From positions 1,305 to 65,304 of the forward strand of contig CAXYEO010000026.1 of NCBI GenBank assembly GCA_964276085.1: DNA of 64,000 bases, written 5' to 3'. The notes beneath the pieces are model-generated. The model saw only the letters and a program-made list of their open reading frames with translations, was not told the origin of the DNA and did not search any database. This stretch comes from an uncultured Thalassobaculaceae bacterium. Its GTDB lineage: Bacteria > Pseudomonadota > Alphaproteobacteria > Thalassobaculales > Thalassobaculaceae. Below, one piece after another: positions 1 to 64,000 of this stretch. How positions within the stretch are numbered: position 1 is the stretch's first letter; the number at the start of each line of letters is the position of its first letter. A program made the position numbers and the translations under genes.

Positions 1-931
1 CCAACGCTCTCTGCTACCACCTCTAAATAATTCCCTTAAGGTGCTCAAAATAGTTTCTTTTTTCTCTTCGGACACTAAAGCGAGACCAAGATCGCTGGCT
101 CCTCTCTCCTCCAGTAAAGGAAGAAAGCCTAATGCGGTCATTGCTTTGATCCAATGCCGATGATCCACCTGAAACACCATTGGCTTTCCATCTTTATCAT
201 CGAAACTCGCTGCTATACCGGGTAATTCTCTTGTTCCGTTTATTCGAGCGCCAACTATAGGGTTTTCATTCCGCCACATCGCTGTTGTCATCGTCCACCC
301 CATCAGACGCACAATGCCGCCAACGAGTGAGGTCTCAACCTTTTGACCAATCCCAGTATTTTTGGCATGGTATAAAGCCGCTAGAAGCCCACCGAAACGT
401 AAGCATAGCACAAGACTCATCCGCAACAGAAACTACGCCGGTACGCATGGCTTCTCCCGGTCCTGCGTATGCCTCACTTATTCCCCCCAGGGCTTGTCCA
501 ACAGCGTCAGTCCCAGGCAAATCTGAATGTGGACCTAATTGGCCATAACCAGATACTGAAACATAGACTAAAGCTGGATTTATTTTTTTTAATTCTTCAT
601 AACCGAAACCGTTTTTTTCAGCCGCTCCTGGACGAAAGTTTTGACCAAATATATCTGCTGTCTCAACAAGTCTATGAAGGATTTCTTGCCCTTCTTCCGA
701 CTTGAGGTTTAGAGTAATACTTTTGACCCCTCTGTTATTAGTCTCAAAAAAAGAACTAATATCACCGCGAAGCTCCCCGGCTGTTCTAGAGCCATCCCCA
801 ACGCCAGGAACTTCAACTTTTATAACTTCTGCTCCTAGGTCAGCCATCATCATATAAGGTACTGTTCCAGCTTGCGCTGTGGAGCATGTCACTGCTCTGA
901 CACCATTTAATGGACCTACTTTCTCGGCCAT
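1..931 (-). pseudogene. Family III (CaiB/BaiF) CoA-transferase with the reading frame broken near 394; the 3' part runs off the window start
   Basis: ORF 335..931 begins MAEKVGPLNGVRAVTCSTAQAGTVPYMMMADLGAEVIKVE, a typical family III N-terminus, with a GAAGGAAAG RBS upstream. It reads ...VADESCAMLTF and then loses similarity. The next frame from ~393 down to base 1 gives GGLLAALYHAKNTGIGQKVETSLVGG..., the conserved D-x9-G(I/L)LAAL block, with no stop before the edge. One extra base around 394 explains the break. Confidence 0.65.
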
Positions 932-987
932 TTTCTTTCCTTCACCAATGACTATCTATTATTTATACATACAAATAAGACTCTAAA

Positions 988-1860
988 CTACAAGTTATCG
1001 TTAAAAAATCGCCCTAACTTATCAAGTAGCAACTCTGGCTTTTCTTCTGGAATAAAATGGCCGCATTCAGGGAAAATTTCTCCTTTAACATCAATAGCCA
1101 CTCGTCTGAGAGACGCTTCAGGATCTTTGCCTCGACCTCTTCCATTTGGATAACTAACGCCGCCGCCAATCGCTAATACCGGCATCGGTAATTTAAAATT
1201 TTTAATAATTTCCGCATTAACGTTAGCATCTTGAGCCATAGCGCGGTAATAGGAAAAACCCGCTCTCAAGGCACCTGGTTGTTTATAGGTCCTTACGTAC
1301 TCATTAATATCATTTTTAGTTATACAATCCGGTTTAAAGGCGAATGTTCGGTAAAACCATGATAAATAAACCTTCTCTCGCCCATTGATTAATTCTTCAG
1401 GTAAATCAGGCGTCATATGAAATTGATGATGCCAACGTCGTCCTCCCTCCGAAAAGTCACCGCCACAACCTGGAACAACTACATCGAGAATAACTAATTT
1501 CTCTACCGCTTGGGGATGAGAAGCGGCTAGGGCATACGCCGTTGGCCCCCCCCAATCATGTCCAACAAGTAAAAAACTCGAATAACCAAGTTCGTCAGAA
1601 ACTAATTTCCATATGTCATTTGCCACGGTCATTTTATCATAGCCGTCAATAGGCCTAGAACTATCCCCTAATCCTCGCAAGTCAGGAGCTATAACAGTAT
1701 AATTTTTTGCTAAGATCGGGATGATATGTCGCCATTCCCACCACGTTTGCGGCCAACCGTGCAGTAGAACGACAGGAGGCCCTTCCCCCGCAACTACATA
1801 ATGTAACATAACATCTCCGAGATCAGCATAGTTATGCCGTACGTCTAGATCTGTCGTCAT
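988..1860 (-). CDS. Alpha/beta hydrolase, epoxide-hydrolase-like
   Basis: 290-aa ORF with the HGWPQTWWEW (HGXP) oxyanion motif, nucleophile elbow VGHDWGG and a C-terminal catalytic His in ECGHFIPEE. Confidence 0.85.
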   Translation of the reverse strand: MTTDLDVRHNYADLGDVMLHYVVAGEGPPVVLLHGWPQTWWEWRHIIPILAKNYTVIAPDLRGLGDSSRPIDGYDKMTVANDIWKLVSDELGYSSFLLVGHDWGGPTAYALAASHPQAVEKLVILDVVVPGCGGDFSEGGRRWHHQFHMTPDLPEELINGREKVYLSWFYRTFAFKPDCITKNDINEYVRTYKQPGALRAGFSYYRAMAQDANVNAEIIKNFKLPMPVLAIGGGVSYPNGRGRGKDPEASLRRVAIDVKGEIFPECGHFIPEEKPELLLDKLGRFFNDNL

Positions 1861-2031
1861 TGCTACTCCGTTGTCTCTTTTTTAAGAAAATAACTAGGCA
1901 TAAGTATATCCTATAAATATGAGAAAACTAAAAATTACAGCACTTGTAATGATCAAGTCCACATGTGTTTATCACATCGTTGATGCTGCCGCATACTCTT
2001 TGTAATTTACAATAGAGGTAGCGTTGTAGAA

Positions 2032-2880
2032 ATGGAGTATAACGAAATGTCTATAGAAATACTTCCACTATCGGGTTCTGTTGGCGCCGAAATTAAGGGA
2101 ATTGATGTGTCACTTGTTGACGACCAACAATTTGAAAAAATAAACCAAACCCTCGTTGATTATGGCGTCATATATTTTAGAGAACAAACTTTAACTCCCA
2201 GCCAGCAATTGAGTTTTGCGTCTAGATGGAATGAACCTCATTTACATCCATACTTGAGTGGCCTCCCGGAACATCCAGAAATTATAGAGATAATAAAAGA
2301 ACCTCACGATCCAAATAATTTTGGGGATCATTGGCATACAGATCAGATTTTCACCCCAACCCCTGCTATGGCAACTATGCTATACGCAAAACAAGTACCA
2401 GAAATAGGAGGGGACACTTTATTCGCATGTATGGAACATGCATATGATGCACTTTCCGATGGAATGAAACAACTGTTGGAACGTTTATATACCTTCAATC
2501 AATACAATAAGAAGGCACCTCGTTCTGGAAAAATGCAGGCGAAGATTCCAGAGTTCGATAAACCCACTGTTCCTGCGGTACATCCACTGATTCGCAAACA
2601 TCCAGTAACAGGTCGGCCATCGCTATATTTAACCGATATAGAAACAACACTTCATTTTGAAGACATGAGCCCAGAAGAGAGCCAACCGCTCATAAAGTAT
2701 TTGATACGCCATGCAACAAGACCTGAGTTCACTTGTCGACTTGACTGGAAAATTGGAACTTTAGGTGTCTGGGATAATAGAAAGGTATTACATATGGCAT
2801 TGAATGATTATCCCGGAAAAAGAAGGGTCATGCATAGGATAACAATGAAAGGCACCCCGCCTCTTCGTTATATTCGATAA
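2032..2880 (+). CDS. TauD/TfdA family Fe(II)/2-oxoglutarate dioxygenase (taurine dioxygenase-like)
   Basis: 282-aa ORF with the HWHTD iron-binding motif, GGDTLFACMEHAYDALS, and C-terminal WDNRKVLHMA...RVMHRITMKG. The start could be ATG 2032 or ATG 2047. Confidence 0.85.
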   Translation: MEYNEMSIEILPLSGSVGAEIKGIDVSLVDDQQFEKINQTLVDYGVIYFREQTLTPSQQLSFASRWNEPHLHPYLSGLPEHPEIIEIIKEPHDPNNFGDHWHTDQIFTPTPAMATMLYAKQVPEIGGDTLFACMEHAYDALSDGMKQLLERLYTFNQYNKKAPRSGKMQAKIPEFDKPTVPAVHPLIRKHPVTGRPSLYLTDIETTLHFEDMSPEESQPLIKYLIRHATRPEFTCRLDWKIGTLGVWDNRKVLHMALNDYPGKRRVMHRITMKGTPPLRYIR

Positions 2881-2918
2881 CTGTACAATTTAAACTCTAA
2901 AGCGAAAGAAAGTTCTGA

Positions 2919-3833
2919 ATGGCTGAAGTCAGAGAAATTGCAACTGGGCTCGCGTTTCCAGAAGGTCCTATATTTTTGCCCAATGGCGAAATATTAATTG
3001 TCGAAATAGCATCGGCAAAACTGACAAAAATAAGTTTAAACGGCGATAAAACGTTAGTCGCAAAGCTGGATGGAGGACCAAATGGCGCGGCTATTGGGCC
3101 CGACGGTCGTTGTTATATCTGTAATAACGGAGGCATGCAATTTTTTGAAAAGGACGGTTGTTTCCTTCCCCGACTGTCAACTCCTACAACTCCTCATGGG
3201 TGGATTGAGGCGGTTGACTTAAAGACTGGGTCTGTTGAGACGTTGTATAAAGAATGTAATGGTAATCCACTAATAGGACCTAATGATCTTATTTTTGATT
3301 CAGAAGGTGGATTTTGGTTTACAGATCATGGCCATACAAGACGGCGCGATAAGGACCGTGGTGGCGTCTATTATGCGAGCACAAGTGGGAGAAGTATTAT
3401 TGAAGTAATTAGTCCTATGGATGGTCCAAATGGCATAGGTTTATCACCTGATGAGAAACAACTCTATGTAGCAGAGACGCCAACGGGCAGAATTTGGGCC
3501 TTTGATATTGAGCAACCAGGGAAACTCGCCAAAACAAGACAAACTATACCATGGGAAAAAGGGCGTTTAGTTGCAAGCCCCTCAGGGTACCATTTATTTG
3601 ATTCTCTTGCTTTGGACATTGAGGGAAATATTTGTGTTGGTTCTATCCCTGGGGCGATCGATGTCTTTTCCGCAGCAGGGAAGCAGATTACCTCTATCTC
3701 TTTACCAGATACTTTTCCAACCAATATTTGTTTTGGAGGTGATGATCTAAAAACAGCCTATATCACACTATCATCCTCAGGTAGGTTAGTGGCATTGGAC
3801 TGGCCAAGGCCAGGCTTACCTTTAAATTTTTAA
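2919..3833 (+). CDS. SMP-30/gluconolactonase/LRE family protein
   Basis: 304-aa ORF with propeller-type repeats: EGPIFLPNGEILIVE, GPNGAAIGPDG, GPNDLIFDSEGGFWFTD, PNGIGLSPDEKQLYVAET, DSLALDIEGNICV. Confidence 0.8.
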   Translation: MAEVREIATGLAFPEGPIFLPNGEILIVEIASAKLTKISLNGDKTLVAKLDGGPNGAAIGPDGRCYICNNGGMQFFEKDGCFLPRLSTPTTPHGWIEAVDLKTGSVETLYKECNGNPLIGPNDLIFDSEGGFWFTDHGHTRRRDKDRGGVYYASTSGRSIIEVISPMDGPNGIGLSPDEKQLYVAETPTGRIWAFDIEQPGKLAKTRQTIPWEKGRLVASPSGYHLFDSLALDIEGNICVGSIPGAIDVFSAAGKQITSISLPDTFPTNICFGGDDLKTAYITLSSSGRLVALDWPRPGLPLNF

Positions 3834-3847
3834 TCTATGGATATTTT

Positions 3848-4450
3848 ATGGCACCTGCACACGATCAACTAATTTCTGAAGATCAGTTAATACCAAACCC
3901 TCCATATAGTGGTCCGCTACATATCAGTGCCTTGAAAGGACCAAATGGATCTATTTTAGGCTTAACAAATTGCCCAGGACGTCGCCATAGATCTTTAAAT
4001 GGAAGGATATGGGATAGGAACCTTTCCGCAGATTTCAAAACTATCGAAAAATGGAATGCCGATGGACTCATAAGTCTTAATCAAAATGAAGAATTTATGA
4101 TGCTCGGCGTACCAGAATTCCCAAAACTAGCTAAAGTACAGACTTTTGACTGGTATCATTTACCTATCCATGATTTTAGCGTTCCAGGTCCAGAATTTAA
4201 TGCTGCATGGGCTCAACATGGTCCCGATATATTGCAAATGGTTAATGACGGTGCACGATTAATAATCCACTGCGCGTACGGCCTTGGTAGAAGTGGAACA
4301 TTTGCAGCCAAAATACTGACAGCATTTGATATCTGCCCGAAAAAAGCGATTGAACAAGTGAGGAGCGCGCGTCCAGGGGCCATAGAGAGCCTAATTCAAG
4401 AACAATATATCCTGACTGGTGGGACGTTGGGTGGCTCATCTTTCACCTAG
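3848..4450 (+). CDS. Cys-based protein phosphatase, CDKN3/KAP-like dual-specificity type
   Basis: 200-aa ORF with the P-loop HCAYGLGRSGT (HCxxGxxR[ST]). Upstream it has CPGRR...DRNLSADF...WYHLPIHDFSVP, the layout seen in KAP-like phosphatases. Confidence 0.7.
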   Translation: MAPAHDQLISEDQLIPNPPYSGPLHISALKGPNGSILGLTNCPGRRHRSLNGRIWDRNLSADFKTIEKWNADGLISLNQNEEFMMLGVPEFPKLAKVQTFDWYHLPIHDFSVPGPEFNAAWAQHGPDILQMVNDGARLIIHCAYGLGRSGTFAAKILTAFDICPKKAIEQVRSARPGAIESLIQEQYILTGGTLGGSSFT

Positions 4451-4546
4451 CTTACTATTTCAAAAAAATTGAGATCTCTCAACACTCAGACTGTTCAATA
4501 AAATAGAAAAATGCTTGAATAAATAAGTTCTGGCTCTCAATATTCT

Positions 4547-5620
4547 CTAATCATATGTGCCCCGGGCCACTTCAGTTGCGAACTCCAGCAACCCACGGGA
4601 TAAAGAGTCAAATTTCGAAGTTCTAGCATTGTTGTTTGGATCATTTTTGTACTTCTCATATATCTGCTTAAAGACTACAGCTAATCGGAACTGCGCCAGC
4701 ACTCGGTAATATCGAATATTAGATATATCGCGACCACTTCTCGAACCATAAAGATCTATAATTTGCTTTCTTTTAAGAAAACCGGGGAATGTGGTAGGCA
4801 TTTGTCCCAACTGTAACATTGCGGCAGGATCATGTGGCTCAGTCCAGTAGCTTAATAATACGGCCAAATCCCACAATGGATCACCACGAGTTCCCATATC
4901 CCAATCAATTAGGGCGATTGGTTCTAAATTATCAGGATTAAAAATGACATTATCTAGCTTAAAGTCGTTGTGAAGTAATACAGGTGGTTGCTCTACGATA
5001 ATATTATGATTGAGCCAACCCATTATATAATTCACAGTTATAGGTAGATCTGTCGACCACATCAATTGAGCTCTTTTGAACCAACCATTTGTAGTTCGAG
5101 CTAGGTAGCCCTCTGGAGAACCAAGATCTAACAAACCAACTTCAGCTGGCGATATATTGTGAAGGTTAATAAGCATTTCCAATAAATGCTCAGTTATTTT
5201 TTTCGGTACTGTTTGGTTTTTCATCCATCGCACGGGTAAGGTTGATCCAATAACAATCCCTGGACGATATTCAAGTATAAGGAATGGGGCGCCTAGAACT
5301 TCTGTAGTGTCCCCTATAAATAAACAGCCCGGGCTGAGAGGAAAAGAACATGATAAGCTGCGTAAAATTTTTCCTTCGCGCAACATATCATTTGCACCTG
5401 GCTGAAGAGGCCCCATAGGGGGTCGTCTCAATACTGCTGATGCCCCATCAAAATTTACTAGGTAATTCAAGTTACCAAAACCGGCAGAAAATTGTCGGGG
5501 TTCATTTTGAAGACATAGATTATGGCCAACAGACATTAAATATGATTGTAAACGAGACCAGTTTTGCTGGATTTGCAACTCTCTATTTACAAAATTTGGC
5601 TCTTCAGAAAGATCAGACAT
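4547..5620 (-). CDS. Phosphotransferase family protein (APH/choline-kinase fold)
   Basis: Catalytic loop LLHNDFKLDNVIF and metal-binding IALIDWDMGTRGDPLWDLA. The ORF track begins at 5686 with a 22-aa hydrophobic extension. I prefer ATG 5620 (MSDLSEEPNF); the start is uncertain. Confidence 0.75.
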   Translation of the reverse strand: MSDLSEEPNFVNRELQIQQNWSRLQSYLMSVGHNLCLQNEPRQFSAGFGNLNYLVNFDGASAVLRRPPMGPLQPGANDMLREGKILRSLSCSFPLSPGCLFIGDTTEVLGAPFLILEYRPGIVIGSTLPVRWMKNQTVPKKITEHLLEMLINLHNISPAEVGLLDLGSPEGYLARTTNGWFKRAQLMWSTDLPITVNYIMGWLNHNIIVEQPPVLLHNDFKLDNVIFNPDNLEPIALIDWDMGTRGDPLWDLAVLLSYWTEPHDPAAMLQLGQMPTTFPGFLKRKQIIDLYGSRSGRDISNIRYYRVLAQFRLAVVFKQIYEKYKNDPNNNARTSKFDSLSRGLLEFATEVARGTYD

Positions 5621-5741
5621 CAGCACAAATCCAATAAAACAATAAATGAACTGGACCCAATAAAAATATAATGCCAAGCCAGACATCTTAACGCAAACAT
5701 CGCAATAACATCATGATGAACTGCAACATGAAGGAAGATTA

Positions 5742-6460
5742 ATGGTCCGCATCAGAAATACAATAAAAGAAAAATTGAATTCAGGAAACTTGGCCATTGG
5801 TATTGGGATATGACAGGCCAGGACGATGGATATAGACACAGCAGTACAAATCAGTGTTACTGCCCAAGAAGTAAGGATAACAACTCTAGTCCGCGTTCCT
5901 GACTTTCAACATTTCCATGCAAGTTGGGTACTGGGTGGAGGGAAGCAAGGTTTTGTTGTCCCCCATGTGGGTACCAAAGAAATAGCAAAAAAAATAGTCG
6001 CTCAATGCAAATATCCACCAATCGGACATCGTTCTGTTACAGGCGCTCAACCCATGTTAGATTTTCAAATCTATCCAATGGGAGAGGCCACGCAAGCAGT
6101 TAACTCAGCAACATTCCTAGTCATAATATTAGAAACTCCTCTGATTATTTTTAATGCCCATGAAATTGCTGCTATACCGGCGTGGATGCATTGCTAATCG
6201 GCACCAATGATCTTTGCATGGAAATGGGACTACCAGGTCAATTGGGTCATCCTGATATCGTAGAAGCGTATAAAAAACCATCGCAGCATGCAAAAAATAT
6301 AATAAGCATGCAGGAATGGGAAGGAATATATGAACCCAATCTTATGGATAAGTATATTAATATGGGAATTAAAATGATTCTTGGAGGAAACAATCTTAGC
6401 TTGATGATAAGCGACGGAAAGGACCAAACTTTTAAAATTCGAACTAATTTTACTGGCTAA
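5742..6460 (+). pseudogene. HpcH/HpaI (2-keto-3-deoxy-acid) aldolase family gene with several lesions
   Basis: AAGGAAG RBS followed by ATG 5742 gives MVRIRNTIKEKLNSGNLAIGIGI, then an in-frame TGA at 5811..5813. The same frame continues QARTMDIDTAVQ...LVRVPDF...CKYPPIGHRSV. The usual ~25-aa G-F-D...D-x-EH segment between QART and MDID is missing. The frame shifts at ~6179..6181: AAIP then VDALLIGTNDLCMEMGLPG in the next frame. Confidence 0.7.
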
Positions 6461-6550
6461 GGGCTAAGACAACCAATTTTAGATAGGTGTTTGGGCTCTT
6501 CTTTTCAGTTTGAACTGATAAACCAGAATCACTTACTGCGTTAGAGGAAA

Positions 6551-6625
6551 TGGTGGGCACGACTGGGATTGAACCAGTGACCCCCTCGATGTCAACGAGG
6601 TGCTCTCCCGCTGAGCTACGCGCCC
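6551..6625 (-). tRNA. tRNA-Val (anticodon GAC), CCA encoded
   Basis: Minus strand reads GGGCGCG TA GCTC AGCGGGA GAGC A CCTCG TTGACAT CGAGG GGGTC ACTGG TTCAATC CCAGT CGTGCCC A CCA. It forms a full cloverleaf with a 7-bp acceptor stem (one G-U), a GGTTCAATCC T-arm, and GAC centred in a 7-nt anticodon loop. Confidence 0.9.
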
Positions 6626-6774
6626 ATTTCCAAAAATGACGAAATATTACTTGCGAGAACCGCCGTTATAGCGAAAATAACGACTTTGGCAAGACAGAAT
6701 ATCTACACTAAAATTTATAAAAAACAAAATAATTGCAAATAAACAACATTTTCAAGTCAATGAAATAAGTCATC

Positions 6775-7680
6775 ATGAATAATTTCTTAAATTTTGATAT
6801 CAAAGACAAAATCATAATACGGTCACCTCAGAAGAGGGTCCTCCCTTTAGTAGTTTCTTCACCTCACAGCGGACGGAATTATCCCCCAGACTTTGTAGCC
6901 GCCTCAGCACTAACGCCACTTCGTCTTAGATCGTCAGAAGATAGTTTTGTCGAAGATATTTTTGGTTATGCTCCAGACCTAGGGGCAACTTTGATCGAGG
7001 CCTTGTTTCCTCGCGTCTTTGTAGATGTTAACCGCCAACCTTATGAACTTGATCCCACAATGTTTTCTGATCCTCTTCCTGATTATGTGACAACTCAGAA
7101 CAATCGCATTTCTGCAGGACTAGGCACTATAGCGCGCGTTGTATCAAATGGGGAGCGAGTTTACCGAAACAAATTAACTTTTCAGGAAGCAGAAGAACGC
7201 ATTAATAATTATTATCAGCCGTACCATAACGCCCTTCAGGCTTTAATTAATAATACCAAAGATGAATTCGGGTATTGCATCCTGCTAGATTGTCACTCAA
7301 TGCCTTCTGGAAGAATAGAGTCAAATAATCCTGCGCAATCGAAACCCAGTAGATTAGCCGAAATTATCCTTGGCGATTGCCATGGTACATCCTGTCATTC
7401 CCATATAATGAAAAGCTCAAACGAATTTTTAAACGAATTTGGTTTTTCAGTTCGGCGAAATCTCCCATATGCTGGAGGGTTCATTACAAGAAACTACGGG
7501 AAACCGAAAGAAGGTGTGCACGCACTGCAAATAGAACTGAATAGATCTCTGTATATGGATGAACGTCACATAGAACCTCTCGAAGAAATAAAACAACTCA
7601 GACACGCTATGACTGGCTTCATGGAGCACCTCGGAAAACTTGCCATTCCCCATATAGGTTATAAAGAAGCGGCAGAATAA
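6775..7680 (+). CDS. N-formylglutamate amidohydrolase family protein
   Basis: 301-aa ORF with VVSSPHSGRNYP, FVDVNRQP and LLDCHSMPSG, the conserved blocks of the FGase family. Confidence 0.75.
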   Translation: MNNFLNFDIKDKIIIRSPQKRVLPLVVSSPHSGRNYPPDFVAASALTPLRLRSSEDSFVEDIFGYAPDLGATLIEALFPRVFVDVNRQPYELDPTMFSDPLPDYVTTQNNRISAGLGTIARVVSNGERVYRNKLTFQEAEERINNYYQPYHNALQALINNTKDEFGYCILLDCHSMPSGRIESNNPAQSKPSRLAEIILGDCHGTSCHSHIMKSSNEFLNEFGFSVRRNLPYAGGFITRNYGKPKEGVHALQIELNRSLYMDERHIEPLEEIKQLRHAMTGFMEHLGKLAIPHIGYKEAAE

Positions 7681-7727
7681 TTAATTCGTTGGCATAAGAC
7701 TTGCTTTGTCATTCGCAAGGAGAAATT

Positions 7728-8537
7728 ATGTCGTCATCTAGGATATTTTTTTTATTAGTTACTCTAATAATAATCAACTTCAGGGTAGTCGCCGAAACGA
7801 CTATTGATAGAGATATAGCAAAGTTGTGTGCCCGGGCTATCCATCCTGTAGAAAAGTCCCTTAATTTACCAAAAAATATCTTACGCGCAATCTCTCTAAA
7901 AGAAACTGGGCGTTGGCATCATAAACTGAAAGAAAGTATGCCTTGGCCTTGGACAGTTACCTCAGGAGGAGAAGGAGTTTATTACAATAGTAAACGGGAG
8001 GCTCTAAAAGCAGTACGTGAATTACAATATAAAGGGATCACCAATATCGATGTTGGTTGTATGCAAATAAACCTGCATTATCATCCGCACGCATTTAAGA
8101 ACCTAAAAGACGCATTCAACCCACAACTAAACGCGGGGTACGCGGGAGATTTTTTAAGTCAACTGTTTGAAGATCATGGCTCTTGGCAACAGGCGATAGA
8201 GCACTACCATTCAAATAACAAGAAAAGAGGAAAAAGGTACCGCCTAGCCGTAGAAAAACTACAAAGAATAGACAGCGTATTTTTTAGAAATGATGTCAAA
8301 TCAAACGGTCAAAATATTTGGTTAGCTAAACAAAAAATATTAAAACACAATCTCTACGAGGAAAAAGAAACAAGGAAAAATAGAGTTCAAGGATCCAAGC
8401 AGCACCGGATAAAAGAGAACCAAAGGCTCCAACAAGCTTTCAGTAAAAGGAAGGAAAAAGTTTTACAAAAGTGGAAGAAAATGATGAACCAGAGGAAACA
8501 GAAACTATCGCCCCAAAAGCCAACACATCAGAGCTAA
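7728..8537 (+). CDS. Lytic transglycosylase (SLT domain) with a basic K/R/Q-rich C-terminal tail
   Basis: AAGGAG lies 5 nt upstream of ATG 7728. There is an N-terminal anchor/signal MSSSRIFFLLVTLIIINFRVVA. SLT blocks are ISLKETGRW, PWPWTV, IDVGCMQINLHYH and HYHS. The last ~80 aa are lysine/arginine/glutamine-rich. Confidence 0.75.
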   Translation: MSSSRIFFLLVTLIIINFRVVAETTIDRDIAKLCARAIHPVEKSLNLPKNILRAISLKETGRWHHKLKESMPWPWTVTSGGEGVYYNSKREALKAVRELQYKGITNIDVGCMQINLHYHPHAFKNLKDAFNPQLNAGYAGDFLSQLFEDHGSWQQAIEHYHSNNKKRGKRYRLAVEKLQRIDSVFFRNDVKSNGQNIWLAKQKILKHNLYEEKETRKNRVQGSKQHRIKENQRLQQAFSKRKEKVLQKWKKMMNQRKQKLSPQKPTHQS

Positions 8538-8571
8538 AATATCCTTAAAGAAAAAATAGTTTCCAGACTTG

Positions 8572-10239
8572 TTAACGTTGAAATAATCCCCAATTAGGAT
8601 GGCGCCAAACTTGTGCGTCTATTGGGACTAATGGTTTATTCCCATTTATCGTATCTGCAATTTTTTCAGCTATCATTATAGTTGGTGCATTTAAATTACC
8701 ACTTACTATAGAGGGCATAATTGACGCATCTACTACTCTAAGTTTATTTGTTCCATGAATTAGACCTGAATTGTCAACAACTGCAAATTTCCCCTCTCCC
8801 ATAGCGCAAGTACAAGACGGATGGTAAGCACTTTCCCCAAAAGCCCTCACAAATGCGTCTATCTCTTCATCTTTTTGCACATGGCTACCAGGTGATAGCT
8901 CTTCGCCATTTAGAGGCTTAAAAGAGGATTGAGTTAATATTTCCCGCGTTAATTTGATAGCTTCTCTCATTTCCAAACGATCGTTATCGGTAGCCATGTA
9001 ATTGAACAATATTTTTGGATCATCCCTAGGGTACTTAGACCCGAGCCAGACACGGCCACGACTGGTTGGCCGCATTGGACCAACGTGCACTTGGTAGCCA
9101 TGACAGTTTTGCGCCTTACTTCCATCATAATTCATAGCTATTGGTAGGAAATGATACTGAATATTTGGATGCTCTATTCCCGCATGTGACCGTATAAAAC
9201 CACCCGCCTCAAAGTGGTTCGTAGCGCCTAAACCGGTGCCACTTAAGATCCACTGAAGCCCAATCATTAATTTCCGGAAAGGGTTATGGACACCATAGAG
9301 TGAGATGGGTTGTATACACTTCATCTGGAGATAAATTTCCAAGTGATCCTGCAAATTTTCTCCCACACCAGGTAAGTCGTTCAATACAGGGACACCAATA
9401 CTATTCAAATGAGCACCAGGACCAATACCTGATAACATTAAAAGCTTTGGAGTGTTAATCGCCCCTGCACTTAAGATTACCTCTTTTCCGGCATAGACAC
9501 AGACCTTAGACCCATCTTTCTCAAACTCTACACCGCGTGCAGTCCCATCTTCTATAAGGACCTTATTTACAAATGCATTCTTCTCAATAAACAGGCCTTT
9601 TCTAATTGAAGCGCCTTTCAAATATGCTTTGGCTGAACTACAGCGACGCCCTTCGTCTACGGTCATATCCATGCGCCCGAGCCCCTCTTGCTGATAACCG
9701 TTAGGGTCATTAGTGACGGGGTAGCCTGCCTCCTTACCAGCCATTAACCAAGCCTTGTAAAGTGGGTTTTCCATCTTACCTGCCGTTACTTTTAAGGGGC
9801 CATCGGCTCCACGATAAATATCCCCCCCTACATCTAAGCACTCAGCTTTTTTAAAATACGGCAGACAATCAGAATACGACCAATCGCGACATCCATCAGT
9901 TTGCGCCCAGCGATTATAATCGAACGCATGTCCTCGAACATACGCCATCCCATTAATGGAGCTTGAACCGCCAAGCACCTTGCCTCTAGGACAATACATT
10001 CTGCGACTGTTCATGTGGGGATCAGGTTCGGATTTATAGGCCCAATTAATAGAAGTACTTGCCATCGGATATGCCAGAGCAGCAGGCATATGGATTTTCC
10101 AATTCCACCAACGGTCAGCTTTACCAGCCTCGATTAGTAAAACCTTATTTAACGGGTTCTCCGTTAGCCTGTTAGCTAGCACGCAACCTGCTGAGCCAGC
10201 CCCTACAATGATATAGTCAAACGTTCTTTCCGATATCAA
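8572..10239 (-). CDS. betA: Choline dehydrogenase (GMC oxidoreductase)
   Basis: 555-aa ORF with FAD motif FDYIIVGAGSAGCVLANRLTE. YQVHVGPMRPTSRGRVWLGSKYPRDDPKILFNYMATDNDRLEMREAIKLTREI and HPSCTCAMG closely parallel E. coli BetA blocks recalled from memory. It apparently starts at TTG. Confidence 0.8.
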   Translation of the reverse strand: MISERTFDYIIVGAGSAGCVLANRLTENPLNKVLLIEAGKADRWWNWKIHMPAALAYPMASTSINWAYKSEPDPHMNSRRMYCPRGKVLGGSSSINGMAYVRGHAFDYNRWAQTDGCRDWSYSDCLPYFKKAECLDVGGDIYRGADGPLKVTAGKMENPLYKAWLMAGKEAGYPVTNDPNGYQQEGLGRMDMTVDEGRRCSSAKAYLKGASIRKGLFIEKNAFVNKVLIEDGTARGVEFEKDGSKVCVYAGKEVILSAGAINTPKLLMLSGIGPGAHLNSIGVPVLNDLPGVGENLQDHLEIYLQMKCIQPISLYGVHNPFRKLMIGLQWILSGTGLGATNHFEAGGFIRSHAGIEHPNIQYHFLPIAMNYDGSKAQNCHGYQVHVGPMRPTSRGRVWLGSKYPRDDPKILFNYMATDNDRLEMREAIKLTREILTQSSFKPLNGEELSPGSHVQKDEEIDAFVRAFGESAYHPSCTCAMGEGKFAVVDNSGLIHGTNKLRVVDASIMPSIVSGNLNAPTIMIAEKIADTINGNKPLVPIDAQVWRHPNWGLFQR

Positions 10240-10306
10240 AAAATTAGCCTTTTGAGAGAGTTTATGAAGACACTTTAGTCAAAGTGAAGAAGCGCCTATG
10301 TTTAGA

Positions 10307-10663
10307 CTATTTTTTTTCTACATGTTGGTTCTTTGAGTTATCTTTATTCAATTTACCTTGCTCTGTACGATAAATTGATTTTCCAAATGGATTTCTTTTG
10401 ATTTGATCTATGTGTCCATAGTCCCAGGGTCTGTAAACATCGAAGATCATTTTTTCTTCGAGCCATTCATCGCTGACATTTTGTGATCTGAAAATCATAA
10501 AATGAACTGAAAAAACCATAGACCATGAGATCATAGGCCAAAACGTGGCCCATTCCTCCAATAAAAAGAAATCGACAAGAAGCATAACACTAATGCCAAT
10601 TAAGAAAATAAATTGGTGTCGGCGAAAATATTTTAACAAGAGGATGTTTAGTCGATTTAACAT
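10307..10663 (-). CDS. Small membrane protein, 2TM-like
   Basis: 118-aa ORF with two predicted TM helices (FIFLIGISVMLLVDFFLL and FWPMISWSMVFSVHFMIF) and a charged tail. It lies 16 nt downstream of the preceding ORF. Confidence 0.5.
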   Translation of the reverse strand: MLNRLNILLLKYFRRHQFIFLIGISVMLLVDFFLLEEWATFWPMISWSMVFSVHFMIFRSQNVSDEWLEEKMIFDVYRPWDYGHIDQIKRNPFGKSIYRTEQGKLNKDNSKNQHVEKK

Positions 10664-10679
10664 TTTTCTGCCACAACGG

Positions 10680-11159
10680 TTAAAATAATCTGCGCCGTGT
10701 TCGGTTTTCAGGTTCCCTTGTTGGCAGTATTGAATAAACGCGACATACCGTGATCACCCGCCACATGTAACGGGCAACACATAACACTATTACTAACAAG
10801 ACAAGCTCATCAATCAATTCCATTTTAGTCGGAAATCCGTAAACAAAGAGAGTAACGAGCACGACTAAGGGAGCACTAGTTGCATAATACGCTGCATAAA
10901 TGTTTTTGACCGTCCCCACCAAAACAACAGCAGAGACAATCGTAAAGCAGTAGATTGCCGCCACCTTGGACACACCATATGGTGCCTGTCCTGTAATTGA
11001 TGTAAATGTTCCAACGCCAAAGAGAACCGAAGACATAATAGCAAAAAAGAACAGTTCATTATCCGCTTGGCTACGGCTCAATTTTGAGATTGCGGTAAAA
11101 TAGGGAGTAGTCTCCGGGTCCCAAACATATCGTTTCAAAAAGTTTTGTAATTTAAACAT
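10680..11159 (-). CDS. Hypothetical integral membrane protein (about 4 TM)
   Basis: ORF with four hydrophobic segments and an R-rich C-terminus. The track starts at TTG 11180; ATG 11159 (MFKLQNF) is an alternative. I recognise no family. Confidence 0.45.
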   Translation of the reverse strand: MFKLQNFLKRYVWDPETTPYFTAISKLSRSQADNELFFFAIMSSVLFGVGTFTSITGQAPYGVSKVAAIYCFTIVSAVVLVGTVKNIYAAYYATSAPLVVLVTLFVYGFPTKMELIDELVLLVIVLCVARYMWRVITVCRVYSILPTREPENRTRRRLF

Positions 11160-11189
11160 TTTCTGCAACTCACTCTTCAAGTAACAGTT

Positions 11190-11228
11190 AAGGGTGCTTT
11201 AATTAAATATCAAGCACCCTTTTTTTTA
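11190..11228 (+). terminator. Intrinsic-terminator-like hairpin oriented for the plus strand
   Basis: AAGGGTGCTT (11190..11199), a 12-nt loop, then AAGCACCCTT (11212..11221) running into T8 (11220..11227). On the minus strand the stem is followed by AACTGTTAC, which is not U-rich. Confidence 0.45.
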
Positions 11229-11277
11229 AATAAATAGAAGGTGAGCTTTACTAGAAAGATCAACTACTAATTAGCTA

Positions 11278-12057
11278 CTACTTTTGGTCATCAGAGCCAA
11301 GGATTTGTTTTGTTTGTCGTTCCAAATCCTCTTCAACCGAGACAGTCAGGTCAACAGCCATACGATCTTTACCCTCTATGGTGTCCCCTTCATGTTCGGG
11401 CCACTCTAAAGTCATTAATTCAAATCTCGTACCGGCTGGAGCAAACAAAGCTAAAAACGATTGTATCCAAACTGCTATGCCAGCCAAAATAGCTACAAAT
11501 AACCCTAAGGTCAGTATCGTCTTAATGATGTACCTGTATGGAAGCCCAACTTGAGATGCTGATATTTCCATTATGTCCCACGACTCATACGCAAAGACAG
11601 CCGCGAAATAGCAGACCACGCACATGTAAGGTATCATAAAGAATGTAGCCCCTAATAATTCCAACCAAGCTTTGCGTCGAAACTTTAAATGCTCTCGAAC
11701 AACATCAACACGTACCTGTGTATTCCAAATAACACCAAAACCAAGAACAAGGGAAAAAAGCGCCGTATGAAAATGCCATTCAGATTCTTGCAAGAGTGTT
11801 GACTCAAATATCTGGCCAAATCCATAATCTTCAGCCCAATATTTAATATCAATCTGTAATTTTCCAGTCTTTCTGAGGCAAACATCGTATACTGTGATGA
11901 GTATCATCGGAACGAATAGCAATGAAGCCCATCGACCTGCGAAATCAACTATTTTCCTTATCTTATAAACCACCTGGATAAGTACTTGAGCAACGCCTTC
12001 GCTTAAAAGGTTACCGCCTGCCTCATCGCCACGGGTGAATATCTCTTCAGAAGCCAT
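11278..12057 (-). CDS. TRAP transporter small permease subunit (DctQ-like, long form)
   Basis: 259-aa ORF with four TM segments and a family-typical core (VPMILITVYDVCLRK...WHFHTALFSLVLGFG...VRVDV). It starts 14 nt after the upstream large-permease gene. Confidence 0.8.
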   Translation of the reverse strand: MASEEIFTRGDEAGGNLLSEGVAQVLIQVVYKIRKIVDFAGRWASLLFVPMILITVYDVCLRKTGKLQIDIKYWAEDYGFGQIFESTLLQESEWHFHTALFSLVLGFGVIWNTQVRVDVVREHLKFRRKAWLELLGATFFMIPYMCVVCYFAAVFAYESWDIMEISASQVGLPYRYIIKTILTLGLFVAILAGIAVWIQSFLALFAPAGTRFELMTLEWPEHEGDTIEGKDRMAVDLTVSVEEDLERQTKQILGSDDQK

Positions 12058-12071
12058 GTGTTTGTCCTTCC

Positions 12072-13601
12072 TTAACCGTGCACATAATGCATTAGAGAAA
12101 GCGCCACATCAGGAAAAGCCAATACTGTGACAACACCTAGCGCCTGTAAAATTACAAAAGGAATAATACCTTTATAGATAGCCTGAATTTTAATTTCTCT
12201 CGGGGCGATACCTTTCATATAGAACAATGCAAAGCCAAACGGCGGCGTGAGAAAAGATGTTTGTAAGTTAACCGCCAAAAGTATGATGAACCAAAATTTT
12301 ATATCTTCCTTAGCTATATGATCACCAAAATCCAAACCGGCAACTAATGGCGTGAATACCGGCAGAACAATCAATGTGATTTCTAGCCAGTCAAGAAAGA
12401 ACCCAAGAAAAAAGACGATAGTCATAATTAGAATAAGCATTCCCCATGCATCTAATCCCGCCTTTTCGACTATAAGGTGTTCGACAACATCATCACCACC
12501 AAGTGATCTGTACACATAGGCGAAACATGTTGCGCTTATAACGATAAAGAAAATCATTGAAACAGTTTTAGCAGACGCATGGCATACCTGAACAAGCGTC
12601 CCTCCTCCTAACCGTCCATTTGCTATTGCCAAAAGCGTAGCACCAAAAGCACCGACCGCTCCCGCCTCCGACGGAGTAGCCCAACCTAACAAAATTGATC
12701 CCTTAATTAAAGAAATCAAAAATACTGGGGGCAAAAAGCTACGTGCGATTAATGGGCCCATTTCATTTCTAGGAACGTTTAATAAGTTCGCAGGGAGTGG
12801 TGGCGCCATATCCGGTTTTATAGCTGATATAGTGGCCACAAATATTAGATAGAACGCGGCTAAGGTGAGACCTGGCACAACGGCTGCCATAAACACATTA
12901 CCAACCGAAATCGCCATTAGGTCTGCCATAATAATCAACATTATACTTGGCGGTATCAGTATACCCAGCGTACCAGACGCAGCTATAACGCCACATGAGA
13001 GCGAGTGGCTATACCCTTGCCGCATCATTGTCGGTAATGCCAGGGCCGTCATCATTGTCACAGACGCACCTATAATTCCAGTCATGGCAGCGAGGATTGT
13101 ACCCATTACGGTAACAGCAAGAGCCAGCGCTCCCGGTACACGCTTAAGAAGGACTTGAACGCAGTATAGCAAATCATTTGCTATACCGCTTCTCTCCATC
13201 ATCACGCCCATAAACACGAAAGCAGGGACAGCAACTAAAACAAGGTTCTCAGCAGCTTGCCCCCATATTCTAGGAATAAAATTGAAAAATTCAATTAAAG
13301 AAAACGAATCTAGAAAGAATCCTAGCAACCCAAAAAGCATTGCCAGACCACCCAATATAAAAGCTACGGGATATCCTGAAAACAATAAGAGTGCCAAAGT
13401 GAGAAACATCACCATCGAAATATATTCTTGGCCAACCCAAACCAACGCTTCACCGCGAGAAATCTCTTCCTCGATCATCAAGGATCCTGACAGCGTGTAG
13501 GCACCGAAGGTACACAAAACCAGGACTAACGCCAGCAAACTAAACATTAGTATCGCGACTTTTGCCTCGCCAGACCGTGTCTCTACGCTTGATTCATCCA
13601 T
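12072..13601 (-). CDS. TRAP transporter large permease (DctM family), paralogue 2
   Basis: 509-aa polytopic ORF with DctM blocks: GYPVAFILGG, LVAVPAFVFMGVMMERSGIANDL, GTLGILIPPSIMLII, TPSEAGAVGAFGA, FLTPPFGFALFYMKGIAP. Confidence 0.9.
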   Translation of the reverse strand: MDESSVETRSGEAKVAILMFSLLALVLVLCTFGAYTLSGSLMIEEEISRGEALVWVGQEYISMVMFLTLALLLFSGYPVAFILGGLAMLFGLLGFFLDSFSLIEFFNFIPRIWGQAAENLVLVAVPAFVFMGVMMERSGIANDLLYCVQVLLKRVPGALALAVTVMGTILAAMTGIIGASVTMMTALALPTMMRQGYSHSLSCGVIAASGTLGILIPPSIMLIIMADLMAISVGNVFMAAVVPGLTLAAFYLIFVATISAIKPDMAPPLPANLLNVPRNEMGPLIARSFLPPVFLISLIKGSILLGWATPSEAGAVGAFGATLLAIANGRLGGGTLVQVCHASAKTVSMIFFIVISATCFAYVYRSLGGDDVVEHLIVEKAGLDAWGMLILIMTIVFFLGFFLDWLEITLIVLPVFTPLVAGLDFGDHIAKEDIKFWFIILLAVNLQTSFLTPPFGFALFYMKGIAPREIKIQAIYKGIIPFVILQALGVVTVLAFPDVALSLMHYVHG

Positions 13602-13837
13602 CTAATATTCCCCGTCCCGTATTATTTTACTTGGTTGTGACCCTTTTACTGGGTCATCTATTATATTGATGTTTTAAACCTTCATGTAAGAGATGTAAAA
13701 CATTACACTAACACTGCGGTACCACCAAACCAAGAATCGTTTGATTAGAATAATCATAGTTTCTTAAATTTCTATAAAAATCTATTATTTTCCTTATGAA
13801 TTTAAAATATTATTTCCAATTCGTTAAGAAACCTCGT

Positions 13838-15367
13838 CTAATCATATGCCGCATGCATTAACCAAAGTGCAACCTCGGGAAATGCCATAACCGTTACGAC
13901 GCCTAAAGCTTGAAGAATCACAAATGGAATTATACCCTTATAAATTGACTGTATACGTATCTCCTTGGGTGCTATCCCTTTCATGTAAAACAGTGCAAAC
14001 CCAAACGGCGGCGTTAGAAACGAAGTTTGTAAATTAACCGCTAAGAGAATTATAAACCAAAACTTTATATCAGCTTTTGCTAGGTGGTCACCAAAATCCA
14101 TCTGTATGATTAATGGCGTGAAAACAGGTAACACAATTAACGTTATTTCTAGAAAGTCTAAAAAGAAGCCAAGAAAGAATACAATTACCATTACGAGGAT
14201 TAACATCCCCCAAGGCCCTAGTCCTGCTTTTTCAATAATGAGTGTTTCTACGACGTCGTCACCGCCCAATGATCTATAAACATAAGCAAAACAAGTAGCA
14301 CTTATGACAATGAAGAAGATCATAGACACTGTTCGAGCTGCGGTATGACAAACTGATACTAAAGTATTCTTACTCAATCGACCATTGGCTGCCGCCAATA
14401 ATGTCGCACCAAAGGCGCCAACTGCTCCAGCTTCGGATGGTGTAGCAAAGCCAAAAAGGATAGAACCTTTGATTAACGTGATGAGAAAAACTGGAGGCAA
14501 AAAACTCCTTAGAACTAGTGGAAGCATTTCTCCTTTCGGAATATTCAACAAGTTTGCAGGCAAAGGTGGAGCCAGGCTGGGCTTAACAGCGGCTAATGTT
14601 GCTACATAAATTAAATAAAAGGTGGCTAATGTAAGTCCAGGAACCACCGCTGCCATAAATACATTACCAACCGAAATAGCCATTAAATCAGCCATTATGA
14701 TAAGCATAATACTAGGAGGAATAAGTATTCCCAAAGTACCTGATGCCGCAATAACCCCTGTGGCAAGAGCATGACTGTACCCCTGCCGCATCATCGTTGG
14801 CAATGCGAGCGCGGTCATCATAGTAACTGAAGCACCAATAATACCTGTCATGGCAGCTAATATTGTCCCCATAACTGTAACCGCTAGAGCAAGAGCGCCC
14901 GGCACCCTGCGCAACAAGACTTGAACGCAGTAAAGTAGGTCATTTGCAATTCCGCTGCGCTCCAGCATAACCCCCATGTAAACGAATGCAGGTACTGCAA
15001 CCAGGACAAGATTCTCTGCCGCCATCCCCCAAATTCTGGGAACAAAGTTGAAAAATTCAATCAGTGAGAACATATCCAGGTAATAACCAATTACCCCAAA
15101 TAGCATTGATAAACCACCGAGAATAAATGCAACCGGATATCCAGAAAAAAGTAACATAGCGAGCGTCAAAAACATTGCTATAGAGATGTATTCTCGGGTC
15201 ACAGAGTAGATAGCCTCCGCACGGCCAATCTCTTCCAAAGCCATTAGATGACCAGATTCATATACTACAGCAATCGCGCCAATTGTAACAATCACGCCAA
15301 CAAAAAATAATAATAGCATAGCAACTTTGTGCTCGGACGATTTATTAGCGCTAACCGGTTGGCTCAT
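13838..15367 (-). CDS. TRAP transporter large permease (DctM family), paralogue 1
   Basis: 509-aa ORF that aligns without gaps to 12072..13601. Most residues are identical after about residue 60. It carries the same DctM blocks. Confidence 0.9.
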   Translation of the reverse strand: MSQPVSANKSSEHKVAMLLLFFVGVIVTIGAIAVVYESGHLMALEEIGRAEAIYSVTREYISIAMFLTLAMLLFSGYPVAFILGGLSMLFGVIGYYLDMFSLIEFFNFVPRIWGMAAENLVLVAVPAFVYMGVMLERSGIANDLLYCVQVLLRRVPGALALAVTVMGTILAAMTGIIGASVTMMTALALPTMMRQGYSHALATGVIAASGTLGILIPPSIMLIIMADLMAISVGNVFMAAVVPGLTLATFYLIYVATLAAVKPSLAPPLPANLLNIPKGEMLPLVLRSFLPPVFLITLIKGSILFGFATPSEAGAVGAFGATLLAAANGRLSKNTLVSVCHTAARTVSMIFFIVISATCFAYVYRSLGGDDVVETLIIEKAGLGPWGMLILVMVIVFFLGFFLDFLEITLIVLPVFTPLIIQMDFGDHLAKADIKFWFIILLAVNLQTSFLTPPFGFALFYMKGIAPKEIRIQSIYKGIIPFVILQALGVVTVMAFPEVALWLMHAAYD

Positions 15368-15485
15368 TATCTATCACCTCCCCTTTACTTTCTGACTTCA
15401 TAACAGACACTAAAACTGATTTGAATATCAACCGAAGCATTATCACACGCTCGATAAATATTTAGTGTTTGTTGTAATTTATCTT

Positions 15486-15517
15486 GGAACAAAAATCGGG
15501 GGCCATTATGGCCCCCG
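15486..15517 (-). terminator. Rho-independent terminator/attenuator between dctP and dctM-1
   Basis: Minus strand reads CGGGGGCC-ATAAT-GGCCCCCG followed by ATTTTTGTT, a GC-rich stem plus U-run 50 nt downstream of the dctP stop. Confidence 0.7.
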
Positions 15518-15565
15518 AAATCTTTACCAGCATCGCTTAAATTCAAGCGATTAAATGCATCTAAA

Positions 15566-16636
15566 TTATTTTAGATACGTTGGCTTAAGAGACTGAGCTT
15601 CACCCCAGATCTTGTAGTTTTTACGGAATGTGTAAAAACTATCAGCGAACTCTTTGAAAGTTTTATCCTTTGCTGATTCTTCAGCAACAACTTCCATCCA
15701 AGCTTTTTCAAATACAGCCAACTGGTCATCAGTCCATCGACGATTTGTCACGCCATATTTATTTTTCATTTCTAGCATAGCACCAAAGTTCTGAGCTTCA
15801 GTTTCTGCATACTCATAGATCATATTTGCTTTACAACCGATACTGATGAGTCGCTTATTCTGCTTACTCAATGCGTCATGCATTTTTTTGTTGGACAAGA
15901 ACTCTCCAACAGAAATTTGTTGGTGCCATCCAGGATAGTAGTTATTTTTTGCGATTTGATAGAAACCAAGAGAAATATCCATGTTAGGCATGGAAAATTC
16001 AGTCGCGTCAATAACACCACGTTCTAGTGCTGGATAGATATCAGCGCCGGCAAGAAGCTGGGTTGATACACCAATCTTAGTCATGACTTTTGCACCAAGA
16101 CCAAAGAAACGCATTTTAAGACCACGAAGGCTCTCTAGATCTTTAACAGGCTCTTTAAACCAACCGGAAGTTTCAGGACCAATTAGACCACAAGCTGTTG
16201 AGTGCAAGTTATGCTTCGAGTAGATTTTTGTAGCGATGTCCTTACCGCCGCCAAACCACTGCCAACCCATGAATTCTCCAGCACCAGGACCGAATGGAAC
16301 TGCAGTCATGAATGCCAATCCAGGGTATTTACCGGTATGGTAACCAGGTGTTGTGTAGCAAGATTCTACTGAACCTTTTGATACCGCATCCCAACACTCT
16401 AGAGGCGGGATTAACGCGCCTGGCTCAAAAAACTTAACGGCGAATTTACCACCGGATGCTACAGTAATATGATCCGCAATTCGTTGTCCTGCTGGACCAA
16501 GGTGTGCAAGTGTACTGGCAAATGCAGCCTGCATTTTCCATTTTACTTTCTTTGCCTGTGCTTCCGAAACTGGGCTAAGTGCGAACGCACCAGCAACAGC
16601 AACGAGAGCAGCAGTTTTTAAAAGTGATTTACTCAT
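15566..16636 (-). CDS. TRAP transporter substrate-binding protein (DctP family, COG4663-like)
   Basis: 356-aa ORF with signal peptide MSKSLLKTAALVAVAGAFALSPVSEAQA and a GGAGG RBS. It has family-typical blocks: GYHTGKYPGLAFMTAVPFG, GLKMRFFGLGAKVM, IYPALERGVIDATEF. Confidence 0.9.
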   Translation of the reverse strand: MSKSLLKTAALVAVAGAFALSPVSEAQAKKVKWKMQAAFASTLAHLGPAGQRIADHITVASGGKFAVKFFEPGALIPPLECWDAVSKGSVESCYTTPGYHTGKYPGLAFMTAVPFGPGAGEFMGWQWFGGGKDIATKIYSKHNLHSTACGLIGPETSGWFKEPVKDLESLRGLKMRFFGLGAKVMTKIGVSTQLLAGADIYPALERGVIDATEFSMPNMDISLGFYQIAKNNYYPGWHQQISVGEFLSNKKMHDALSKQNKRLISIGCKANMIYEYAETEAQNFGAMLEMKNKYGVTNRRWTDDQLAVFEKAWMEVVAEESAKDKTFKEFADSFYTFRKNYKIWGEAQSLKPTYLK

Positions 16637-16944
16637 ATACTAATTCCTCCCTGTTTATATTCCCACCTTGTGTTTCAAGATGAATTTATTAGCCCAGAAG
16701 TGGAGATCCCCTTCTGTTGCCACTTTATTTCACTCAGACAAAGTCGTCCACTTGAGTGATATGTGCGACACAGCTTTCTAGACCCTAGCTGACAGATTAA
16801 AGGATGACAATCCTGAGAAAAGCCCTTTTCCTACTTTTTTTCAGCACTTTTACCAAAAACAAGGATTAATCGAGCACCCTAACATTCTCACAACGACTGA
16901 AAGAATGGAGTTTTAAAAAAAAAACTTTGTTACTGACAATTATT

Positions 16945-18071
16945 TCAATTTTTGAATTCAAGGCGAATAGTTTCATTATTCTGTCCAATTTCTGGAACAC
17001 TGAGTATATCGACTGCTTCCCCTTTGACGGTGGATGGGGGCGCCATGACGTCTATTCTTCCCTGTGGTGTATCCACTTGTATCTTATTCAAAGCAGGGTG
17101 ATTAAGAACGTCTTCAATCGTATTTACTGCTCCAAATGCTATTTTGGCGTCTATCAATCGTCGGCGCACCTCATCACGTGTCAAACGTGATAAAATTTCT
17201 TCTATTTCACTATCTAAAAATTTTCTATTTGCCAAACGTGCAACATTATCGATTACTTTTTTGTTGTTAGCTAAACCAGGTTTTTGAAGAACCTGATCAC
17301 ATAATCTGCTCCATTCCCTTTGATTTTGTACCGCAATTAAAATTAATTCCTCATTAGCGCACTCATACGCACCGTAAGGTGCGATTGCTGGATGGTGTAA
17401 ACCGATACGTTGTTCACTCAATTCTCCATATGCCTGATGCAATAACCATGGCGACAACCATTCGACCATTCCACCGAACATGGAGGTTTTAATTGTAGAG
17501 CCTTCTCCTGTTCTGCCACGTTTTATTAACGCCTCCAACACGGCAATTTTGGAGTACATACCTGCAGCGATATCGCAAACAGAAGCCCCCACCCGCCCCA
17601 TGACCTCTGGAGACCCTGTTACAGAAATCAAGCCGCTCTCTCCCTGAACAAGAAAGTCATATGCCTTCATATCGGAATATTCACCCTCTTCACCATAACC
17701 GGAGATATCGACGGTTATTAACTTCGGATAACGAACCCGTAAATCCTCTGAACCAAAACCAGCACGCTCTGCAGCACCTGGCGCTAGATTTTGGACAAAA
17801 ACGTCTGCCTTAGCTAAAATACGCTCTAATAAGTGATGCGTCCTCAGGGTTTTTTTATATCTAGAACTAGGCTTTCCTTGCCTCTATTCAGCCAAACAAA
17901 GTACGCAGATTGGCCCATTACCTGGTGGTCGTATCCGCGCGCAAAGTCCCCGTCTGCTCTTTCAATTTTAATTACTCTCGCTCCTGCGTCTGCAAGACGA
18001 CTAGTGCAATAAGGCGCTGCCACGGCCTGCTCCAACGCGACAACTAAAATACCTTCTAGTGGCTTGCTCAT
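16945..18071 (-). pseudogene. Family III (CaiB/Frc-like) CoA-transferase split by a frameshift in an A7 tract
   Basis: ATG 18071 (AAGGA RBS) gives MSKPLEGILVVALEQAVAAPYCTSRLADAGARVIKIE...NRGKESLVLDIKKP then a stop. The -1 frame continues KKTLRTHHLLERILAKADVFVQNLAPGAAERAGFG...ISGYGEEGEYSDMKAYDFLVQGESGL...CDIAAGMYSKIAVLEAL... through to 16945. The total length plus 1 nt gives about 375 aa, normal for the family. Confidence 0.7.
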
Positions 18072-18081
18072 TGATAAATCC

Positions 18082-19257
18082 TTAATAAGACCGAGGCAAT
18101 CCAAGAACATGCTCAGCTAAATACCCGAGTATCAAATTGGTTGAGATTGGCGCTATTCTGTATAATCGAGCTTCCCGGTATTTACGTTCCACATCATATT
18201 CTTCCGCAAAAGCAAAACCACCAAACGTTTGCATGCATGTATCTCCTGCCTCCCAAGCTGCGTCTGCGGCGAGCATTTTGGCCATATTTGACTCCGCTCC
18301 ACAAGGTTCACCAGCCTCGAATAACTCTGCTGCTCTTTTAGACATAAGCGCAGCCGCTTCAGTATCAGCATAGGCTTTTGCTATTGGGAACTGGACACCT
18401 TGATTTTTGCCGATTGGACGACCGAAGACTTCTCTTTCATTAGCGTAGTCAACGGCTTTTTTTAGAAACCAACGTGCATCACCAAGCGATTCGTGGCTTA
18501 TAAGGATTCTCTCTGCATTCATCCCATCAAGAATATATCTAAATCCCTTGCCCTCTTCTCCAACTAAACTATCCGCTGGAATCTCAAGTTCATCAAAAAA
18601 TATTTGGGTAGTAGAGTGGTTGATCATCGTTCGAATTGGACTAATATCCATTCCCTTTCCGAGACTTTCCTTCATATCTATCAAAAAGACAGATAATCCA
18701 TCGGTTCGTTTCTGCACCTCCTCTATGGGGGTAGTCCTCGCAAGCAATAGCATTAAATCTGAATGCTCTGCCCGTGAAGTCCATATTTTTTGCCCATTAA
18801 CCACATATTTATCATTACCCCTCTTCACAGCGGTTGTGCTTAAAGAGAGCGTGTCTGTTCCACTAGATGGCTCTGATACTCCGAAAGCCTGTAGCCGTAA
18901 TTCACCCGAAGCTATTTTCGGAAGGAACTTCTTTTTTTGTTCCTCGCTTCCATGACGCAAAACTGTCCCCATGATATACATCTGAGCATGGCAGGCCCCG
19001 CCGTTACATCCAGACTTGTGTATTTCCTCTAGAACGGCGGCCGCAGCCGAAATAGGCAACCCGCTGCCCCCATACTCTTCTGGCACTAAAACGGCTAAAA
19101 ATCCAGCATCAGTGAGCGCCTGAACAAACTCCGTAGGATATTCCCTATCGCGGTCTTTTTCACGCCAGTACTCGCCTGGATAGTTCTCACATAAAGCCGC
19201 AACTGATCTACGAATTTCCCCTATCACCTCTTGCATTTCAGTTGATGCATCCACCAT
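18082..19257 (-). CDS. Acyl-CoA dehydrogenase
   Basis: 391-aa ORF with ACAD blocks: FGVSEPSSGTD, VNGQKIWTS, RPIGKNQGVQFPIAKAY, QTFGGFAFAEEYDVERKYREARLYRIAP. Confidence 0.9.
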   Translation of the reverse strand: MVDASTEMQEVIGEIRRSVAALCENYPGEYWREKDRDREYPTEFVQALTDAGFLAVLVPEEYGGSGLPISAAAAVLEEIHKSGCNGGACHAQMYIMGTVLRHGSEEQKKKFLPKIASGELRLQAFGVSEPSSGTDTLSLSTTAVKRGNDKYVVNGQKIWTSRAEHSDLMLLLARTTPIEEVQKRTDGLSVFLIDMKESLGKGMDISPIRTMINHSTTQIFFDELEIPADSLVGEEGKGFRYILDGMNAERILISHESLGDARWFLKKAVDYANEREVFGRPIGKNQGVQFPIAKAYADTEAAALMSKRAAELFEAGEPCGAESNMAKMLAADAAWEAGDTCMQTFGGFAFAEEYDVERKYREARLYRIAPISTNLILGYLAEHVLGLPRSY

Positions 19258-19343
19258 TTAATTTATCCTTCCTTTGCCAGAACCTGATTCCTAGACGTAC
19301 CAAAACCAGAGCGTTTTTATCTACACACGCCCTTTTACATAAT

Positions 19344-19402
19344 TTAATTATTCACAATTTCAACAACTTGAAAGATGATTTTTCGAAAGTGTGAATAATT
19401 AA
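19344..19402. promoter_or_regulatory. 18-nt imperfect inverted repeat (17/18) with a 23-nt spacer, candidate operator or hairpin
   Basis: TTAATTATTCACAATTTC (19344..19361) pairs with GAAAGTGTGAATAATTAA (19385..19402). It lies between the stop of the racemase-like gene and the start of the acyl-CoA dehydrogenase gene. Confidence 0.3.
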
Positions 19403-19448
19403 CCTAACTTGCAATCTCTCTCGATTGAAGCGACTAAATGAATAAGTT

Positions 19449-20435
19449 CTACCCCCATAGTTCTATTTTTGGTGGGTTAATTATACTACCCGAAAACTCC
19501 AGACCGGGATTCCTGTCATGAGCCAATAACAACGGACCATCTAAATCAACAATAAGAGCTCCTTGAGCTACGATAACGCCGGGCGCCATAGCCAAAGAGG
19601 TTCCTATCATGCAACCCACCATAACATCTAATCCCAGGTCCAATGCCTTAGTGCGCAGGTTTAATGCTTCAGTAAGACCACCCGTTTTATCCAATTTTAT
19701 ATTTATCATATCATATTTGCCAACTAAATCAGGTAACGTTGCCCTATCATGACAACTTTCATCTGCGCAGATAGGAATTGGACGCTCAATAAACCTAAGC
19801 TGTTCATCGTCATTAGAAGGCAACGGTTGCTCAATCATTTCAACTGATAATTCCTTAAGCTGTGGGGCATATTCAATATATTGTTCTATACTCCAGCCTT
19901 CATTTGCATCGACAACAAGTCGTGCAGCTGGGGCATTAGTATGGATTTGTCTGACACGTTCAAGGTCAAGACCATCTCCAGTCATTTTCAATTTTAAACG
20001 GGGTCGGAGACAATTTTCACGCGCTTTTTCTCCCATTATAGAGGGGTCGTCCACGCCTAAAGTGAAAACTGTTGTAACTGGTTCAGGGGTGCTTAGTTTC
20101 GCTAAATCCCATACCCGCGCTCCAGCTCTCTTAGATTCTAAATCCCAAAGAGCACAATCGATTGCATTCCTAGCTGCACCTGGTGGCATTATATCCATTA
20201 CAGCATGCCGGTCAGCACCGTCTTCAATGTCTGATTGAACTGCTTTTATTTGATCTTGAACACTGTTTATATCCTCGCCATATCTTGCGTACGGAAAACA
20301 TTCTCCGCGCCCAGAGTAGTTATCATCCGTCAGTTCAACGACGATGACATCGGATACCTTTCGGGTCCCGCGCGAAATTTTAAACTTCCCAGCTAAGGGC
20401 CAAGACTCAACATTGATTTTTAGAGAAAGCGACAT
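19449..20435 (-). CDS. Enolase-superfamily dipeptide epimerase / N-acetyl-D-Glu racemase (DgcA-like)
   Basis: 328-aa ORF with MR/MLE-type blocks: LKLKMTGD, VVDANEGW, IEQPLP, ADES, NIKLDKTGGLTEA, MVGCMIGTSLAMAP. Confidence 0.75.
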   Translation of the reverse strand: MSLSLKINVESWPLAGKFKISRGTRKVSDVIVVELTDDNYSGRGECFPYARYGEDINSVQDQIKAVQSDIEDGADRHAVMDIMPPGAARNAIDCALWDLESKRAGARVWDLAKLSTPEPVTTVFTLGVDDPSIMGEKARENCLRPRLKLKMTGDGLDLERVRQIHTNAPAARLVVDANEGWSIEQYIEYAPQLKELSVEMIEQPLPSNDDEQLRFIERPIPICADESCHDRATLPDLVGKYDMINIKLDKTGGLTEALNLRTKALDLGLDVMVGCMIGTSLAMAPGVIVAQGALIVDLDGPLLLAHDRNPGLEFSGSIINPPKIELWG

Positions 20436-20455
20436 TTAAAAATCCAACATACAGA

Positions 20456-21451
20456 TCAAATATTATCTACCAAGGCCTTTACACCATCCCTTAACGGATC
20501 GACTGCCGGTAGATTAATTTCTTGAGAAACCCGCTCACAGAAAGCGCGCCCCTCTTTTTCAGATAAGCCGGACGTATTAATCGAAGCCCCAATACATTTG
20601 ACATTTGGGTTAGTCAGCCGAGCAGCTTGAAGATTTGCCTCTATACATGTCGCAAGATCAATAACTTGAAAATGAGGCATACTACGCATATGCGGTCGGC
20701 CAGCCTCATGGCATACAACTATAGCATCAGGCTGCGATCCATGAATTAGTCCAATCGTCACACCCGCGTAAGAAACGTTGAATAAAGATCCCTGACCCTC
20801 AACTAAGTCCCAGTGATTAGGATCATTTTCTGGACAAAGCCATTCCACAGCTCCTGAAATAAAATCTGCTATTACGGCATCTATTGAGACGCCCTGCCCT
20901 GCTATGAATATACCTGTTTGCCCAGTTGCTCTAAAATTAGCATTATAGCCTCTACTCTTCATCTCTGACTCAATTGCCAACGACGTAAACATTTTTCCAA
21001 CTGAAACATCAGTACCCACCGTCAATAATCGCTTACCATTTCTCTTAATACCGTTTCCAACGTTAAAGTCTCGAGTTGGATGTCTAACATCGTGCAATGA
21101 TTGATTATGTTCTTTCGCTGCGGCAACCAGTTCTGGTATTTGCGTGATCCGCGTATGAAGACCACTGGCTATGTCCATCCCCAGTTCCACCGCCTTTACT
21201 AATTCTGAGACCCAACTTTGGGGAATTACCCCACCCCTGCTAACTACACCTAGAATTACTGTTTTAACGCCGGCAGCCGCTGCTTCCTCAATCGTCATAT
21301 CAGGAACTGAACAATCCGCTTCACATCCACCAAGCCTGAACTGTCCAAGGCACCAATCAGGGCGCCAAACTCGAACTCCATTTGCTGTTTTAGCTGCTAA
21401 TTGATCTCGCGCATCACCGAGAAATAATAGATATGGTGGATGAAATTCCAC
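20456..21451 (-). CDS. DUF1611 family protein (DgcN-like N-acetyltransferase candidate)
   Basis: 331-aa ORF of the size and layout of DUF1611 proteins (LLTVGTDVSVGKMFTSL P-loop-like segment, GQGSLFNVSYAGVTIGLIHGSQPD). It sits 20 nt upstream of the racemase-like gene. Confidence 0.7.
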   Translation of the reverse strand: MEFHPPYLLFLGDARDQLAAKTANGVRVWRPDWCLGQFRLGGCEADCSVPDMTIEEAAAAGVKTVILGVVSRGGVIPQSWVSELVKAVELGMDIASGLHTRITQIPELVAAAKEHNQSLHDVRHPTRDFNVGNGIKRNGKRLLTVGTDVSVGKMFTSLAIESEMKSRGYNANFRATGQTGIFIAGQGVSIDAVIADFISGAVEWLCPENDPNHWDLVEGQGSLFNVSYAGVTIGLIHGSQPDAIVVCHEAGRPHMRSMPHFQVIDLATCIEANLQAARLTNPNVKCIGASINTSGLSEKEGRAFCERVSQEINLPAVDPLRDGVKALVDNI

Positions 21452-21526
21452 AACGCCTCCCTAATTCAAATTGATATAACGATAGCAGATAAGCACTTTA
21501 CGTCCCTTTATCGCAATAGCTAATGA

Positions 21527-22489
21527 TTAACCCGGCGTTCGAGCAGGCCTCTGCTCAACTCGCTCTATCATTTCTGACCAATCCGCCGTCAGGTTCTCAA
21601 AATATTGAGTGTAAGAATCTGGATCTAAAAACATAATCTTCGTATAGATTTTTCCCAATTTATCCTCTAATTCTGGATTGTCTGAAGCCTTTTGAAACCG
21701 CTCCATTATTTTGGCAATAATCTCCGGAGGGGTATCAATCGGAGCCACGATACCTCTATCCACCCCAAAAGATAAATCGATCCCTTGATCTTTTAACGAG
21801 AGAACTCCAACTAGTTTTTCGTTTTCTAACCTCTCAGTAATTGCTACGATTTTAAGTTGCTTTAGATCCATTCTGCGCTTAGCGGCTGAGGCGGATACAA
21901 TTCCCAAATCTAGATTATTCGCTAATAATTCTAAGAAACTTTGCCGAGCTGTTTCAAAAACAGTTACTTTAAATCTAACACCACTTACGTCTTCCAAACC
22001 CATCCTAAACATTTGCTCAAGCGGATTTGATGTCTCACCCACTAACACCACGTTCGGATTCTGCAACGCAACCTCAATTATATTAGCAAGATTTGCGTCT
22101 CTCAGATTACCCCGAGCGACCACAGCCATTGGAGTTCGACTTAACATTGCTATTGGAGCAAATTTTGACCATTCAATATTAGTCTTATCACTTAAAAAGT
22201 TTGACACAAGCGACTGGGTCACAGCTAGGATTTGGCATCCATCTGGCCTTCCATTCATATTTTTTTCAATAACTGTATTTTGCGTTTTATTTAAGACCTT
22301 CAAGAGTGGGCCCGATTGCTGTCGATTGATTGTCTCAGCATAAGCCCTAATAATTAAATCCGTCGCCGTACCAACCGCAGAGGGAACTATAACCCGAATA
22401 TGCAAACATTTCTTTGTTGCGGCCTTACTGGCATGACCTAAACTAAAAACAAGACAAAGCGCCAATAACGCTGCGAAAAATACTCTCAT
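21527..22489 (-). CDS. Bug/TctC family tripartite tricarboxylate transporter substrate-binding protein (orphan)
   Basis: ATG 22489 gives signal peptide MRVFFAALLALCLVFSLGHA. The mature part has the Bug-family layout (VIVPSAVGTATDLIIRAYAE...). No tctA or tctB is present in the window. The track start at 22504 is also possible. Confidence 0.75.
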   Translation of the reverse strand: MRVFFAALLALCLVFSLGHASKAATKKCLHIRVIVPSAVGTATDLIIRAYAETINRQQSGPLLKVLNKTQNTVIEKNMNGRPDGCQILAVTQSLVSNFLSDKTNIEWSKFAPIAMLSRTPMAVVARGNLRDANLANIIEVALQNPNVVLVGETSNPLEQMFRMGLEDVSGVRFKVTVFETARQSFLELLANNLDLGIVSASAAKRRMDLKQLKIVAITERLENEKLVGVLSLKDQGIDLSFGVDRGIVAPIDTPPEIIAKIMERFQKASDNPELEDKLGKIYTKIMFLDPDSYTQYFENLTADWSEMIERVEQRPARTPG

Positions 22490-22608
22490 AATAACCATAT
22501 CCATTTTCAGACAACTTTTTATGCCTGCGAATTCCCTTCATACAATTTAAAAGTTACTTTAAACCAGATAAGGCAATACTGGGGGATTTTTTTTTGGAGG
22601 CTGAAATA

Positions 22609-23424
22609 ATGAGTTCAAGATATAATGTGGGTATTGTGGGACTTGGCGCGATTGGTCTTCAAATTGCCCAAACGATCGATTTGGGTAAATTACCTCAGAT
22701 GCGTGTCTCAGCAGTCTGCAGTCGCGATCACGTCAAGGCAAAAAACAATCTTAAATCGCTTAAATCACAGCCCAGCATAACTAGTATTGAAAATGTGGCA
22801 AAGAAGTCCGACGTCATCATTGAATGTGCACCTGCATCTATTTTTGATCGAGTAGCGGAATCAGCCATAGAAGCCGGGAAAATTTTTATCCCTGCAAGCG
22901 TCGGAGCCCTATTACCTAGGATGCATTTAGTAGATAGAGCCGCAGAAACGGGTGCTAAAATCATTATACCAACAGGAGCCCTCCTGGGTCTTGATGCGGT
23001 GCGAGCAGCAGCTGAGGGTAATATTGAAAGCATTACACTAAAAACACGAAAACCTCCAACCGGGTTAGCTGGGGCGCCCCATCTACTAAAAAATAATATC
23101 TCAGTGGATAATCTATCCGAGGCAAAGCTCGTATTTGAAGGCTCAGCCCGCGATGGTGCAATTGGGTTTCCCGCAAATGTAAACGTTGCAGCAGCTCTAA
23201 GTTTAGCCGGTATTGGGCCCGATAAAACTCGACTTCAAATATGGGCGGATCCCTCGGTAAATCGTAATATGCATACTATTGTTGTTGAAGCTGATAGCGC
23301 TCGTTTCACAATGACCATTGAAAATATTCCTACAATAGAAAACCCTAAGACAGGTAAAATCACCGCCCTTAGCATGATCGCAACACTGAGAAGACTAATT
23401 ACCCCACTTGTGTCTGGGACATAG
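22609..23424 (+). CDS. nadX: L-aspartate dehydrogenase
   Basis: GGAGG lies 8 nt upstream of ATG 22609. Rossmann motif VGIVGLGAIG is present. IIPTGALLGLDAVRAAAEG, FPANVNVAAALSLAG, NMHTIVVEADSARFTMTIENIPTIENPKTGKITALS parallel Thermotoga NadX recalled from memory. Confidence 0.8.
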   Translation: MSSRYNVGIVGLGAIGLQIAQTIDLGKLPQMRVSAVCSRDHVKAKNNLKSLKSQPSITSIENVAKKSDVIIECAPASIFDRVAESAIEAGKIFIPASVGALLPRMHLVDRAAETGAKIIIPTGALLGLDAVRAAAEGNIESITLKTRKPPTGLAGAPHLLKNNISVDNLSEAKLVFEGSARDGAIGFPANVNVAAALSLAGIGPDKTRLQIWADPSVNRNMHTIVVEADSARFTMTIENIPTIENPKTGKITALSMIATLRRLITPLVSGT

Positions 23425-23449
23425 TTTAAAGAATATAATAATAATTGGT

Positions 23450-26400
23450 TTAGGAGAGCATATTAACGCTCAAACCTATTCCCTTGGAAGGAGATATATT
23501 TTTGATAAGACCAACTGCTAAAGCGTTATTATTAGTCGGCACAATAGAGTTACCCGTCGTAGCTAAATCTTGTATCAGCAGGTATTTTTCAATAAACTTG
23601 ATTGCGTAGTCGGTATTTTTTAACGGCTTAAGAAACTGCGTTTCTACCTCCGGTTCTCTATTCAATCTATTGTTCAGAATTGATAACTCTATGTTCAGAG
23701 CGACGCGCTTTGATTTCATTTTAGAAAACGCACTATCAACCAAAAATTTTGCGTCAGTGATGAGGTTTATTCGATCCGTGACTGATGATACCTCGACACT
23801 GGAACCTCCTCCCGAACCTGTTGCTGTTGCCGCTGTGTTAGCCGTGAAAGTGTATGCTCCATCCGATACATTAGTTATTAAAAATGTATTATTTAAATCT
23901 ACGCCATTGACGTTAGACCCGGCGATGGATCTAAACGAGACAAAGTCATCTTCCTTAAACGTATGATTAGCCTGCGTTACTGTGACCGTAGCACTGTCTT
24001 TTACGGTAGCAAAAGGCGATGATCCAAGGGTTGTGATAGATGCACCCTCTCCATTTAAAACGGCAAAATAATGGTCTGAGAATTTACCATCTAGTACTTC
24101 TTTGATGGTATCTTGCGCCTCGATCGTTACTTTTTTTCCAAGTGTATCTATTTGAACCACGATGTCGCTGGCGAAATCTGCTATAAGGTTCTTTCCATCC
24201 TTTTCAGCACTTGCAAATATCCCGTCTAATTCTGACCTCAATTTTCTTATTTCTGTATCAATTGCTCCTTGTGGATCGGCTACATTGGCGTAAAAATCAA
24301 ATTTAACTTTGTCAGTCTGAAGGTTTTTGCGGACCGTTTCCGCGTTTTTACTAAGAGTATTAGCCCCGGTTATGACATTAGCCGCGTTTCCTGAGTTAAG
24401 GGCCGAAGGTAAAAGTGAAGCAAGCCTTGTACTGTCGCTCAAACCATATGGGCCACTTGAATCTATATCTCTTAACTCTGAATTAATGGCCAGCTGCTCT
24501 GAACCATCCGGACTTGGTCTAATATTATAAGTGTCTTTTAATCTTACAGAAGATCCTCCACCAGCGCCGTTCCCTGTAGCTTGGACGGCGATAGTGCCAC
24601 CGCCTTTTGTCCCACTACTAGCAGTGCTGCCAGCGTTAAATGTAAAGTGATTGGCATTCGTAATACCTGTAATTGTGAAGGTACCATTCAAGGTCAACCC
24701 ACCTACTGCTGAACCTCCACTAAAAGTTACGGTATCATTAACATTGAAGCCATGCCCTTCAATTTCAGCACTTACAGTGGAACTACCCGCTGTCGTCGTC
24801 AATGGGTCTGTCAAAGTGTCAGCAGTTATTGTGTAATGGTTTGAGTCAGTTACAGTCACCAAAAACGTTCTTTGGTCCCCGATGCCTACTCGTAGTCCGT
24901 TTATTGGCGAGCTTGCAACATTATCAAACGTGACATACTCCCCTGTGGAAAAGCCATGACTATTGTGTTCAACGGTGACTGTAGAGCTCCCCGAGGTCGT
25001 TGTGAAAGGGTTAGAGCCAAGTTTATCCAAGTCAAGAAGATTATCTAGAGTCTCCGTCGGTGTCCCGGTGAAAGACACTGAACCTCCACCTCCACTAGCA
25101 GAGCTGGACGCGGAGCTACCAGCTGTAATCGTGTAAGTATTTGCAGAAACACTCGCAATAGTGAAGGTACTATTAACATCTAATCCTCCAACTGCTGATG
25201 CACCACTAAAGGTGATAGAGTCACCAGCTATAAATTGGTGGGCGGCGTCGGTGACAGTTACCGTCGCACTTCCATTATTTGTCGCAAATGGATTATTGGC
25301 TAATGTCCCTGTATCAGTTCCTTTGATTGTGCCTGGGGCCCCAAGTAGACTTACAATATCTGCTCTCAAATCTATATATTCAGCCTGAGTTTCACTTGTG
25401 ATAGTTTGATTAGCCAGCGTTGCTATCTTTCTCAAGTCTTCATCAACTTTTGATACTCGTAAAATTGAATCATCGATTGATGCTTGTCCTTTTGCTAGAC
25501 CAGATGTGTTGAGAGAGGCACCCCAATTTACTTTTCCCGTTTCACTTGCGAACGTGGAATTATTAACAGAGATTATACGGTTAGCATTCGAAAACTCTGT
25601 GTTAGAATCGTTTAGAAACCCTTTGGCAGTGTCAGTATCTGCCAGAGCATCACTTAAACTTGCTGATGCAACAGTTGAGGCTGCACTTGCTATTTTTGTT
25701 AAAAATGTAGCTAAATCTTTATTTGAAGCGCTAATACTACTTGCTGTGGTATCAACGATAGATGCTAGCTCATCTAGAGTGAAGCCAACGGCCCCACCTC
25801 CTCCACTTACTGAGCTAGTAGCATTGCTTTGTGCTGTGATTGTGTACGCATTCGAACTCGTAATCCCACTGACCCTGAATGTTTTATCAAGATCTAGACC
25901 CCCTACTGAGGATCCGTTGCTGTAGGCAACAACATCACCAACAGATAGTCCATGACCATTATGAGTAACAGTTACATCCGGACTACCGTTGCTTGTAGTG
26001 AATGGATTGTTGCCAAGGCTATGGCCATAACCAATAGTATTGCCACCTCCAATAGCCGCAGTGCCTTTGGAGGAAAAAGTAATTGTATATGAATTTTCAG
26101 CAATATCGGAGATTTCAAATGTACCGTTTAAATTCAAACCTCCAACTGTCGATGCATTGCTTAATGTGACATGATCACCAATCGCAAATTTATGGCCTGA
26201 ATGAGCGATTGTGACTTGATCACTGGCATTGACCGAAACAGAACTGCCGCCGCCACTCCCAACCTTTATTTGCGACCCCGCTGTAATCGTATAGGAATTA
26301 GAAGAGACACCAGCCACCTGGAAGTTGCCGTTGAGGCTCACACCATCGATCGATGCACCTCCACTGAAATTAACCGTCTCTCCATTGCTAAACGGATGCC

Positions 26401-28489
26401 CTGTGTGGGCCACCGTTACCTGATCACTGGCATTTACCGAAACAGAACTGCCGCCACCACTCCCAGCCGTAGCTTGCGACGACGCTGTTATCGTATAGGA
26501 ATTAGAAGAGACATCAGCCACCTGGAAGTCGCCATTGAGGCTCACACCATCGATCGATGCACCTCCACTGAAATTAACCGTCTCTCCATTGCTAAACGGA
26601 TGTCCTGTGTGGGCCACCGTGACCTGGTCGCTTGCATTAACCGTAACGGAACCTCCACCACCAGTAGCTGCCGCACTTCCGGGTGACCCTAACAAAAATT
26701 CATATGAATTCGTTGACTGATTCTGTACCGTGAAAGAACTATTCAAGCTCTGCCCGCCAACAGTAGATGCACCGCTGAAAATTACATTATCTCCGTCACT
26801 AAATGGATGCCCTGCGTGGTTCACCTGCACTCTATTCGTCGCGAACGTTCCAGAAGAACCACCACCATTTTCGTTGGTCGCTGGAGGAGAACCCAAATCA
26901 ACACCCACATCAATATGAATTACATTACTGTTTCGAACCGAGTGGACCGTATACGTTCCGTTTAGATCTGCGCCGAACGCATCACTAGTGCCTGAAACCG
27001 TAATCTTATCTCCCGCTTGAAGTCCATGGTCTTCAATTCTCAATTTAAGTATCGCTGTATTGTCACTGTCGCGAGCAGGAGTGGCATCAGCAAACCATTC
27101 CCAAGGATTCCCCGGAAGATCACCACCTTTAATGGTAAATGGATTAGAGCCCAGCGTTCCATCCTGAACGGTAAATGGATTAGAGCCCAGTGTCCCGCTT
27201 TGAACAGTAAATGGATTAGAACCAAGGGTTCCTGATTGCACCGTGATCGGGTTATTTCCAAGAGACCCAGACTGATATGCATAATCAAGCTTCTTCGCCT
27301 CATAAGAATTTGGCTGCCCCGCATCCACGGTGCCTCCACCCGGTTTAAATAAATTAATATTCTTTCCAGTATTTGGATCGGTAAACCTAGCAGTATGGTT
27401 AACAAGATCGGGTATTCTTGCCGCAAGCTCGGCAAAACTTGCTTTTTGAGAGTCAAAATTTGCCTGTATCTCCTCAACGCGCATGTTAGCTACAAGCTCG
27501 TCTAATTGCTTTAATATAGGTTCCAACTCATCAATAGCCGCTTTCGCAGCAAAATTAGCCCCTGCTATATTTTTAAGTTTTTTAACCGCACTCGTTTGAA
27601 TAGCGATTTCTTTGTCGTTTTCTCCACTCTCACTTGTATCCATGTGACTGGGTAAATTAAATTGCAAAGTACGAAGGTTATTTAAGCGAGTATTTATGAT
27701 TGATAAGGTAGACTCCGCATTTGTCACTTGCGATTTCGCAACCTCTACCGCTTGTATATCATTCCTTATTTTTGCTTGATTATCTATACTCAGCTCAGCC
27801 TCCCCAACATTAATGGCGGCTTTTTTCACATCGAATTTAGATTCAATTAATTGTAGTTGTCTCTCAAGCGATTGGGACGCTATCTGCGGAGGTAGTCTTA
27901 AAGCTGTAGTCGCTATCGTTCTCAACTGCATATTACCAAGAAGACCAGCAGTACTTGTTATAGAATTTATGTTTCTTAGAAAGAAAAATGCTTTAGCGAT
28001 TTCACCGTTTCCTCCACCCACATCAAGTTCGAACCTGTTCTGCAGATACTTGTCAATAAGATTTTGCTGGCTACTAGCCGTTGTTAAACTGCGTAATTCA
28101 CGTTTCTCAAAATTCACAAAATTTGCTAATTCGGCAAATCGAGGATCGTTCAATCTATTAGCAAATGAATTCAGATCGCTTGTATCACTTTTAAGGACAG
28201 CCTTGATTTTTCCCCCATTATTAATTTCTGACCCGAGGTCAAAGGCAGTCAAAAGTATTTGAAGGGATTTCCTATCTTTTACTAACTCATCGACATCCTT
28301 GAACCCAGAAACTTTATTTTTAAAGGTCTCGATATCCTTTTGAACATCTTTACGATTAAAGAAACTCTCTCGAAGCTTGCCCTCATTTTTACTAATTTGT
28401 TTAAAGAGCGCCAGTGATGATATAGTATTCTGGGCTGCCCCGCCCACATTACCACCTAAAATACCTAGTGCTGATGCACCATTAAGCAT
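23450..28489 (-). CDS. Giant (1,679 aa) DUF1217-like N-terminal domain, helical-segment and repeat-module protein of unknown function
   Basis: Uninterrupted 5,040-nt ORF with a GGAGA RBS 7 nt upstream of the ATG. Residues 25-225 have DUF1217-type blocks (SLQILLTAFDLGSEINNGGKIKAVLKSD, SFANRLNDPRFAELANF, TALRLPPQIASQSLERQLQLI). These are followed by helical N/Q-rich segments, 12-aa repeats and ten ~70-aa modules. There is no signal peptide. Confidence 0.9.
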   Translation of the reverse strand: MLNGASALGILGGNVGGAAQNTISSLALFKQISKNEGKLRESFFNRKDVQKDIETFKNKVSGFKDVDELVKDRKSLQILLTAFDLGSEINNGGKIKAVLKSDTSDLNSFANRLNDPRFAELANFVNFEKRELRSLTTASSQQNLIDKYLQNRFELDVGGGNGEIAKAFFFLRNINSITSTAGLLGNMQLRTIATTALRLPPQIASQSLERQLQLIESKFDVKKAAINVGEAELSIDNQAKIRNDIQAVEVAKSQVTNAESTLSIINTRLNNLRTLQFNLPSHMDTSESGENDKEIAIQTSAVKKLKNIAGANFAAKAAIDELEPILKQLDELVANMRVEEIQANFDSQKASFAELAARIPDLVNHTARFTDPNTGKNINLFKPGGGTVDAGQPNSYEAKKLDYAYQSGSLGNNPITVQSGTLGSNPFTVQSGTLGSNPFTVQDGTLGSNPFTIKGGDLPGNPWEWFADATPARDSDNTAILKLRIEDHGLQAGDKITVSGTSDAFGADLNGTYTVHSVRNSNVIHIDVGVDLGSPPATNENGGGSSGTFATNRVQVNHAGHPFSDGDNVIFSGASTVGGQSLNSSFTVQNQSTNSYEFLLGSPGSAAATGGGGSVTVNASDQVTVAHTGHPFSNGETVNFSGGASIDGVSLNGDFQVADVSSNSYTITASSQATAGSGGGSSVSVNASDQVTVAHTGHPFSNGETVNFSGGASIDGVSLNGNFQVAGVSSNSYTITAGSQIKVGSGGGSSVSVNASDQVTIAHSGHKFAIGDHVTLSNASTVGGLNLNGTFEISDIAENSYTITFSSKGTAAIGGGNTIGYGHSLGNNPFTTSNGSPDVTVTHNGHGLSVGDVVAYSNGSSVGGLDLDKTFRVSGITSSNAYTITAQSNATSSVSGGGGAVGFTLDELASIVDTTASSISASNKDLATFLTKIASAASTVASASLSDALADTDTAKGFLNDSNTEFSNANRIISVNNSTFASETGKVNWGASLNTSGLAKGQASIDDSILRVSKVDEDLRKIATLANQTITSETQAEYIDLRADIVSLLGAPGTIKGTDTGTLANNPFATNNGSATVTVTDAAHQFIAGDSITFSGASAVGGLDVNSTFTIASVSANTYTITAGSSASSSASGGGGSVSFTGTPTETLDNLLDLDKLGSNPFTTTSGSSTVTVEHNSHGFSTGEYVTFDNVASSPINGLRVGIGDQRTFLVTVTDSNHYTITADTLTDPLTTTAGSSTVSAEIEGHGFNVNDTVTFSGGSAVGGLTLNGTFTITGITNANHFTFNAGSTASSGTKGGGTIAVQATGNGAGGGSSVRLKDTYNIRPSPDGSEQLAINSELRDIDSSGPYGLSDSTRLASLLPSALNSGNAANVITGANTLSKNAETVRKNLQTDKVKFDFYANVADPQGAIDTEIRKLRSELDGIFASAEKDGKNLIADFASDIVVQIDTLGKKVTIEAQDTIKEVLDGKFSDHYFAVLNGEGASITTLGSSPFATVKDSATVTVTQANHTFKEDDFVSFRSIAGSNVNGVDLNNTFLITNVSDGAYTFTANTAATATGSGGGSSVEVSSVTDRINLITDAKFLVDSAFSKMKSKRVALNIELSILNNRLNREPEVETQFLKPLKNTDYAIKFIEKYLLIQDLATTGNSIVPTNNNALAVGLIKNISPSKGIGLSVNMLS
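23840..27058 (-). repeat. Array of ten ~70-aa coding modules (consensus GSNPFTT-x3-GS-x-VTV-x-H-x-GH-x-F-x2-GD-x-V-x-FSG-x-S-x-VGGL-x-LNG-x-F-x-V-x2-V-x3-SYTITA-...-GGGGS), interrupted by two helical spacers
   Basis: Modules are centred on residues 485, 558, 626, 694, 762, 843, 1082, 1176, 1245 and 1508 of the giant ORF. Each has the (H/A)-x-(G/S/A/N)-H-x-(F/L)...(G/D/N)(D/E)-x-(V/I)...LN motif. Confidence 0.8.
26240..26647 (-). repeat. Two nearly identical tandem 204-bp (68-aa) units inside the module array
   Basis: Residues 615-682 and 683-750 differ at only a handful of positions. The DNA is near-identical with a 204-bp period: GATCACTGGCATT recurs at 26218 and 26422. Similarity fades into the flanking units. 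Confidence 0.9.
27092..27271 (-). repeat. Five tandem 36-bp (12-aa) units: SGSLGNNPITVQ / SGTLGSNPFTVQ x2 / DGTLGSNPFTIK / GGDLPGNPWEWF
   Basis: Residues 407-466 of the giant ORF. The DNA shows GGTAAATGGATTAGAGCCCAG repeated in phase. Confidence 0.85.
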
Positions 28490-28536
28490 ATACTGTCTCC
28501 GCTTCTGCAGAATCCCAACGACCTGCTGCGCAGGAC

Positions 28537-28553
28537 ATGCAAATGTCGGGCCA
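28537..28553 (-). promoter_or_regulatory. Candidate sigma-54 (-24/-12) promoter of the giant gene
   Basis: Minus strand reads C-TGGCCCG-ACAT-TTGCA-T against consensus YTGGCACGR-N3-TTGCW, with GG and GC spaced exactly as in the consensus. It lies 48 nt upstream of the ATG at 28489. Confidence 0.6.
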
Positions 28554-28649
28554 GTTCATTTTGAACCTTATTTTAAACGTAAGACTAATTAGAAATATTA
28601 TCAAGTAAAACTAACTAAATACTCAGTACTCTAAAATGAAAGAAAAAAA

Positions 28650-30434
28650 ATGTTCACAACTAGACCGGAACTTATTGGTACTTTTGGTGTTGTCACTACT
28701 ACCCATTGGCTCGGTTCTGCCGTAGGCATGTCAATACTTGAAAAGGGAGGAAATGCTTTTGATGCGGCCGTCGCAACCGGGTTCTCCTTGCAAGTTTTCG
28801 AACCCCATTTAAATGGTCCAGGCGGCGATATGCCAGTGATTTTCCAAACTGCGGGTGCTCAAGCCCCAGAAGTCTTATGCGGTCAGGGCACGATCCCAGC
28901 AGCAGCCTCTCTTCAAAAATTTGGAGAACTCGAGTTAGACCTAATACCAGGTAGTGGTTTACTATGTGCCGTGGTACCTGGAGCGTTTGATGCGTGGATG
29001 CTTTTGTTAAGGGATCATGGAACTATGACCTTATCCGAAGTTTTAGGCCCTGCTATATCGTACGCGCGTGACGGTTATCCTGTTGTGCCCCGAATATCCG
29101 CAACCATAGACACTGTGCGTGAGTTGTTCGAAACAGAATGGAAAACATCTGCTGATATTTATCTACCCGGAGGAAAGCCACCCGCACCTGGTACAATCTT
29201 CAAAAACCCAGCGATGGCTCGTACATATGAGAAAATCGTTAGGGAATCAGAGGGAGTTAAAGGCAACCGAGAGAAGCAAATAGAACATGCGAGGAGCATC
29301 TGGTATCGTGGTTGGGTTGCAGAGGAAATAGACAAATTCTGCCGTACGCAGGAAGTTATGGACGTCTCAGGTCGACGCCATAAAGGTTTGTTAACTGGCG
29401 AGGATATGGCCTCTTGGCAAGCAACCTATGATACCCCTTTGACTTATAATTATGGGGATTACACCGTATGTAAATGCGGTCCCTGGAGCCAGGGTCCTGT
29501 TCTACTTCAACAATTAGCGATTTTAGATGGGATGGGAGTAAGCTCTATGGATCCAACTGGACCAGACTTCGTCCACGCAACCGTAGAAGCTGCAAAATTA
29601 GCGTTTGCTGATCGCGAGGCATATTATGGAGACCCCGACTTTATAGATGTTCCGATGGATAAATTATTAAGTTCCGAATACAATGCGGAACGAAGAGCTT
29701 TAATAACGCAACAGGCTTCTGACAAATTGATCCCAGGAAAAATTGATGGATATTTAGGGTCCATAGATAAAGCAATTGATGACCGATCGGGCCTGACAGT
29801 AGAAGCGTCTATGGGGGTTGGTGAACCGACGGTTGCTAAAACTGGTGTTTCGACTGGCGATACGGTTCATCTAGATATTATCGATAGATTTGGGAATATG
29901 GTTTCTTGCACTCCCAGTGGCGGATGGCTGCAAAGTTCGCCTATAATCCCAGAACTTGGTTTCTGCCTAGGCAATAGAGGACAAATGTTTTGGTTAGATG
30001 AGAATTCGCCATCCGCTTTAGTACCGGGAAAACGACCTCGAACAACGCTGTCGCCCTCGCTTGCTCTAAAGAACGGAAAACCCTACATGGTTTTTGGCAC
30101 ACCCGGTGGTGACCAACAAGATCAATGGTCGACGCTTATGTTTTTGCACCACGTAGACCATGGCATGAACCTTCAAGAGGCTATTGATTGCCCAGCATTT
30201 CATACAGACCACTTTCCAAGCTCTTTCTGGCCGCGTTCCTATCAGCCTAAAAAAGTTGTTTTAGAGGATCAGTTTTCTGAATATACGGTAACAGAACTGA
30301 GACGTCGTGGCCACGACGTAGAAGTCAGTGATCCATGGTCTGAAGGTAGATTGACAGGAGCATCACGTGATGGAGGGGTTTTAAAAGCCGCAGCAAATGC
30401 CCGAGGCATGCAGGGATACGCGGCGGGAAGGTAA
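28650..30434 (+). CDS. Gamma-glutamyltransferase family protein
   Basis: 594-aa ORF with GGNAFDAAVATGFSLQVFEPHLNGPGGD, a nucleophile region STGDTVHLDIIDRFGNMVSCTPSGG, and GTPGGDQQDQ near the C-terminus. Confidence 0.85.
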   Translation: MFTTRPELIGTFGVVTTTHWLGSAVGMSILEKGGNAFDAAVATGFSLQVFEPHLNGPGGDMPVIFQTAGAQAPEVLCGQGTIPAAASLQKFGELELDLIPGSGLLCAVVPGAFDAWMLLLRDHGTMTLSEVLGPAISYARDGYPVVPRISATIDTVRELFETEWKTSADIYLPGGKPPAPGTIFKNPAMARTYEKIVRESEGVKGNREKQIEHARSIWYRGWVAEEIDKFCRTQEVMDVSGRRHKGLLTGEDMASWQATYDTPLTYNYGDYTVCKCGPWSQGPVLLQQLAILDGMGVSSMDPTGPDFVHATVEAAKLAFADREAYYGDPDFIDVPMDKLLSSEYNAERRALITQQASDKLIPGKIDGYLGSIDKAIDDRSGLTVEASMGVGEPTVAKTGVSTGDTVHLDIIDRFGNMVSCTPSGGWLQSSPIIPELGFCLGNRGQMFWLDENSPSALVPGKRPRTTLSPSLALKNGKPYMVFGTPGGDQQDQWSTLMFLHHVDHGMNLQEAIDCPAFHTDHFPSSFWPRSYQPKKVVLEDQFSEYTVTELRRRGHDVEVSDPWSEGRLTGASRDGGVLKAAANARGMQGYAAGR

Positions 30435-30517
30435 TAACCGAATACTTTGTTTGAAATTGCTTCCAGAAAGATGGAAAGTTCAAGTATGTTATTTTCAGTT
30501 GCTTACGGGACCATCAA

Positions 30518-31015
30518 ATGAAGAAAATATTAATAATATTTATTCTACCATTAGTCCTTCTTCTTGGGGCTGGGGCCGGAGCATTTTTCTTTGGTTTAAT
30601 TCCAGGCTTTGGTGCTGAAACGAATGTGGCAGCTGAGGCACAATTGTCCGAAAAGAGGGCAGCTGAAAGAAAAATTGTTCCAGAAGCTTTCAATAAAGCA
30701 TCGCTAATGTCCCTGGAATTCTGGATGGATGAATTTGTTATTAATTTACAAACACAGCGACGGAACCCAGTATTTCTTTTGTTTAGTATGGCATTGATCC
30801 TCTCTGGCGAAGAGGCAAAGGCAAAAGTAAAACTACTGGAACCACGCATAAGAGATTCGGTTAATATATTTCTCAGCAGCCTAACCCCGGAACAGTTGTC
30901 CGGCTATGATGGAATTAGAATGTTAAGACAGGAAATTTGGAATAGATCAAATGAAATAATCGAAGATTCAACCTCTTTGGAGAATATCCAAATACTAAAA
31001 TTAACTATCAAATGA
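30518..31015 (+). CDS. fliL: FliL-like flagellar basal-body-associated protein
   Basis: 165-aa ORF with a single N-terminal TM (ILIIFILPLVLLLGAGAGAFFF). FVINLQTQRRNPVFLLFSMALIL...LEPRIRDSVNIFLSSLTPEQLSGYDGIRMLRQEIWNRSNEII matches the FliL pattern (f-v-NL...PriRD...L-G-G...Lr-Ei). Confidence 0.65.
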   Translation: MKKILIIFILPLVLLLGAGAGAFFFGLIPGFGAETNVAAEAQLSEKRAAERKIVPEAFNKASLMSLEFWMDEFVINLQTQRRNPVFLLFSMALILSGEEAKAKVKLLEPRIRDSVNIFLSSLTPEQLSGYDGIRMLRQEIWNRSNEIIEDSTSLENIQILKLTIK

Positions 31016-31024
31016 TTAGCTTCT

Positions 31025-31771
31025 TTAATCGCTTTTTTCTAATGAATTTGTCTCTGTTTCGATCATATCTTCTAATTTTTTCATAAACTCTTTTCGATCC
31101 ATCCCAGGACGGATGTAATTCAACACCTTAACCGTAATCATTCCTGGTTTCTTAATGAACGCTTTACGTGGCCAAAAAGTCCCCGAATTCAAAGCAACTG
31201 GAACAACTGGTACCTTCAAAGCTCGATAAACCGCAAAGACACCTGAGTGATAGTTCTGCTTTTCACCAGAAGCAACCCGGGTTCCTTGAGGAAATATGAT
31301 GATTGGCCGACCTATATTCGCCCATCTCCTTGCCGCGAAAAGCATCGATTTTAGAGCACTAGTACGACCAGATCTATCTATTGGAACCATCCCAACTTTT
31401 TCTATAAACCGTCCAAGTATTGGTAGTTTTAATAACTCTTTCTTAAGAACAATAGAAGGATCTGGAAATATTAAATGTAGGGCCAAAGTCTCCCAAGCTG
31501 ATTGATGTTTTGAGGCAACCATGAAACGGCCTTTCGGCAAATTTTCTAATCCTTCTACTCGATAATCTAAGCCTACAACTATCTTTAAGCTCAGTATAAT
31601 AAACCTGACCCATCTATCTCTTAGCCAGCAAACCCCCTTCCTCGAACCAATCAAAAGAGGAAATGCTAAAAGCCCCATCAACAAGATGGTAACAATCAAT
31701 ATAAAATTAAAAATAACAGAGCGAATTATAATCACTACAAAGCCCAAATAAACTGTATGGATAACAAGCAA
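31025..31771 (-). CDS. plsC: 1-acyl-sn-glycerol-3-phosphate acyltransferase (lysophospholipid acyltransferase)
   Basis: 248-aa ORF with an N-terminal TM, acyltransferase motif I SKHQSAWET (H-x4-E variant), FIEKVGMVPIDR and IIFPQGTR. It apparently starts at TTG. Confidence 0.75.
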   Translation of the reverse strand: MLVIHTVYLGFVVIIIRSVIFNFILIVTILLMGLLAFPLLIGSRKGVCWLRDRWVRFIILSLKIVVGLDYRVEGLENLPKGRFMVASKHQSAWETLALHLIFPDPSIVLKKELLKLPILGRFIEKVGMVPIDRSGRTSALKSMLFAARRWANIGRPIIIFPQGTRVASGEKQNYHSGVFAVYRALKVPVVPVALNSGTFWPRKAFIKKPGMITVKVLNYIRPGMDRKEFMKKLEDMIETETNSLEKSD

Positions 31772-31830
31772 TGGTTTTTATATATATTTAAACTAACATT
31801 TTCTAACTGTCACGAAAACTGAATTCCAGA

Positions 31831-32169
31831 ATGAATGAAATCCATAAAGCAATTAGAGGTATCCTCGATCAACTTGCAATCAAACAATCTACAATTTCAT
31901 ATAAGAGCCTTGCTGATTGCGTTGGAATTACTCCTCCAGGACAAATAAAAAAAATAACGGACATTCTCGAAACCTTAATAATTGAGGATCATAACGAGAA
32001 CCGACCATTAATAGGTGCCTTAGTAACTGGACGAAATGGACTTCCTGGCCGTGGTTTTTTTCAACTATGTAAAAAAATCAATCGATATTTTGGGCCTGAC
32101 ACCGGCCCACAAGCTTTAGTTTTTCATGAGTTGGAGAGGAAATTAGTTTATAACTCTAAAAAACTTTAA
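31831..32169 (+). CDS. Hypothetical protein (possible winged-helix fold)
   Basis: 112-aa ORF. ISYKSLADCVGITPPGQI... is faintly reminiscent of the MGMT/ATL C-terminal DNA-binding region but lacks the PCHR motif. I recognise no family. Confidence 0.45.
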   Translation: MNEIHKAIRGILDQLAIKQSTISYKSLADCVGITPPGQIKKITDILETLIIEDHNENRPLIGALVTGRNGLPGRGFFQLCKKINRYFGPDTGPQALVFHELERKLVYNSKKL

Positions 32170-32281
32170 ATCCATATTTCTATTTAAAAAAATCAAAGTC
32201 CCGATATAAAGGAAGTTTAATTAGCAGACCTGGCTGATCACAGAATAAGATGTTAGAAGAGAAAGCTTAGGGGATTTAAAA

Positions 32282-34003
32282 ATGGTCACACAGAAGCATG
32301 GACTTGCCAGAGGTCTAACAAATTACGGTGACATGGACTTCAGCCTATATCTTCGCCGAGCTAACGCCGCTTCTATGGGCTATAGCAAAGAAATGCTGAA
32401 CAAACCAGTCATTGGAATAGCAGATACTGGTAGCGGCTTTAATAATTGCCATCGGCATGTGCCAGAAATGATAGAAGCAGTTAAAAGAGGCGTTCTAATG
32501 GCGGGAGGGTTACCTATTGTCTTCCCAACTATTTCACTTGGTGAAACATTTTTAAACCCTACATCAATGATGTATCGAAATTTAATGAGTATGGATACAG
32601 AAGAGATGATACAGGCCCAGCCAATGGATGCGGCTGTAATGATCGGCGGTTGTGATAAAACTTTACCGGCTCAACTCATGGGAGCAGCCAATGCAACTAT
32701 TCCAGTTATTTCGCTTATTACTGGGCCACAACTCACAGGACATTCTGAGGGCGAACGACTTGGAGCTTGTACAGATTGCCGCCGGTTTTGGGGTAAATTT
32801 AGGGCAGCCGAAATCGATCAAGCCGGTATTGATAAAATTGAGTCTCGATTAGTCACGACAGCCGGCACGTGTGCGGTTATGGGCACAGCAAGTACAATGG
32901 CCTGTATAACTGAAACCTTAGGAATGGCGTTACCCGGCACTGCGGCAATACCCGCGACTCACGCCGATCGACTTCGAGCCTCTGAAGCGTCCGGTGCACA
33001 AGCAGTGTATCTGGCGCTTGCGGATCAAGATAAAAAGCTAACTCCAAATAAAATCATCACACCAAGCTCGATAGAAAATGCTCTGAGAATTTTATTATCT
33101 ATTGGCGGGTCCACTAATGCTATCATTCATTTAACAGCTGTAGCTGGCCGCCTTGGCATCCCTATCCCTCTCAGTCAACTAAACATAGTGTCCGATGAAA
33201 CTCCAGTTCTCATCGATCTCAAGCCTACCGGCGAACATTATATGGAAGACTTATTCAAGGCTGGTGGAATGGGGGTTGTTTTACGAGAACTCAAACATTT
33301 ATTGAACCTTGATTGCATGACTGTCACAGGACAAACCCTAGGCGAGCGCCTAGAAGTAGAGCCGGAGTACGTGGATAGAACTGTTGTTAGATCAATCAGT
33401 GATCCTATACAACCCATGGGAGGCCTTGTCTCACTTTTTGGATCCTTAGCACCAAAAGGAGCAATCTTAAAGAGGTCCGCCGCCGATCCAAAATTATTTG
33501 AAACTGAAGGAAGAGCTGTAGTTTTTTCCTCTCTAGAGGATTTAGCTAACAGGATCGATGATCCAAATCTTGATGTCGAGGAAAGAGATATTCTAATATT
33601 ACAAAATGCTGGCCCTAAAAGCGCAGCAGCTATGCCTGAAGCAGGTTACCTTCCTATCCCCAAAAAATTAGCTCGAGCGGGCGTAAAAGATATGGTTCGC
33701 ATATCCGATGCTCGCATGAGCGGCACGGCATATGGTACTATTGTGTTGCATGTTACACCTGAGGCAGCAATGGGAGGACCCCTAGCGCTCGTCAAAAATG
33801 GTGATTCGGTGAGAATTAGCGTAAAGAATCGTTCTTTAGACCTACTTGTAAGTAATGAGGAGATGAACACTCGTCGGCAGCAACTAAAGATAGCGGATGT
33901 ACCAGTGCATCATAGGGGCTACAAGAAGCTTTACTATGATACTGTTCTACAGGCTGACGGGGGATGCGATTTTGATTTTCTAAGAGATCCAACTCTACTT
34001 TAG
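32282..34003 (+). CDS. IlvD/Edd family dehydratase (sugar-acid dehydratase-like)
   Basis: 573-aa ORF with KPVIGIADTGSGFNNCHRH, MIGGCDKTLPAQLMGA, AGTCAVMGTASTM, SDARMSGTAYGTIVLHVTPEAAMGGPLALVKNGD. Confidence 0.9.
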   Translation: MVTQKHGLARGLTNYGDMDFSLYLRRANAASMGYSKEMLNKPVIGIADTGSGFNNCHRHVPEMIEAVKRGVLMAGGLPIVFPTISLGETFLNPTSMMYRNLMSMDTEEMIQAQPMDAAVMIGGCDKTLPAQLMGAANATIPVISLITGPQLTGHSEGERLGACTDCRRFWGKFRAAEIDQAGIDKIESRLVTTAGTCAVMGTASTMACITETLGMALPGTAAIPATHADRLRASEASGAQAVYLALADQDKKLTPNKIITPSSIENALRILLSIGGSTNAIIHLTAVAGRLGIPIPLSQLNIVSDETPVLIDLKPTGEHYMEDLFKAGGMGVVLRELKHLLNLDCMTVTGQTLGERLEVEPEYVDRTVVRSISDPIQPMGGLVSLFGSLAPKGAILKRSAADPKLFETEGRAVVFSSLEDLANRIDDPNLDVEERDILILQNAGPKSAAAMPEAGYLPIPKKLARAGVKDMVRISDARMSGTAYGTIVLHVTPEAAMGGPLALVKNGDSVRISVKNRSLDLLVSNEEMNTRRQQLKIADVPVHHRGYKKLYYDTVLQADGGCDFDFLRDPTLL

Positions 34004-34034
34004 GATAAATTTTCATCATCCTTAATGTTTGACT

Positions 34035-34919
34035 TCAAAACCCATATAGTATCGAGGGATTTTCGTTGAGTATCATTTTTCTACGAGAGGTTTCCGGTAT
34101 CCAATTGCAGAATATGCGAAATAAATCGCTGTCTTTGGGTGGTTCTTCAGTAACCTCCAAATGAGGCCAGTTGGTCCCCCAGATCATTCTTTCTGGCGCC
34201 CAGTTAATAAGCGCACTGGCAATCTCCATAACTTCTGGATCGTCGATCAAGCCTGTACGAGACGAATTGTAAGGTGCTGATAATTTTACCCAGACCTTGT
34301 CTCTATCAATCAATCGTGTCAAGGCCTTAAAACCGCGTTGTTTTAAAGTTTTAGTTCGTGAAAATTGACCTATATGTCGAAGAGTTATATACCCAGGCCA
34401 AGATGAGAGTCTCTGCTCGACCTCATGTAAGTCAGAGCCATCCATATGAAGGTCGACACTCCAGCCTAAATCATTAATCCGCCAAGCTAGACGCTCTGCC
34501 TCATCCCATTCATATTTTTCGTCCCCCGCCGTCATAATAAATTGAGCAGCAATTATTCCTGAACCTTTTAATCCCTCTAACTCATCGTCGCTCATATCCA
34601 AGTTTAGTGTTGCGACGCCAAAAGCTTTCGAAATACCTTGATTTTTGTCGATCTCATTCAGTTCCGAAATTGTCTTGATAAGAAATTGATGATCAAAACC
34701 TTGGTCTTCTGGTTGTAGAAAAACTGCTCCTGCCACGGAGAGTTTCTGACTAAGAGCTTTATATTCCGATACTAAAGAAGCAGCCTGCTTACTTTCAACA
34801 ACTTCTTTAGATTCTGAAATGTTTACATCTTTGTCGTCATGACGGTCCTCAACACTCAGAATTTGAGCATGACAATCATACAAACAGTATTTATTAGTAT
34901 CCCCGCTATTTGCGTTCAT
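34035..34919 (-). CDS. Amidohydrolase-2 family protein (LigI / sugar-lactonase-like)
   Basis: 294-aa ORF with N-terminal YDCHAQI (HxH position reads H-A-Q), DLHMD, and C-terminal MIWGTNWPH typical of the PF04909-type lactonase/decarboxylase family. Confidence 0.7.
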   Translation of the reverse strand: MNANSGDTNKYCLYDCHAQILSVEDRHDDKDVNISESKEVVESKQAASLVSEYKALSQKLSVAGAVFLQPEDQGFDHQFLIKTISELNEIDKNQGISKAFGVATLNLDMSDDELEGLKGSGIIAAQFIMTAGDEKYEWDEAERLAWRINDLGWSVDLHMDGSDLHEVEQRLSSWPGYITLRHIGQFSRTKTLKQRGFKALTRLIDRDKVWVKLSAPYNSSRTGLIDDPEVMEIASALINWAPERMIWGTNWPHLEVTEEPPKDSDLFRIFCNWIPETSRRKMILNENPSILYGF

Positions 34920-35038
34920 TTAAATCCTTCGCAGTAAAATCAAATTTTTTTGACGATTTAATTTTACTAATTATTATTTCTGATAGTACAGAATACTTAA
35001 TCAATTTTGTCATACTGATTATTTAAGAATTACAACGA

Positions 35039-36583
35039 TCACATAGTAGCCCCTATTTGCCACGGAACAAATTCATTATCACCGATACCTAATTCCTCAC
35101 TTTTAGTGGGCTCACCCGATGCCGTTTGTAATATCTTTTCAAAAATCCGTTCTCCCATATCATCTATAGATAGATCCTCATCAAGAACTTCGCCACAATT
35201 GATATCCATATCTTCTTCCATGCGCCGATACATAGCTGAATTAGTTGCTAATTTAAGGGAGGGCGCGGGCTTGCAACCATAGCAGGACCCTCTCCCAGTG
35301 GTAAATGTGACTATATTTGAACCACTAGCTACCTGTCCTGTTATTGAGCATGGGTCATAACCTGGACTATCCATAAAAACGAATCCTTTAGTGTCAATAC
35401 GCTCCCCGTAATTATAAACTCCACAAAGATTAGTAACGCCCCCCTTTGCAGCCGCTCCAAGGGACTTCTCTAGGATAGTTGTAAGCCCACCTGCCTTATT
35501 TCCAGGGGAAGGATTATTATTCATTTCGCCACCATTACGCTCGCAATAACCCTCCCACCATTTAATACGTTCAACTAACTTCTCTCCAACCTCTCTGCTT
35601 ATCGCCCGACGTGTAAGTAGATGTTCAGCACCATAAATTTCTGGTGTCTCTGCTAATACGGCAGTTCCTCCATGCCGGACAAGAAGCGTGGCGGCAGCAC
35701 CGAGAGCCGGATTTGCTGTCATTCCTGAATAGGCATCGGAACCTCCACACTGAAGCGCGAGAGTTAACTCGCTAACCGGTACTATCGAACGCTTGGCTTG
35801 TGCGGCTTCGGGTAGCATATCTTTTATTAAACTAAGACCATGTGCGACAGTTTTCCGTGTCCCGCCGGTATCTTGCAAGGTCATCGTTTGGAACTTTGCT
35901 CCCCGCTCTAAACCATACGCATCCAGCAAGAAGTCGATCTGATTAACTTCACAACCAAGACCAACCATCACTATGCCAGCAAAGTTTGAATGCTGAGCAA
36001 AACCCCAAAGAACGCGTTGTAAATTTTGATAGCCAGCCCCTGAGTCGGCCATCCCACACCCCGTGGAATGAGTCAATGCAACAACTCCATCGACTGTTGG
36101 GTATTGGGCGAGTAAATCTTCCGATACTGAAGCGGCTATATATTTTGCCGCAGACGCTGAACAATTAACACTTGTTAAAACCCCTATATAATTGCGCGTC
36201 CCAACCTGCCCATTGGGTCGCACATAACCTTGGAATGTTTTTTGTTCAGAGGCAGAAAAGTACTCTGTCGGGGTAACGCCCTCACAAAACTGGTAATCAC
36301 GAGCAAAATCACGCATCTCGACATTGTGGACATGTACATGTTCCCCAGGAGATATTTCTGCTGAAGCAAAGCCAATAACTTGGTCATATTTTCTTATTTC
36401 TTCACCACTTCGGATTAAGCGCGTGGCGATCTTATGTCCTGATGGGATTTCACTCTTTGAACTAACTTGCTCACCATCAATAATCATGTTGGCGAGCATA
36501 TCTAATCTAGCCGTGACAACATTATCGGCTGGATGCAACCGCACCACTAGCCTATTTCCCGAATTATGCCCAACCTCTACCAT
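35039..36583 (-). CDS. UxaA family hydrolyase (altronate/galactarate dehydratase-like)
   Basis: 514-aa ORF with an N-terminal SAF-type segment (VRLHPADNVVTARLDM...GHKIA) and a large UxaA/GarD-type C-domain (ALTHSTGCGM, VGLGCEVNQ, LALQCGGSDAYSG, FTTGRGS). Confidence 0.85.
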   Translation of the reverse strand: MVEVGHNSGNRLVVRLHPADNVVTARLDMLANMIIDGEQVSSKSEIPSGHKIATRLIRSGEEIRKYDQVIGFASAEISPGEHVHVHNVEMRDFARDYQFCEGVTPTEYFSASEQKTFQGYVRPNGQVGTRNYIGVLTSVNCSASAAKYIAASVSEDLLAQYPTVDGVVALTHSTGCGMADSGAGYQNLQRVLWGFAQHSNFAGIVMVGLGCEVNQIDFLLDAYGLERGAKFQTMTLQDTGGTRKTVAHGLSLIKDMLPEAAQAKRSIVPVSELTLALQCGGSDAYSGMTANPALGAAATLLVRHGGTAVLAETPEIYGAEHLLTRRAISREVGEKLVERIKWWEGYCERNGGEMNNNPSPGNKAGGLTTILEKSLGAAAKGGVTNLCGVYNYGERIDTKGFVFMDSPGYDPCSITGQVASGSNIVTFTTGRGSCYGCKPAPSLKLATNSAMYRRMEEDMDINCGEVLDEDLSIDDMGERIFEKILQTASGEPTKSEELGIGDNEFVPWQIGATM

Positions 36584-36680
36584 GATCGCTTCTCCCTCTT
36601 CCCTGAAGAGATTAGTATAAACTATCCAACCATTTCAGCAAATGGCCTTGCTAGACCATAGTGACAAAAGCTAAGTATGA

Positions 36681-37444
<764 letters not shown>

Positions 37445-37445
<1 letters not shown>

Positions 37446-38407
37446 TGGAGGATGGCTCAATCACCCTAGACGGTTTTCACAAAGCAGCATCTCGTATAAG
37501 TGGGCACATCAGAAATACACCCCTTCTTGATAGTAAACCGCTTAAAAATGATTTGATTTCCGCAGGATCCTTATTTTTAAAACTTGAAAACTTACAACCA
37601 ACAGGGTCGTTTAAAGTGCGAGGTGCGATCAATACCCTTAACACTTTGTCAGAAGAGGAGAAGAATAAAGGTTTAATTACAGCATCCGGTGGGAACCACG
37701 GACTCGCTGTTGCTTACGCCGCTTATTTAGCAAGAATTCCCGCTGTTATCTACCTTCCAAGTTCAACAAGCGAAGAAAAAAAAACCAAACTTAAGTCCTG
37801 GGGTGCAACAACTCGAACTGTAGGGGAGGTTTGGGACGAGGCCAATGGGGAGGCGTTAAAAGAAGCAAAAATTTGTGATATGACTTACATCCATCCATTT
37901 GCAGACCCACGTGTGATATATGGTCAAGGAACTATTTCCCTCGAAATTTTAGATGAAAGACCAAACATCGATACACTACTCGTTGCTATTGGAGGAGGTG
38001 GACTAGCGGCAGGGGTAGCGGCAGCCGCAAAACTAATAAAACCAGAAATTAGAGTTATTGGTATTGAACCTGAAGGAGCCCCAACTCATCATGATAGTAG
38101 AAAAGCTGGTGACTTAGTCACTTTGTCTAAAATCGACACTAAGGCAGGAACCTTAGCGCCAAGAAGATCTGAACCTCTAAATTTCAACCTTATCAGCAAG
38201 TATGTCGATGAAATAGTACTTGTTAGCGACAGTGCTATGGAAGATGCGGCGCGCTGGCTATGGTTTGAACTAGGAATAGCAGCCGAATTGAGCGGTGCTG
38301 CCGCCATAGCTGCATTATCCCAACAATTGATATCAATAAAAAATGGATCAACTATCTGTTCAATTATCTGTGGCGGTGGCACTGATGGAATTGACAAACC
38401 CATATAA
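37445..38407 (+). CDS. PLP-dependent serine/threonine (or hydroxy-amino-acid) dehydratase
   Basis: 320-aa ORF with PLP-lysine motif TGSFKVRGA, SGGNHG and GGGGLAAG. Its start overlaps the SDR stop (TAATG), implying translational coupling. Confidence 0.85.
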
Positions 38408-38423
38408 TTGATATTTTTGCGAC

Positions 38424-39671
38424 TTACCCGTCTGTTTGTATCAGATTTAACCCAACATGAAATGCATCAAAGTTACGCATGTTGCTTATGTTAGCACTGT
38501 CTTTCAAAGGCACGTTACTGATCAGTGGCACGGTCTGCTCAGTAGAACCACCATGAGATCGCAAAGGGACATCTAAACCTGAGAGGTCATGCTCGGATGC
38601 CTTAGTCCCGAGGACTTTATATTTGTCTGATATCACGACAAGGTCTCCCATGCGGTCTGCAGGGAGTTCATATCGAGCACACGCTTCTTCGCAAGTTAAA
38701 ACTGATAATATGCCATTAACTTTCAGTAGATCCCTAATAATGGGGTCAACATTCATATTCGTTGGAAAGTATACGGTAGCAAAGGAACCTAGAGCACCAT
38801 GATGGACTACATACGGGTCAGTAATTGGCAAAATCACACGGGCTTCGTTATCTCCTATTGCCTTATCAAAAAAATCTTGCAAATAAATCACATCAGGGTT
38901 CCCCAAACTATCATATTTTGGGTTCATACCATGGTCCGCTGTGAGGATTAAATTAGCTCCTAATGCATTGATCTGAGCCCAATAGGAATCCATCATTTTA
39001 TAAAATTCATTTGCGCCCTGAGAACCAGGAGCAAACTTATGCTGAATGTAATCAGTTGTTGATAAATACATAAGATCAACTTTGGTTGATTCGAGTAATT
39101 TAACACCTGCCGCAAAAACAAATTCAGAGAGATCCGCGCTATAAACAGATGGCAAATCCAATCCTGTGTTTTGTAATATATTTTCGTACCCATGTTCTTC
39201 TAGCGATAATTCATCCGCTTTTTCAGCGGAGAAACAGACAGAACCTTCTCTTCCAAATGTTAGTCCATGGCCCAGTAATTTTCGTAGTTTATCTTTTGCC
39301 GTGATCACTGCAATTCGAGCACCTTCTCTTTCGAACGCAGAAAAAATGGTAGGTGCTCTGAGTAGACTAGGATCATTCATCATGATTTCCTGACCTGAGT
39401 CAGTATCGTAGAAAAAATTACCGCATATTCCATGCACCGATGGCGGGCAGCCCGTAACGATTGATATATTATTTGGATTAGTAAAGCTTGGAACGACCGC
39501 ATCTACACGCAAATCCACTCCGCGCGAAAGCATTTTTTTAGTAAAGGGCATAGAACCATTTTCCACCGCTTGCTCAATATAATCTGGCTCTGACCCATCA
39601 ATGCATACAACGACAAGTGGTTTTTTTGGCCAATTATACTCTCGTCCATTTACCTCAACTGACTGGTTCAT
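38424..39671 (-). CDS. phnA: Phosphonoacetate hydrolase
   Basis: 415-aa ORF with VVVCIDGSEPDYIE, VVPSFTNPNNISIVTGCPPSVHGICGNFFYD, LRAPTIF, AVITAKDKLRKLLGH, SVYSADLSEFVFAAG, MYLSTTDYIQHK, ADHGMN, ILPITDPYVVHHGALGSFATVY, DLSGLDVPLRSHGGSTEQ. These closely track Pseudomonas fluorescens PhnA as I recall it. Confidence 0.85.
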   Translation of the reverse strand: MNQSVEVNGREYNWPKKPLVVVCIDGSEPDYIEQAVENGSMPFTKKMLSRGVDLRVDAVVPSFTNPNNISIVTGCPPSVHGICGNFFYDTDSGQEIMMNDPSLLRAPTIFSAFEREGARIAVITAKDKLRKLLGHGLTFGREGSVCFSAEKADELSLEEHGYENILQNTGLDLPSVYSADLSEFVFAAGVKLLESTKVDLMYLSTTDYIQHKFAPGSQGANEFYKMMDSYWAQINALGANLILTADHGMNPKYDSLGNPDVIYLQDFFDKAIGDNEARVILPITDPYVVHHGALGSFATVYFPTNMNVDPIIRDLLKVNGILSVLTCEEACARYELPADRMGDLVVISDKYKVLGTKASEHDLSGLDVPLRSHGGSTEQTVPLISNVPLKDSANISNMRNFDAFHVGLNLIQTDG

Positions 39672-39743
39672 AAATGAAAACCCTTTTCACAATAATTAGT
39701 AACTCTAATTTTTTAAATTAACGTTAAGCTATTATAAAAACAA

Positions 39744-39980
39744 CTATTCGGGACCTTTTTCTATCAAAAACTCGATGTCATCCTCCCGCTCTTGCATAGC
39801 TATAAGCTTATGTCCTTTTGAATTACAAAAGTGCTTAAAATCAAGAGGTGAGGCCGGGTCTGTAGATAATATACGTATTTGTGAGCCCGTGCTTAAACCC
39901 TTCATAGCTTTACGAGCCTTCAAAACTGGCAACGGGCATTTGAGCCCTGTTGCATCAACCAAGATTATATCATCATTCAT
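39744..39980 (-). CDS. TusA/SirA-like sulfurtransferase
   Basis: 78-aa ORF with the hallmark DATGLKCPLPVLKARKAMK (CPxP). Confidence 0.8.
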   Translation of the reverse strand: MNDDIILVDATGLKCPLPVLKARKAMKGLSTGSQIRILSTDPASPLDFKHFCNSKGHKLIAMQEREDDIEFLIEKGPE

Positions 39981-40240
39981 TTTATTATATCTTTCAGAAT
40001 AGACGCACGGGGGTCAAAGTTCAATAATAAGCCAGTTTAATGCCAGTCTAAATATTCATCTTTTATATAACGAAAAAATTTTATTAAATCAGGTGAATAA
40101 GCTTATTAAACTACGATAGAAAAATCGCAGGTAAATTTTATTATATCCCATGAAAACACTTCTTTCTTTTTATAAAGCTCACCAAAAAAGAAGTATTCCC
40201 TTTTTTTGACAAATTATAAGATTGATGTTTTTACAAATAA

Positions 40241-41122
40241 TTAACTTTCTTTAAGGAAAGGTAACAAGGCAGATAAAGTCTCTTCAGGGTTTTCTTCTGG
40301 CAAGAAATGCCCGCAATCAACGGAATGGCCTACCGGGGGGGATGCACACCAGTCTTGCCAAATAGAAATATTATCCAAATTGCTACGACCATCGCGTTGC
40401 CCCCATAATGTCATTACCGGGCAAATTATTTTTTTTCCTGCCTTTTTATCCTCTGCATCATTATACCAGTCCGAAGTAGCACCTGATCGATAATCTGCAC
40501 AGCAAGAAGAAATCACCGAAGCTTGCCTAAAACACCTCAAATACTCATCCATTGCCTCCGAGCTGAAACTACCCCTAACCTTAGCCCATGAGTCTAGTGT
40601 ATGCCTTAAATATCGCTCAGGGTCTAAACCAATCATATGCTCTGGGAGACCATCTGGTTGCGCTAAAAACTGCCAATGATATCCTGCAATAAAACCCTGC
40701 GCATTCATACGTTCCCACATATCAGATGTCGGTATAATGTCTAGTACAACTAGCTTTTCTACTCGCTCAGCATGATCTAATGCGAAACGATATCCAACCC
40801 TGCCACCTCTATCATGACCAACAACCATCGCTTGATTTATTGATAAGGCATCCAAAACAAACGTTAAATCATTTGCCATTGCGCGTTTCGAATATAGCTG
40901 ATTATCAGTATCTGGAGTAGGCCCGATACTATCACCATAACCGCGAAGATCAGGAAGAATAACAGTAAAATTTTCCATTAATTTTGGTGTTATTTTATGC
41001 CAACACGCATGGGTTTGTGGGTATCCATGCAGTAGTACTAACGCTTTACCTCGACCACCTACTCGAATATTTATCTCAGCATTATCAGTAAGTATTCTTT
41101 TTGTTTCAAACTCCTCAAACAT
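40241..41122 (-). CDS. Alpha/beta hydrolase, haloacetate (fluoroacetate) dehalogenase-like
   Basis: 293-aa ORF with MFEEFE, LLHGYPQTHACW, DLRGYGDS, YSKRAMAND, VVGHDRGGRVGYRFALDH, VLDIIPT, GYHWQFLAQP, CCADYRSG, CGHFLPEE. These parallel Burkholderia FAc-DEX blocks recalled from memory. Confidence 0.8.
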   Translation of the reverse strand: MFEEFETKRILTDNAEINIRVGGRGKALVLLHGYPQTHACWHKITPKLMENFTVILPDLRGYGDSIGPTPDTDNQLYSKRAMANDLTFVLDALSINQAMVVGHDRGGRVGYRFALDHAERVEKLVVLDIIPTSDMWERMNAQGFIAGYHWQFLAQPDGLPEHMIGLDPERYLRHTLDSWAKVRGSFSSEAMDEYLRCFRQASVISSCCADYRSGATSDWYNDAEDKKAGKKIICPVMTLWGQRDGRSNLDNISIWQDWCASPPVGHSVDCGHFLPEENPEETLSALLPFLKES

Positions 41123-41250
41123 AAGCTTTTCAGACCTTTTCCGAACGTCATCACATTACAAAAACAGCGTTCAAATTCAATATAACCAATAGTAGAAGAA
41201 AATTAATTATTTTTCAAAATTGATAATCGCAGCAACGCTCAAATATGTTA

Positions 41251-42048
41251 CTATCTGCCATTAAATTTTGGACTACGCTTCTCTATGAAAGAATTATAAC
41301 CCTCCTGGAAGTCGCTGGTATCAAAGCATTCATATCCCTCCATAAGTTCATCTTCACTTAATGGTTTACCACTAGAGAGCCCTTGAACAATCCGCCGGGC
41401 AAATCGTTTATGCCATCTATTTACCAACGGCGCCCCCTCACAAATTCTCTCGACCATTAATTTTAGCTCGCTGTCTAATTCCTTTTCTGCAACCACTTTA
41501 TTCAAAAGCCCCTTGGCATAGGCCTCTTCTGCATCAAAAATTCTTCCCTCAAAAAGTATTTCAAGAGCTACGGATTTACCAACTAGATCTATTAATCCAG
41601 CCATTTCGTAGTGAGACATGACCAAGCCAAGACGGTTTACGGGTATACCAAAACGTGAATTTTTACTGGCTATTCTTAGATCACAAACTGCAGCTAATTC
41701 TAAAGCCCCTCCAACACACAACCCTTGGATTCGAGCTATTATGGGGTGTCTACATTCAGCAATAGCACTCATAGCCTGATGCATCAAACTCCCATACTCT
41801 GACGCCTTCGCCGAATTTGCACGCTCCAATTCAAATTCTTTAATATCTGCCCCAGGCCCAAGAGCCCTTTCACCAGCCCCCCTCAACACTACACATCGAA
41901 CGCTCTCATCATTATCCAAGTCAACAAAAATAGGCCCTAATTTAGCCCACATCTGTTTATTCAGAGCATTCAGTTTTTCAGGTCTATTTAAAACTACAGT
42001 TGCTATTCCACTAAATTTTTCAACAAAAACAACATCATTCTTAGCCAT
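41251..42048 (-). CDS. Enoyl-CoA hydratase/isomerase (crotonase) family protein
   Basis: 265-aa ORF with VATVVLNRPEKLNAL, VVLRGAGERALGPGADIKE, and oxyanion-hole region IARIQGLCVGGALELAAVCDLRIA. Confidence 0.85.
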   Translation of the reverse strand: MAKNDVVFVEKFSGIATVVLNRPEKLNALNKQMWAKLGPIFVDLDNDESVRCVVLRGAGERALGPGADIKEFELERANSAKASEYGSLMHQAMSAIAECRHPIIARIQGLCVGGALELAAVCDLRIASKNSRFGIPVNRLGLVMSHYEMAGLIDLVGKSVALEILFEGRIFDAEEAYAKGLLNKVVAEKELDSELKLMVERICEGAPLVNRWHKRFARRIVQGLSSGKPLSEDELMEGYECFDTSDFQEGYNSFIEKRSPKFNGR

Positions 42049-42076
42049 ACACTATTCCTTAAAATATAGGTTACTT

Positions 42077-42868
42077 TCATTTATCCATTATAACGTCCGA
42101 GAGACTTGGAAACCCGGCAACTTTATGTTTAACGGAGTAATTTAACGACTCTTCACCAAGAGGAGCTATTTCCCATACCCACGTCCTATTTTGCCATGGA
42201 ATAGGTGTATCGTTTAAAGCCGAAAGTTTTTTTATCAATTTACCTTTTGTATCAAAAATTTCTCTCTCTATGTCAGTGATCAGACATACCGTGCAAGAAA
42301 AACACTCAAGATATTTAAGATGACACTCAATAATTTTCTTTGACATAAGGTTAATGTCATCCTGGTTAATTTTAAAGTAGTCCTCTAAATAGGCAGAAGG
42401 CAAGGTTGGCAACTGAGATAGAATATTCAATGAAATAATCAAATCTGCTTGATCATCATCTAAGAATCGATTGGGAGAACGTATTTCAAAATTCCCTGTT
42501 ATTATATTATCGATGCTTTCTGTTACATCGTGGGTAATTAATTTTACATTTGGGTTCCTCCAAGATATCCACCTAATAGGAAATGAGTGGATTAAATCTA
42601 CAAGCACAACCTCCTTAAAATGAGATATCAACTCTTTTAAAGGCAGATCATAACCAAGTCCTGCTCCAAAAACTATGACGCGGTTATTTCCTGGAGCTTT
42701 TACTATTGCCTCTTTTATTACGTCTCGGCTTTTCTTGAGATGATTTGACCATGCGTTTTTACAACGACCATAGCGACTAATTATTGAGACATTTTCTTTT
42801 AAATAACCCAAACGACGCGCTATCTTGGGACAGGGAGTAATTGCATAAATCATAGCTTCTAGTAACAT
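42077..42868 (-). CDS. Hypothetical protein, possibly a Rossmann-fold methyltransferase-like protein
   Basis: VIVFGAGLGYDLPLKEL and DLIISLNILSQLP resemble SAM-methyltransferase motifs I and post-II, but I recognise no family. I prefer ATG 42868; the track begins at TTG 42916. Confidence 0.45.
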   Translation of the reverse strand: MLLEAMIYAITPCPKIARRLGYLKENVSIISRYGRCKNAWSNHLKKSRDVIKEAIVKAPGNNRVIVFGAGLGYDLPLKELISHFKEVVLVDLIHSFPIRWISWRNPNVKLITHDVTESIDNIITGNFEIRSPNRFLDDDQADLIISLNILSQLPTLPSAYLEDYFKINQDDINLMSKKIIECHLKYLECFSCTVCLITDIEREIFDTKGKLIKKLSALNDTPIPWQNRTWVWEIAPLGEESLNYSVKHKVAGFPSLSDVIMDK

Positions 42869-43113
42869 TAACACCCCATTTATCTGCCTTGCATATTGAC
42901 AATACTCTAAATACAAAGCACTTTAAATCGTGTTTGATGCTGGGGTGTTCTTTTCAAATAATTCCGAAAAGTTCTGAGATTATACCCATGGAACCTGAAC
43001 CGGTTAACCCCGGCGTAGGAAGTCGTCTTAATTCCAGCTTCAACTACAAAAATTAAACGCTATATCAAAGGGACCAATCGATATAGAAATATTCCATTAG
43101 TTGGGGCAACCAG

Positions 43114-44240
43114 ATGATTAAATTATCCAAGATATCAACAATTCTTATTAGCATAACTCTTTTTCCAATGTGCTTAAAAGCACAAGAAACCTATATTCCT
43201 ATCCTTGTACCTGTAACTGGCTTTCTTTCTCTAGAGGGAACAGCTCAACGAAATGGCGCGATACAAGCCCTAGACAAAGCACCTAGTAGTTTAAACATAA
43301 AGTATGAAGTTTCGGATACGTCCACATCGCCAGAGGTAGCTGTAACAGCACTACATAGAGCTCTAAGCCGAGGACAACCAGTAGCGATTGCTGCACCAAT
43401 ATTTGGAACGCAAATGCTAGCAATGTTGCCAGTGGCGAAAAGAGCCAGCGTTCCACTCATTACGGTATCAGGTACAGCCAAACTAACAGAATTGGATAAT
43501 CCTTTCATTTTTCGTTTTTTCCCTGGTGATGCAATAGTAAAGGTTGCACACGCTAGATACGTGAGTGAAATTTTAGGTCGAAGCGCCCTGCGCTTCTCTA
43601 CCAAACTACGGCGTACGGTCAGAGTGGATACTCCCATCTATCTAAGATTTTGAAAGAAAACGGCACACCGCTTGTCTATGAAGAAGCACTAGCACCATCC
43701 GTGAAGGATATGTTACCCGCATTGACTAAGCTTAGAGCCTCAAAACCTGATGTGATTTTATTACACCTACATTCTGCACCAACTGCACTGGCCATCCGTC
43801 AAGCACGCAATAACGGAATTGAATTACCGATTGTAGCTGGTTCGGCGATGCATCAACCATCTACCGCAAAACTATTAAAGACTGATCAGTTGAGAGGTGT
43901 GTGTGCTGAGACAGCAGCATCGCCAATATCAGAATCAAATAGCGAAATAATCAGTTTTACAACCGAATACAGAAACCGTTTTTCAAAAGAGCCAGATGCA
44001 TTCGCCTTAGCCCAATATGATGGCATGAATATGGTCATTGCAGCTTTAAAAAGTGGTGCTAAATCTGCGATCGATGTTCGAAACTGGCTATCTGTAAATA
44101 CATTTAAAGGCCTTGCTATGACTTATAAATCTGATGGCAAAGGAAATATGGCACACGATGCAACAATCGTTTGTTACAATGGAAAAACTCGCACTCCAAA
44201 GATCATAAAAAGATACATAAATGTGGACGGTGTATTTTAA
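43114..44240 (+). pseudogene. Liv-type (branched-chain/hydrophobic amino acid) ABC substrate-binding protein, frameshifted near 43577
   Basis: ORF 43114..43653 (signal peptide, IPILVPVTGFLSLEGTAQRNG, PVAIAAPIFGTQ) loses similarity after ...YVSEILG. The frame of ORF 43650..44240 read back to 43569 gives KRPALLYQTTAYGQSGYSHLSKILKENGTPLVYEE..., the expected continuation. The length plus 1 nt gives about 375 aa. Confidence 0.7.
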
Positions 44241-44258
44241 TACTAGGCTATATATTGA

Positions 44259-45161
44259 ATGTTAGAGACAAGTATTCAGCTTTTTATTAACGGCATCTCT
44301 CTAGGGTGTGCCTATGCATTAATTACGCTTGGGTTTGTATTGGTCATCAATGCCATTGGAGCAGTAAATTTTGCGCAGGGCGATCTGGTAATGGCTAGCG
44401 GGTTTTTAACAGTCGTGCTAGCAGAGTTTATAGTTACTAATAGCGCTAGCCCCCTGAAAGGATTGGGATTAATTATTTTACCACTCGTGCTTATAAGCAT
44501 GGCAGGTTTTGGCATTTTATTCTCAATAATTACCTATAGTCCTCTAAAAAATCGCCCTCCAGCATCAGTATTTATAAGTACGATCGCCGCAGGATTAATA
44601 ATCCAACATAGTATAAACGCTGGTTTTGGACCAGAGCCTCAAATTGGTCCTGCCTTAATAAGCTCAGGGGTTATAGCAATTGGGGACCTAATCATTCCAA
44701 AACAACAAATAGCAATAATAGTCTCTGCTAGTTTTTTGATACTATTTGTCGGCTTCTTAATGAATAAAACACAACTAGGGCGCAGATTAAGGGCAGCTGC
44801 ACAAGATCCAGAGATGGCAGAATCAATCGGCATTAATGGGACACACTGTATTGCCATCACATTTAGTATAGCAGTAGCTCTAGCTGGTGCTGCCGGTCTT
44901 CTGCTTTCAAATCAATTTTTTGTAACCACAAGTGATGGAAGCCTCTTTATGCTTAAAGCATATATAGCCGTTACCCTTGGTGGTTGGGGAAGGTTGGACG
45001 GAGCAGTTATTGCAGCGATAGCCATAGGTTTATTTGAAGTTATTTTTGCAACATTAGTCTCTTATGTCCTTACCGAAGCTCTACTTTTTGTTGCCCTTTT
45101 AGTAGTTCTTTTGTTTCGCCCGTCAGGTTTTTTTGCCGAAGCGATCCAAAGGAGAACATGA
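44259..45161 (+). CDS. Branched-chain amino acid ABC transporter permease (LivH-like)
   Basis: 300-aa polytopic ORF with NGISLGCAYALITLGFVLVINAIGAVNFAQGDLVM and LRAAAQDPEMAESIGIN. Its stop overlaps the next start (ATGA). Confidence 0.85.
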   Translation: MLETSIQLFINGISLGCAYALITLGFVLVINAIGAVNFAQGDLVMASGFLTVVLAEFIVTNSASPLKGLGLIILPLVLISMAGFGILFSIITYSPLKNRPPASVFISTIAAGLIIQHSINAGFGPEPQIGPALISSGVIAIGDLIIPKQQIAIIVSASFLILFVGFLMNKTQLGRRLRAAAQDPEMAESIGINGTHCIAITFSIAVALAGAAGLLLSNQFFVTTSDGSLFMLKAYIAVTLGGWGRLDGAVIAAIAIGLFEVIFATLVSYVLTEALLFVALLVVLLFRPSGFFAEAIQRRT

Positions 45162-46873
45162 TGTCGTTGTTCTACCAAAGGGAGTTTATTCTAACTCTTG
45201 CCATTATATTAACCGCTGTGTGCTTTTCGGTAGGCGCTGACACATATAGCCAGCGTATTATGACATTATCTGGAATATATGCGATTGCTGCCGTCGGCTA
45301 TCATCTTGTTTTTGGTCGTTTGGGTTCTTTATCTTTGGCTCAAGGAGCCTTTTTTGGCCTGGGAGCCTATTCAGCTAGTCTAATAGGCGTCCATTTCGAA
45401 TTAAGTTTTTTAGTCTGCTTGTTGTTTGCGATTGGATTTACCTCCCTTGTAGCCGCCATTATAGCAATTCCTGTATTACGATTAGAGTCGCATTACTTTG
45501 CTCTAGCAACCCTTGGAATTTCTCAGGTTGCTTTATTGATTGCGATAAATTGGACAGAAGTTACAGGCGGTGCAAACGGAATTTATGGGGTCCCTCAATT
45601 TGACTTATTTGGAAAAAAATTATCCTCCTCTACAGAAATATTATTATTTGTTTGGAGTGTTTTACTCATTGCCGTTATTTTTACTTTTTGGTTAACTCGA
45701 AGACCATTTAATTATCAAATGTCACTTTTAAGAGATACTCCCGAAATTGCAGCATCATCCGGCATAGACATTGGCCGATGGCGTTTTAAATTTTTCCTCA
45801 TAAGTGCAATTTTTGGAGCAACAGCGGGGGCACTTCAAGCCTATACAATTGGTGTGGTTTCCCCTGCTACTTTAGAATTTCAGGTTATGGTTAGCATTCT
45901 TGCTATGACTATGATCGGAGGAAAAAATCATCCCGCGGGTGCTATCATTGGAGCTATATTACTCACCCATCTACCAGAATGGTTTCGTTTTTTAGAAACA
46001 CATTATTTAATTGCGTACGGAGTAGTTCTTCTTATCGCTATCATTATTGCGCCGAATGGAATAGTTGGCCTCTTTCAAAAATTTTTAATTAGTCGCTCGC
46101 ATCCTAATTACATAGATCTACCTCCGCATAATCACCCAGAAGTCTCGCATTCAAAAAATATTTCGCTAGAAATAAAAAATATTTCAAAACAATACGGTGG
46201 AATTATAGCATTAAAAAACGTTAATATGACTCTGAAGTTTGGTGAAATAGTTGGGCTAATCGGCCCTAACGGATCCGGAAAATCAACACTCATAAATATT
46301 ATGACAGGATTACAAAGACAAGATACTGGCACCATTTACCTTGAGAACACGTTTATAGAAAATGCCCCATCATACAAACGCTCCACAAAAGGAATAGCAC
46401 GAACCTTTCAAACTTCCTTACGCTCTTCAGACCTTAACGTTTTCGAAGCTGTTTTGGCATGTTCGCCCGAAAAATTCAGCCTTGAAGAACGAGAGATAAC
46501 AACAACAAGAATTTTGCAAGATTCAAGCTTAGTTTTAAAAACTGAGATTATGGCCACTTACTTATCTGCTGTAGACGCACGAGAACTTGACCTTTGCATG
46601 GCAATAGCGACAGAACCAAAGGTATTACTATTGGACGAACCTGCGGCTGGGTTATCTTCTACCGAACAGGAATTTGTAAGAAATAAGGTCCAAAAGCTTG
46701 CTCAATCCGGCGTATCAATCTTAATTGTAGATCATTCTATGGATTTTCTATTACCCGTAGTCGACCGATTAATCTGTCTTAATGAAGGTTCGATATTAAC
46801 CGAGGGAACACCAGAGGAAGTTTTATCCGATTCTAGAGCTTTAGAAGTATATTTCGGCATGCCTAAGTCATGA
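45158..46873 (+). CDS. Fused LivM-like permease (about aa 1-310) and LivG-like ATPase (about aa 325-571)
   Basis: The N-terminal half is polytopic (GSLSLAQGAFFGLGAYSAS, RDTPEIAASSGIDIGRWRF). The C-terminal half has Walker A GPNGSGKST, Q-loop RTFQ, Walker B LLLDEPAAGL and H-loop IVDHSM. The ABC signature reads LSAVD instead of LSGGQ/LSYGQ. Confidence 0.85.
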   Translation: MMSLFYQREFILTLAIILTAVCFSVGADTYSQRIMTLSGIYAIAAVGYHLVFGRLGSLSLAQGAFFGLGAYSASLIGVHFELSFLVCLLFAIGFTSLVAAIIAIPVLRLESHYFALATLGISQVALLIAINWTEVTGGANGIYGVPQFDLFGKKLSSSTEILLFVWSVLLIAVIFTFWLTRRPFNYQMSLLRDTPEIAASSGIDIGRWRFKFFLISAIFGATAGALQAYTIGVVSPATLEFQVMVSILAMTMIGGKNHPAGAIIGAILLTHLPEWFRFLETHYLIAYGVVLLIAIIIAPNGIVGLFQKFLISRSHPNYIDLPPHNHPEVSHSKNISLEIKNISKQYGGIIALKNVNMTLKFGEIVGLIGPNGSGKSTLINIMTGLQRQDTGTIYLENTFIENAPSYKRSTKGIARTFQTSLRSSDLNVFEAVLACSPEKFSLEEREITTTRILQDSSLVLKTEIMATYLSAVDARELDLCMAIATEPKVLLLDEPAAGLSSTEQEFVRNKVQKLAQSGVSILIVDHSMDFLLPVVDRLICLNEGSILTEGTPEEVLSDSRALEVYFGMPKS

Positions 46874-47595
46874 TCCATACAACCCTTTGTATAAGCGATC
46901 TCAATGGCTCTCGTAATAAACAGAAAACTATAAAAAATATTAATGTCATACTTGAAGAGCGCGAGTCGTTGGTAATATTTGGACCTAATGGGGCAGGCAA
47001 GACAACTCTCCTGAAAACTATAATGGGTTTGGAGACAATTTCTTCTGGAACTATTCAACTAAATGGACAACACCTACAAAATAAGAATGTAAGGGAGAGA
47101 GCGTATTTAGGGATTGGTTACTGTCCAGAAGGAAGGCGCTTATTTCCAGGTCTAACCGTTTGGGAAACATTAGCTGTTTCTTTTAATGGAGAAAGAACAA
47201 ACAGGGAAAAACGTATCAATGAAATTTTTGAGCTGCTCCCTGCTCTCAAAATAAAGAAGAATGATCACGCATGGTCTCTTTCTGGTGGGCAACAACAGAT
47301 GCTAGCCATAGCTAGAGCTACAATTAATAATCCCAAACTAGTTTTACTCGACGAACCTACATTGGGTTTATCACCAATAATGGTAGATGAAATAATGGGT
47401 ATTATAGACTCAATAAAAGGTGAGGGAGCTACTATTGTTATAGCCGAACAGAAAATAGTACCAAGCCTTTCCAGAGGAGATATTGTAGTTGTTTTATCCA
47501 GGGGGGAAATAATATACAAAGGGAGCCGTGGAGATATTGACCCTAAAAAAATCGCTAGTATGGTGATGAGCGGCAACTATGAAGACTATTCTTAA
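46870..47595 (+). CDS. Branched-chain amino acid ABC transporter ATP-binding protein (LivF-like)
   Basis: 241-aa ORF with Walker A GPNGAGKTT, signature LSGGQQQMLAIARA, Walker B LVLLDEPTLGLSP and VIAEQK. Its start overlaps the upstream stop (ATGA). Confidence 0.85.
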   Translation: MIHTTLCISDLNGSRNKQKTIKNINVILEERESLVIFGPNGAGKTTLLKTIMGLETISSGTIQLNGQHLQNKNVRERAYLGIGYCPEGRRLFPGLTVWETLAVSFNGERTNREKRINEIFELLPALKIKKNDHAWSLSGGQQQMLAIARATINNPKLVLLDEPTLGLSPIMVDEIMGIIDSIKGEGATIVIAEQKIVPSLSRGDIVVVLSRGEIIYKGSRGDIDPKKIASMVMSGNYEDYS

Positions 47596-47668
47596 TAAAA
47601 GATTTTACATTTATTTATTTTTATGACCTTAAAACGAAAAATGAACACCCGCAAACTAGGGATCTAAA

Positions 47669-48349
47669 ATGATCGGTGACCCAACTCCTGACCTCAATAA
47701 AACCTCAGCTCAATTGGCAGCAAATATATTATTGGATATAGAAGCGATACATATTAGGCCAGATGAGCCATTCACGTTTACGTCAGGTCGGTTATCGCCG
47801 GTTTATGTAGACTGTAGACGTATCATTTCTTATCCAAGAGCAAGATCCGCCTTAATGAAAATGGGTATTAGTCTTCTAAATCATAATGCTGGCGTGGAAG
47901 CATTTGATGCAGTAGCTGGTGGCGAGACAGCAGGAATACCTTTCGCCGCATGGATAGCCGAGCTTTTGGGATTACCCATGTTGTACATTCGAAAACAAGC
48001 TAAAGGCTTTGGCCGAAACGCACGTATAGAGGGAACATTTAAAGAAGGCGCTAATATTTTACTCGTTGAGGATCTTGCAACTGATGGTGGGAGTAAAATT
48101 AGCTTTATAAATGCTATCCGCGATGCCGGTGGAACAATTGCACATTGTTTTGTTGTTTTTCATTATGGTAACTTTCCAGAGAGCACAAAAAACCTCCAAG
48201 ATATTGGAGTTTCACTTCATGGCCTATGCACCTGGTGGGATGTACTGGAAGTTGCAGCGACACGCAATTATACTCCCGAGCAATTAAGCACAGTGAGAGA
48301 TTTTTTAGACAATCCCGATGGCTGGGCAGATCAGAACCAATTGAAATAG
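47669..48349 (+). CDS. pyrE: Orotate phosphoribosyltransferase
   Basis: 226-aa ORF with FTFTSGRLSPVYVDCR, AVAGGETAGIPFAAWIA, and PRPP-binding loop ILLVEDLATDGGSK. Confidence 0.85.
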   Translation: MIGDPTPDLNKTSAQLAANILLDIEAIHIRPDEPFTFTSGRLSPVYVDCRRIISYPRARSALMKMGISLLNHNAGVEAFDAVAGGETAGIPFAAWIAELLGLPMLYIRKQAKGFGRNARIEGTFKEGANILLVEDLATDGGSKISFINAIRDAGGTIAHCFVVFHYGNFPESTKNLQDIGVSLHGLCTWWDVLEVAATRNYTPEQLSTVRDFLDNPDGWADQNQLK

Positions 48350-48392
48350 AAACTACAAGTGCCATCGGTTAAGATAATAAAGGGAAATTATA

Positions 48393-49016
48393 ATGTTGAT
48401 CATTCATGGACGTAAAAATTCTTCCAATGTTCAAAAGGTCGTTTGGGCACTCAACGAAATGGAAACGCCCTATGAGAGGTTAGACGTTGGAGGCGAATTT
48501 GGAATAGTTAACGACCCACCGTATCTTGCTATGAACCCCAATGCCCGAGTACCCACCATGGAAGAGGACGGGTTTATCCTATGGGAATCTAATGCTATTG
48601 TTCGGTACCTCACAGCAAAACATAATGAAGGAGGTCTTTATCCATCCGACCCAAAAATCCGTGCTACGGCAGATCGCTGGATGGATTGGCAACACACCAC
48701 TGTAGGTCAGCATATAACACCTATTTTCTGGGGACTGGTCAGGACGCCAAAAAATGAGAGGGATTTAACTCTTATTGAGGCAAGCCGTCTTGGTATGATT
48801 GCAGCTATGCAGATTTTAAATGCTAATTTATCGAATAAAAATTTCGTGGCTGGCGATAAGTTTACCATGGGCGATATACCCTTGGCTATCCATGTATATC
48901 GCTGGTTCAGACTAATCCAAGAGCGTCCTAAAATGGAACATTTAGAAGATTGGTATGATCGACTAGCTAAAAGGCCAGCTTTTAAAGCTCATGTATTGGA
49001 TATTCCTTTTACTTAA
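48393..49016 (+). CDS. Glutathione S-transferase
   Basis: 207-aa ORF with the N-terminal thioredoxin-like GST domain (SSNVQKVVWALNE...NPNARVPTMEEDGFILWESNAIVRYL) and a helical C-domain. Confidence 0.85.
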   Translation: MLIIHGRKNSSNVQKVVWALNEMETPYERLDVGGEFGIVNDPPYLAMNPNARVPTMEEDGFILWESNAIVRYLTAKHNEGGLYPSDPKIRATADRWMDWQHTTVGQHITPIFWGLVRTPKNERDLTLIEASRLGMIAAMQILNANLSNKNFVAGDKFTMGDIPLAIHVYRWFRLIQERPKMEHLEDWYDRLAKRPAFKAHVLDIPFT

Positions 49017-49086
49017 AGTTATAATCAGGTTGCAACTATGTAGGTAAAAACTGCTTTATTACAAACGGTTCAAGGAAGACAAGACA

Positions 49087-50766
49087 ATGAAAGTTGGATT
49101 GTGGCTGCTGGGAATATTAGCATCACTAATGCTACAAGTCTCAGCAGATGCAAGAGCAAAGCAACGATTAGTCATTGGCGTAACGCAATTTCCTTCTACG
49201 CTAAACCCTTTGATAGATTCGATGTTGATAAAATCATACGTTTTAGCAATGGCACGGCGTCAGATATCAATAATTGACCATAATTGGGAACCTATATGCC
49301 AACTTTGCACCGAATTAGCGACATTTAAAAACGGCCGAGCCAAGGCGTTTGCCATAAAGGATAAATATGGAAACGATAGTGGAGCACAAGGAGTTAAAAC
49401 CCGCTTTACGCTAAAGAATGATATTTTTTGGGGAGACGGAACCCCCGTCACGACAAAAGACATCTTGTTCACATGGCAAGTTGGAAAACACAGAGAGACA
49501 GGTGTGGCTAACTATCAATCTTTTAGAGATATTTTAGATATTCAAATCCATAATGATAAGTCATTTACCGTCACAAACAAAAAATTAGACTATCAGTACA
49601 GTACATTAAGCGGCTTTAACGTGTTACCGGCACATCTCGAAAAAGAAGCATTTATAAAACCACGCGACTACAGGAATAAGACACTATATCAAACCAACCC
49701 TACCCATCCAGGCTTATATAATGGTCCATATCGAATAACAAAAATCATACCTGGGTCATATATTGTGCTCGAAAAGAATAAGTATTGGATGGGAAAATCT
49801 CCTGCCTTTAAACAAATACAAATCAAAATAATAGAAAAAACGTCTGCATTAGAAGCTAACCTGTTATCTGGAGCAATTGATTACATCGCGGGAGAGGCTG
49901 GACTTTCCCTAGACCAAGCAGTCTCTTTTGAAAAACGCCATTCAGACAAGTATAGAGTCTCATATAAGCCAGGGCTGATCTATGAACATTTAGATCTAAT
50001 GTTGGACAACCCAATCCTTTCTGACGTGAGAGTTAGGAAAGCATTAATACACTCTATCGATCGGACAGCGATCAGTAATCAGTTATTTAATGGTAAACAA
50101 CCGGTAGCGCACAATAAAGTTCACCCATTAGACTGGATACATACCAGTAACATTAAAAAATATTCCTATGATCCCCAAAAAGCACGAGCCTTTTTAGACG
50201 ATGCTGGCTGGAATATAATAAAAAGTGGAATCAGATATAATTCAAAGGGGCAAAAACTTCAGCTAGAACTTATGTCAACCGCAGGAAATAGAGTTCGGGA
50301 GTTGGTCGAACAAGTACTACAAAGTTATTGGAAGACTGTTGGCATCGAGATAAAGATAAGAAATCAACCTGCCCGAGTACTATTTGGTGAAACCATCAGT
50401 AAAAGAAAATTCACGGGATTAGCGATGTTTGCATGGTTATCTGCCCCAGAAGCTTTACCTCGAACGACTCTGCATTCAGAATCAATACCAACTGAGGAAA
50501 ACAATTGGTCTGGACAGAATTATACTGGTTACAAGAATAAATTGATGGACCAGTTAATTGACGCTATCGAAATAGAGTTAGAAAAGGATAAGCGGAAAAA
50601 ACTATGGGAAAAATTACAAAAATTATATGCAGAACAGATCCCTGCTATACCATTGTATTTCAGATCAAATAGCTACATCATTCCCAATTGGCTTAAGGGT
50701 ATTAGACCAACGGGTCACATGTTTACATCGACTAACTGGATAGAGGACTGGTACGTCGTTCGATGA
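49087..50766 (+). CDS. ABC transporter substrate-binding protein, family 5 (peptide/nickel/opine type)
   Basis: 559-aa ORF with a signal peptide and family-5 layout (WGDGTPVTTKDILFTWQ, GPYRITKIIPGSYIVLEKNKYW, YEHLDLMLDNP, VRKALIHSIDR). Confidence 0.85.
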   Translation: MKVGLWLLGILASLMLQVSADARAKQRLVIGVTQFPSTLNPLIDSMLIKSYVLAMARRQISIIDHNWEPICQLCTELATFKNGRAKAFAIKDKYGNDSGAQGVKTRFTLKNDIFWGDGTPVTTKDILFTWQVGKHRETGVANYQSFRDILDIQIHNDKSFTVTNKKLDYQYSTLSGFNVLPAHLEKEAFIKPRDYRNKTLYQTNPTHPGLYNGPYRITKIIPGSYIVLEKNKYWMGKSPAFKQIQIKIIEKTSALEANLLSGAIDYIAGEAGLSLDQAVSFEKRHSDKYRVSYKPGLIYEHLDLMLDNPILSDVRVRKALIHSIDRTAISNQLFNGKQPVAHNKVHPLDWIHTSNIKKYSYDPQKARAFLDDAGWNIIKSGIRYNSKGQKLQLELMSTAGNRVRELVEQVLQSYWKTVGIEIKIRNQPARVLFGETISKRKFTGLAMFAWLSAPEALPRTTLHSESIPTEENNWSGQNYTGYKNKLMDQLIDAIEIELEKDKRKKLWEKLQKLYAEQIPAIPLYFRSNSYIIPNWLKGIRPTGHMFTSTNWIEDWYVVR

Positions 50767-50820
50767 CTTCCAACCATTCGAAAATAGTAACTCTTTAAAA
50801 TAGAATATCAATTTTGCAAA

Positions 50821-51783
50821 ATGCTCAGGTTTATCATTAATCGCGCTTGTCAATCATTAGCCATACTCTTTTTCATGAGTTTTGTTATCTATTGGCTATT
50901 GGGCCTCATGCCTGGTGATCCAATAGATTTAATGGTTGGATCTAATCCTGCAATATCGACTGATGATATCAAACGATTAAAAGAACTTTACGATTTAGAT
51001 AAACCCATATTTGAAAGATATTTAAATTGGATTTCAAATGCTGTTCAGGGTGATTTGGGATATTCCAGGTTATTTTCTCAACCCGTTCTAGACATATTAA
51101 CTCCACGGTTGCTCAATTCATTAATATTAATGAGTGTTTCTTTAATGTTGGCTCTAGCCATCGCAATACCCACTGGCGTCTATACAGCAACACATCCAAA
51201 CTCATACACAGAAAAAATTATAAATTTTCTCTGCTTTGCCGGAATTTCAATTCCCCCATTTTGGTTAGCGCTTCTTCTAATCCTATTATTTTCAGTATTT
51301 GCTGGGGTTTTACCGGCAAGCGGGATGGAAACAATCAATGATGGTGGGCTAATAGACCGTGTCCTGCATATGTTATTACCGGTGGCAACTTTATCTTTTG
51401 CGACTGTTGCAGGATATACACGACATGTGAGTGCTTCTATGAGTGAAGTGCTGCAGAATGATTATATAAGAACCGCTAGAGCAAAAGGTTTATTAGAACA
51501 TTCTATCTTCCGGAAACATGCTCTCAAGAATGCATTATTGCCTGTAGTGACAATAATAGCCTTAGACTTTGGTTCATTGTTTTCTGGCGCGTTAATTACA
51601 GAAACAATGTTCTCGTGGCTTGGTATGGGTAAGACTATTTATGATGCCATCATAGGCAGTGATTATAATTTAGCATTAGTCGGCCTTCTAATCGCAACAG
51701 CTTTAACATTAGCAGCAAATATTTTGGCCGACATAACTTATGCAATATTGGATCCGCGTATTTCTTATAGGAAGATAAATTAA
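50821..51783 (+). CDS. ABC transporter permease (DppB/OppB-like)
   Basis: 320-aa ORF with MLRFIINR... and the EAA-type loop DYIRTARAKGLLEHSIFRKHALKNALLP. Confidence 0.85.
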   Translation: MLRFIINRACQSLAILFFMSFVIYWLLGLMPGDPIDLMVGSNPAISTDDIKRLKELYDLDKPIFERYLNWISNAVQGDLGYSRLFSQPVLDILTPRLLNSLILMSVSLMLALAIAIPTGVYTATHPNSYTEKIINFLCFAGISIPPFWLALLLILLFSVFAGVLPASGMETINDGGLIDRVLHMLLPVATLSFATVAGYTRHVSASMSEVLQNDYIRTARAKGLLEHSIFRKHALKNALLPVVTIIALDFGSLFSGALITETMFSWLGMGKTIYDAIIGSDYNLALVGLLIATALTLAANILADITYAILDPRISYRKIN

Positions 51784-51784
51784 A

Positions 51785-52702
51785 ATGCTTAGTCAAACTG
51801 CCAAAAAGCAAAAATACGCTTTTTGGTCTCGTTTTTTTACTAATCAGACTGCTGTGTTAAGCCTGTGTTTCCTAGTTGTTATGGTTTTAGCAATTCTCGC
51901 GTCACCTATATATGAATATTTAAGAGGAATAGATCCAAATCGCGTCGACTTATTTAATCGTTTTTTAGGACCAAGTAGGATTAATTTTCTAGGGACAGAT
52001 GAACTCGGTAGGGACCTAATGCTAAGATTACTGAATGGCGGTAAAGTATCTCTCTCTATTGGTTTAATCTCTTCCGTGATTTCTAGTTTGATAGGAACCG
52101 CGATGGGCCTGACCGCCGGTTATTTTGGAGGAAAAGTAGACGCAATAATAATGCGCTTTGCTGATACAATGATCTCTCTTCCTCTTCTGCCTCTTTTGAT
52201 CGTTTTAACCGCAATAGATTTAAATAAACTTGGACTATCTCAAACATATATAGAGATGCCTCTTTTCAGCAGTTTCAAGATTATAATAATAATTGCTATT
52301 GTTGGGTGGCCTTCAATAGCCCGCCTGGTGAGGGCCTCCACTCTAGCAGTTAGAGAAAATGATTATATTCAGGTTGCATTATCTCAAGGTTTTAGTCCAT
52401 CGCGCATTATGTCCAGGCATATCCTACCAAATGTCACTTCGCCGATAATTGTGGCAACCACGTTGACTGTTGGGAATATTATTCTTTTTGAAAGCGTGTT
52501 GAGTTTTCTCGGTCTTGGGATACAACCCCCTACAGCCAGCTGGGGTAATATGCTTACTGGCGCACAGGATTTGATATACGAGGATCCAAAACTTGCCATT
52601 TGGCCTGGCTTCTTAATATTTTTAACGGTTATCGCCTTCAACTTTCTTGGAGATGCACTGCAAAGGGCTTTAAGAACCAAATCTATCCAGATCATACAGT
52701 AA
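51785..52702 (+). CDS. ABC transporter permease (DppC/OppC-like)
   Basis: 305-aa ORF with GTDELGRDLMLRLLNGGKVSL and NDYIQVALSQGFSPSRIMSRHILPN. It starts 1 nt after the preceding stop. Confidence 0.85.
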   Translation: MLSQTAKKQKYAFWSRFFTNQTAVLSLCFLVVMVLAILASPIYEYLRGIDPNRVDLFNRFLGPSRINFLGTDELGRDLMLRLLNGGKVSLSIGLISSVISSLIGTAMGLTAGYFGGKVDAIIMRFADTMISLPLLPLLIVLTAIDLNKLGLSQTYIEMPLFSSFKIIIIIAIVGWPSIARLVRASTLAVRENDYIQVALSQGFSPSRIMSRHILPNVTSPIIVATTLTVGNIILFESVLSFLGLGIQPPTASWGNMLTGAQDLIYEDPKLAIWPGFLIFLTVIAFNFLGDALQRALRTKSIQIIQ

Positions 52703-52733
52703 AATGCAAAAAAGTCTGCTATACACTGCAACC

Positions 52734-53141
52734 ATGAGAAAAATATTATACTTTTTTGCTCTTAGTTTTTTCATTATGCCTATTATTGGATGCGAAGAGA
52801 CTATGCCCATATCTTCAAACCAACGTGAATTAAAACCACCAGCAGGAAATGGATATATTGGCGATGTTTGCTTGATAGTGCGGAACAAAGCTCCGTTTAG
52901 TATAACAGGTAGAGTAGAGTTAAAATCCCGTGAGCGGTCCAGTTTCAGACTCTCAAGAAATGAAAGTTATAAAATGTGTTTATCGGGCGAGCTCTACGGA
53001 GCCGATACAGTTTCATTTGTACTAACTAATTATTTAACTTTACCTTTATTTTCTTGCTACACACGAACGAACCGCTCGATAGACGTTTATGCTCGAAAAC
53101 GCGGCGATAGCTGGGTTTATACTGCTACTTGTCGAAAATAG
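52734..53141 (+). CDS. Hypothetical small lipoprotein
   Basis: MRKILYFFALSFFIMPIIGC has a lipobox (IIGC). The 135-aa product contains five further Cys. I recognise no family. It sits directly downstream of the permease genes. Confidence 0.5.
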   Translation: MRKILYFFALSFFIMPIIGCEETMPISSNQRELKPPAGNGYIGDVCLIVRNKAPFSITGRVELKSRERSSFRLSRNESYKMCLSGELYGADTVSFVLTNYLTLPLFSCYTRTNRSIDVYARKRGDSWVYTATCRK

Positions 53142-53158
53142 CTCTGGATCCTATCCAA

Positions 53159-54070
53159 CTATTCAATTTTCTCTGGATACTGCAGCCTTTTGATATTTTT
53201 TTCAATTTCTATTGTCGAAAGCAAACTGGTCTGAGCACCTTCAGCCAAACAAGTAAGGCCTCCAGCAATAGACGCAGAACTCAAGGCGGACAAACTACTT
53301 TTTCCATTACTTAGACTGGCGGCAAACACACCCACAAAAGCATCACCGGCACCAACAGTATCAACCGGTTCTAACTCAAGAGCTTCAGTTCGATATAAAC
53401 CACTAGCATTTGCTAGAACCGCACCTTTGTCACCAAGTGTGATAATAGATTCTGCATTGTACTTCTCATAAAATTCTCTAGCATAATTTATTGCTAGATC
53501 TGGTTTTCCAGCAAGGAGTTCTGCCTCTCCAGCATTTAAAATAAGAAAGTCACAAAGTTTTAAAACGTCGTCATCTATTGGGAGCGCCGGAGCTAGATTA
53601 AGAAGTATCCTACTACCCGCTTTTCGTGCACGAAAAATTATTTTTCTTATTTCATGAATAGGAACCTCCATTTGAAGCACCAATAAGGTGTCCTCATTAA
53701 GCCAATGATCTCCAACTTGATCAGAAAGTGTTTCTAAGTTAGCTCCACTAGCAACAACAATCTGGTTTTCTCCTCCCTTTTCAACCATTACACAGGCAGT
53801 TCCTGTCGTGCCCGGTCGCTGACTAATGCAGCTCACACCAACACCAGATTGTCTAATTGCTGTTATCACTGGAGAAGCAAAGACGTCACTCCCAACACTC
53901 CCAATCATTTCAACTTGTCCCCCAAGACTAGCCGCAGCTACCGCCTGATTCGCCCCCTTCCCTCCTGGCCGAAACTTATATTTAGGGCACAAGACAGTCT
54001 CACCCGGCGTTGGTAAACCTGTTACGTTAAAGAACAAGTCTGCATTCAATGAACCAAAAACTAAAATCAT
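53159..54070 (-). CDS. rbsK: Ribokinase (PfkB family)
   Basis: ILVFGSLNADL, PGGKGANQAVAAA and the C-terminal DTVGAGDAFVG motif. I prefer ATG 54070 over the track's TTG 54085. Confidence 0.8.
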   Translation of the reverse strand: MILVFGSLNADLFFNVTGLPTPGETVLCPKYKFRPGGKGANQAVAAASLGGQVEMIGSVGSDVFASPVITAIRQSGVGVSCISQRPGTTGTACVMVEKGGENQIVVASGANLETLSDQVGDHWLNEDTLLVLQMEVPIHEIRKIIFRARKAGSRILLNLAPALPIDDDVLKLCDFLILNAGEAELLAGKPDLAINYAREFYEKYNAESIITLGDKGAVLANASGLYRTEALELEPVDTVGAGDAFVGVFAASLSNGKSSLSALSSASIAGGLTCLAEGAQTSLLSTIEIEKNIKRLQYPEKIE

Positions 54071-54146
54071 GTTGAGGTCTTCCAACTAACGTTAATAACT
54101 GCTAGAGCGTGAGACTAAGTTTTCAAATGGTCAACCCGGAAAAAAA

Positions 54147-55604
54147 ATGGCAATAATCTATCCCGTTATACTTTCAGGTGGTTCAGGAACTCGACTTTGG
54201 CCTATTTCTCGATCCTTGTTTCCAAAACAATTCCTATCTATTAACGGGTCTTATAGTTTTTTCCAGGAAACTATACTGAGGTTCAACGATCAAGCTAGTT
54301 TTTCCACGCCGACTATTATCTGTAACTCTGAACACCGCTTCATAGTCGCTCAGCAATTATCAGAAATCGATATTGTACCTGCAAGTATAATACTCGAACC
54401 AGTTGGCAGAAATACAGCTGCGGCGGCAGCTATAGCTGCTATGCGAATTCATGAAACCGATCCTAATGGGCTAGTACTTCTTTTAGCGTCTGACCACAAA
54501 ATAAATAAACCTAATTTATTAAGCACGGCAATATTAAATGCAATTCCCGTCGCCAATGAGGATCGGATCGTGACTTTTGGGATTAACCCCAATCATCCAG
54601 AAACTGGGTTCGGTTATATCAAAATAGGCGCAGCACTCGAGGACATAGAAAACTGCTATGAGGTTGATACATTTGTAGAAAAACCTGACCTCAAAAGAGC
54701 GGAAGAATACATATCGTCAGGGAATTTTCTATGGAACAGTAGTCTGTTCCTATTTAGACCTAATAGTTATCTGGAAGAGCTATCCACGTTTGAAAGTCGA
54801 ATAAAAGACGCCTGTAGAATAGCTCTCGATAACGCCATACCCGATTTAGATTTCTTACGATTAGATGAGCAAGCTTTCGCTGAAGCGCCATCTGTATCTA
54901 TAGATTACGCCGTCATGGAAAGAACAAGTAAGGCCTGCGTCATGGCGGTCGAACCAGGCTGGAGCGATGTTGGTTCCTGGACTACATTATGGGATATTTC
55001 AGAAAAAGATGAAAACCAAAATACCACAGTTGGAGATGTAATCCTATCGAAGACAAAAGGAACGATAGTGCATGCCAACTCTAGATTAGTTGCAGTTATT
55101 GGTGTCGAGGACCTAGTTATTGCTGAAACCCCAGACGCTGTCCTAGTTTTAAATAAAAAGGATGCGCAAGAGGTGAAGCAAGTTGTAGAACTGCTCAACA
55201 CTAGAGACCGAACAGAAGGCAGACAACATACTATTGTTCACCGACCCTGGGGGAACTTTGAGACCATAATTTCTGAACCCAAATACCAAGTTAAACGTAT
55301 CAACGTAAACTCGGGCTCAACGTTATCTTTGCAAACACATGAGAAACGCTCAGAGCATTGGGTCGTTATAGAGGGCATTGCTACCGTTACGCGGGGTCTA
55401 AACTCAAATAGCCTTGAAGTGATAGATCTATATGCTAATCAATCTATTGATATCCCACTTGGATGGATGCATCGTTTAGAAAATAAGCAAAAAAGCCCAC
55501 TGATAATTATCGAGGTTCAGTCCGGAGATTATTTAGGAGAGGATGACATAGAACGGTATGAAGATATCTATGGAAGAGCCTCCAAAACCAATCCAAACGG
55601 CTAG
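54147..55604 (+). CDS. manC: Mannose-1-phosphate guanylyltransferase / mannose-6-phosphate isomerase (bifunctional type)
   Basis: 485-aa ORF with PVILSGGSGTRLWPISR and EPVGRNTAAA. The C-terminal cupin has RPWGNFETI, QTHEKRSEHWVVIEG and DDIERYEDIYGR. Confidence 0.85.
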   Translation: MAIIYPVILSGGSGTRLWPISRSLFPKQFLSINGSYSFFQETILRFNDQASFSTPTIICNSEHRFIVAQQLSEIDIVPASIILEPVGRNTAAAAAIAAMRIHETDPNGLVLLLASDHKINKPNLLSTAILNAIPVANEDRIVTFGINPNHPETGFGYIKIGAALEDIENCYEVDTFVEKPDLKRAEEYISSGNFLWNSSLFLFRPNSYLEELSTFESRIKDACRIALDNAIPDLDFLRLDEQAFAEAPSVSIDYAVMERTSKACVMAVEPGWSDVGSWTTLWDISEKDENQNTTVGDVILSKTKGTIVHANSRLVAVIGVEDLVIAETPDAVLVLNKKDAQEVKQVVELLNTRDRTEGRQHTIVHRPWGNFETIISEPKYQVKRINVNSGSTLSLQTHEKRSEHWVVIEGIATVTRGLNSNSLEVIDLYANQSIDIPLGWMHRLENKQKSPLIIIEVQSGDYLGEDDIERYEDIYGRASKTNPNG

Positions 55605-55611
55605 TGCTCTT

Positions 55612-56664
55612 TTATATCGATCTAACTAAATCCAAACTTTGATTTGCTATTCCATTCTCCACTTTATCTACAGCCTCTACTAAAGCTGCGTTCACTGGCG
55701 CCGTCAATCCAATTTCCGATGCTTTTTCGACAACAAAACCATTAATCGCATGGATTTCAGTACGTCGCTTTTTGGCAATATCCTGTGCCATTGATGGTCT
55801 CGATTCATCACTGCGCCCAATCGCACTTTCTTCCATGACCTTCTCCATCGTTTTAACCATACTAGTATTGCCATCCATTGCTGCCACCCAATCATCAGGC
55901 TCAAATTTATTGATAGTTTCCAATTGATAACCCAATGCTTTCCCAATTTTAACCGCTTCTCCAGCAAGTCGGATCGTTAATCGCCTTGTAATGGTTTCCT
56001 TATCGCAAGCGTTAGCACCTAACCCAGTAGCGGCGCAGACCCCATTTCTCATTGCATTTGCTACTAATTTAGACCACCGCTCACCCCATAAATTATCCGT
56101 GACTTTTGCGCTATCTACAGCTGATAATAATTTCTCTATCTCCTTAATTCTTGGTGTTATACGGCCGTGTACTTCACCAGCCCTGAATACAGTATGTTTT
56201 GTCCCTCCCAGCGGAACTCCGCGCCGAATTTTACCAGGGCCTATCAGTTCAACAGCTATTTTAGCCGCTATACACCCCGTGGTTCGACCCCATCCGACAA
56301 TATTAGCTATTGTCTCTTCGTTAATACAGTTTTGTAATGAAACACAAAATCCAGTTGGAGAGAGATAATCTTTAACGAGCATAGTTGCCCAAGCTGTGTC
56401 ATAGGACTTTACGCAAATGAAGGCTATATCAATCAATCGTTCACGTTTCAGAGCCTGCACATCAGTGAGAGTAATTGCCCTAGCAGGGGTATTAAAACAT
56501 TCTGCATCTGTAAGTCCCGATAGTGTTAAGCCATCTTTATTTATAGCAGCAACATGTTCCGCCCAGGGGTCAACGAATATAACGTCCTCCCCCCTACGAG
56601 CCATGTACCCGCCAACATACGCGCCAACTGCTCCTGCTCCCATGATCAAAATCCGTTTGCCCAT
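55612..56664 (-). CDS. Ketopantoate reductase (PanE/ApbA) family oxidoreductase
   Basis: 350-aa ORF with ILIMGAGAVGAYVGG, FICVKSYDT, SLQNCINEE and WGERWSKLVANAMRN. It is longer than classical PanE, so this is a family-level call only. Confidence 0.7.
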   Translation of the reverse strand: MGKRILIMGAGAVGAYVGGYMARRGEDVIFVDPWAEHVAAINKDGLTLSGLTDAECFNTPARAITLTDVQALKRERLIDIAFICVKSYDTAWATMLVKDYLSPTGFCVSLQNCINEETIANIVGWGRTTGCIAAKIAVELIGPGKIRRGVPLGGTKHTVFRAGEVHGRITPRIKEIEKLLSAVDSAKVTDNLWGERWSKLVANAMRNGVCAATGLGANACDKETITRRLTIRLAGEAVKIGKALGYQLETINKFEPDDWVAAMDGNTSMVKTMEKVMEESAIGRSDESRPSMAQDIAKKRRTEIHAINGFVVEKASEIGLTAPVNAALVEAVDKVENGIANQSLDLVRSI

Positions 56665-56709
56665 ATTTTTTCTCCTATGATTAAAAAATTGAGAAAGGCC
56701 TGCACAAAC

Positions 56710-57558
56710 TCATTGCGGCCTCTCATTACTACCTATTGTTAAACGATGCATTACCCGTCTTTCACCATGGTAATCGTTCAAGGCCCGGTGTTGCGTACAC
56801 CTATTATCCCACAATACAAGGGTTCCCTTTCGATATTGAACACGACATGTAAAATCTGGTTGCGAGGCATGCTCTCTTAAAAAGTCCAGAAGTGGTTTAC
56901 TTTCTTCCAAGGTCATATTTTCAAACTTTGCCAGATGACCTGAACTTATATAAAGAGCTTTTTTATCAGTTTGCGGGTGAGTACGTACTATAGGGTGCAG
57001 AGAAAGTTCTTCAGCACGATCCAGGTTGGCAACATCAAAACGAGTCGAATTCATTATTGCAGCTCTGCCGCCAGAATGCTTTAAGGCGGCCGAATACTCC
57101 GCATTCATCCCCGTTAACAACTTCTTCATACCATCCGACAAAGCCTCATATGCCAGATACAGATTAGTTAACATCGTATCTCCGCCCTTAGAAGGGACTT
57201 CTAAGGCATACAACATGGTTCCCATTGGAGGTGTATTGGTGAAGGACATGTCTGAATGCCACTTTCCTCCAAAATTTCTTTTCTCATCCGGCTCTTTACG
57301 TATTTCAAAAATTTCAGGATGATCGGAAAGGCCTTCAACAAATGGGTAAGGCTCTAAGGATCCAAATTTTCTTGCAAACATCTTACATTCGTCTGGGTTC
57401 AACGTTTGATCATGGAATACAATCACCAAGTTTTCTAATAATGCCTGATGGATCTCGTCAAACGTTTTATTATCCAGCCTTTGACTAAGGTCTACACCGC
57501 TGATCTCAGCCCCCATAGCACCTGAGATAGGTCTAATAGCAATTTTCTTGTAATTCAT
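56710..57558 (-). CDS. TauD/TfdA family Fe(II)/2-oxoglutarate dioxygenase (second paralogue)
   Basis: I prefer ATG 57558 (MNYKKIAIRPISGAMGAEISGVDL). Blocks are KWHSDMSF, GGDTMLTNLYLAYEALS and WDNRCTQHRALNDYHGERRVMHRLTIG. Confidence 0.85.
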   Translation of the reverse strand: MNYKKIAIRPISGAMGAEISGVDLSQRLDNKTFDEIHQALLENLVIVFHDQTLNPDECKMFARKFGSLEPYPFVEGLSDHPEIFEIRKEPDEKRNFGGKWHSDMSFTNTPPMGTMLYALEVPSKGGDTMLTNLYLAYEALSDGMKKLLTGMNAEYSAALKHSGGRAAIMNSTRFDVANLDRAEELSLHPIVRTHPQTDKKALYISSGHLAKFENMTLEESKPLLDFLREHASQPDFTCRVQYRKGTLVLWDNRCTQHRALNDYHGERRVMHRLTIGSNERPQ

Positions 57559-57803
57559 TTCACACTCGTTCAAGGTTTTGATTTTTATACCGTAATTTCC
57601 AACAAACGTAGAGCTTTTGCAATCCATCTATTCTCTACAGGTGTGATTTTGGCAACGTCACCTCAATTACTATTGTTAAATAATGAGCTACAGGATTACT
57701 AGTGGTATAATATCGTGCGTCAACGTATTCAATTGACACATTTTACACGCTTCCTAATTTAACACTGAAGTTTAATCTACTCTCTTAGAACTGAGCCTCA
57801 TTT

Positions 57804-58679
57804 TTGTCACAAAACCTATTCCCCATATTGTTATCGCTTACAGCTGCCTTTTTATTTGCGCTGGGGGCGATGTTGCAGAGCGTAGGTTTGCAACATATTG
57901 ACCCTAAAAGTGGTGCCGCAATAACAATATCAACCTCCGCCATTTTTTATTTACTTGCCGCTCCCTTTTTTTTAAACCTCGATCACTTGATGCATCCAGC
58001 AGTTTTAATATTTGTACTGATCGGTTTATTTCGGCCTGCCGTATCTGCTAATTTAGCCTTGGCAGGAATGCGACTTCTCGGACCGACACTTTCTTCCACT
58101 TTAACCTCTACCAGCCCATTATTTGGAGTGGTGTTAGGTATTTTATGTTTAGGAGAAATCTTAACCGTTCCAACAGCAATTGGAACTATGGTGATCGTTC
58201 TTGCGATAATGTTACTTACGAAAAAGGATAATAAAATTTCGACTAACTGGCCATTATGGGCACTTGCGTTGCCTATTGGAGCTGCTGTTATCCGCGCTTT
58301 CGCGCTCGTTTTAACAAAAATAGGTATGGAAGAAGTACCAGATGCATACCTTGCAGGGCTGGTAGGCTTTGTAGTATCTGCTTTGATAACTTTATGCATA
58401 AATAAGTTTAGACGCGGAAGCCCAAGTCTTCCCTGGAGGGCTCCATCAGCAAGATGGTTTATGGCCGCGAGCGCTTGCTTTAGTATGGCAGTCATCGCAC
58501 TCAATACAGCGCTTCATCATGGTCAAGTAGTCCAAATAGTACCTATTGTCGCTGCTTCCCCTATTTTTACTCTCATGCTTAGTGTTGTTATTTTCAGAAA
58601 AGAGCAGATTACCAGACGCGTCGTCTTGTCGGTATTTATGGTTGTTCCTGCCGTCATTTTGATCGCAAGCTCCTCTTAA
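57804..58679 (+). CDS. DMT superfamily (EamA-like) transporter
   Basis: 291-aa ORF with ten hydrophobic segments arranged as two EamA-like halves. It apparently starts at TTG. Confidence 0.7.
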   Translation: MSQNLFPILLSLTAAFLFALGAMLQSVGLQHIDPKSGAAITISTSAIFYLLAAPFFLNLDHLMHPAVLIFVLIGLFRPAVSANLALAGMRLLGPTLSSTLTSTSPLFGVVLGILCLGEILTVPTAIGTMVIVLAIMLLTKKDNKISTNWPLWALALPIGAAVIRAFALVLTKIGMEEVPDAYLAGLVGFVVSALITLCINKFRRGSPSLPWRAPSARWFMAASACFSMAVIALNTALHHGQVVQIVPIVAASPIFTLMLSVVIFRKEQITRRVVLSVFMVVPAVILIASSS

Positions 58680-58685
58680 TATTTG

Positions 58686-60092
58686 TTACCATCCAGGGGG
58701 ACGTAGTTTGTGAAAATCAGTTACAGACTGGAAAGCTGCACCTGCCTGAACCAATAAAGGCTCTGATAAACGATGCCCAACCAACTGAAGCGACAAGGGC
58801 AGTCGATCGTTATTTAAGCCACAAGGCAATGCTATTGTTGGTAGGCCAGAAAAATCCATAGGCACAGTGAACCTTGAATCCCATGGGTCTCGATTTTGTG
58901 GTATTGGTCCGTAAGCATTTTTTTCTGTATATGGAAATGCAGCTCGGGGTGTCGAGGGACATAGCAATAAATCAATGCCTTCCATTGTTTTCATAAATGC
59001 ACCATTGCACTCATACCGGCTTTCTTGGGCTCGAGCATAATCAATAGCGGAAAAGCTAGCACCTTGCCGTAACCATTCTTTAAACCAAAGTCCGTACTCT
59101 TCAGCTCTTTCAGGATAAAAGTCCTGGTGAGCATAAGCCGCTTCTGAGCTGCATAATATTGGCCAGGCTTTCATATATTCTCGTAAATTTTCTGGCATAG
59201 AGACTTCAATTATTTCAGCACCTAATTCACGCATGATTTTCAAACCATCAGCTACAGCAGATACAAAATCCCCTTCAATATTCTGAGAACTATATTGTGG
59301 ATCCCAGCCTAAGCGAATACCCTTAACCCCACGTTCTAAGCCTTCTAACATGTCCGGGACTGGGTCAAGTAAAGCGGTAGGATCATTAATATCTGCACCC
59401 GAGATACATTGCATGATTATCCCCGCGTCTACTGCACTTCGTGTCAATGGACCCACATGATCCAAAGATTGGGCAAGGTCCAGCACGCCATGCCGACTTA
59501 CTCGGCCCCAGGTTGGTTTAAGACCAACAGTACCGCAAACAGCTGCTGGATGACGGATAGATCCTCCGGTATCACTTCCTATTGTGGCATAAGCAAGACC
59601 TGCCGAAGTTGCGACCCCTGATCCGCTTGAAGAAGCTCCAGGCCAGTAATCTTCCCTCCAGGGGTTTTGAGGAACCTCTCGTTTTGGATTATATCCTGCC
59701 ATAGCTCCTTCGGTTAGATTTAGTTTCCCCAACATAACCGCACCGGCTTTGTAAAAACGTTCAACAATTGTAGCATCAAATGTAGGGGAAAAATTTTCCA
59801 GCACAGCTGTACCACCCATTGTCTTAACGCCTTGGGTATAACACAGATCTTTTACGGCAACAGGAACCCCATGAAGCAGGCCAAGATAGTTACCCGACAT
59901 TATCTGTTCTTCAGCTTTTTTCGCCTGATCAAGGGCAGTTTCTGCCATTACCGTTGCATAAGACTTTAATTGGGGGTCTATCGCATCGATTCTACCAAGA
60001 AGATGTTCTGTTACCTCGACCGGTGATATTTTCCTTTCTTTAATTAATTTAGATAGATCAAAAATAGAGATATAATGTAATGGCTCTTCCAT
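58686..60092 (-). CDS. Amidase (amidase-signature family)
   Basis: 468-aa ORF with GVPVAVKDL and the AS signature GASSSGSGVATSAGLAYATIGSDTGGSIRHPA. Confidence 0.9.
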   Translation of the reverse strand: MEEPLHYISIFDLSKLIKERKISPVEVTEHLLGRIDAIDPQLKSYATVMAETALDQAKKAEEQIMSGNYLGLLHGVPVAVKDLCYTQGVKTMGGTAVLENFSPTFDATIVERFYKAGAVMLGKLNLTEGAMAGYNPKREVPQNPWREDYWPGASSSGSGVATSAGLAYATIGSDTGGSIRHPAAVCGTVGLKPTWGRVSRHGVLDLAQSLDHVGPLTRSAVDAGIIMQCISGADINDPTALLDPVPDMLEGLERGVKGIRLGWDPQYSSQNIEGDFVSAVADGLKIMRELGAEIIEVSMPENLREYMKAWPILCSSEAAYAHQDFYPERAEEYGLWFKEWLRQGASFSAIDYARAQESRYECNGAFMKTMEGIDLLLCPSTPRAAFPYTEKNAYGPIPQNRDPWDSRFTVPMDFSGLPTIALPCGLNNDRLPLSLQLVGHRLSEPLLVQAGAAFQSVTDFHKLRPPGW

Positions 60093-60221
60093 TTAAGAAA
60101 ACTCCCAAGTGAAATTAGAAAAATGTAAATTATATGGGCCATGCAATTTATAAAACAAAACTATATTATGATTATATATGGTACATTAATTTTGAAAAAT
60201 TTCTAAATACAGGGAAGTGAA

Positions 60222-61112
60222 ATGTTAGCTGAAAAAATTGGGGTTATTGGATTAGGTAACGCCGGGAGTGCAGTTGCAGGAGCACTTGCTAAAAAAACTA
60301 CCGTAATCGGTTTTGACCCGAGTCCTGAAAGATGTACTCATGCAAAAAGCCTCGGTGTGGTGTGTGTGCAGTCGTCCAAAGAACTCACAGAGAGAACTGG
60401 TAAAATTATTTTATCCCTCCCTAAGCCAGAAATTTCTCTTTCCGTCACAAAAGCTCTGTCTGAGAGTTCTGCAACACCAAAAATTATCATTGAAACAAGT
60501 ACGGTAACACCACAAACAGCAGTTACTTGCAATGATATATGCGAACAGAAAGGTATCGCTTATGTAGACGCAGCGATTGCCGGTGGTGTAGCAAGCATGG
60601 CGGCTGGCAAGATCACGTTTTTTCTTGGAGGTTTAGATAGTAATAAAAAAATAGCGCGAGATATACTCAATTTAATAGCTGAAGGCATCTATGATCTTGG
60701 CCCCGTTGGAGCAGGCATGGGAACAAAGGTAGTAAATAATGGCGTGATGCATGCATTAATGGTTGTCCTAATAGAGGCATTCAGCATGTCAAAAAAGCTC
60801 GGCGTATCAAGTCAAACAATGATCGAAATATTAAACAGAGAAGAAGGCTTGCTCAGGCCTTTAGTACATAGAGTACAGGAAAGAATGCAAGACGGTAATT
60901 ACGAAGGTGGTATGTCAGTAACAAATGCGCGAAAAGACTCGATCTTGGCACTGGAGACAGCACAACAACTCGGAGTTCCACTTTTTGCTACACTTGCAGC
61001 ACATACCCCTTATGAAATAGCAGAGGCAAAAGACATGGGCAATCTGGATTACGCCTCTTTGGCTTTACTATGGGAAGAGTGGGCCAAAGTGAGTTTCAAA
61101 AATAGTAATTGA
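60222..61112 (+). CDS. NAD(P)-dependent oxidoreductase, 3-hydroxyisobutyrate dehydrogenase-like
   Basis: 296-aa ORF with IGVIGLGNAGSAVAG, DAAIAGGVASMAAGKITFFLGG, GAGMGTKVVNN. Confidence 0.85.
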   Translation: MLAEKIGVIGLGNAGSAVAGALAKKTTVIGFDPSPERCTHAKSLGVVCVQSSKELTERTGKIILSLPKPEISLSVTKALSESSATPKIIIETSTVTPQTAVTCNDICEQKGIAYVDAAIAGGVASMAAGKITFFLGGLDSNKKIARDILNLIAEGIYDLGPVGAGMGTKVVNNGVMHALMVVLIEAFSMSKKLGVSSQTMIEILNREEGLLRPLVHRVQERMQDGNYEGGMSVTNARKDSILALETAQQLGVPLFATLAAHTPYEIAEAKDMGNLDYASLALLWEEWAKVSFKNSN

Positions 61113-61126
61113 ATACCTAAAAACTA

Positions 61127-62176
61127 TTAAAACCCCAACTGGCTTTCCAACCCATACTCTTTAGCTAGTCCACCAAGCTTTGACCATGTTGCCCCCTCAA
61201 CCTCAATACCGTTCTGGCTTCGTTCTTGCTCTCTTTTAAATTCAATCTCACCAGGGTAGAGCACTTCTTCAAATCCATCCGCGGGAAGAGTATCTTTAAG
61301 ATATTTAGCGAACTCAGAAACCTCGGCCTTAAAAGTTTCAAGAGAGCGAAATGCCTCAACCTTAAATACTGCCATAAAGCAACCATCATTGTGCCTACCA
61401 CTTGGCTCAACACCATGACCTAAACCTGTCAATATTCCTGAAAAAATCTCAATCATAGCGGATAACCCATACCCTTTATATCCTTCAGTACCCCCCAAAG
61501 GCAGCAGTGGACCACCTTCTTTAAAAGCAGCTGGATTAGTTGTCGCTTGACCATGTTTATCTATGATCCAGCCTTCCGGGATATCATCACCACGCGCCAA
61601 TGCCAAATTAATCTTTCCCGCTGCTACGGCTGATGATGCCATGTCAATAAAGAAGGGACCTTCCAAATTAGAAGGCATTGCTATTGAAATAGGATTTGTT
61701 CCTAAACGTTTTTCTCTACCACCAAAAGGCGCTACATGCTTTGGCCCCCTCCCCGAGTCGGCGGTGATCATTGCAATCATGCCCTCTTTTGCTGCCATAA
61801 GAGGGTAACTCGCTAGGCGTCCTATATGGCCTTGTCGAAAAACTGTAGCTGCTGCAATATTCTGCGTTTTTGCTTTTTCTATTGTATATTTCATTGCCCG
61901 TTCATTAGCGACATAACCAAAGCCCCAATGACCATCTACCACGGTAGTGGTTGGCGATTCTTGAACAATTTCCCAATTTGCACCGGGAATAATCTCCTTC
62001 TTAACAACTCGTTCGATATATGTTGGGATTTGGATAATACCGTGACTATCGTGCCCAGCCAGATTGGCACCAATAACATGCCGCGCAACTGTTGCTGCTT
62101 CGTCCGCAGGAGCACCGGCCCCTTGTAATAAATTATCCGCTATATTTTCTAAAAGCTCGGCTTTTACAACAGGCAT
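61127..62176 (-). CDS. Ldh2-family (malate/L-lactate dehydrogenase type 2) oxidoreductase
   Basis: 349-aa ORF with GHDSHGI, GFGYV, FRQGHIGRL, GTNPISIAMP, GGTEGYKGYGLSAMIEIFSG. Confidence 0.85.
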   Translation of the reverse strand: MPVVKAELLENIADNLLQGAGAPADEAATVARHVIGANLAGHDSHGIIQIPTYIERVVKKEIIPGANWEIVQESPTTTVVDGHWGFGYVANERAMKYTIEKAKTQNIAAATVFRQGHIGRLASYPLMAAKEGMIAMITADSGRGPKHVAPFGGREKRLGTNPISIAMPSNLEGPFFIDMASSAVAAGKINLALARGDDIPEGWIIDKHGQATTNPAAFKEGGPLLPLGGTEGYKGYGLSAMIEIFSGILTGLGHGVEPSGRHNDGCFMAVFKVEAFRSLETFKAEVSEFAKYLKDTLPADGFEEVLYPGEIEFKREQERSQNGIEVEGATWSKLGGLAKEYGLESQLGF

Positions 62177-62249
62177 GTTTAATACTCCATAATACTTAAC
62201 TGGATTGGTAAGACCAAGAATTCGAATTGCTAGTCCTTAATTTAATTAT

Positions 62250-63605
62250 TTAATGCCCACCACTTGGCATAGGAATACTCCATTGTGATGCGGAGGGATA
62301 ATCAAGACCAAGGTTTTCCCTCAATGTCGAACCAGCATAATCCTTATGGTAAATGCCCCGTTTTTGTAATTCGGGAACAACGAATTTCACAAAGTCCTCA
62401 TAAGAGCCTGGAACGTGAGTGGCCGCAATAACGAAACCATCACAAGCACCAGTTGTAAACCATTCCTCCATTATATCTGCTACGTCCTTTCCGCTGCCAA
62501 CCCAAGGATTATGTAGCAAACCTCTCCCACTGAATCTCATGAATTCTCTAGGTGTAGGGTTCGTTTTTCCACTTGCCTCTAGAACGCGGTTTCTAATCCC
62601 TTGGATACCTTGCATCCCCTCTATCTCTTCAGTACTTAGAGGTTCATCTATACCCCGACTACCAAAATCAAAATTCAAAGCTTCTGAGAGCAACGATAAT
62701 TGATCAAGATCTGTTGGCAACGTATCAATTAGTGCCCTTTTATCTTCTGCTTCAGCTCTTGTTTCCGCGCTTACACAGTGCGTTAAGGCGGCAACCTTGA
62801 CTTTGTCTGGGTCGCGACCGTGGGCAGCTATATTTTCTTTGAACGCAGCATATTCTTTTCTACCTGTCTCTATGTTTGGGTAGGCAACAAAAACTAATTC
62901 CGCCCATCGCGCAGCAAACCTTTGCCCACGGCCGCTTTGTCCCGCTTGAATTAATACAGGATGTCCCTGTGGGGATCGTGGAACTGTGAAGGGCCCCCTC
63001 GATTTATAGAATTCCCCCTCATAATCAATTCGGTGAATCTTTTTAGGATCTGCAAAACGGTTATTAACCTTATCGGCTAAAATTGCACCTTCCTCCCATG
63101 AATTCCAATGTCCCAGGACAACTTCCATAAACTCGTCGGCACTATCATAACGCTTATCATGTTCTATTACTTCCGTTCGCCCCATGTTCATGGCTTCACC
63201 ATCGTTCAACGACGTCACTATATTCCAGGCGGCACGTCCCTTACTCATAAGGTCAAGTGTTGAAAAGACACGAGCTACATGGAAAGGCTCATAATAAGTT
63301 GTTGAATATGTTGAACCTAAGCCAAGCTTTTCTGTAGCCATTCCCATAGTCATTAGGACAGTTACAGGATCCATTTTGACACACCTAATGCCACCCTCAA
63401 CCGTATGCTCATGATTACCACCATACATATCGGGCATGGCCAAACGATCATCAAAAAAGCCAAGATGAAATTTTCCATCTTCTAACACTTTGGCTATATG
63501 ACGGTAGAAATCCGGTGAAGTAGAGTCGGCTCGTGACTCAGGATGACGCCATGAGGCGGCGAAGTTTGTACAATTTTGTGCTTGTAAAAATGCAACTAAG
63601 GTCAT
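62250..63605 (-). CDS. LLM-class flavin-dependent monooxygenase (NtaA/SnaA/DszA subfamily)
   Basis: I prefer ATG 63605 (MTLVAFLQAQNCTNFAASWRHPES). Blocks are FHLGFFDD, LGLGSTYSTTYYEPFHVARVFSTLDLMSKGRAAWNIVTS and AGQSGRGQRFAARWAE. Confidence 0.85.
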   Translation of the reverse strand: MTLVAFLQAQNCTNFAASWRHPESRADSTSPDFYRHIAKVLEDGKFHLGFFDDRLAMPDMYGGNHEHTVEGGIRCVKMDPVTVLMTMGMATEKLGLGSTYSTTYYEPFHVARVFSTLDLMSKGRAAWNIVTSLNDGEAMNMGRTEVIEHDKRYDSADEFMEVVLGHWNSWEEGAILADKVNNRFADPKKIHRIDYEGEFYKSRGPFTVPRSPQGHPVLIQAGQSGRGQRFAARWAELVFVAYPNIETGRKEYAAFKENIAAHGRDPDKVKVAALTHCVSAETRAEAEDKRALIDTLPTDLDQLSLLSEALNFDFGSRGIDEPLSTEEIEGMQGIQGIRNRVLEASGKTNPTPREFMRFSGRGLLHNPWVGSGKDVADIMEEWFTTGACDGFVIAATHVPGSYEDFVKFVVPELQKRGIYHKDYAGSTLRENLGLDYPSASQWSIPMPSGGH

Positions 63606-64000
63606 CTGGCGCACGGAAGGAAACTCCATCGTTAAATTTATAAGGGCAGTGGCTAATTTAAATGAAGTTAAATTACCACGTATCAAATGTCGACTGGATC
63701 AGAAAAGATCGCATCATACGGATAAATAGGTAAAATTAATAATTTTCCATGAGCCCTTAATAAAGTTCGCAACCTTCCTAACTCAACCAAAGTTCAATGG
63801 AGTAATTGTTAGCCAGGATTCTTGTAAGAACTAATTATTATGGTTGCTGGGCCTGTTCCAATGAGAAACTGGACCGCACATCCATGCAATAATAAGCCCC
63901 AAGAGCTGTTTGTTTTTATACTTTTTATTAACCGCAAAAATTCTAGCATCTAGATATTAAGTAAAGAAAGGTATTAGTTGCGTCACAAATATCCGAAGAG

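What the first reader, a model, noticed from the sequence alone, without database searches (positions are those of the whole stretch)
23450..28489. Giant 1,679-aa DUF1217-headed repeat protein with flagellar-style signatures but no flagellar locus
This is one uninterrupted 5,040-nt ORF. Residues ~25-225 carry blocks I associate with DUF1217: KDRKSLQILLTAFDLGSEINNGGKIKAVLKSD, SFANRLNDPRFAELANFVNF and LRTIATTALRLPPQIASQSLERQLQLIESKFD. DUF1217 has unknown function and, as far as I recall, in Alphaproteobacteria is usually a protein of a few hundred aa encoded in or beside flagellar clusters. Here it is fused to about 180 aa of N/Q/A/L-rich helical sequence (TLSIINTRLNNLRTLQFNL, flagellin/HAP-like in flavour). 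Next come five 12-aa GxLGSNPFTVQ repeats and ten ~70-aa beta-type modules, the latter split by two ~150-170-aa helical spacers. The C-terminus is helical again (KRVALNIELSILNNRLN). There is no Sec/Tat signal peptide or lipobox, as in flagellar type III substrates. Helical ends around a huge variable middle is the design logic of flagellins and giant flagellins, yet neither end is a flagellin domain. I know of no described function for this architecture.
Basis: partly seen in the sequence, partly recalled or inferred. Interest (0 to 1): 0.85.

Follow-up and report, generated by a model that had tools for sequence, protein, structure and literature searches.

The report
Giant flagellar DUF1217–flagellin-like protein of SAR116
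The 1,679-residue protein is real and is a swollen SAR116-clade version of an unstudied ~800-residue alphaproteobacterial protein that joins a flagellum-linked DUF1217 domain to a flagellin-like helical core, so it is probably part of the flagellar filament machinery rather than an orphan oddity.

Summary
There is one intact 5,040-nt ORF (23450-28489, minus strand). It has a DUF1217 head, five 12-aa repeats, ten ~70-aa beta modules, two helical spacers and a helical tail.

New findings:
1. The protein is colinear with a widespread ~800-aa 'DUF1217 domain-containing' family (Nisaea, Thalassobaculum, Oceanibaculum; E 1e-153). It sits in the same FliL–GGT / Asp-DH locus, so it is the positional orthologue of that family.
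2. The family profile matches solved flagellins (E ~1e-8). An AlphaFold model of the Nisaea orthologue retrieves mostly flagellins and FlgL, individually non-significant. The 'spacers' are therefore a flagellin-D1-like core.
3. The beta modules are endosialidase/E1-FCCH barrels. They sit at three hairpin or loop sites of that core and number 6-10 among relatives.
4. The C-terminal tail matches the tail of short DUF1217 proteins. Those genes lie in flagellin–flaF–flbT operons. One of them, Phaeobacter CP1, is needed to build a filament although flagellin is still exported.
5. A sigma-54-type -24/-12 promoter (TGGCCC-N5-TTGCA) lies 50 nt upstream and is invariant in the five giant loci.
6. The protein has no cysteine.

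Most likely it is a late, flagellar-type-III-exported, filament-associated protein. This is inferred, not shown.

The parts
23450..28489 (-). Whole gene: 1679-aa DUF1217-headed, flagellin-like-cored, beta-module-studded protein (the last 3 nt are the stop codon)
28539..28553 (-). Sigma-54-type -24/-12 promoter element TGGCCCGACATTTGC. The GC of the -12 element lies 50 nt upstream of the ATG.
   Evidence: One of only 2 matches to TGGCNC-N5-TTGC in 64 kb; the other lies inside a DctM gene. The -24 and -12 elements are invariant and the N5 spacer varies in the 5 giant loci. TGGCC[CT]-N5-TTGC is also present at -52 and -66 in L009 and L011.
28497..28536 (-). 5' UTR with two small conserved hairpins: GUCCUGC-GCA-GCAGGUC at 28520-28536, and UUCUGC-AGAA-GCGGAG at 28497-28512, which overlaps the Shine-Dalgarno GGAG
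   Evidence: RNAalifold on 5 loci: -15.6 kcal/mol, with 2 pairs showing compensatory change. The motif CTGCAGAAGC(A/G)GAGG is kept across genera.
28430..28489 (-). aa 1-20: conserved Gly-rich N-terminal peptide (M-x-N-G-x-x-A-L-G-I-L-x-G). It is predicted disordered in the orthologue model and is absent from short DUF1217 proteins.
27815..28447 (-). aa 15-225: DUF1217 all-helical domain
   Evidence: Pfam E 7.6e-33. PDB 2o8s E 3.6e-20. The orthologue model matches 2o8s by Foldseek at 4e-8, TM 0.71.
27335..27814 (-). aa 226-385: long-helix region ending in the 'NINLF' hairpin motif; equals family profile positions ~220-370
   Evidence: domain 1, E 9e-102. Helices 236-357 in the orthologue model.
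25775..27334 (-). Insertion A, aa 386-905: linker, five 12-aa repeats (aa 408-467, nt 27089-27268) and beta modules 1-6 (aa 475-900, nt 25790-27067)
   Evidence: Absent from the ~800-aa family. Modules located. Tandem DNA repeats.
25304..25774 (-). aa 906-1062 ('spacer 1'): flagellin ND1-like helices, including LRKIATLANQTITSETQAEYIDLRADIVSLL
   Evidence: Aligns to family profile 372-~527, E 3e-21. Profile positions 416-637 align to Caulobacter FljL residues 16-252, E 8e-9. Helices have pLDDT 81-93 in the fragment model.
25070..25303 (-). aa 1063-1140: beta module 7, inserted just before the invariant DNLL motif
25010..25069 (-). aa 1141-1160: 'ETLDNLLDLD' segment. It is the counterpart of the flagellin 'F-N-G-x-x-L-L-D-G' turn, and DNLL is invariant in 51 aligned family members.
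24428..25009 (-). Insertion B (rest), aa 1161-1354: beta modules 8 and 9 plus a Gly/Ser-rich linker, at the position equivalent to the flagellin D2/D3 insertion
24077..24427 (-). aa 1355-1471 ('spacer 2'): flagellin CD1-like helices plus a third hairpin ('GKNLIADF...VVQID...VTIEAQ')
   Evidence: Family profile 559-678, E 1.8e-36. Weak Flagellin_N hit, E 0.048. Flagellin alignment.
23801..24076 (-). Insertion C, aa 1472-1563: beta module 10
   Evidence: Appears as an insert between family profile positions 678 and 679; module
23453..23800 (-). aa 1564-1679: helical C-terminal region. Its last ~55-70 aa are homologous to the C-terminal tail of short DUF1217 proteins.
   Evidence: The C-terminal profile hits the C-termini of the ~800-aa family, 8e-30 to ~1e-3. 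It also hits the extreme C-termini of 21 of 25 short DUF1217 proteins, up to 39 bits against a best shuffled score of 3.8.
30518..31015 (+). FliL-family gene (165 aa), two genes away. It is co-conserved with the locus in all related genomes examined. Functional linkage is not shown.
   Evidence: Pfam FliL E 1.8e-13. Synteny.

Best explanation
SHOWN
- The gene encodes the SAR116-clade positional orthologue of a widespread, uncharacterised ~800-aa alphaproteobacterial family.
- The architecture is nested. A short flagellar 'DUF1217 protein' (a ~200-aa helical domain plus a ~55-aa C-terminal tail) is split by a ~550-aa helical scaffold.
- The central part of that scaffold is remotely homologous to flagellin domain D1.
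- In SAR116 the scaffold has acquired, at three hairpin or loop sites, 6-10 small beta-barrel modules of the phage-endosialidase / E1-FCCH type and a variable run of 12-aa repeats.
- The gene has a conserved sigma-54-type promoter and a structured 5' UTR. The protein is cysteine-free.

INFERRED
- The gene is transcribed as a late flagellar gene (RpoN plus an FlbD-type activator, as for Caulobacter flagellins).
- The protein is exported unfolded through the flagellar type III apparatus.
- It works at the filament. The DUF1217 head and flagellin-like core would engage flagellin subunits, as an assembly factor, a cap-like element or a minor filament component.
- The beta-barrel arrays would project outward like the D2/D3 domains of large flagellins. 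They would give a strain-variable, possibly glycan-binding surface.
For: Architecture and orthology
- The ~800-aa family profile matches the giant at E 1e-153 in three colinear blocks, with three insertions.
- The same gene order (FliL, GGT, this gene, Asp dehydrogenase, TctC, DUF1611) is found in Nisaea acidiphila, Thalassobaculum, Rhodospirillaceae MAGs and an intermediate form with 2 modules.
- The C-terminal tail is shared with short DUF1217 proteins.

Flagellin-like core
- The family profile hits flagellins FljL 9cem (7.8e-9), 8uxk (8.2e-9), 3k8v (4.6e-8) and 5z7q (6e-7).
- Flagellin_N is detected in 8 of 37 members.
- The AlphaFold model of the orthologue (pLDDT 83, pTM 0.67) gives a Foldseek list dominated by flagellins and FlgL after 2o8s.
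- Source names include 'Flagellar protein' and 'flagellin-like hook-associated protein FlgL'.

Flagellar link of DUF1217
- Short DUF1217 genes lie directly after flagellin-flaF-flbT(-flaG) in Azospirillum and Salipiger, and directly before flgF-fliI in Phyllobacterium. In Brucella the DUF1217 gene is listed between motA and flgF.
- Phaeobacter CP1 (PGA1_c23640, annotated DUF1217) is essential for swimming. Its mutant still exports flagellin but has no filament, and FliD is absent in that species (PMC12363192).

Regulation
- TGGCCC-N5-TTGCA lies 50 nt upstream, with invariant elements and a variable spacer.
- Caulobacter flagellin genes are RpoN/FlbD-dependent, and their 5' UTRs are bound by FlbT (PMC3930126).
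- The Rhodospirillum rubrum flagellar cluster carries a sigma-54-dependent activator.

Export
- There are 0 Cys in 1679 aa against 1.22% in the other ORFs of the window (P ~1e-9). More than 100 relatives are virtually Cys-free. This is a known trait of flagellar axial proteins (established knowledge).
- The conserved termini are predicted disordered.

Modules
- They are endosialidase-barrel and FCCH folds.
- Copy number varies from 6 to 10.
Against: - No flagellar structural gene other than FliL lies in the 64-kb window or in the ±10 kb around the eight related loci whose gene lists were retrieved (L001-L003, L007-L011).
- I could not check that this SAR116 genome has a flagellum. The only support is 41 COG-N genes in SAR116 strain HIMB100.
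- The flagellin similarity is transitive. A profile of the giant family's own core finds no PDB hit at E<=1, and hhalign against FljL gives only 5% probability.
- Foldseek E-values for flagellins are 0.1-1.5.
- Pfam Flagellin_N and Flagellin_C are not met by the giant.
- The protein ends are not D0 helices, so polymerisation into the filament like a flagellin is doubtful.
- CP1 was not detected in the Phaeobacter exoproteome, which fits an intracellular role for the DUF1217 head.
- The sigma-54 motif is weaker in Nisaea and Thalassobaculum, and loose versions of the pattern are common in GC-rich DNA.
- Sigma-54 also drives many non-flagellar genes.
Confidence: 0.5

Rival explanations
1. It is a non-flagellar surface protein (an adhesin or lectin-like fibre). 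It uses an old flagellin-like helical scaffold only as a stalk and is exported by another route, for example type I secretion. It would serve attachment to particles or algae, or act as a phage or grazer decoy.
For: - The gene sits alone among metabolic and transporter genes.
- The modules are the barrel type used by phage tailspikes and depolymerases that bind polysaccharide.
- The only hit outside the family in the first search (P0023) combines such modules with a pectate-lyase tailspike domain.
- Copy number is strain-variable.
- Being Cys-free and lacking a signal peptide also fits type I substrates.
Against: - There are no RTX/Gly-Asp repeats and no ABC/MFP/TolC genes nearby.
- The module-free orthologues (~800 aa) keep the same conserved ends, locus and promoter, so the core function predates the modules.
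- The DUF1217 head is otherwise found in flagellar operons.
Confidence: 0.2
2. It is an intracellular regulator or chaperone of flagellin synthesis and export. The DUF1217 head would bind flagellin or FlbT/FlaF. The flagellin-like core would act as a 'regulatory flagellin' mimic, as FljJ does in Caulobacter. The protein may never become part of the flagellum.
For: - Short DUF1217 genes follow flaF-flbT in the same operon.
- CP1 was not found outside the cell, yet its loss blocks filament formation after export.
- Caulobacter uses a flagellin paralogue (FljJ) with FlbT as a translational regulator (PMC7591256).
- The 5' UTR hairpins suggest flagellin-style translational control.
Against: - Ten variable beta-barrel modules of an extracellular, carbohydrate-binding type are hard to explain inside the cell.
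- Total absence of Cys in 1679 aa suggests export.
- A regulatory flagellin such as FljJ is itself exported.
Confidence: 0.2
3. It is an artefact: a repeat-driven misassembly, a fused ORF or a decaying pseudogene.
For: - The window does contain several split genes: Peripla_BP_6 at 43114-44240, and CoA_transf_3 at 16945-17670 and 335-931.
- The gene contains tandem repeats.
Against: - The 5,040-nt frame is open.
- The repeats are only 79-89% identical.
- There are 22 full-length homologues from independent metagenomes, plus full-length tblastn matches in a MAG and a single-cell genome, with the same colinear architecture.
- Both ends and the core are conserved.
Confidence: 0.02

Closest known systems
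Short DUF1217 proteins of alphaproteobacterial flagellar clusters (PF06748; structure 2O8S AGR_C_984p; CP1/PGA1_c23640 of Phaeobacter inhibens; BMEII1108 of Brucella)
   Same: - The N-terminal domain matches (Pfam E 7.6e-33; 2o8s E 3.6e-20).
- The C-terminal tail is homologous.
- They are Cys-free.
- They are restricted to Alphaproteobacteria in everything retrieved.
   Different: - The short proteins are ~250-320 aa and lie inside flagellar operons.
- Here domain and tail are separated by ~1,340 aa of flagellin-like helices and beta modules.
- The gene is outside any flagellar cluster.
- An extra conserved 20-aa N-terminal peptide is present.
The ~800-aa 'DUF1217 domain-containing protein' family (e.g. 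Nisaea acidiphila P0198, Thalassobaculum P0189, Oceanibaculum pacificum WP_067551332; possibly Agrobacterium Atu0653, 812 aa)
   Same: - They are colinear over the whole core (E 1e-153).
- The chromosomal neighbourhood is the same.
- A GG-N10-GC element lies at a similar distance upstream, and the same motif precedes the start codon.
   Different: - The family has no beta modules. One marine intermediate, P0038, has two.
- The SAR116 proteins carry 6-10 modules plus 12-aa repeats, which doubles the size.
- No member has been studied experimentally, as far as the searchable literature shows.
Flagellins, including 'giant flagellins' with large D2/D3 outer domains
   Same: - The helical D1-like core has the I-R-x-L-A...D-N-L-L-x-G signature.
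- Variable beta-rich domains are inserted at the hairpin end.
- The protein is Cys-free and has no signal peptide.
- It has a sigma-54 promoter, as Caulobacter flagellins do.
   Different: - There are no terminal D0/D1 helices at the protein ends; the ends are DUF1217.
- Pfam Flagellin_N and Flagellin_C thresholds are not met.
- There are three insertion sites instead of one.
- The similarity is detectable only through the family profile.
Phage endosialidase beta-barrel domain / ubiquitin-E1 FCCH domain
   Same: The ten modules match these Pfam families. The fragment model matches endosialidases 4hiz, 3ju4 and 1v0e at E 1e-5 to 8e-4.
   Different: There is no sialidase propeller, no tailspike stalk and no phage genes nearby. 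Here the barrels are tandem decorations of a helical scaffold.
FliD filament cap
   Same: This is a functional analogy only. Loss of the DUF1217 protein CP1 gives exported flagellin without a filament, in a species that lacks FliD.
   Different: There was no Pfam FliD hit in the Pfam scan of the giant at E<=1, and no FliD among the top 50 Foldseek matches.

Membership tests
DUF1217 (PF06748) | Match to the Pfam model above the gathering score | tested here: met
   114.2 bits against a cutoff of 22.9, aa 82-223
DUF1217 (PF06748) | Similarity to the solved DUF1217 structure 2O8S | tested here: met
   Sequence E 3.6e-20. The orthologue model matches by Foldseek at E 4e-8, TM 0.71.
DUF1217 (PF06748) | C-terminal tail shared with short family members | tested here: met
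   21 of 25 short proteins are hit at their extreme C-terminus, up to 39 bits against 3.8 for shuffled sequences
DUF1217 (PF06748) | Gene located in or beside a flagellar gene cluster | tested here: not met
   Only FliL lies two genes away. The rest of the 64 kb is metabolic or transport.
~800-aa DUF1217-long family | Colinear match over the N-terminal region, helical core and C-terminus | tested here: met
   E 1e-153, three colinear blocks covering profile positions 9-789 of 792
~800-aa DUF1217-long family | Conserved locus (FliL, GGT, gene, Asp dehydrogenase, TctC, DUF1611) | tested here: met
Flagellin (PF00669 + PF00700) | Flagellin_N domain above threshold at the N-terminus | tested here: not met
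   No hit on the whole protein. The only signal is E 0.048 on spacer 2. The best orthologue reaches 26.4 bits against a cutoff of 26.6.
Flagellin (PF00669 + PF00700) | Flagellin_C domain at the C-terminus | tested here: not met
   No hit or 51
Flagellin (PF00669 + PF00700) | D1-type helical core with a hairpin, recognisable by profile or fold | tested here: inconclusive
   The family profile hits flagellins at E 8e-9 to 6e-7, and Foldseek returns many flagellins at E 0.1-1.5. The giant-only profile finds nothing, and hhalign gives 5% probability.
Flagellin (PF00669 + PF00700) | Polymerises into the filament | not testable with these tools
   Needs proteomics or EM
Sigma-54-dependent late flagellar genes (Caulobacter class III/IV type) | -24/-12 promoter (GG-N10-GC; TGGCCC-N5-TTGC) upstream | tested here: met
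   28539-28553, conserved in 5 loci plus L009 and L011
Sigma-54-dependent late flagellar genes (Caulobacter class III/IV type) | Dependence on RpoN and an FlbD-type activator; enhancer sites | not testable with these tools
   No rpoN or activator gene in the window. No enhancer was identified.
Flagellar type III export substrates | No cleavable signal peptide; Cys-poor; disordered termini | tested here: met
   0 Cys. The termini of the orthologue model have pLDDT below 50. These are correlates, not proof.
Flagellar type III export substrates | Secretion dependent on the flagellar export apparatus | not testable with these tools
   Needs an experiment
FliD / FlgK / FlgL | Pfam FliD_N/FliD_C or the flagellar rod-type terminal motifs | tested here: not met
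   No such Pfam hits. Salmonella hook-filament junction complex chains (9go6) appear only as weak Foldseek matches.
RTX / type I secreted giant adhesins | Gly-Asp nonapeptide repeats and a neighbouring ABC/MFP exporter | tested here: not met
   No such Pfam hits or neighbouring genes
Phage tailspike / endosialidase | Beta-barrel accessory domain | tested here: met
   End_beta_barrel 3.7e-10. Foldseek 4hiz 1.4e-5.
Phage tailspike / endosialidase | Catalytic propeller or stalk, and a phage context | tested here: not met
   No other phage domains. PHROGs gives only two unknown-function hits. The chromosomal synteny is conserved.

The most novel reading that the evidence does not exclude
The DUF1217 head, with its flagellin-like extension, would be the missing filament-assembly or cap factor of alphaproteobacterial flagella that lack FliD. 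This corresponds to the 'unknown factor X' in the Caulobacter model (PMC7591256). In SAR116 it would have grown into a giant tip or collar structure studded with glycan-binding barrels, making the flagellum an adhesion or sensing organelle in one of the ocean's most abundant bacteria.
Probability: 0.15. Interest if true: 0.85.

Novelty: new variant of a known kind. Interest (0 to 1): 0.6.

Why it matters
DUF1217 is a conserved, alphaproteobacteria-specific flagellar gene. Its only functional data so far are a 2025 transposon phenotype: flagellin is exported but no filament forms, in a species without FliD.

This locus shows three things. The domain is naturally fused to a flagellin-like core in a large unnoticed ~800-aa family. 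The fusion carries a late-flagellar-type promoter. In SAR116 it has become a modular giant. Together these give a concrete hypothesis, that DUF1217 works directly on flagellin or the filament, and name tractable genes to delete (Nisaea, Thalassobaculum, possibly Agrobacterium Atu0653).

The locus is also a clear example of nested domain insertion producing a strain-variable surface protein in a globally abundant marine clade.

Tried and rejected
- A word-indexed homologue search with the N-terminal 234 aa found only fragments of the same family. The exhaustive HMM search was needed.
- Single-sequence searches of the C-terminus and spacers against PDB and Pfam gave nothing significant.
- A profile of the giant family's own core against the PDB gave no hit at E<=1. 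hhalign against FljL gave 5% probability. I therefore state the flagellin link only as transitive.
- I tested whether the three helix/hairpin units are internal repeats. No signal was found (hhalign probabilities 1-6%), and the idea was dropped.
- The AlphaFold model of giant residues 880-1679 was only moderate (pLDDT 61.5). I used it for secondary structure and module fold only.
- A loose sigma-54 pattern is too common in GC-rich loci to be evidence in Nisaea or Thalassobaculum. The claim rests on the AT-rich SAR116 loci, L009 and L011.
- The two SAR116 genomics papers and the HIMB100 genome paper that I text-searched do not mention flagella.
A whole-genome check for fli/flg/rpoN genes was therefore not possible.
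- No phage, RTX or FliD/FlgK membership was found.
- NCBIfam gave no meaningful hit.
Full report
**1. The observation.** Window 23450-28489 (minus strand) is one open frame of 1679 codons starting with ATG.
- Pfam finds DUF1217 at residues 82-223 (E 7.6e-33). It also finds six stretches of E1_FCCH (E 5.8e-28) and five of End_beta_barrel (3.7e-10).
- The only solved relative of the head is 2O8S, Agrobacterium AGR_C_984p (E 3.6e-20, residues 15-223).
- An HMM built from the modules finds exactly ten copies.
- The five 12-residue repeats (aa 408-467) are copies of the first strand of the modules. The same 'LGSNPFTT' motif leads modules 6, 7, 8 and 10.
- The DNA repeats are 204 nt x 2.2 copies at 89% identity and 36 nt x 3.1 copies at 79%. 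They are too diverged to cause a collapse or expansion artefact.
- Twenty-two full-length homologues of 1342-1679 aa exist in independent marine metagenomes, and a MAG and a single-cell genome carry full-length matches.
- Their lengths follow module number (6-10) and repeat number.

**2. Organism and neighbourhood.** The closest genome records are a 'Rhodospirillaceae' MAG (91% identity) and SAR116 single-cell genomes (72-75%).
- Every ORF of at least 150 aa that returned a Pfam hit is a metabolic or transport gene, with one exception: a FliL-family gene at 30518-31015, two genes from the giant.
- No rpoN, activator or other flagellar gene lies in the window.
- The order FliL, gamma-glutamyltranspeptidase, giant gene, aspartate dehydrogenase, TctC, DUF1611, MR_MLE is the same in the related marine contigs.

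**3. It belongs to a large family.** An exhaustive profile search with residues 1-404 gave 1033 hits.
- Besides short (~250-320 aa) and multi-repeat DUF1217 proteins, there are dozens of ~780-830-aa proteins. These match the profile over positions 1-~380 in one stretch at their N-terminus.
- A profile of the giant's last 115 residues hits the extreme C-termini of the same proteins (8e-30 down to ~1e-3). The module HMM hits only one of them, P0038, which has two modules.
- A profile of 37 such proteins matches the giant at E 1e-153 in three colinear blocks: giant 21-385, 906-~1062 and 1355-1672.
- This leaves three insertions. A is aa 386-905 (repeats and modules 1-6). B is aa ~1063-1354 (module 7, then the invariant DNLL motif, then modules 8-9). 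C is aa 1472-1563 (module 10).
- Named members are 'DUF1217 domain-containing protein' of Nisaea, Thalassobaculum and Oceanibaculum. Some sources call them 'Flagellar protein' or 'flagellin-like hook-associated protein FlgL'.
- In Nisaea acidiphila, Thalassobaculum, two MAG or metagenome contigs and the two-module intermediate, the gene lies in the same FliL–GGT / Asp-DH–TctC–DUF1611 neighbourhood.
- The giant is therefore the positional orthologue of the ~800-aa protein, enlarged by module insertion.

**4. A flagellin-like core.** The family consensus contains 'I-R-x-L-A-x-x-S...A-D-R...D-N-L-L-x-G', which is the flagellin ND1 signature.
- The family profile hits solved flagellins: Caulobacter FljL 9cem (7.8e-9), 8uxk (8.2e-9), Sphingomonas 3k8v (4.6e-8) and Bacillus 5z7q (6e-7). 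Profile positions 416-637 align to residues 16-252 of a 273-aa flagellin.
- Eight of 37 members give Flagellin_N hits.
- An AlphaFold model of the Nisaea orthologue (47-sequence alignment, pLDDT 83, pTM 0.67) shows three parts. There is a DUF1217 helical domain. There are long helices with three beta-hairpin clusters at residues 368-412, 549-583 and 679-692. The termini are disordered.
- Foldseek returns 2O8S first (4e-8). After that the list is almost entirely flagellins and FlgL, but with individually weak E-values of 0.1-1.5.
- Mapped onto the giant, 'spacer 1' is ND1-like, 'ETLDNLLDLD' (aa 1146-1155) is the hairpin turn, and 'spacer 2' is CD1-like.
- Insertions A and B sit in the first two hairpin clusters, and insertion C in the loop that follows the third. 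Modules 8-9 occupy the place where flagellins carry D2/D3.
- Caveat: a profile of the giant family's own core does not reach flagellins. The link is transitive through the orthologue family.
- A test for internal repetition of the three units was negative.

**5. The ends are one DUF1217 protein.** The last 70 residues of the long family, as a profile, hit the extreme C-termini of 21 of 25 short DUF1217 proteins. Scores reach 39 bits, against 3.8 for the best of 250 shuffled controls.
- The architecture is thus nested. A DUF1217 domain comes first, then a flagellin-like scaffold carrying beta modules, then the DUF1217 tail.
- The long family adds a conserved Gly-rich 20-residue N-terminal peptide that short proteins lack.
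- In comparison with distant relatives, the head (68% identity) and tail (59%) are the best conserved parts. The helices (45-46%) and modules 8-10 (40-48%) are the least conserved.

**6. What DUF1217 is linked to.**
- In Azospirillum oryzae and Salipiger, a 263-273-aa DUF1217 gene directly follows flagellin-flaF-flbT(-flaG).
- In Phyllobacterium the DUF1217 gene directly precedes flgF-fliI-flgBC and is divergent from motA. In Brucella it is listed between motA and flgF.
- In Agrobacterium the gene at that position, atu0559, belongs to the flg-fli polycistron. I did not verify that Atu0559 is a DUF1217 protein.
- In Phaeobacter inhibens the 'conserved protein CP1' (PGA1_c23640) is annotated DUF1217 in the authors' supplementary tables.
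- Transposon mutants in CP1 are non-motile. The mutant exoproteome still contains flagellin and hook proteins, but no filament is seen by EM. CP1 itself was not found outside the cell, and FliD is absent from the species (PMC12363192).
- The same paper lists an 812-aa Agrobacterium homologue of CP1, Atu0653. It may be a long-family member, but I did not verify this.
- A Caulobacter model explicitly leaves filament 'assembly by an unknown factor (X)' open (PMC7591256).

**7. Regulation.**
- Fifty nucleotides upstream of the ATG lies CTGGCCCGACATTTGCAT (28539-28553). The pattern TGGCNC-N5-TTGC occurs only twice in the 64 kb, and the other site is inside a DctM gene.
- In five giant loci, spanning proteins 46-91% identical to this one, the -24 and -12 elements are invariant while the 5-nt spacer varies.
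- TGGCCT-N5-TTGCT and TGGCCC-N5-TTGCG occur at -52 and -66 in the two-module intermediate and in a Rhodospirillaceae MAG.
- Nisaea (TGGTCC-N5-CTGCA) and the Thalassobaculum-type loci (TGGCCG-N5-CGGCC) keep only GG-N10-GC. That is weak evidence in GC-rich DNA.
- TGGCCC-N5-TTGC is, from my recollection of the Caulobacter literature, the form of sigma-54 promoter found at class III/IV flagellar genes.
- The review PMC3930126 confirms that Caulobacter flagellin genes are RpoN/FlbD-dependent and that FlbT binds their 5' UTRs.
- The 5' UTR here folds into two small conserved hairpins, and the second covers the Shine-Dalgarno sequence.
- The motif CTGCAGAAGC(A/G)GAGG before the start codon is kept from SAR116 to Nisaea.

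**8. Export.**
- The protein has no cysteine in 1679 residues. The other 46 ORFs of the window average 1.22% Cys, giving P ~1e-9 for zero by chance.
- Among 118 family members checked (22 giant homologues, 59 ~830-aa orthologues and the 37 alignment members), only three have a single Cys.
- Absence of Cys, lack of a signal peptide and disordered conserved termini are typical of proteins that pass unfolded through the flagellar channel (established knowledge). They also fit type I substrates.
- No RTX motifs or exporter genes are present.

**9. Modules.**
- The fragment model (aa 880-1679, pLDDT 61.5) reproduces helices and beta modules. It matches phage endosialidases (E 1.4e-5 to 7.7e-4), E1 FCCH domains and Klebsiella phage depolymerases.
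- In endosialidases this barrel carries a sialic-acid binding site (my recollection, not tested here).
- A glycan-binding role for the modules is an inference.

**10. Verdict.**
- Shown: the ORF is real, with a nested architecture, orthology to an ~800-aa DUF1217–flagellin-like family, a conserved sigma-54-type promoter, a Cys-free composition and module-number variation.
- Inferred, at about even odds: it is a late flagellar, type-III-exported, filament-associated protein. Its head and core would act on flagellin (assembly, cap-like or minor filament component), and its barrels would form a variable outer surface.
- Rivals: a non-flagellar adhesin (0.2), an intracellular flagellin regulator or chaperone (0.2) and an artefact (0.02).
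- It is a new architectural variant of a known but barely studied kind.
- The family-level finding, DUF1217 fused to a flagellin-like core, is the part most worth following up.

Noticed in passing
window 43114-44240 (+): A periplasmic binding protein gene (Peripla_BP_6) is split into two overlapping ORFs: 43114-43653 (profile positions 3-128) and 43650-44240 (positions 160-336). This is a frameshift, a pseudogene or a sequencing error.
   Followed up: partly
window 16945-17670 (-) and 335-931 (-): Two CoA-transferase family III genes are truncated. The ORF at 16945-17670 covers only profile positions 132-366 (241 aa, against 373-385 aa in the syntenic loci L001 and L003). The ORF at 335-931 covers only positions 1-171.
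   Followed up: partly
window 28490-28512 (-); L007, L009 and L011 upstream regions: The motif CTGCAGAAGC(A/G)GAGG just before the start codon is conserved from SAR116 to Nisaea and MAGs. It goes beyond a plain Shine-Dalgarno sequence and may be a binding site for a translational regulator (FlbT-like?).
   Followed up: partly
window 30518-31015 (+) with 28650-30434 (+): The FliL-family gene lies 84 nt downstream of, and co-directional with, a gamma-glutamyltranspeptidase gene. I saw no sigma-54 motif of its own. The FliL–GGT pairing is conserved in all related loci from SAR116 to Nisaea and Thalassobaculum.
   Followed up: partly
proteins P0041, P0066, P0142 and P0157; L014 7593-9776: DUF1217 also occurs as 5-9 tandem copies in proteins of 600-1400 aa. 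An example is a 727-aa protein on a Rhizobium plasmid, away from flagellar genes. This is another unexplored architecture of the domain.
   Followed up: no
L009 7749-10790: The two-module intermediate P0038 starts at family-profile position 77. A 61-aa ORF just upstream (7749-7934) is probably its true N-terminus, so that contig likely has a frameshift or a miscalled start.
   Followed up: no
window 12072-13601 and 13838-15367 (-); 2032-2880 (+) and 56710-57627 (-): There are two tandem DctM TRAP-transporter genes and two TauD-family dioxygenases in one window. This is typical of SAR116-like organic-acid and taurine scavenging.
   Followed up: no
window 14560-14574 (-): This is the second match to the sigma-54 pattern (TGGCTCCACCTTTGC). 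It lies inside a DctM coding sequence and is most likely chance.
   Followed up: no

What the first reader, a model, noticed from the sequence alone, without database searches (positions are those of the whole stretch)
23840..27058. The ten repeat modules resemble the ubiquitin-E1 FCCH beta-barrel motif
The module consensus read from the ten copies is VTV-x-H-x-GH-x-F-x2-GD-x-V-x-FSG-x-S-x-VGGL-x-LNG-x-F-x-V-x2-V-x3-SYTI. This lines up motif-for-motif with the FCCH domain of eukaryotic UBA1 as I remember it: [46 protein letters not shown]. The shared elements are a beta strand, H-G-F, G-D-x-V-x-FS, LNG and a hydrophobic strand ending T-F/Y-x-I. FCCH-like domains are occasionally annotated in phage and bacterial surface proteins, but I have not seen an array of ten in a DUF1217 protein. 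Modules are linked by S/G/A/T-rich GGGGS-type linkers and are often prefaced by LGSNPFTT.
Basis: inference. Interest (0 to 1): 0.7.

Follow-up and report, generated by a model that had tools for sequence, protein, structure and literature searches.

The report
Beta-barrel repeats in giant flagellar-family protein
A 1,679-residue protein of a marine SAR116 bacterium carries ten small beta-barrel modules that do resemble the ubiquitin-E1 FCCH domain but are closer to the barrel domain of phage endosialidase tailspikes; the module is common in phage and bacterial surface proteins, so this is a new combination of known parts.

Summary
One ORF (23450..28489, minus strand, 1679 aa) holds ten 56-63-aa modules (window 23831-27064) with the stated consensus, Gly/Ser linkers and LGSNPFTT prefaces. 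Pfam E1_FCCH matches in sum (97 bits, cutoff 29.5), but no single module reaches the cutoff. The phage endosialidase beta-barrel (PF12195) is the closer relative: hhalign 95% over 54 columns against 84% over 27 for UBA1, and Foldseek TM 0.77-0.80 at 1.6-2.2 A against 0.5-0.57 at 3.5-4 A. A high-confidence model (pLDDT 93) is a small all-beta barrel, not an Ig fold. The module is widespread (2,752 cluster representatives, arrays up to 24 copies) in phage virion proteins, depolymerase-like proteins, giant surface proteins and four FlgE-type hook proteins. The DUF1217 pairing is rare: one SAR116-type family with 2-10 modules. Short DUF1217 proteins lie directly after flagellin-flaF-flbT in flagellar clusters of other alphaproteobacteria. 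This gene has a conserved sigma-54-type promoter, a fliL gene 2 kb away, and no cysteines. Best reading: an exported, flagellum-associated scaffold carrying outward-facing, possibly glycan-binding barrels. The fold assignment is solid; the function is inferred.

The parts
23450..28489 (-). Complete ORF of 1679 aa (stop codon included): the giant DUF1217-family protein that contains all ten modules
   Evidence: ORF list. Pfam: DUF1217 + E1_FCCH + End_beta_barrel. 22 full-length homologue clusters with the same Pfam content. No cysteines; about 50% S/T/G/A/N.
27821..28447 (-). N-terminal helical DUF1217 domain (aa 15-223)
   Evidence: Pfam PF06748, 114 bits, aa 82-223. PDB 2o8s (Agrobacterium AGR_C_984p), E 3.6e-20 over aa 15-223. 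Aligns to short flagellar-cluster DUF1217 proteins over aa 23-225.
27123..27232 (-). Free-standing tandem copies of the 12-residue TLGSNPFTVQSG motif, the module's first-strand preface without a barrel
   Evidence: Tandem Repeats Finder: 36 bp x 3.1 copies, 79% matches. Protein sequence at about aa 421-452.
25820..27064 (-). Module block 1: M1-M6 (aa 476-890), joined by Gly/Ser-rich linkers of 11-23 aa
   Evidence: M3-M5 form a 204-bp DNA tandem repeat, 2.2 copies at 89% matches, at 26211-26663.
25283..25819 (-). Inter-block segment 1 (aa 891-1069), Ala/Ser/Thr-rich; helical character is my reading of the sequence and was not modelled for this protein
   Evidence: Sequence. No Pfam family reaches its cutoff.
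24623..25282 (-). Module block 2: M7-M9 (aa 1070-1289). M7 was the module modelled.
   Evidence: AlphaFold model of aa 1062-1129: pLDDT 93.4, five strands. The compact relative P0052 keeps only the equivalents of M8-M9.
24008..24622 (-). Inter-block segment 2 (aa 1290-1494): Gly-rich linker followed by a helical region
   Evidence: Sequence. The only hit is a sub-threshold Flagellin_N match of 12 bits. The equivalent region of the P0052 model shows helices, but at pLDDT below 50.
23831..24007 (-). Module M10 (aa 1495-1553)
23453..23788 (-). Conserved C-terminal domain (aa 1568-1679) containing the invariant FLxPLxNTDYAxKFIEKYLL motif
   Evidence: Alignment A2, 77% mean column identity. Present in P0052, P0046 and P0059. 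Only a weak resemblance to the tail of short DUF1217 proteins (hhalign P 0.006, probability 6%).
28539..28553 (-). Sigma-54-type (-24/-12) promoter motif TGGCCCgacatTTGC, 50-64 nt upstream of the ATG
   Evidence: Sequence. Two exact TGGCNC-N5-TTGC matches in 64 kb against 0.47 expected; the other lies inside an ORF. Same motif at the same offset in L001, L002, L008 and L009, with a variant in L005. The upstream 140 bp is 93% identical across loci whose proteins are 75-91% identical.
30518..31015 (+). fliL homologue (165 aa), 2 kb from the gene and separated from it by a gamma-glutamyltransferase gene; this arrangement is syntenic in all related loci
   Evidence: Pfam FliL, 51.3 bits against a cutoff of 24.6. 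The same FliL-GGT-DUF1217 order occurs in L005, L008 and L009.

Best explanation
The ten repeats are independently folding beta-barrel domains of about 60 residues. They belong to the sequence and fold group that Pfam splits between End_beta_barrel (the barrel domain of phage endosialidase tailspikes) and E1_FCCH. They are closest to the endosialidase and phage type. The LGSNPFTT preface forms the barrel's first strand, and the conserved H-G-[FL]-x2-G-D-x-V-x-F-S core is shared with both named families.

The modules are strung on flexible Gly/Ser linkers in three blocks, between the N-terminal DUF1217 domain and a conserved C-terminal domain, with two non-repeat segments between the blocks. 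The host protein is a lineage-specific (SAR116-type), greatly expanded member of DUF1217. In other alphaproteobacteria that family is encoded inside flagellar gene clusters, usually directly after flagellin-flaF-flbT.

Inferred mechanism. The protein is made from a sigma-54-type promoter, as late flagellar genes are in Caulobacter-type alphaproteobacteria. It is exported without a classical signal peptide, possibly through the flagellar export apparatus. It then acts at or on the flagellum, with the barrels projecting outward as decoration or spacer domains, or as glycan-binding domains. This would parallel the outward-facing FCCH-like domain on siphophage tail tubes and the same module inserted in some FlgE hook proteins. 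Copy number (2-10 across the family) changes by tandem duplication and loss.

Shown: repeat anatomy, fold, closest relatives, distribution, copy-number variation, promoter motif conservation, and the flagellar context of the DUF1217 family. Inferred: export, flagellar location, and a decoration or lectin role.
For: Fold and family. Pfam gives E1_FCCH 97.2 bits and End_beta_barrel 40.1 bits for the whole protein. The profile of 41 modules hits phi92 endosialidase at E 6.9e-5 over the whole module and endoNF at 0.008. hhalign gives 95%, 89% and 84% for phi92, K1F and UBA1. The AlphaFold model has pLDDT 93.4. Foldseek against the PDB gives TM 0.77-0.80 for endosialidases, then UBA1 at 0.49-0.57, then F1/V1-ATPase N-terminal barrels. 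Foldseek against BFVD returns many phage tail-fibre and tailspike proteins, the top one at TM 0.93 and 40% identity.

Outward decoration precedent. The FCCH domain of siphophage tail-tube proteins faces the exterior (PMC13576161). The same module subtype, with the NPF(S/T)T preface and about 45% identity, is inserted in FlgE hook proteins P0053 and P0063, and two more FlgE-type proteins appear in the census.

Flagellar link of the scaffold. Short DUF1217 genes directly follow flaF-flbT in flagellar clusters of Azospirillum, Sulfitobacter, Salipiger and Rhodovastum. In Brucella the gene lies between motA and flgF (PMC7410920). fliL lies 2 kb away here, and syntenically in relatives. A sigma-54-type motif is conserved at a fixed offset upstream of all family members, and a similar motif sits upstream of fliK in the module-bearing FlgE loci L004 and L006. 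SAR116 strain HIMB100 has 41 COG cell-motility genes (PMC3368413).

Export. There are no cysteines in 1679 aa, the composition is S/T/G/A/N-rich, and I see no classical signal peptide in the N-terminus (my reading of the sequence; no predictor was run).

Copy-number dynamics. Homologues carry 6-10 modules and P0052 carries 2. M3-M5 form a 204-bp tandem repeat at 89% identity.
Against: No experiment or structure assigns any function to DUF1217.

In this lineage the gene is not inside a flagellar cluster. Its immediate neighbours are metabolic genes: gamma-glutamyltransferase, aspartate dehydrogenase, TctC and DUF1611.

Sigma-54 promoters are not specific to flagella. With 0.47 exact matches expected per 64 kb, one motif alone is weak evidence; conservation of the whole upstream region shows regulation but not which regulator.

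The FlgE proteins with this module come from other organisms of higher GC content (51-59% against 42-45%).

The module is just as common in phage receptor-binding proteins and in non-flagellar giant surface proteins with PA14, LTD, CotH or RTX domains.

Leads towards flagellin-like termini did not hold up.

The full-length model of the compact relative was unusable (pLDDT 41), so the overall architecture is unknown.

Glycan binding is extrapolated from what I recall of the endosialidase barrel. No binding residues were compared.
Confidence: 0.55

Rival explanations
1. The modules are genuine FCCH domains in the E1 sense. The protein would then be evolutionarily or functionally tied to ubiquitin-like activation, or the modules would be the direct bacterial ancestors of the eukaryotic FCCH domain.
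For: The Pfam E1_FCCH model gives the largest summed score among repeat families (97.2 bits). The H-G-F / G-D-x-V-x-F-S / L-N-G motifs align with human UBA1 (hhalign 84%). UBA1 chains appear in the fold search.
Against: No ThiF/adenylation, UFD or other E1 domain is found anywhere in the protein, even at E up to 10. Each module is below the E1_FCCH cutoff. The UBA1 alignment covers only 17-27 residues. The structural match to UBA1 (TM 0.49-0.57, rmsd 3.5-4 A) is much poorer than to the endosialidase barrels. The module's relatives are phage virion proteins and bacterial surface or flagellar proteins.
Confidence: 0.05
2. The protein is a cell-surface or secreted adhesin, or a protective coat or decoy protein, unrelated to the flagellum. 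Its barrels would bind polysaccharides on particles, algae or other cells, or mimic phage receptor-binding domains. DUF1217 would merely be an anchoring or secretion domain.
For: The gene has non-flagellar neighbours here. The same module occurs in giant surface proteins with PA14, LTD, CotH and RTX domains and in phage depolymerase-like proteins. The closest solved relative is a barrel in a polysaccharide-degrading tailspike. The composition is S/T/G/A/N-rich with no cysteines. One Rhizobium protein with several DUF1217 copies also sits in a non-flagellar context.
Against: DUF1217 is otherwise tightly linked to flaF-flbT and flagellar clusters in four genera from two alphaproteobacterial orders, and to a flagellar locus in Brucella. 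fliL is a conserved near neighbour. I see no Sec signal peptide, lipobox, RTX or other recognisable secretion signal (sequence). The promoter motif is the same type as the one upstream of fliK in the module-bearing FlgE loci.
Confidence: 0.3
3. The region is a remnant or domesticated piece of a prophage or gene-transfer-agent tail fibre or tailspike that became fused to a host gene.
For: The module is most abundant in phage virion proteins. Marine Roseobacter and Pelagibacter phages carry copies at 42-45% identity. There is a PHROG hit, to a family of unknown function.
Against: There are no phage genes in the neighbourhood. Chromosomal synteny is conserved across relatives whose proteins are down to 46-49% identical. 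GC content (43.4%) is close to that of the window (41.7%). The modules lie between conserved host-type N- and C-terminal domains, and their number varies by internal duplication. Ancient acquisition of the module from phages is not excluded.
Confidence: 0.05
4. The modules are Ig-like (BIg) or carboxypeptidase-regulatory-like beta-sandwich repeats, mislabelled because of their T/S/V-rich strands.
For: Weak sub-threshold Pfam hits to Big_1, Big_3_5, CarboxypepD_reg and EMC7_beta-sandw for single modules (12-18 bits).
Against: All of these are well below their cutoffs. The high-confidence model matches barrels (endosialidase, UBA1 FCCH, ATPase N-terminal barrels), and no Ig-fold entry appears among the top 50 PDB hits.
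Confidence: 0.03

Closest known systems
Beta-barrel domain of bacteriophage endosialidase tailspikes (Pfam PF12195 End_beta_barrel; PDB 4hiz phi92, 1v0e/3gvj/3gvk/3ju4 K1F endoNF)
   Same: It has the same size and fold (Foldseek TM 0.77-0.80, rmsd 1.6-2.2 A over 63-64 columns, 20-30% identity). The sequence similarity covers the full module, including T-x-T, H-G-L-x-V-G-D-x-V-x-F-S-N and the final V-x-S-V...F-T-V strands. Both occur in extracellular, polysaccharide-facing proteins.
   Different: In endosialidases it is a single copy inserted into a sialidase beta-propeller. Here there are ten copies on flexible linkers, with no catalytic domain. Single modules score 15-24 bits against a cutoff of 35. 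That the endosialidase barrel binds sialic acid is my recollection of Stummeyer et al. 2005, cited in the paper read. Whether these modules bind any sugar was not tested.
FCCH (first catalytic cysteine half-domain) of eukaryotic ubiquitin-activating enzyme E1 (Pfam PF16190; UBA1 PDB 2lzj/2v31, 6dc6, 4p22)
   Same: Both are small closed beta-barrels. They share the central motif (R)H-G-F-x-x-G-D-x-V-x-F-S...L-N-G. The Pfam model hits 8 of 10 modules.
   Different: Only 17-27 residues align. The structural match is moderate (TM 0.49-0.57, rmsd 3.5-4 A). There is no E1 context. FCCH is a single insertion in an adenylation domain of a cytoplasmic enzyme, whereas these are tandem modules in a probably exported bacterial protein.
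Outward-facing 'FCCH' decoration domain of siphophage tail-tube proteins (gp39/gp13 of phages NBD2/MED16; PMC13576161)
   Same: It has the same Pfam label and is used as an exterior decoration on a helical tubular assembly. This is the closest functional analogy to module-bearing FlgE and, by inference, to this protein.
   Different: There is one copy per subunit, fused to a tail-tube barrel, and not ten copies on a DUF1217 scaffold. I made no direct sequence or structure comparison with gp39 or gp13.
Short DUF1217 proteins of alphaproteobacterial flagellar clusters (PDB 2o8s AGR_C_984p; Azospirillum, Sulfitobacter, Salipiger; Brucella BMEII1108)
   Same: The N-terminal approximately 210 residues are homologous (E 3.6e-20 to 2o8s; 25-30% identity to the short proteins).
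   Different: Those proteins are 264-323 aa, all-helical, and sit next to flaF-flbT or motA-flgF. This one is 1679 aa with about 1,350 extra residues and lies outside a flagellar cluster, though fliL is near. Rhodovastum has a 593-aa version with a different repeat inserted inside the DUF1217 domain.
FlgE hook proteins with inserted copies of the same module (P0053 1195 aa, P0063 1107 aa; metagenomic)
   Same: They carry the same module subtype, including the TLGNNPFSTT preface, at about 45% identity to M7-M9, in 4-5 copies in tandem. A sigma-54-type motif sits upstream of fliK in both loci.
   Different: The scaffold is a bona fide axial protein (Flg_bb_rod, FlgE D1/D2 and Flg_bbr_C domains). 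The source organisms have higher GC content.

Membership tests
Pfam E1_FCCH (PF16190) | Score at or above the Pfam gathering cutoff (29.5 bits) | tested here: inconclusive
   The whole protein scores 97.2 bits summed over 8 stretches. Every module scanned alone scores 15.3-24.9 bits, below the cutoff, and two modules (M1, M6) do not hit at all.
Pfam E1_FCCH (PF16190) | Full-length alignment to a genuine E1 FCCH domain | tested here: not met
   hhalign against human UBA1 FCCH aligns 27 columns at 84% probability. hmmsearch aligns 17 residues at E 0.11-2. The last strands are not aligned.
Pfam E1_FCCH (PF16190) | Same fold as the FCCH barrel of UBA1 | tested here: inconclusive
   Foldseek gives TM 0.49-0.57, rmsd 3.3-4.1 A and probability 0.38-0.82 to the well-superposed UBA1/UBA6 chains (one further UBA1 entry, 9mc7_A, aligns at rmsd 11.6 A). 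That indicates the same general barrel class, but it is no better than marginally above the F1/V1-ATPase N-terminal barrels (TM 0.44-0.52). The tool did not print target coordinates, so I infer that the aligned part is the FCCH region from the sequence hits.
Pfam E1_FCCH (PF16190) | Context: inserted in the adenylation domain of an E1 enzyme (ThiF and other E1 domains present) | tested here: not met
   No ThiF or other E1 family is found in the 1679-aa protein, even at E up to 10.
Pfam End_beta_barrel (PF12195), endosialidase beta-barrel | Score at or above the Pfam gathering cutoff (35 bits) | tested here: inconclusive
   The whole protein scores 40.1 bits over 6 stretches. Single modules score 14.8-24.3 bits, and 8 of 10 hit.
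Pfam End_beta_barrel (PF12195), endosialidase beta-barrel | Full-length sequence similarity to solved endosialidase barrels | tested here: met
   The module profile hits 4hiz residues 193-251 at E 6.9e-5, covering profile positions 8-69, and endoNF at E 0.008. hhalign gives 95.3% over 54 columns and 89.2% over 46 columns.
Pfam End_beta_barrel (PF12195), endosialidase beta-barrel | Same three-dimensional fold | tested here: met
   A model with pLDDT 93.4 superposes on 4hiz, 3gvk and 1v0e at TM 0.77-0.80, rmsd 1.6-2.2 A, probability 1.00. The Foldseek E-values are modest (0.004-0.1) because the domain is short.
Pfam End_beta_barrel (PF12195), endosialidase beta-barrel | Sialic-acid or glycan binding by the barrel; context inside a sialidase propeller | not testable with these tools
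   No sialidase or BNR domain is present in this protein. Ligand-binding residues could not be compared, and binding needs experiments.
DUF1217 (PF06748) | Score at or above the Pfam gathering cutoff (22.9 bits) and similarity to the solved member 2o8s | tested here: met
   114.2 bits over aa 82-223, covering 142 of 149 model positions. 2o8s matches at E 3.6e-20 over aa 15-223.
DUF1217 (PF06748) | Usual genomic context in or next to flagellar genes | tested here: inconclusive
   Short members follow flaF-flbT in four genera. Here only fliL is nearby, 2 kb away, among metabolic genes, plus a sigma-54-type promoter.
Flagellar axial proteins (flagellin, FlgK, FlgL, FlgE) | Conserved N- and C-terminal helical domains (Flagellin_N/C, Flg_bb_rod, Flg_bbr_C) | tested here: not met
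   The only hits are Flagellin_N at 12.1 bits (cutoff 26.6), on an internal segment, and a phmmer hit to flagellin 9n8m at E 0.28. That hit disappeared when the family profile was used.

The most novel reading that the evidence does not exclude
The giant DUF1217 protein would be a previously unrecognised extracellular component of the flagellum in the abundant SAR116 marine clade. DUF1217 would be a flagellar structural scaffold, for example associated with the filament or hook, or acting as a cap in alphaproteobacteria. The ten phage-type barrels would form an outer lectin-like coat, drawn from the same module pool as marine phage receptor-binding proteins and as the FlgE hooks of other bacteria. 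The coat would mediate glycan or particle attachment, or act as a shield or decoy against flagellum-targeting phages. This would also give the uncharacterised DUF1217 family its first function.
Probability: 0.2. Interest if true: 0.65.

Novelty: new variant of a known kind. Interest (0 to 1): 0.38.

Why it matters
The domain type itself is known and is already labelled by automated Pfam annotation, so the core resemblance is not a discovery.

Three things are worth keeping. First, the FCCH label on bacterial and phage proteins is better read as 'endosialidase-type small barrel'. It marks an outward-facing decoration or possible glycan-binding module and has nothing to do with ubiquitin chemistry.

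Second, a rare architecture places 2-10 of these barrels on DUF1217, an uncharacterised family that is firmly embedded next to flaF-flbT in alphaproteobacterial flagellar clusters. The same module also decorates some FlgE hooks. Together these suggest a testable idea: DUF1217 is an exported flagellar protein, and some marine bacteria decorate their flagella with phage-like barrels.

Third, SAR116 is among the most abundant surface-ocean heterotrophs and its motility is undocumented, so a large conserved protein with a sigma-54-type promoter and a flagellar-family scaffold is a useful handle on it.

Tried and rejected
1. Flagellin-like termini. phmmer of the C-terminal 136 aa gave flagellin 9n8m at E 0.28. 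The family profile A2 then found no flagellin, and Pfam Flagellin_N scored only 12 bits on an internal segment. Rejected as unsupported.

2. Full-length architecture. The AlphaFold model of the compact relative P0052 (936 aa, 16-sequence alignment) had mean pLDDT 41.3 and pTM 0.22. Only the two barrels were confident. I did not use it for fold search or interpretation.

3. Insertion model, in which the module array is inserted between the DUF1217 core and its own C-terminal tail. The tails of short DUF1217 proteins share a K[FL]I[DE]R[FY]..M.D..G pattern that resembles KFIEKYLLIQDLATTG. However, hhalign gave P 0.006 and probability 6% over 27 columns, and hmmsearch scores were 0-7 bits. I keep this as a lead only.

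4. Word-indexed homology searches with the module profile and with the DUF1217 domain returned only fragments of the same family. They gave no names and no architectures.

5. Literature. I found no paper on DUF1217 function, 2o8s or PF06748, and no statement on flagella in the SAR116 phylogenomics paper.

6. Known RNA families around the gene: none found. The conserved 5' leader folds only modestly better than shuffled sequence (z -1.97).

7. NCBIfam gave no meaningful hit, and PHROGs gave only one family of unknown function.

8. Same-organism link between module-bearing FlgE and this protein. Rejected, because the FlgE loci have 51-59% GC against 42-45% here.

9. Ig-like or CarboxypepD_reg readings of the module. 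Rejected on the fold search.


Full report
WHAT IS THERE

The finding lies wholly inside one ORF on the minus strand, window 23450..28489, encoding 1679 aa. I located the repeats independently by motif search and alignment. There are ten modules of 56-63 residues:
- M1 aa 476-534
- M2 aa 548-603
- M3 aa 616-672
- M4 aa 684-740
- M5 aa 752-809
- M6 aa 833-890
- M7 aa 1070-1126
- M8 aa 1164-1226
- M9 aa 1233-1289
- M10 aa 1495-1553

Together they span window 23831-27064, which agrees with the stated 23840-27058. An HMM built from the ten copies recovers exactly ten, at 67-87 bits each.

His23 is nearly invariant and Gly41 is invariant.

The short linkers are Gly/Ser-rich and 11-23 aa long. The LGSNPFTT preface precedes M6, M7, M8 and M10. 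It also occurs as free-standing 12-residue tandem copies upstream of M1, which correspond to a 36-bp DNA repeat.

The modules form three blocks: M1-M6, M7-M9 and M10. Non-repeat segments of 179 and 205 aa separate the blocks. At the DNA level, M3-M5 form a 204-bp tandem repeat at 89% identity, which indicates recent duplication.

WHAT THE MODULE IS

Pfam scores for the whole protein are DUF1217 114 bits, E1_FCCH 97.2 bits (8 stretches, cutoff 29.5) and End_beta_barrel 40.1 bits (6 stretches, cutoff 35).

Scanned one at a time, no module reaches either cutoff: E1_FCCH gives 15-25 bits for 8 of 10 modules, and End_beta_barrel gives 15-24 bits for 8 of 10. The two models compete for the same residues.

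Head-to-head comparisons favour the phage domain:

| Test | Endosialidase barrel | UBA1 FCCH |
|---|---|---|
| Module profile against PDB sequences | phi92 (4hiz) E 6.9e-5 across the whole module; K1F endoNF E 0.008 | E 0.11-2, only 17 residues aligned |
| hhalign | phi92 95.3% over 54 columns; K1F 89.2% over 46 columns | 83.7% over 27 columns |
| Foldseek against the PDB | TM 0.77-0.80, rmsd 1.6-2.2 A, 20-30% identity | TM 0.49-0.57, rmsd about 3.5-4 A |

An AlphaFold model of M7 with its preface, built from A1, is confident (pLDDT 93.4, pTM 0.79). It is a compact all-beta domain, and the preface forms the first strand. After endosialidases and UBA1/UBA6, the Foldseek PDB ranking continues with the N-terminal barrels of F1/V1-ATPases. 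No Ig fold appears.

Against predicted viral structures, the best hits are phage tail-fibre, tailspike and uncharacterised virion proteins, with the top hit at TM 0.93 and 40% identity.

So the modules are small beta-barrels of the group that Pfam labels either End_beta_barrel or E1_FCCH. The FCCH resemblance is real but partial and more distant. The endosialidase or phage barrel is the better name.

HOW COMMON IT IS

An exhaustive profile search of 1.84 billion cluster representatives finds 2,752 proteins at E <= 1e-3 and 651 at E <= 1e-10. Several have 10-24 matched stretches, so a ten-copy array is not exceptional.

I scanned about 75 of the best hits against Pfam. The label alternates between End_beta_barrel and E1_FCCH. 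The partner domains were:
- pectate-lyase-like depolymerases
- RTX repeats
- PA14, LTD and CotH domains in a 4,855-aa giant
- FlgE-type hook proteins, four times

Most of the remaining hits are proteins of about 670 aa with two modules and no other Pfam domain among those scanned individually (P0061, P0066). They resemble the two-module, 707-aa 'constituent protein' gp40 of Roseobacter phage CRP-902, which is encoded near a tail-fibre gene.

The FlgE-borne modules are the same subtype as this protein's modules, with the TLGNNPFSTT preface and about 45% identity to M7-M9. They come from organisms of higher GC content.

The combination with DUF1217 is rare. Among the top 150 representatives, only P0006, P0052 and two fragments share the DUF1217 N-terminus or the conserved C-terminus.

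The family comprises 22 clusters at 90% identity, all carrying PF06748 + PF12195 + PF16190. They have 6-10 modules. A compact 936-aa relative has two modules.

The organism is of SAR116 type. The two best genome matches are a 'Rhodospirillaceae' MAG (91% identity) and a SAR116 single-cell genome (75% identity).

WHAT THE HOST PROTEIN IS

The N-terminal approximately 210 residues are homologous to the solved all-helical DUF1217 protein 2o8s from Agrobacterium (E 3.6e-20). No function is published for the family. Annotated genomes do give a consistent context:
- In Azospirillum, Sulfitobacter, Salipiger and Rhodovastum, the DUF1217 gene follows flagellin-flaF-flbT inside flagellar clusters.
- In Brucella it lies between motA and flgF (PMC7410920).

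The Rhodovastum protein (593 aa) has a different repeat of about 320 aa inserted inside its DUF1217 domain. This scaffold therefore tolerates inserted repeat arrays in more than one lineage.

In the window, the immediate neighbours are metabolic genes: gamma-glutamyltransferase, aspartate dehydrogenase, TctC and DUF1611. A fliL homologue lies 2 kb away. The order FliL-GGT-DUF1217 is conserved in all related loci examined.

Between 50 and 64 nt upstream of the ATG sits TGGCCCgacatTTGC, a sigma-54 -24/-12 type motif. There are two exact matches in 64 kb against 0.47 expected, and the other match lies inside an ORF.

The motif recurs at the same offset in L001, L002, L008 and L009, and as a variant in L005. 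A canonical TGGCACagggaTTGCT sits upstream of fliK in L004, and a match to the looser pattern TGGC-N7-TTGC sits upstream of fliK in L006. These are the two loci whose FlgE carries the module.

The whole 140-bp upstream region is 93% identical between loci whose proteins are 75-91% identical. That late flagellar genes of Caulobacter-type alphaproteobacteria use sigma-54 promoters of the form TGGCCC-N5-TTGC comes from my own knowledge and is not a tool result.

The protein has no cysteines and is about 50% S/T/G/A/N. I see no classical signal peptide in its N-terminus, but that is my reading and no predictor was run. SAR116 strain HIMB100 has 41 COG cell-motility genes, and its motility is recorded as unknown (PMC3368413).

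MOST LIKELY MECHANISM

Shown: ten autonomous endosialidase-type barrels sit on flexible linkers within a DUF1217-family protein; their copy number changes by tandem duplication; the promoter and leader are conserved; the scaffold family is flagellum-linked.

Inferred: the protein is exported, possibly through the flagellar apparatus, and acts at the flagellum. The barrels would project outward as decoration, spacer or glycan-binding modules. The parallels are the outward-facing FCCH-type domain on siphophage tail tubes (PMC13576161) and the module-bearing FlgE hooks.

I put about 0.9 on the fold and family assignment and about 0.5 on a flagellar association. I put less on a lectin role. The overall confidence of 0.55 reflects the combined statement.

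The main rival (0.3) is a non-flagellar surface adhesin or coat protein. Readings as a true E1-type FCCH, a prophage remnant or an Ig-like repeat are each at or below 0.05.

LIMITS

- The full-length model of the compact relative failed (pLDDT 41), so the overall architecture is unknown.
- Leads towards flagellin-like termini did not hold up.
- The idea that the array is an insertion before the DUF1217 C-terminal tail has only weak support.
- Foldseek did not report target coordinates, so I infer that the UBA1 hits fall on the FCCH region from the sequence matches.

VERDICT

The array size is not unusual, and automated annotation already marks these domains. The architecture is a new variant of known parts and carries a testable link to the flagellum. 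Interest is moderate to low, at 0.38.

Noticed in passing
window 28539-28553 (- strand); L001 9937-9951, L002 6722-6736, L008/L009 9936-9950, L005 7682-7697; L004 43-57 and L006 1833-1847 upstream of fliK: A sigma-54-type -24/-12 promoter motif (TGGCCC-N5-TTGC) sits 50-64 nt upstream of the giant DUF1217 gene. It is conserved at the same offset in all relatives examined. The same kind of motif sits upstream of fliK in the two loci whose FlgE carries the same beta-barrel module (canonical TGGCAC-N5-TTGCT in L004; a match to the looser TGGC-N7-TTGC pattern in L006).
   Followed up: partly
window 28490-28620 (- strand): The 140-bp region upstream of the gene is 93% identical among loci whose proteins are only 75-91% identical. 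It includes an invariant TTTTACTTGATAATATTT box about 45-62 nt upstream of the promoter motif, and a leader with the hairpin CCTGCgaaGCAGG plus CTGCAG. The leader folds at z = -2.0 relative to shuffles, and there is no Rfam match. It may be an activator or IHF site and a translational control element.
   Followed up: partly
window 30518-31015 (+): An isolated fliL homologue (Pfam FliL, 51 bits) lies directly downstream of a gamma-glutamyltransferase gene among metabolic genes. The FliL-GGT-DUF1217 arrangement is conserved in all related loci.
   Followed up: partly
L004 2959-6546 (P0053); L006 4351-7674 and L007 953-4276 (P0063): These are giant FlgE hook proteins (1107-1195 aa) from other bacteria of higher GC content. 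Each carries 4-5 copies of the same endosialidase/FCCH-type barrel inserted after the D1 domain. I found no paper linking FCCH-type domains to flagella.
   Followed up: partly
L014 5968-7749 (Rhodovastum atsumiense plasmid RHOApa): A 593-aa DUF1217 protein, encoded after flagellin-flaF-flbT, has about 320 aa of a different three-copy repeat inserted inside the DUF1217 domain. It is a second, independent example of repeat expansion within this scaffold.
   Followed up: no
L013 4519-6702 (Rhizobium sp. NLR16a plasmid p1): A 727-aa protein consists of about four to five tandem DUF1217 copies. It sits in a non-flagellar neighbourhood that includes a chemoreceptor gene, a toxin-antitoxin pair and ABC transporter genes.
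   Followed up: no
window 27123-27232 (- strand; about aa 421-452): Tandem copies of the 12-residue unit TLGSNPFTVQSG occur here. This unit is the first-strand preface of the module, repeated without the barrel. Its role is unknown.
   Followed up: no
window 23453-23788 (- strand; aa 1568-1679): The C-terminal domain carries the invariant motif FLxPLxNTDYAxKFIEKYLL. It resembles the K[FL]I[DE]R[FY]..M.D..G tail of short DUF1217 proteins, but only weakly (hhalign P 0.006, probability 6%). If the resemblance is real, the whole module-bearing region is an insertion inside a DUF1217 protein.
   Followed up: partly
window 26201-26686 (+) and 25506-25925 (+): ORFs of 161 and 139 aa lie antisense to the repeat region. 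The 161-aa ORF is itself internally repetitive because it mirrors the 204-bp tandem repeat. These are almost certainly artefacts of the repeats and not genes.
   Followed up: no

Follow-up and report, generated by a model that had tools for sequence, protein, structure and literature searches.

Gene content and organization of the locus

The window, by which we mean the whole 64-kb stretch of DNA analysed here, has a GC content of 42% and carries mostly metabolic and transport genes (TRAP, TctC and ABC transporters, dehydratases and CoA-transferases). The genomes closest to it are a Rhodospirillaceae MAG and SAR116 single-cell genomes, from which we take its source to be a SAR116 (Puniceispirillales) bacterium. 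Three neighboring genes form the setting of the element described below:

23450-28489, minus strand: giant gene (1679 aa), with an N-terminal DUF1217 domain, beta-barrel repeats and a conserved C-terminal segment of about 110 aa
28650-30434, plus strand: gamma-glutamyltranspeptidase gene (ggt), divergent from the giant gene, its position conserved in all relatives
30518-31015, plus strand: gene for a FliL-domain protein of 165 aa, downstream of ggt

The DUF1217 domain of the giant protein matches PDB entry 2o8s from Agrobacterium (E=3.6e-20) and is followed by numerous small beta-barrel repeats, each 75-90 aa long (E1_FCCH / End_beta_barrel). The orthologues are 1342 to 1679 aa long, apparently because they differ in how many of these repeats they carry. 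Both the DUF1217 N-terminus and the final ~110 residues (…FLKPLKNTDYAIKFIEKYLL…PTNNNALA…GLSVN) are highly conserved. We considered a flagellin-like C-terminus and rejected it, as neither Flagellin_C nor the flagellar rod and hook families were detected in the giant protein and PDB offered no support. An exact-protein look-up of the GGT encoded in the window found nothing on record.

Gene order is constant among the relatives, with the FliL-like gene and ggt on one strand and the DUF1217 gene divergent from them, followed by genes for Asp-DH and TctC. The trio of DUF1217 gene, divergent ggt and 165-aa FliL-domain gene is kept from SAR116 to the Thalassobaculales (L036 4476-10495, Thalassobaculum salexigens), and the FliL-like family is present in Nisaea as well. 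Such conservation of neighborhood suggests a functional link among the three genes.

The preliminary description of this DNA saw a flagellar flavor in the DUF1217 and FliL domains. In its favor, DUF1217 genes of Brucella lie between motA and flgF in a flagellar locus, flagellar genes are enriched in SAR116, and the SAR116 genome HIMB100 has 41 COG-N genes. Against it, all three genes (DUF1217, ggt and FliL-like) have metabolic neighbors, both here and in Thalassobaculum. We looked in SAR116 flagellar clusters for paralogues of DUF1217 or FliL, and only orthologues appeared among the best 120 of 8000 word-sharing candidates. The flagellar link of the giant gene and of the motif in front of it is thus weak, drawn as it is from gene-family associations (DUF1217, FliL domain) and not from context. 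Proteins of ~870 aa with four DUF1217 repeats occur in a distant MAG (L033 3806-6490 and L034 3881-6472); their genes adjoin UbiA and FAD-oxidase genes, not flagellar genes, so DUF1217 is not confined to flagellar loci.

A -24/-12-like motif in front of the giant gene

Sigma-54 promoters share the -24/-12 consensus YTGGCACGR-N3-TTGCW, for which E. coli glnAp2 is the archetype. On the minus strand, positions 28553 to 28537 read TGGCCCgacatTTGCAT, one mismatch away from TGGCAC-N5-TTGCW. In the slightly longer stretch 28554 to 28537 (CTGGCCCGACATTTGCAT), GG at 28552-28551 and GC at 28540-28539 stand at the canonical spacing of 10 bp, and with this spacing held fixed the sequence TGGCCCgacatTTGCA departs from the consensus at a single position. 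The sole core mismatch is A to C at -22; agreement extends to 10 of 11 core positions, and the extended YTGGCACGR is matched as well. The wider minus-strand context is ...ggttcaaaatgaaCTGGCCCGACATTTGCATgtCCTGCgcaGCAGGtcgttgggattCTGCAGAAGCGGAGacagtatATG. The ATG of the giant gene (28489, minus strand) lies 47 nt past the 3’ end of the motif, and the start of the divergent ggt at 28650 leaves 96 bp of AT-rich DNA upstream of it. The letters of the minus strand bear out the preliminary description, which had reported one mismatch, correct GG-GC spacing and a ribosome binding site before the giant gene.

The features of the intergenic region, in order from the giant gene toward ggt, are as follows:

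28501-28510, minus strand: leader box CTGCAGAAGC, followed by the Shine-Dalgarno sequence GGAG (28500-28497)
28522-28534, minus strand: inverted repeat IR2, CCTGC-gca-GCAGG, with the predicted start at its centre
28527, minus strand: predicted sigma-54 start, an A 12 nt after C-12
28537-28542, minus strand: candidate -12 element TTGCAT, with TTGC and T-10 invariant; the six positions between the elements vary
28548-28553, minus strand: candidate -24 element TGGCCC, with TGGCC identical in all 15 distinct versions (25 loci)
28553-28567, minus strand: inverted repeat IR1, GGTTCA-aaa-TGAACT, directly adjoining the -24 element
28576-28604, minus strand: sigma-70-like promoter P1, TTGATA (28604-28599), N17, TACGTT (28581-28576)
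28572-28601, plus strand: sigma-70-like promoter of ggt, TTTAAA-N18-TATTAT

Sigma-54 transcripts are expected to begin 11-13 nt past the GC. Taking the C of GC as -12, transcription by sigma-54 holoenzyme is predicted to give a leader of 38 nt, and the predicted +1 is A in 14 of the 15 distinct versions. The leader had previously been described as containing the hairpin CCTGC-GCA-GCAGG together with a start near 28526, two proposals that are mutually incompatible. The predicted start at 28527 is the last loop base of this repeat, so its 5’ arm would be left untranscribed and the hairpin would not be whole in a sigma-54 transcript.

Matches to TGGCAC-N5-TTGCW are no more abundant in the window than chance predicts, with 3 found and 2.1 expected at up to one mismatch, and 31 found and 31.7 expected at up to two. 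Since the count by itself is not above chance, the weight of the motif comes from its placement and its conservation.

Conservation of the motif among relatives

We collected 29 orthologous loci with upstream sequence from GTDB genomes, from contigs encoding homologues and from a metagenome scan. They span protein identities from 92% down to about 46% and GC contents from 42% to 61%. The pattern TGGCC[C/T]-N5-TTGC is found in 27 of the 29, all of them SAR116 loci, at a constant distance from the start codon, and is missing from two more distant relatives, Thalassobaculum salexigens and the metagenomic locus L028. Base counts were taken over 25 of the 27 motif-bearing loci, which represent 15 distinct versions. 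Across these versions T-26, G-25, G-24, C-23 and C-22 are invariant, as are T-15, T-14, G-13 and C-12; T-10 and G-30, the latter within IR1, are likewise invariant. Variation is seen at each position from -21 to -16, and the elements keep a constant spacing. The three lineages with 61% GC have the motif too, in intergenic DNA that does not otherwise align with that of the window. As a control, the region between ggt and fliL was compared over the same set of genomes; its mean column identity is 53%, with few invariant columns.

Conserved elements around a free spacer are therefore what the orthologous upstream regions contain. Two short blocks at fixed spacing, with unconstrained letters between them, are the footprint that would be expected of sigma-54 contacts. 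The -24/-12 reading put forward in the preliminary description is thus backed chiefly by contact positions frozen in all 15 versions at a fixed spacing.

In one metagenomic lineage (L016 2562-5754), transposase and integrase genes lie beside and inside the DUF1217 gene, which they split; the motif upstream is intact.

A sigma-70-like promoter and two inverted repeats surround the motif

P1 has the form expected of a sigma-70-type promoter, with -35 and -10 hexamers, a spacer within 16-18 nt and a position that is kept. Every lineage has TTGnnn-N17-TAnnn[T/G] with the end of the -10 hexamer 21-28 nt before the T of the -24 element, agreeing at 8-10 of 12 positions. The second clade has TTGCCT-N17-TATTAT, and the 61% GC lineages have TTGACA-N17 followed by TATATG (perfect) or TAGATG. 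The window’s own copy, which scores 8 of 12, was not flagged by a strict promoter scan. Its predicted start, near 28569, falls just 5’ of IR1. In the window the hexamers of P1 and of the ggt promoter stand back to back (28572-28604), each -10 overlapping the other’s -35.

IR1 keeps its place while its letters differ by lineage (GTTC/GAAC, CCCCA/TGGGG, GCTC/GAGC, ACCCT/GGGGT, GGTCG/CGACC). Tested against an anchored null, it gave P values of 0.03-0.39 per lineage and of about 0.01 when these were combined. The outer pairs of IR2 co-vary between clades (GA..TC, AT..AT, T..A), and other forms of this repeat are GTGTTGC/GCAGCAC, with one G-U pair, and TTCG/CGAA. The leader box is kept as CTGCA[GA]AAGC in all SAR116 lineages, including those of 61% GC.

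The two relatives that lack the motif retain the rest of this arrangement. Thalassobaculum salexigens has TTGTGA-N17-TATAGT, followed by GGTCG-agaaa-CGACC and CGGGC-gttact-GCCCG, and L028 keeps P1 and the hairpins as well. Because both do so without a -24/-12 motif, the sigma-70-like promoter and the hairpins appear to predate the sigma-54-like element, which seems to have been added within SAR116. The resulting layout, a sigma-70-like promoter followed by conserved hairpins with the site lying between them, is mildly unusual.

A further inverted repeat, TGGTGCA-tca-GCACTA, occupies the first codons of the giant gene (28466-28481, minus strand), and its nucleotide sequence is conserved in the low-GC lineages even at third codon positions. 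Its TGGTGCA arm equals an NtrC half-site.

Folding of the leader

Transcripts of the P1 type fold in RNAfold into one three-part shape in all lineages, in which the spacer between the -24 and -12 elements pairs with the segment after IR2. One clade pairs CGAGTTT/AAACTCG, a second CCCGAC/GTTGGG, and the high-GC lineages pair GCCCG[G/A]/[T/C]CGGGC. In the low-GC alignment, 89.6% of cells were paired, compared with 36-53% when the 3’ partners were slid by 1 to 3 columns. Three pairs had changed on both sides, compared with 1.4 in shuffles, and 32 of 500 shuffles reached the observed value. Fold energies were not better than those of shuffled sequences (z -0.1 to -1.0), and Rfam covariance models gave no match between 28380 and 28720 at E up to 10. 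A covariance model made from the leader of the low-GC lineages finds L016 alone among the distant ones. For the shorter leader predicted from the sigma-54 start, RNAalifold returned only a 6-bp hairpin, with no compensatory change.

We also considered whether P1 transcripts and transcripts from the putative sigma-54 promoter (P2, below) differ in exposure of the Shine-Dalgarno sequence. This idea was rejected, because the clades disagree in direction (unpaired probabilities of 0.17 versus 0.58, 0.09 versus 0.01, and 0.64 versus 0.64).

Sigma factor, activator and enhancer

Sigma-54 always requires an ATP-dependent activator, usually bound upstream. A Pfam scan of the 59 ORFs in the 64-kb window found no Sigma54_activat domain and no other regulator, and tblastn with E. 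coli RpoN and NtrC gave no match in the window or the fetched loci (312 kb in all). The absence of an activator or regulator gene from the 64 kb, noted at the outset, therefore holds. Activators of sigma-54 need not be encoded nearby. In the literature on rpoN, sigma-54 and flagella in SAR116 we found no mention of rpoN.

The AT-rich upstream DNA had also been expected to hold an enhancer and IHF sites, an expectation that our searches did not support. The 160-bp intergenic region (28490-28649) has no match to the IHF consensus at up to one mismatch, there is no conserved dyad upstream of P1, and the only elements conserved across clades in the AT-rich 96 bp are the sigma-70-like hexamers. Synonymous sites in the first 180 codons of ggt, scanned for conservation as a sign of an embedded enhancer, gave nothing prominent. 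The upstream space is taken by IR1 and the sigma-70-like hexamers.

One high-GC lineage carries six GGCA[A/C/T] repeats, 10-12 nt apart, some 110-170 bp upstream of the motif (L015 4640-4705). The run contains the dyad CGGCaatacGCCG and is absent in the sister lineage L018.

A second well-placed core

The core TGGC-N7-TTGC has five occurrences in the window, where 2.4 would be expected. Of these, two are intergenic, on the strand of the gene and 15-120 nt before its start codon, a placement for which 0.067 occurrences are expected (Poisson P(>=2)=0.002). Besides the motif of the giant gene, this is:

7690-7705, plus strand: second well-placed core TGGCATaagacTTGCT, 22 nt before ATG 7728

This core is separated by 10 nt from the stop codon of the gene upstream of it, which encodes a formylglutamate amidohydrolase. 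The gene that follows it (7728-8537, plus strand) encodes a secreted protein of 269 aa, and its ATG is preceded by AAGGAG. An exhaustive HMMER search recovered 4548 relatives of this protein, and 23 of 25 aligned homologues match Pfam SLT, from which we identify it as a lytic transglycosylase of the PWPWT...DVGCMQIN family. A scan of viral contigs for the gene found nothing. About 250 kb of related SAR116 DNA contain no well-placed core except the orthologues of the DUF1217-gene motif. A mechanical ORF call begins the transglycosylase gene at the TTG of the -12 element; its real start is ATG 7728.

A -24/-12-like sequence with two mismatches, TGGCATtaaacTGGCT (40030-40045, minus strand), precedes a gene for a TusA sulfurtransferase (39744-39980) by ~50 nt.

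Interpretation

On balance, and with modest confidence, we favor the view that the 17-bp element is a working sigma-54 (RpoN) -24/-12 promoter, P2, of the giant DUF1217 gene. This is the simplest reading of the alignments, since letters are frozen at exact sigma-54 contact positions in genomes that range from 42% to 61% GC. The control region would then probably be a tandem P1/P2 arrangement, with P2 as its downstream member. We envisage that sigma-54 holoenzyme would bind TGGCC (-26 to -22) and TTGC (-15 to -12) in a closed complex, and that this complex would be remodelled by an AAA+ activator encoded elsewhere in the genome. Transcription from P2 would start at A 28527 or nearby and would yield a 38-nt leader carrying the CTGCAGAAGC box and the GGAG ribosome binding site. 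The promoter would thus sit ~22 nt downstream of P1, between two inverted repeats that keep their positions while their sequences shift. Sigma-54 regulons commonly span functions of the cell exterior, peptidoglycan included, and for this reason a giant repeat protein and a lytic transglycosylase would both be fitting products.

Several observations weigh against a sigma-54 promoter. Neither rpoN nor an activator gene turned up in the window or the fetched loci, and no enhancer or IHF site was found upstream. The motif could be part of the 5’ UTR of P1 transcripts. Thalassobaculum salexigens and L028 keep P1 and the hairpins without it, and across the whole window the motif is no more frequent than chance predicts.

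The main rival explanation holds that the region is a structured 5’ UTR only, of a gene transcribed from P1, with the sigma-54-like letters kept as an RNA or protein-binding sequence and sigma-54 uninvolved. The mRNA would begin with a hairpin formed by IR1, a long stem would join GCCC and the spacer to a downstream GGG box and enclose IR2, and a third small hairpin, CUGC-AGAA-GCGG, would touch the ribosome binding site. Much in the alignments is consistent with such a leader: P1 stays in position in every lineage and reaches the perfect TTGACA-N17-TATATG in 61% GC genomes, IR1 and IR2 hold their places as their letters shift (with co-changing outer pairs in IR2 and the combined P of ~0.01 for IR1), the three-part fold recurs throughout the lineages with pairing at 89.6% of cells against 36-53% in the slid controls, and Thalassobaculum has P1 and two hairpins with no motif at all. 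A structured leader leaves unexplained, however, why TGGCC and TTGC should be frozen at exactly the sigma-54 spacing, when paired positions would be expected to co-change. Moreover, the folds are no more stable than shuffled sequences, the covariation is modest, Rfam has no match, and the covariance model reaches only L016 among the distant lineages. We therefore regard this explanation as unlikely, if still a serious contender. The same frozen letters tell against an operator, in which the repeats and conserved letters would be sites for one or more dimeric transcription factors acting on P1 as repressor or activator. Two palindromes with variable centres do flank the motif, and IR2 overlaps the region just downstream of P1; but it is the palindrome arms that change between lineages and the non-palindromic TGGCC and TTGC that do not, and no regulator gene lies nearby in any relative, which makes an operator improbable indeed.

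Conservation speaks in a similar way to the two readings to which we give least credence. In the low-GC clades GAAC precedes TGG and could serve as the -35 of an ECF-type promoter, with TC/CGT-like letters ~16 nt downstream as its -10. In the high-GC lineages, however, GAAC is replaced by GGGT, GAGC or GTGT, and the invariant letters would fall in the spacer, where conservation is not expected; on this pattern we rejected the ECF reading, which is very improbable. A chance match without function would agree with the chance-level count across the window, but it would have to account for a core that is invariant in 27 loci over deep divergence while neighboring intergenic DNA is unconserved, and it is hardly credible. 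It is also conceivable, though we think it doubtful, that the SAR116 lineage inserted a sigma-54 site between two older leader hairpins, where a parked closed complex would keep P1 transcription from passing until a distant activator fired it, the same sigma factor driving the transglycosylase gene 21 kb away. A single element would then be both a block and an inducible promoter of a giant surface-protein gene.

If the element is a sigma-54 promoter, as we favor, it resembles known members of the class in having GG and GC 10 bp apart, one core departure, conservation confined to the two elements, and a short predicted leader that begins with a purine. It differs from the consensus in having C, not A, at -22 in every relative, and from the archetype in lying downstream of a sigma-70-like promoter between two inverted repeats. 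Enteric glnAp1/glnAp2 likewise place an ordinary promoter ahead of a sigma-54 promoter, both on one strand and serving one gene, although P1 and the predicted P2 are only ~40 bp apart. IR1, at the predicted extreme 5’ end of the P1 transcript in every lineage, recalls a stabilising hairpin of the ompA type; unlike that hairpin, it has stems of only 4-7 bp.

A comparison with Caulobacter crescentus is suggested by the alphaproteobacterial host and the conserved leader, both shared with its class III/IV flagellar promoters, by the presence of DUF1217 in Brucella locus III, and by the FliL-domain gene two genes away. Class III/IV genes of Caulobacter use sigma-54 and FlbD bound at ftr sites, and flagellin leaders are bound by FlbT; sigma-54 sites in Caulobacter also read TGGCCC. 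In this species the middle and late flagellar genes are under the control of sigma-54 and FlbD. In contrast, the DUF1217 gene is no known flagellar structural gene and lies outside a flagellar cluster, and no ftr-like enhancer was found. The target is not a hook or flagellin gene, as an FlbD-type flagellar promoter would lead one to expect; its product is a DUF1217 repeat protein with metabolic neighbors. Membership of P2 in a flagellar regulon would thus be a matter of conjecture.

A sigma-54 promoter at this locus would overturn nothing that is known; if true, it would extend a known promoter class to an abundant and poorly studied marine clade. Should it be confirmed, streamlined SAR116 cells would be seen to keep activator-dependent on/off control, TGGCC-N6-TTGC would serve as a motif for finding the rest of the regulon, and the giant DUF1217 protein, perhaps with the lytic transglycosylase, would be tied to a defined signal. 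The DUF1217/ggt/FliL-like trio in Thalassobaculum also offers a culturable system for the function of DUF1217.

Other features of the window

A number of genes in the window are split or truncated (16945-18110, minus strand; 5826-6460, plus strand; 43114-44240, plus strand; 335-931, minus strand). Affected are genes for a family III CoA-transferase, for an HpcH aldolase, for a periplasmic binding protein and for another CoA-transferase. The relatives L005 and L007 have the CoA-transferase as one gene of 373-385 aa, and similar gene breaks are found in the 2.81-Mb relative L013, the giant gene itself among them. Either a long-read assembly introduced frameshift errors, or the split genes are recent pseudogenes. 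Two tandem DctM-type TRAP genes of 509 aa (12072-13601 and 13838-15367, minus strand) adjoin a DctP gene, and the DctM duplication is also present in the relatives L005, L007 and L008.
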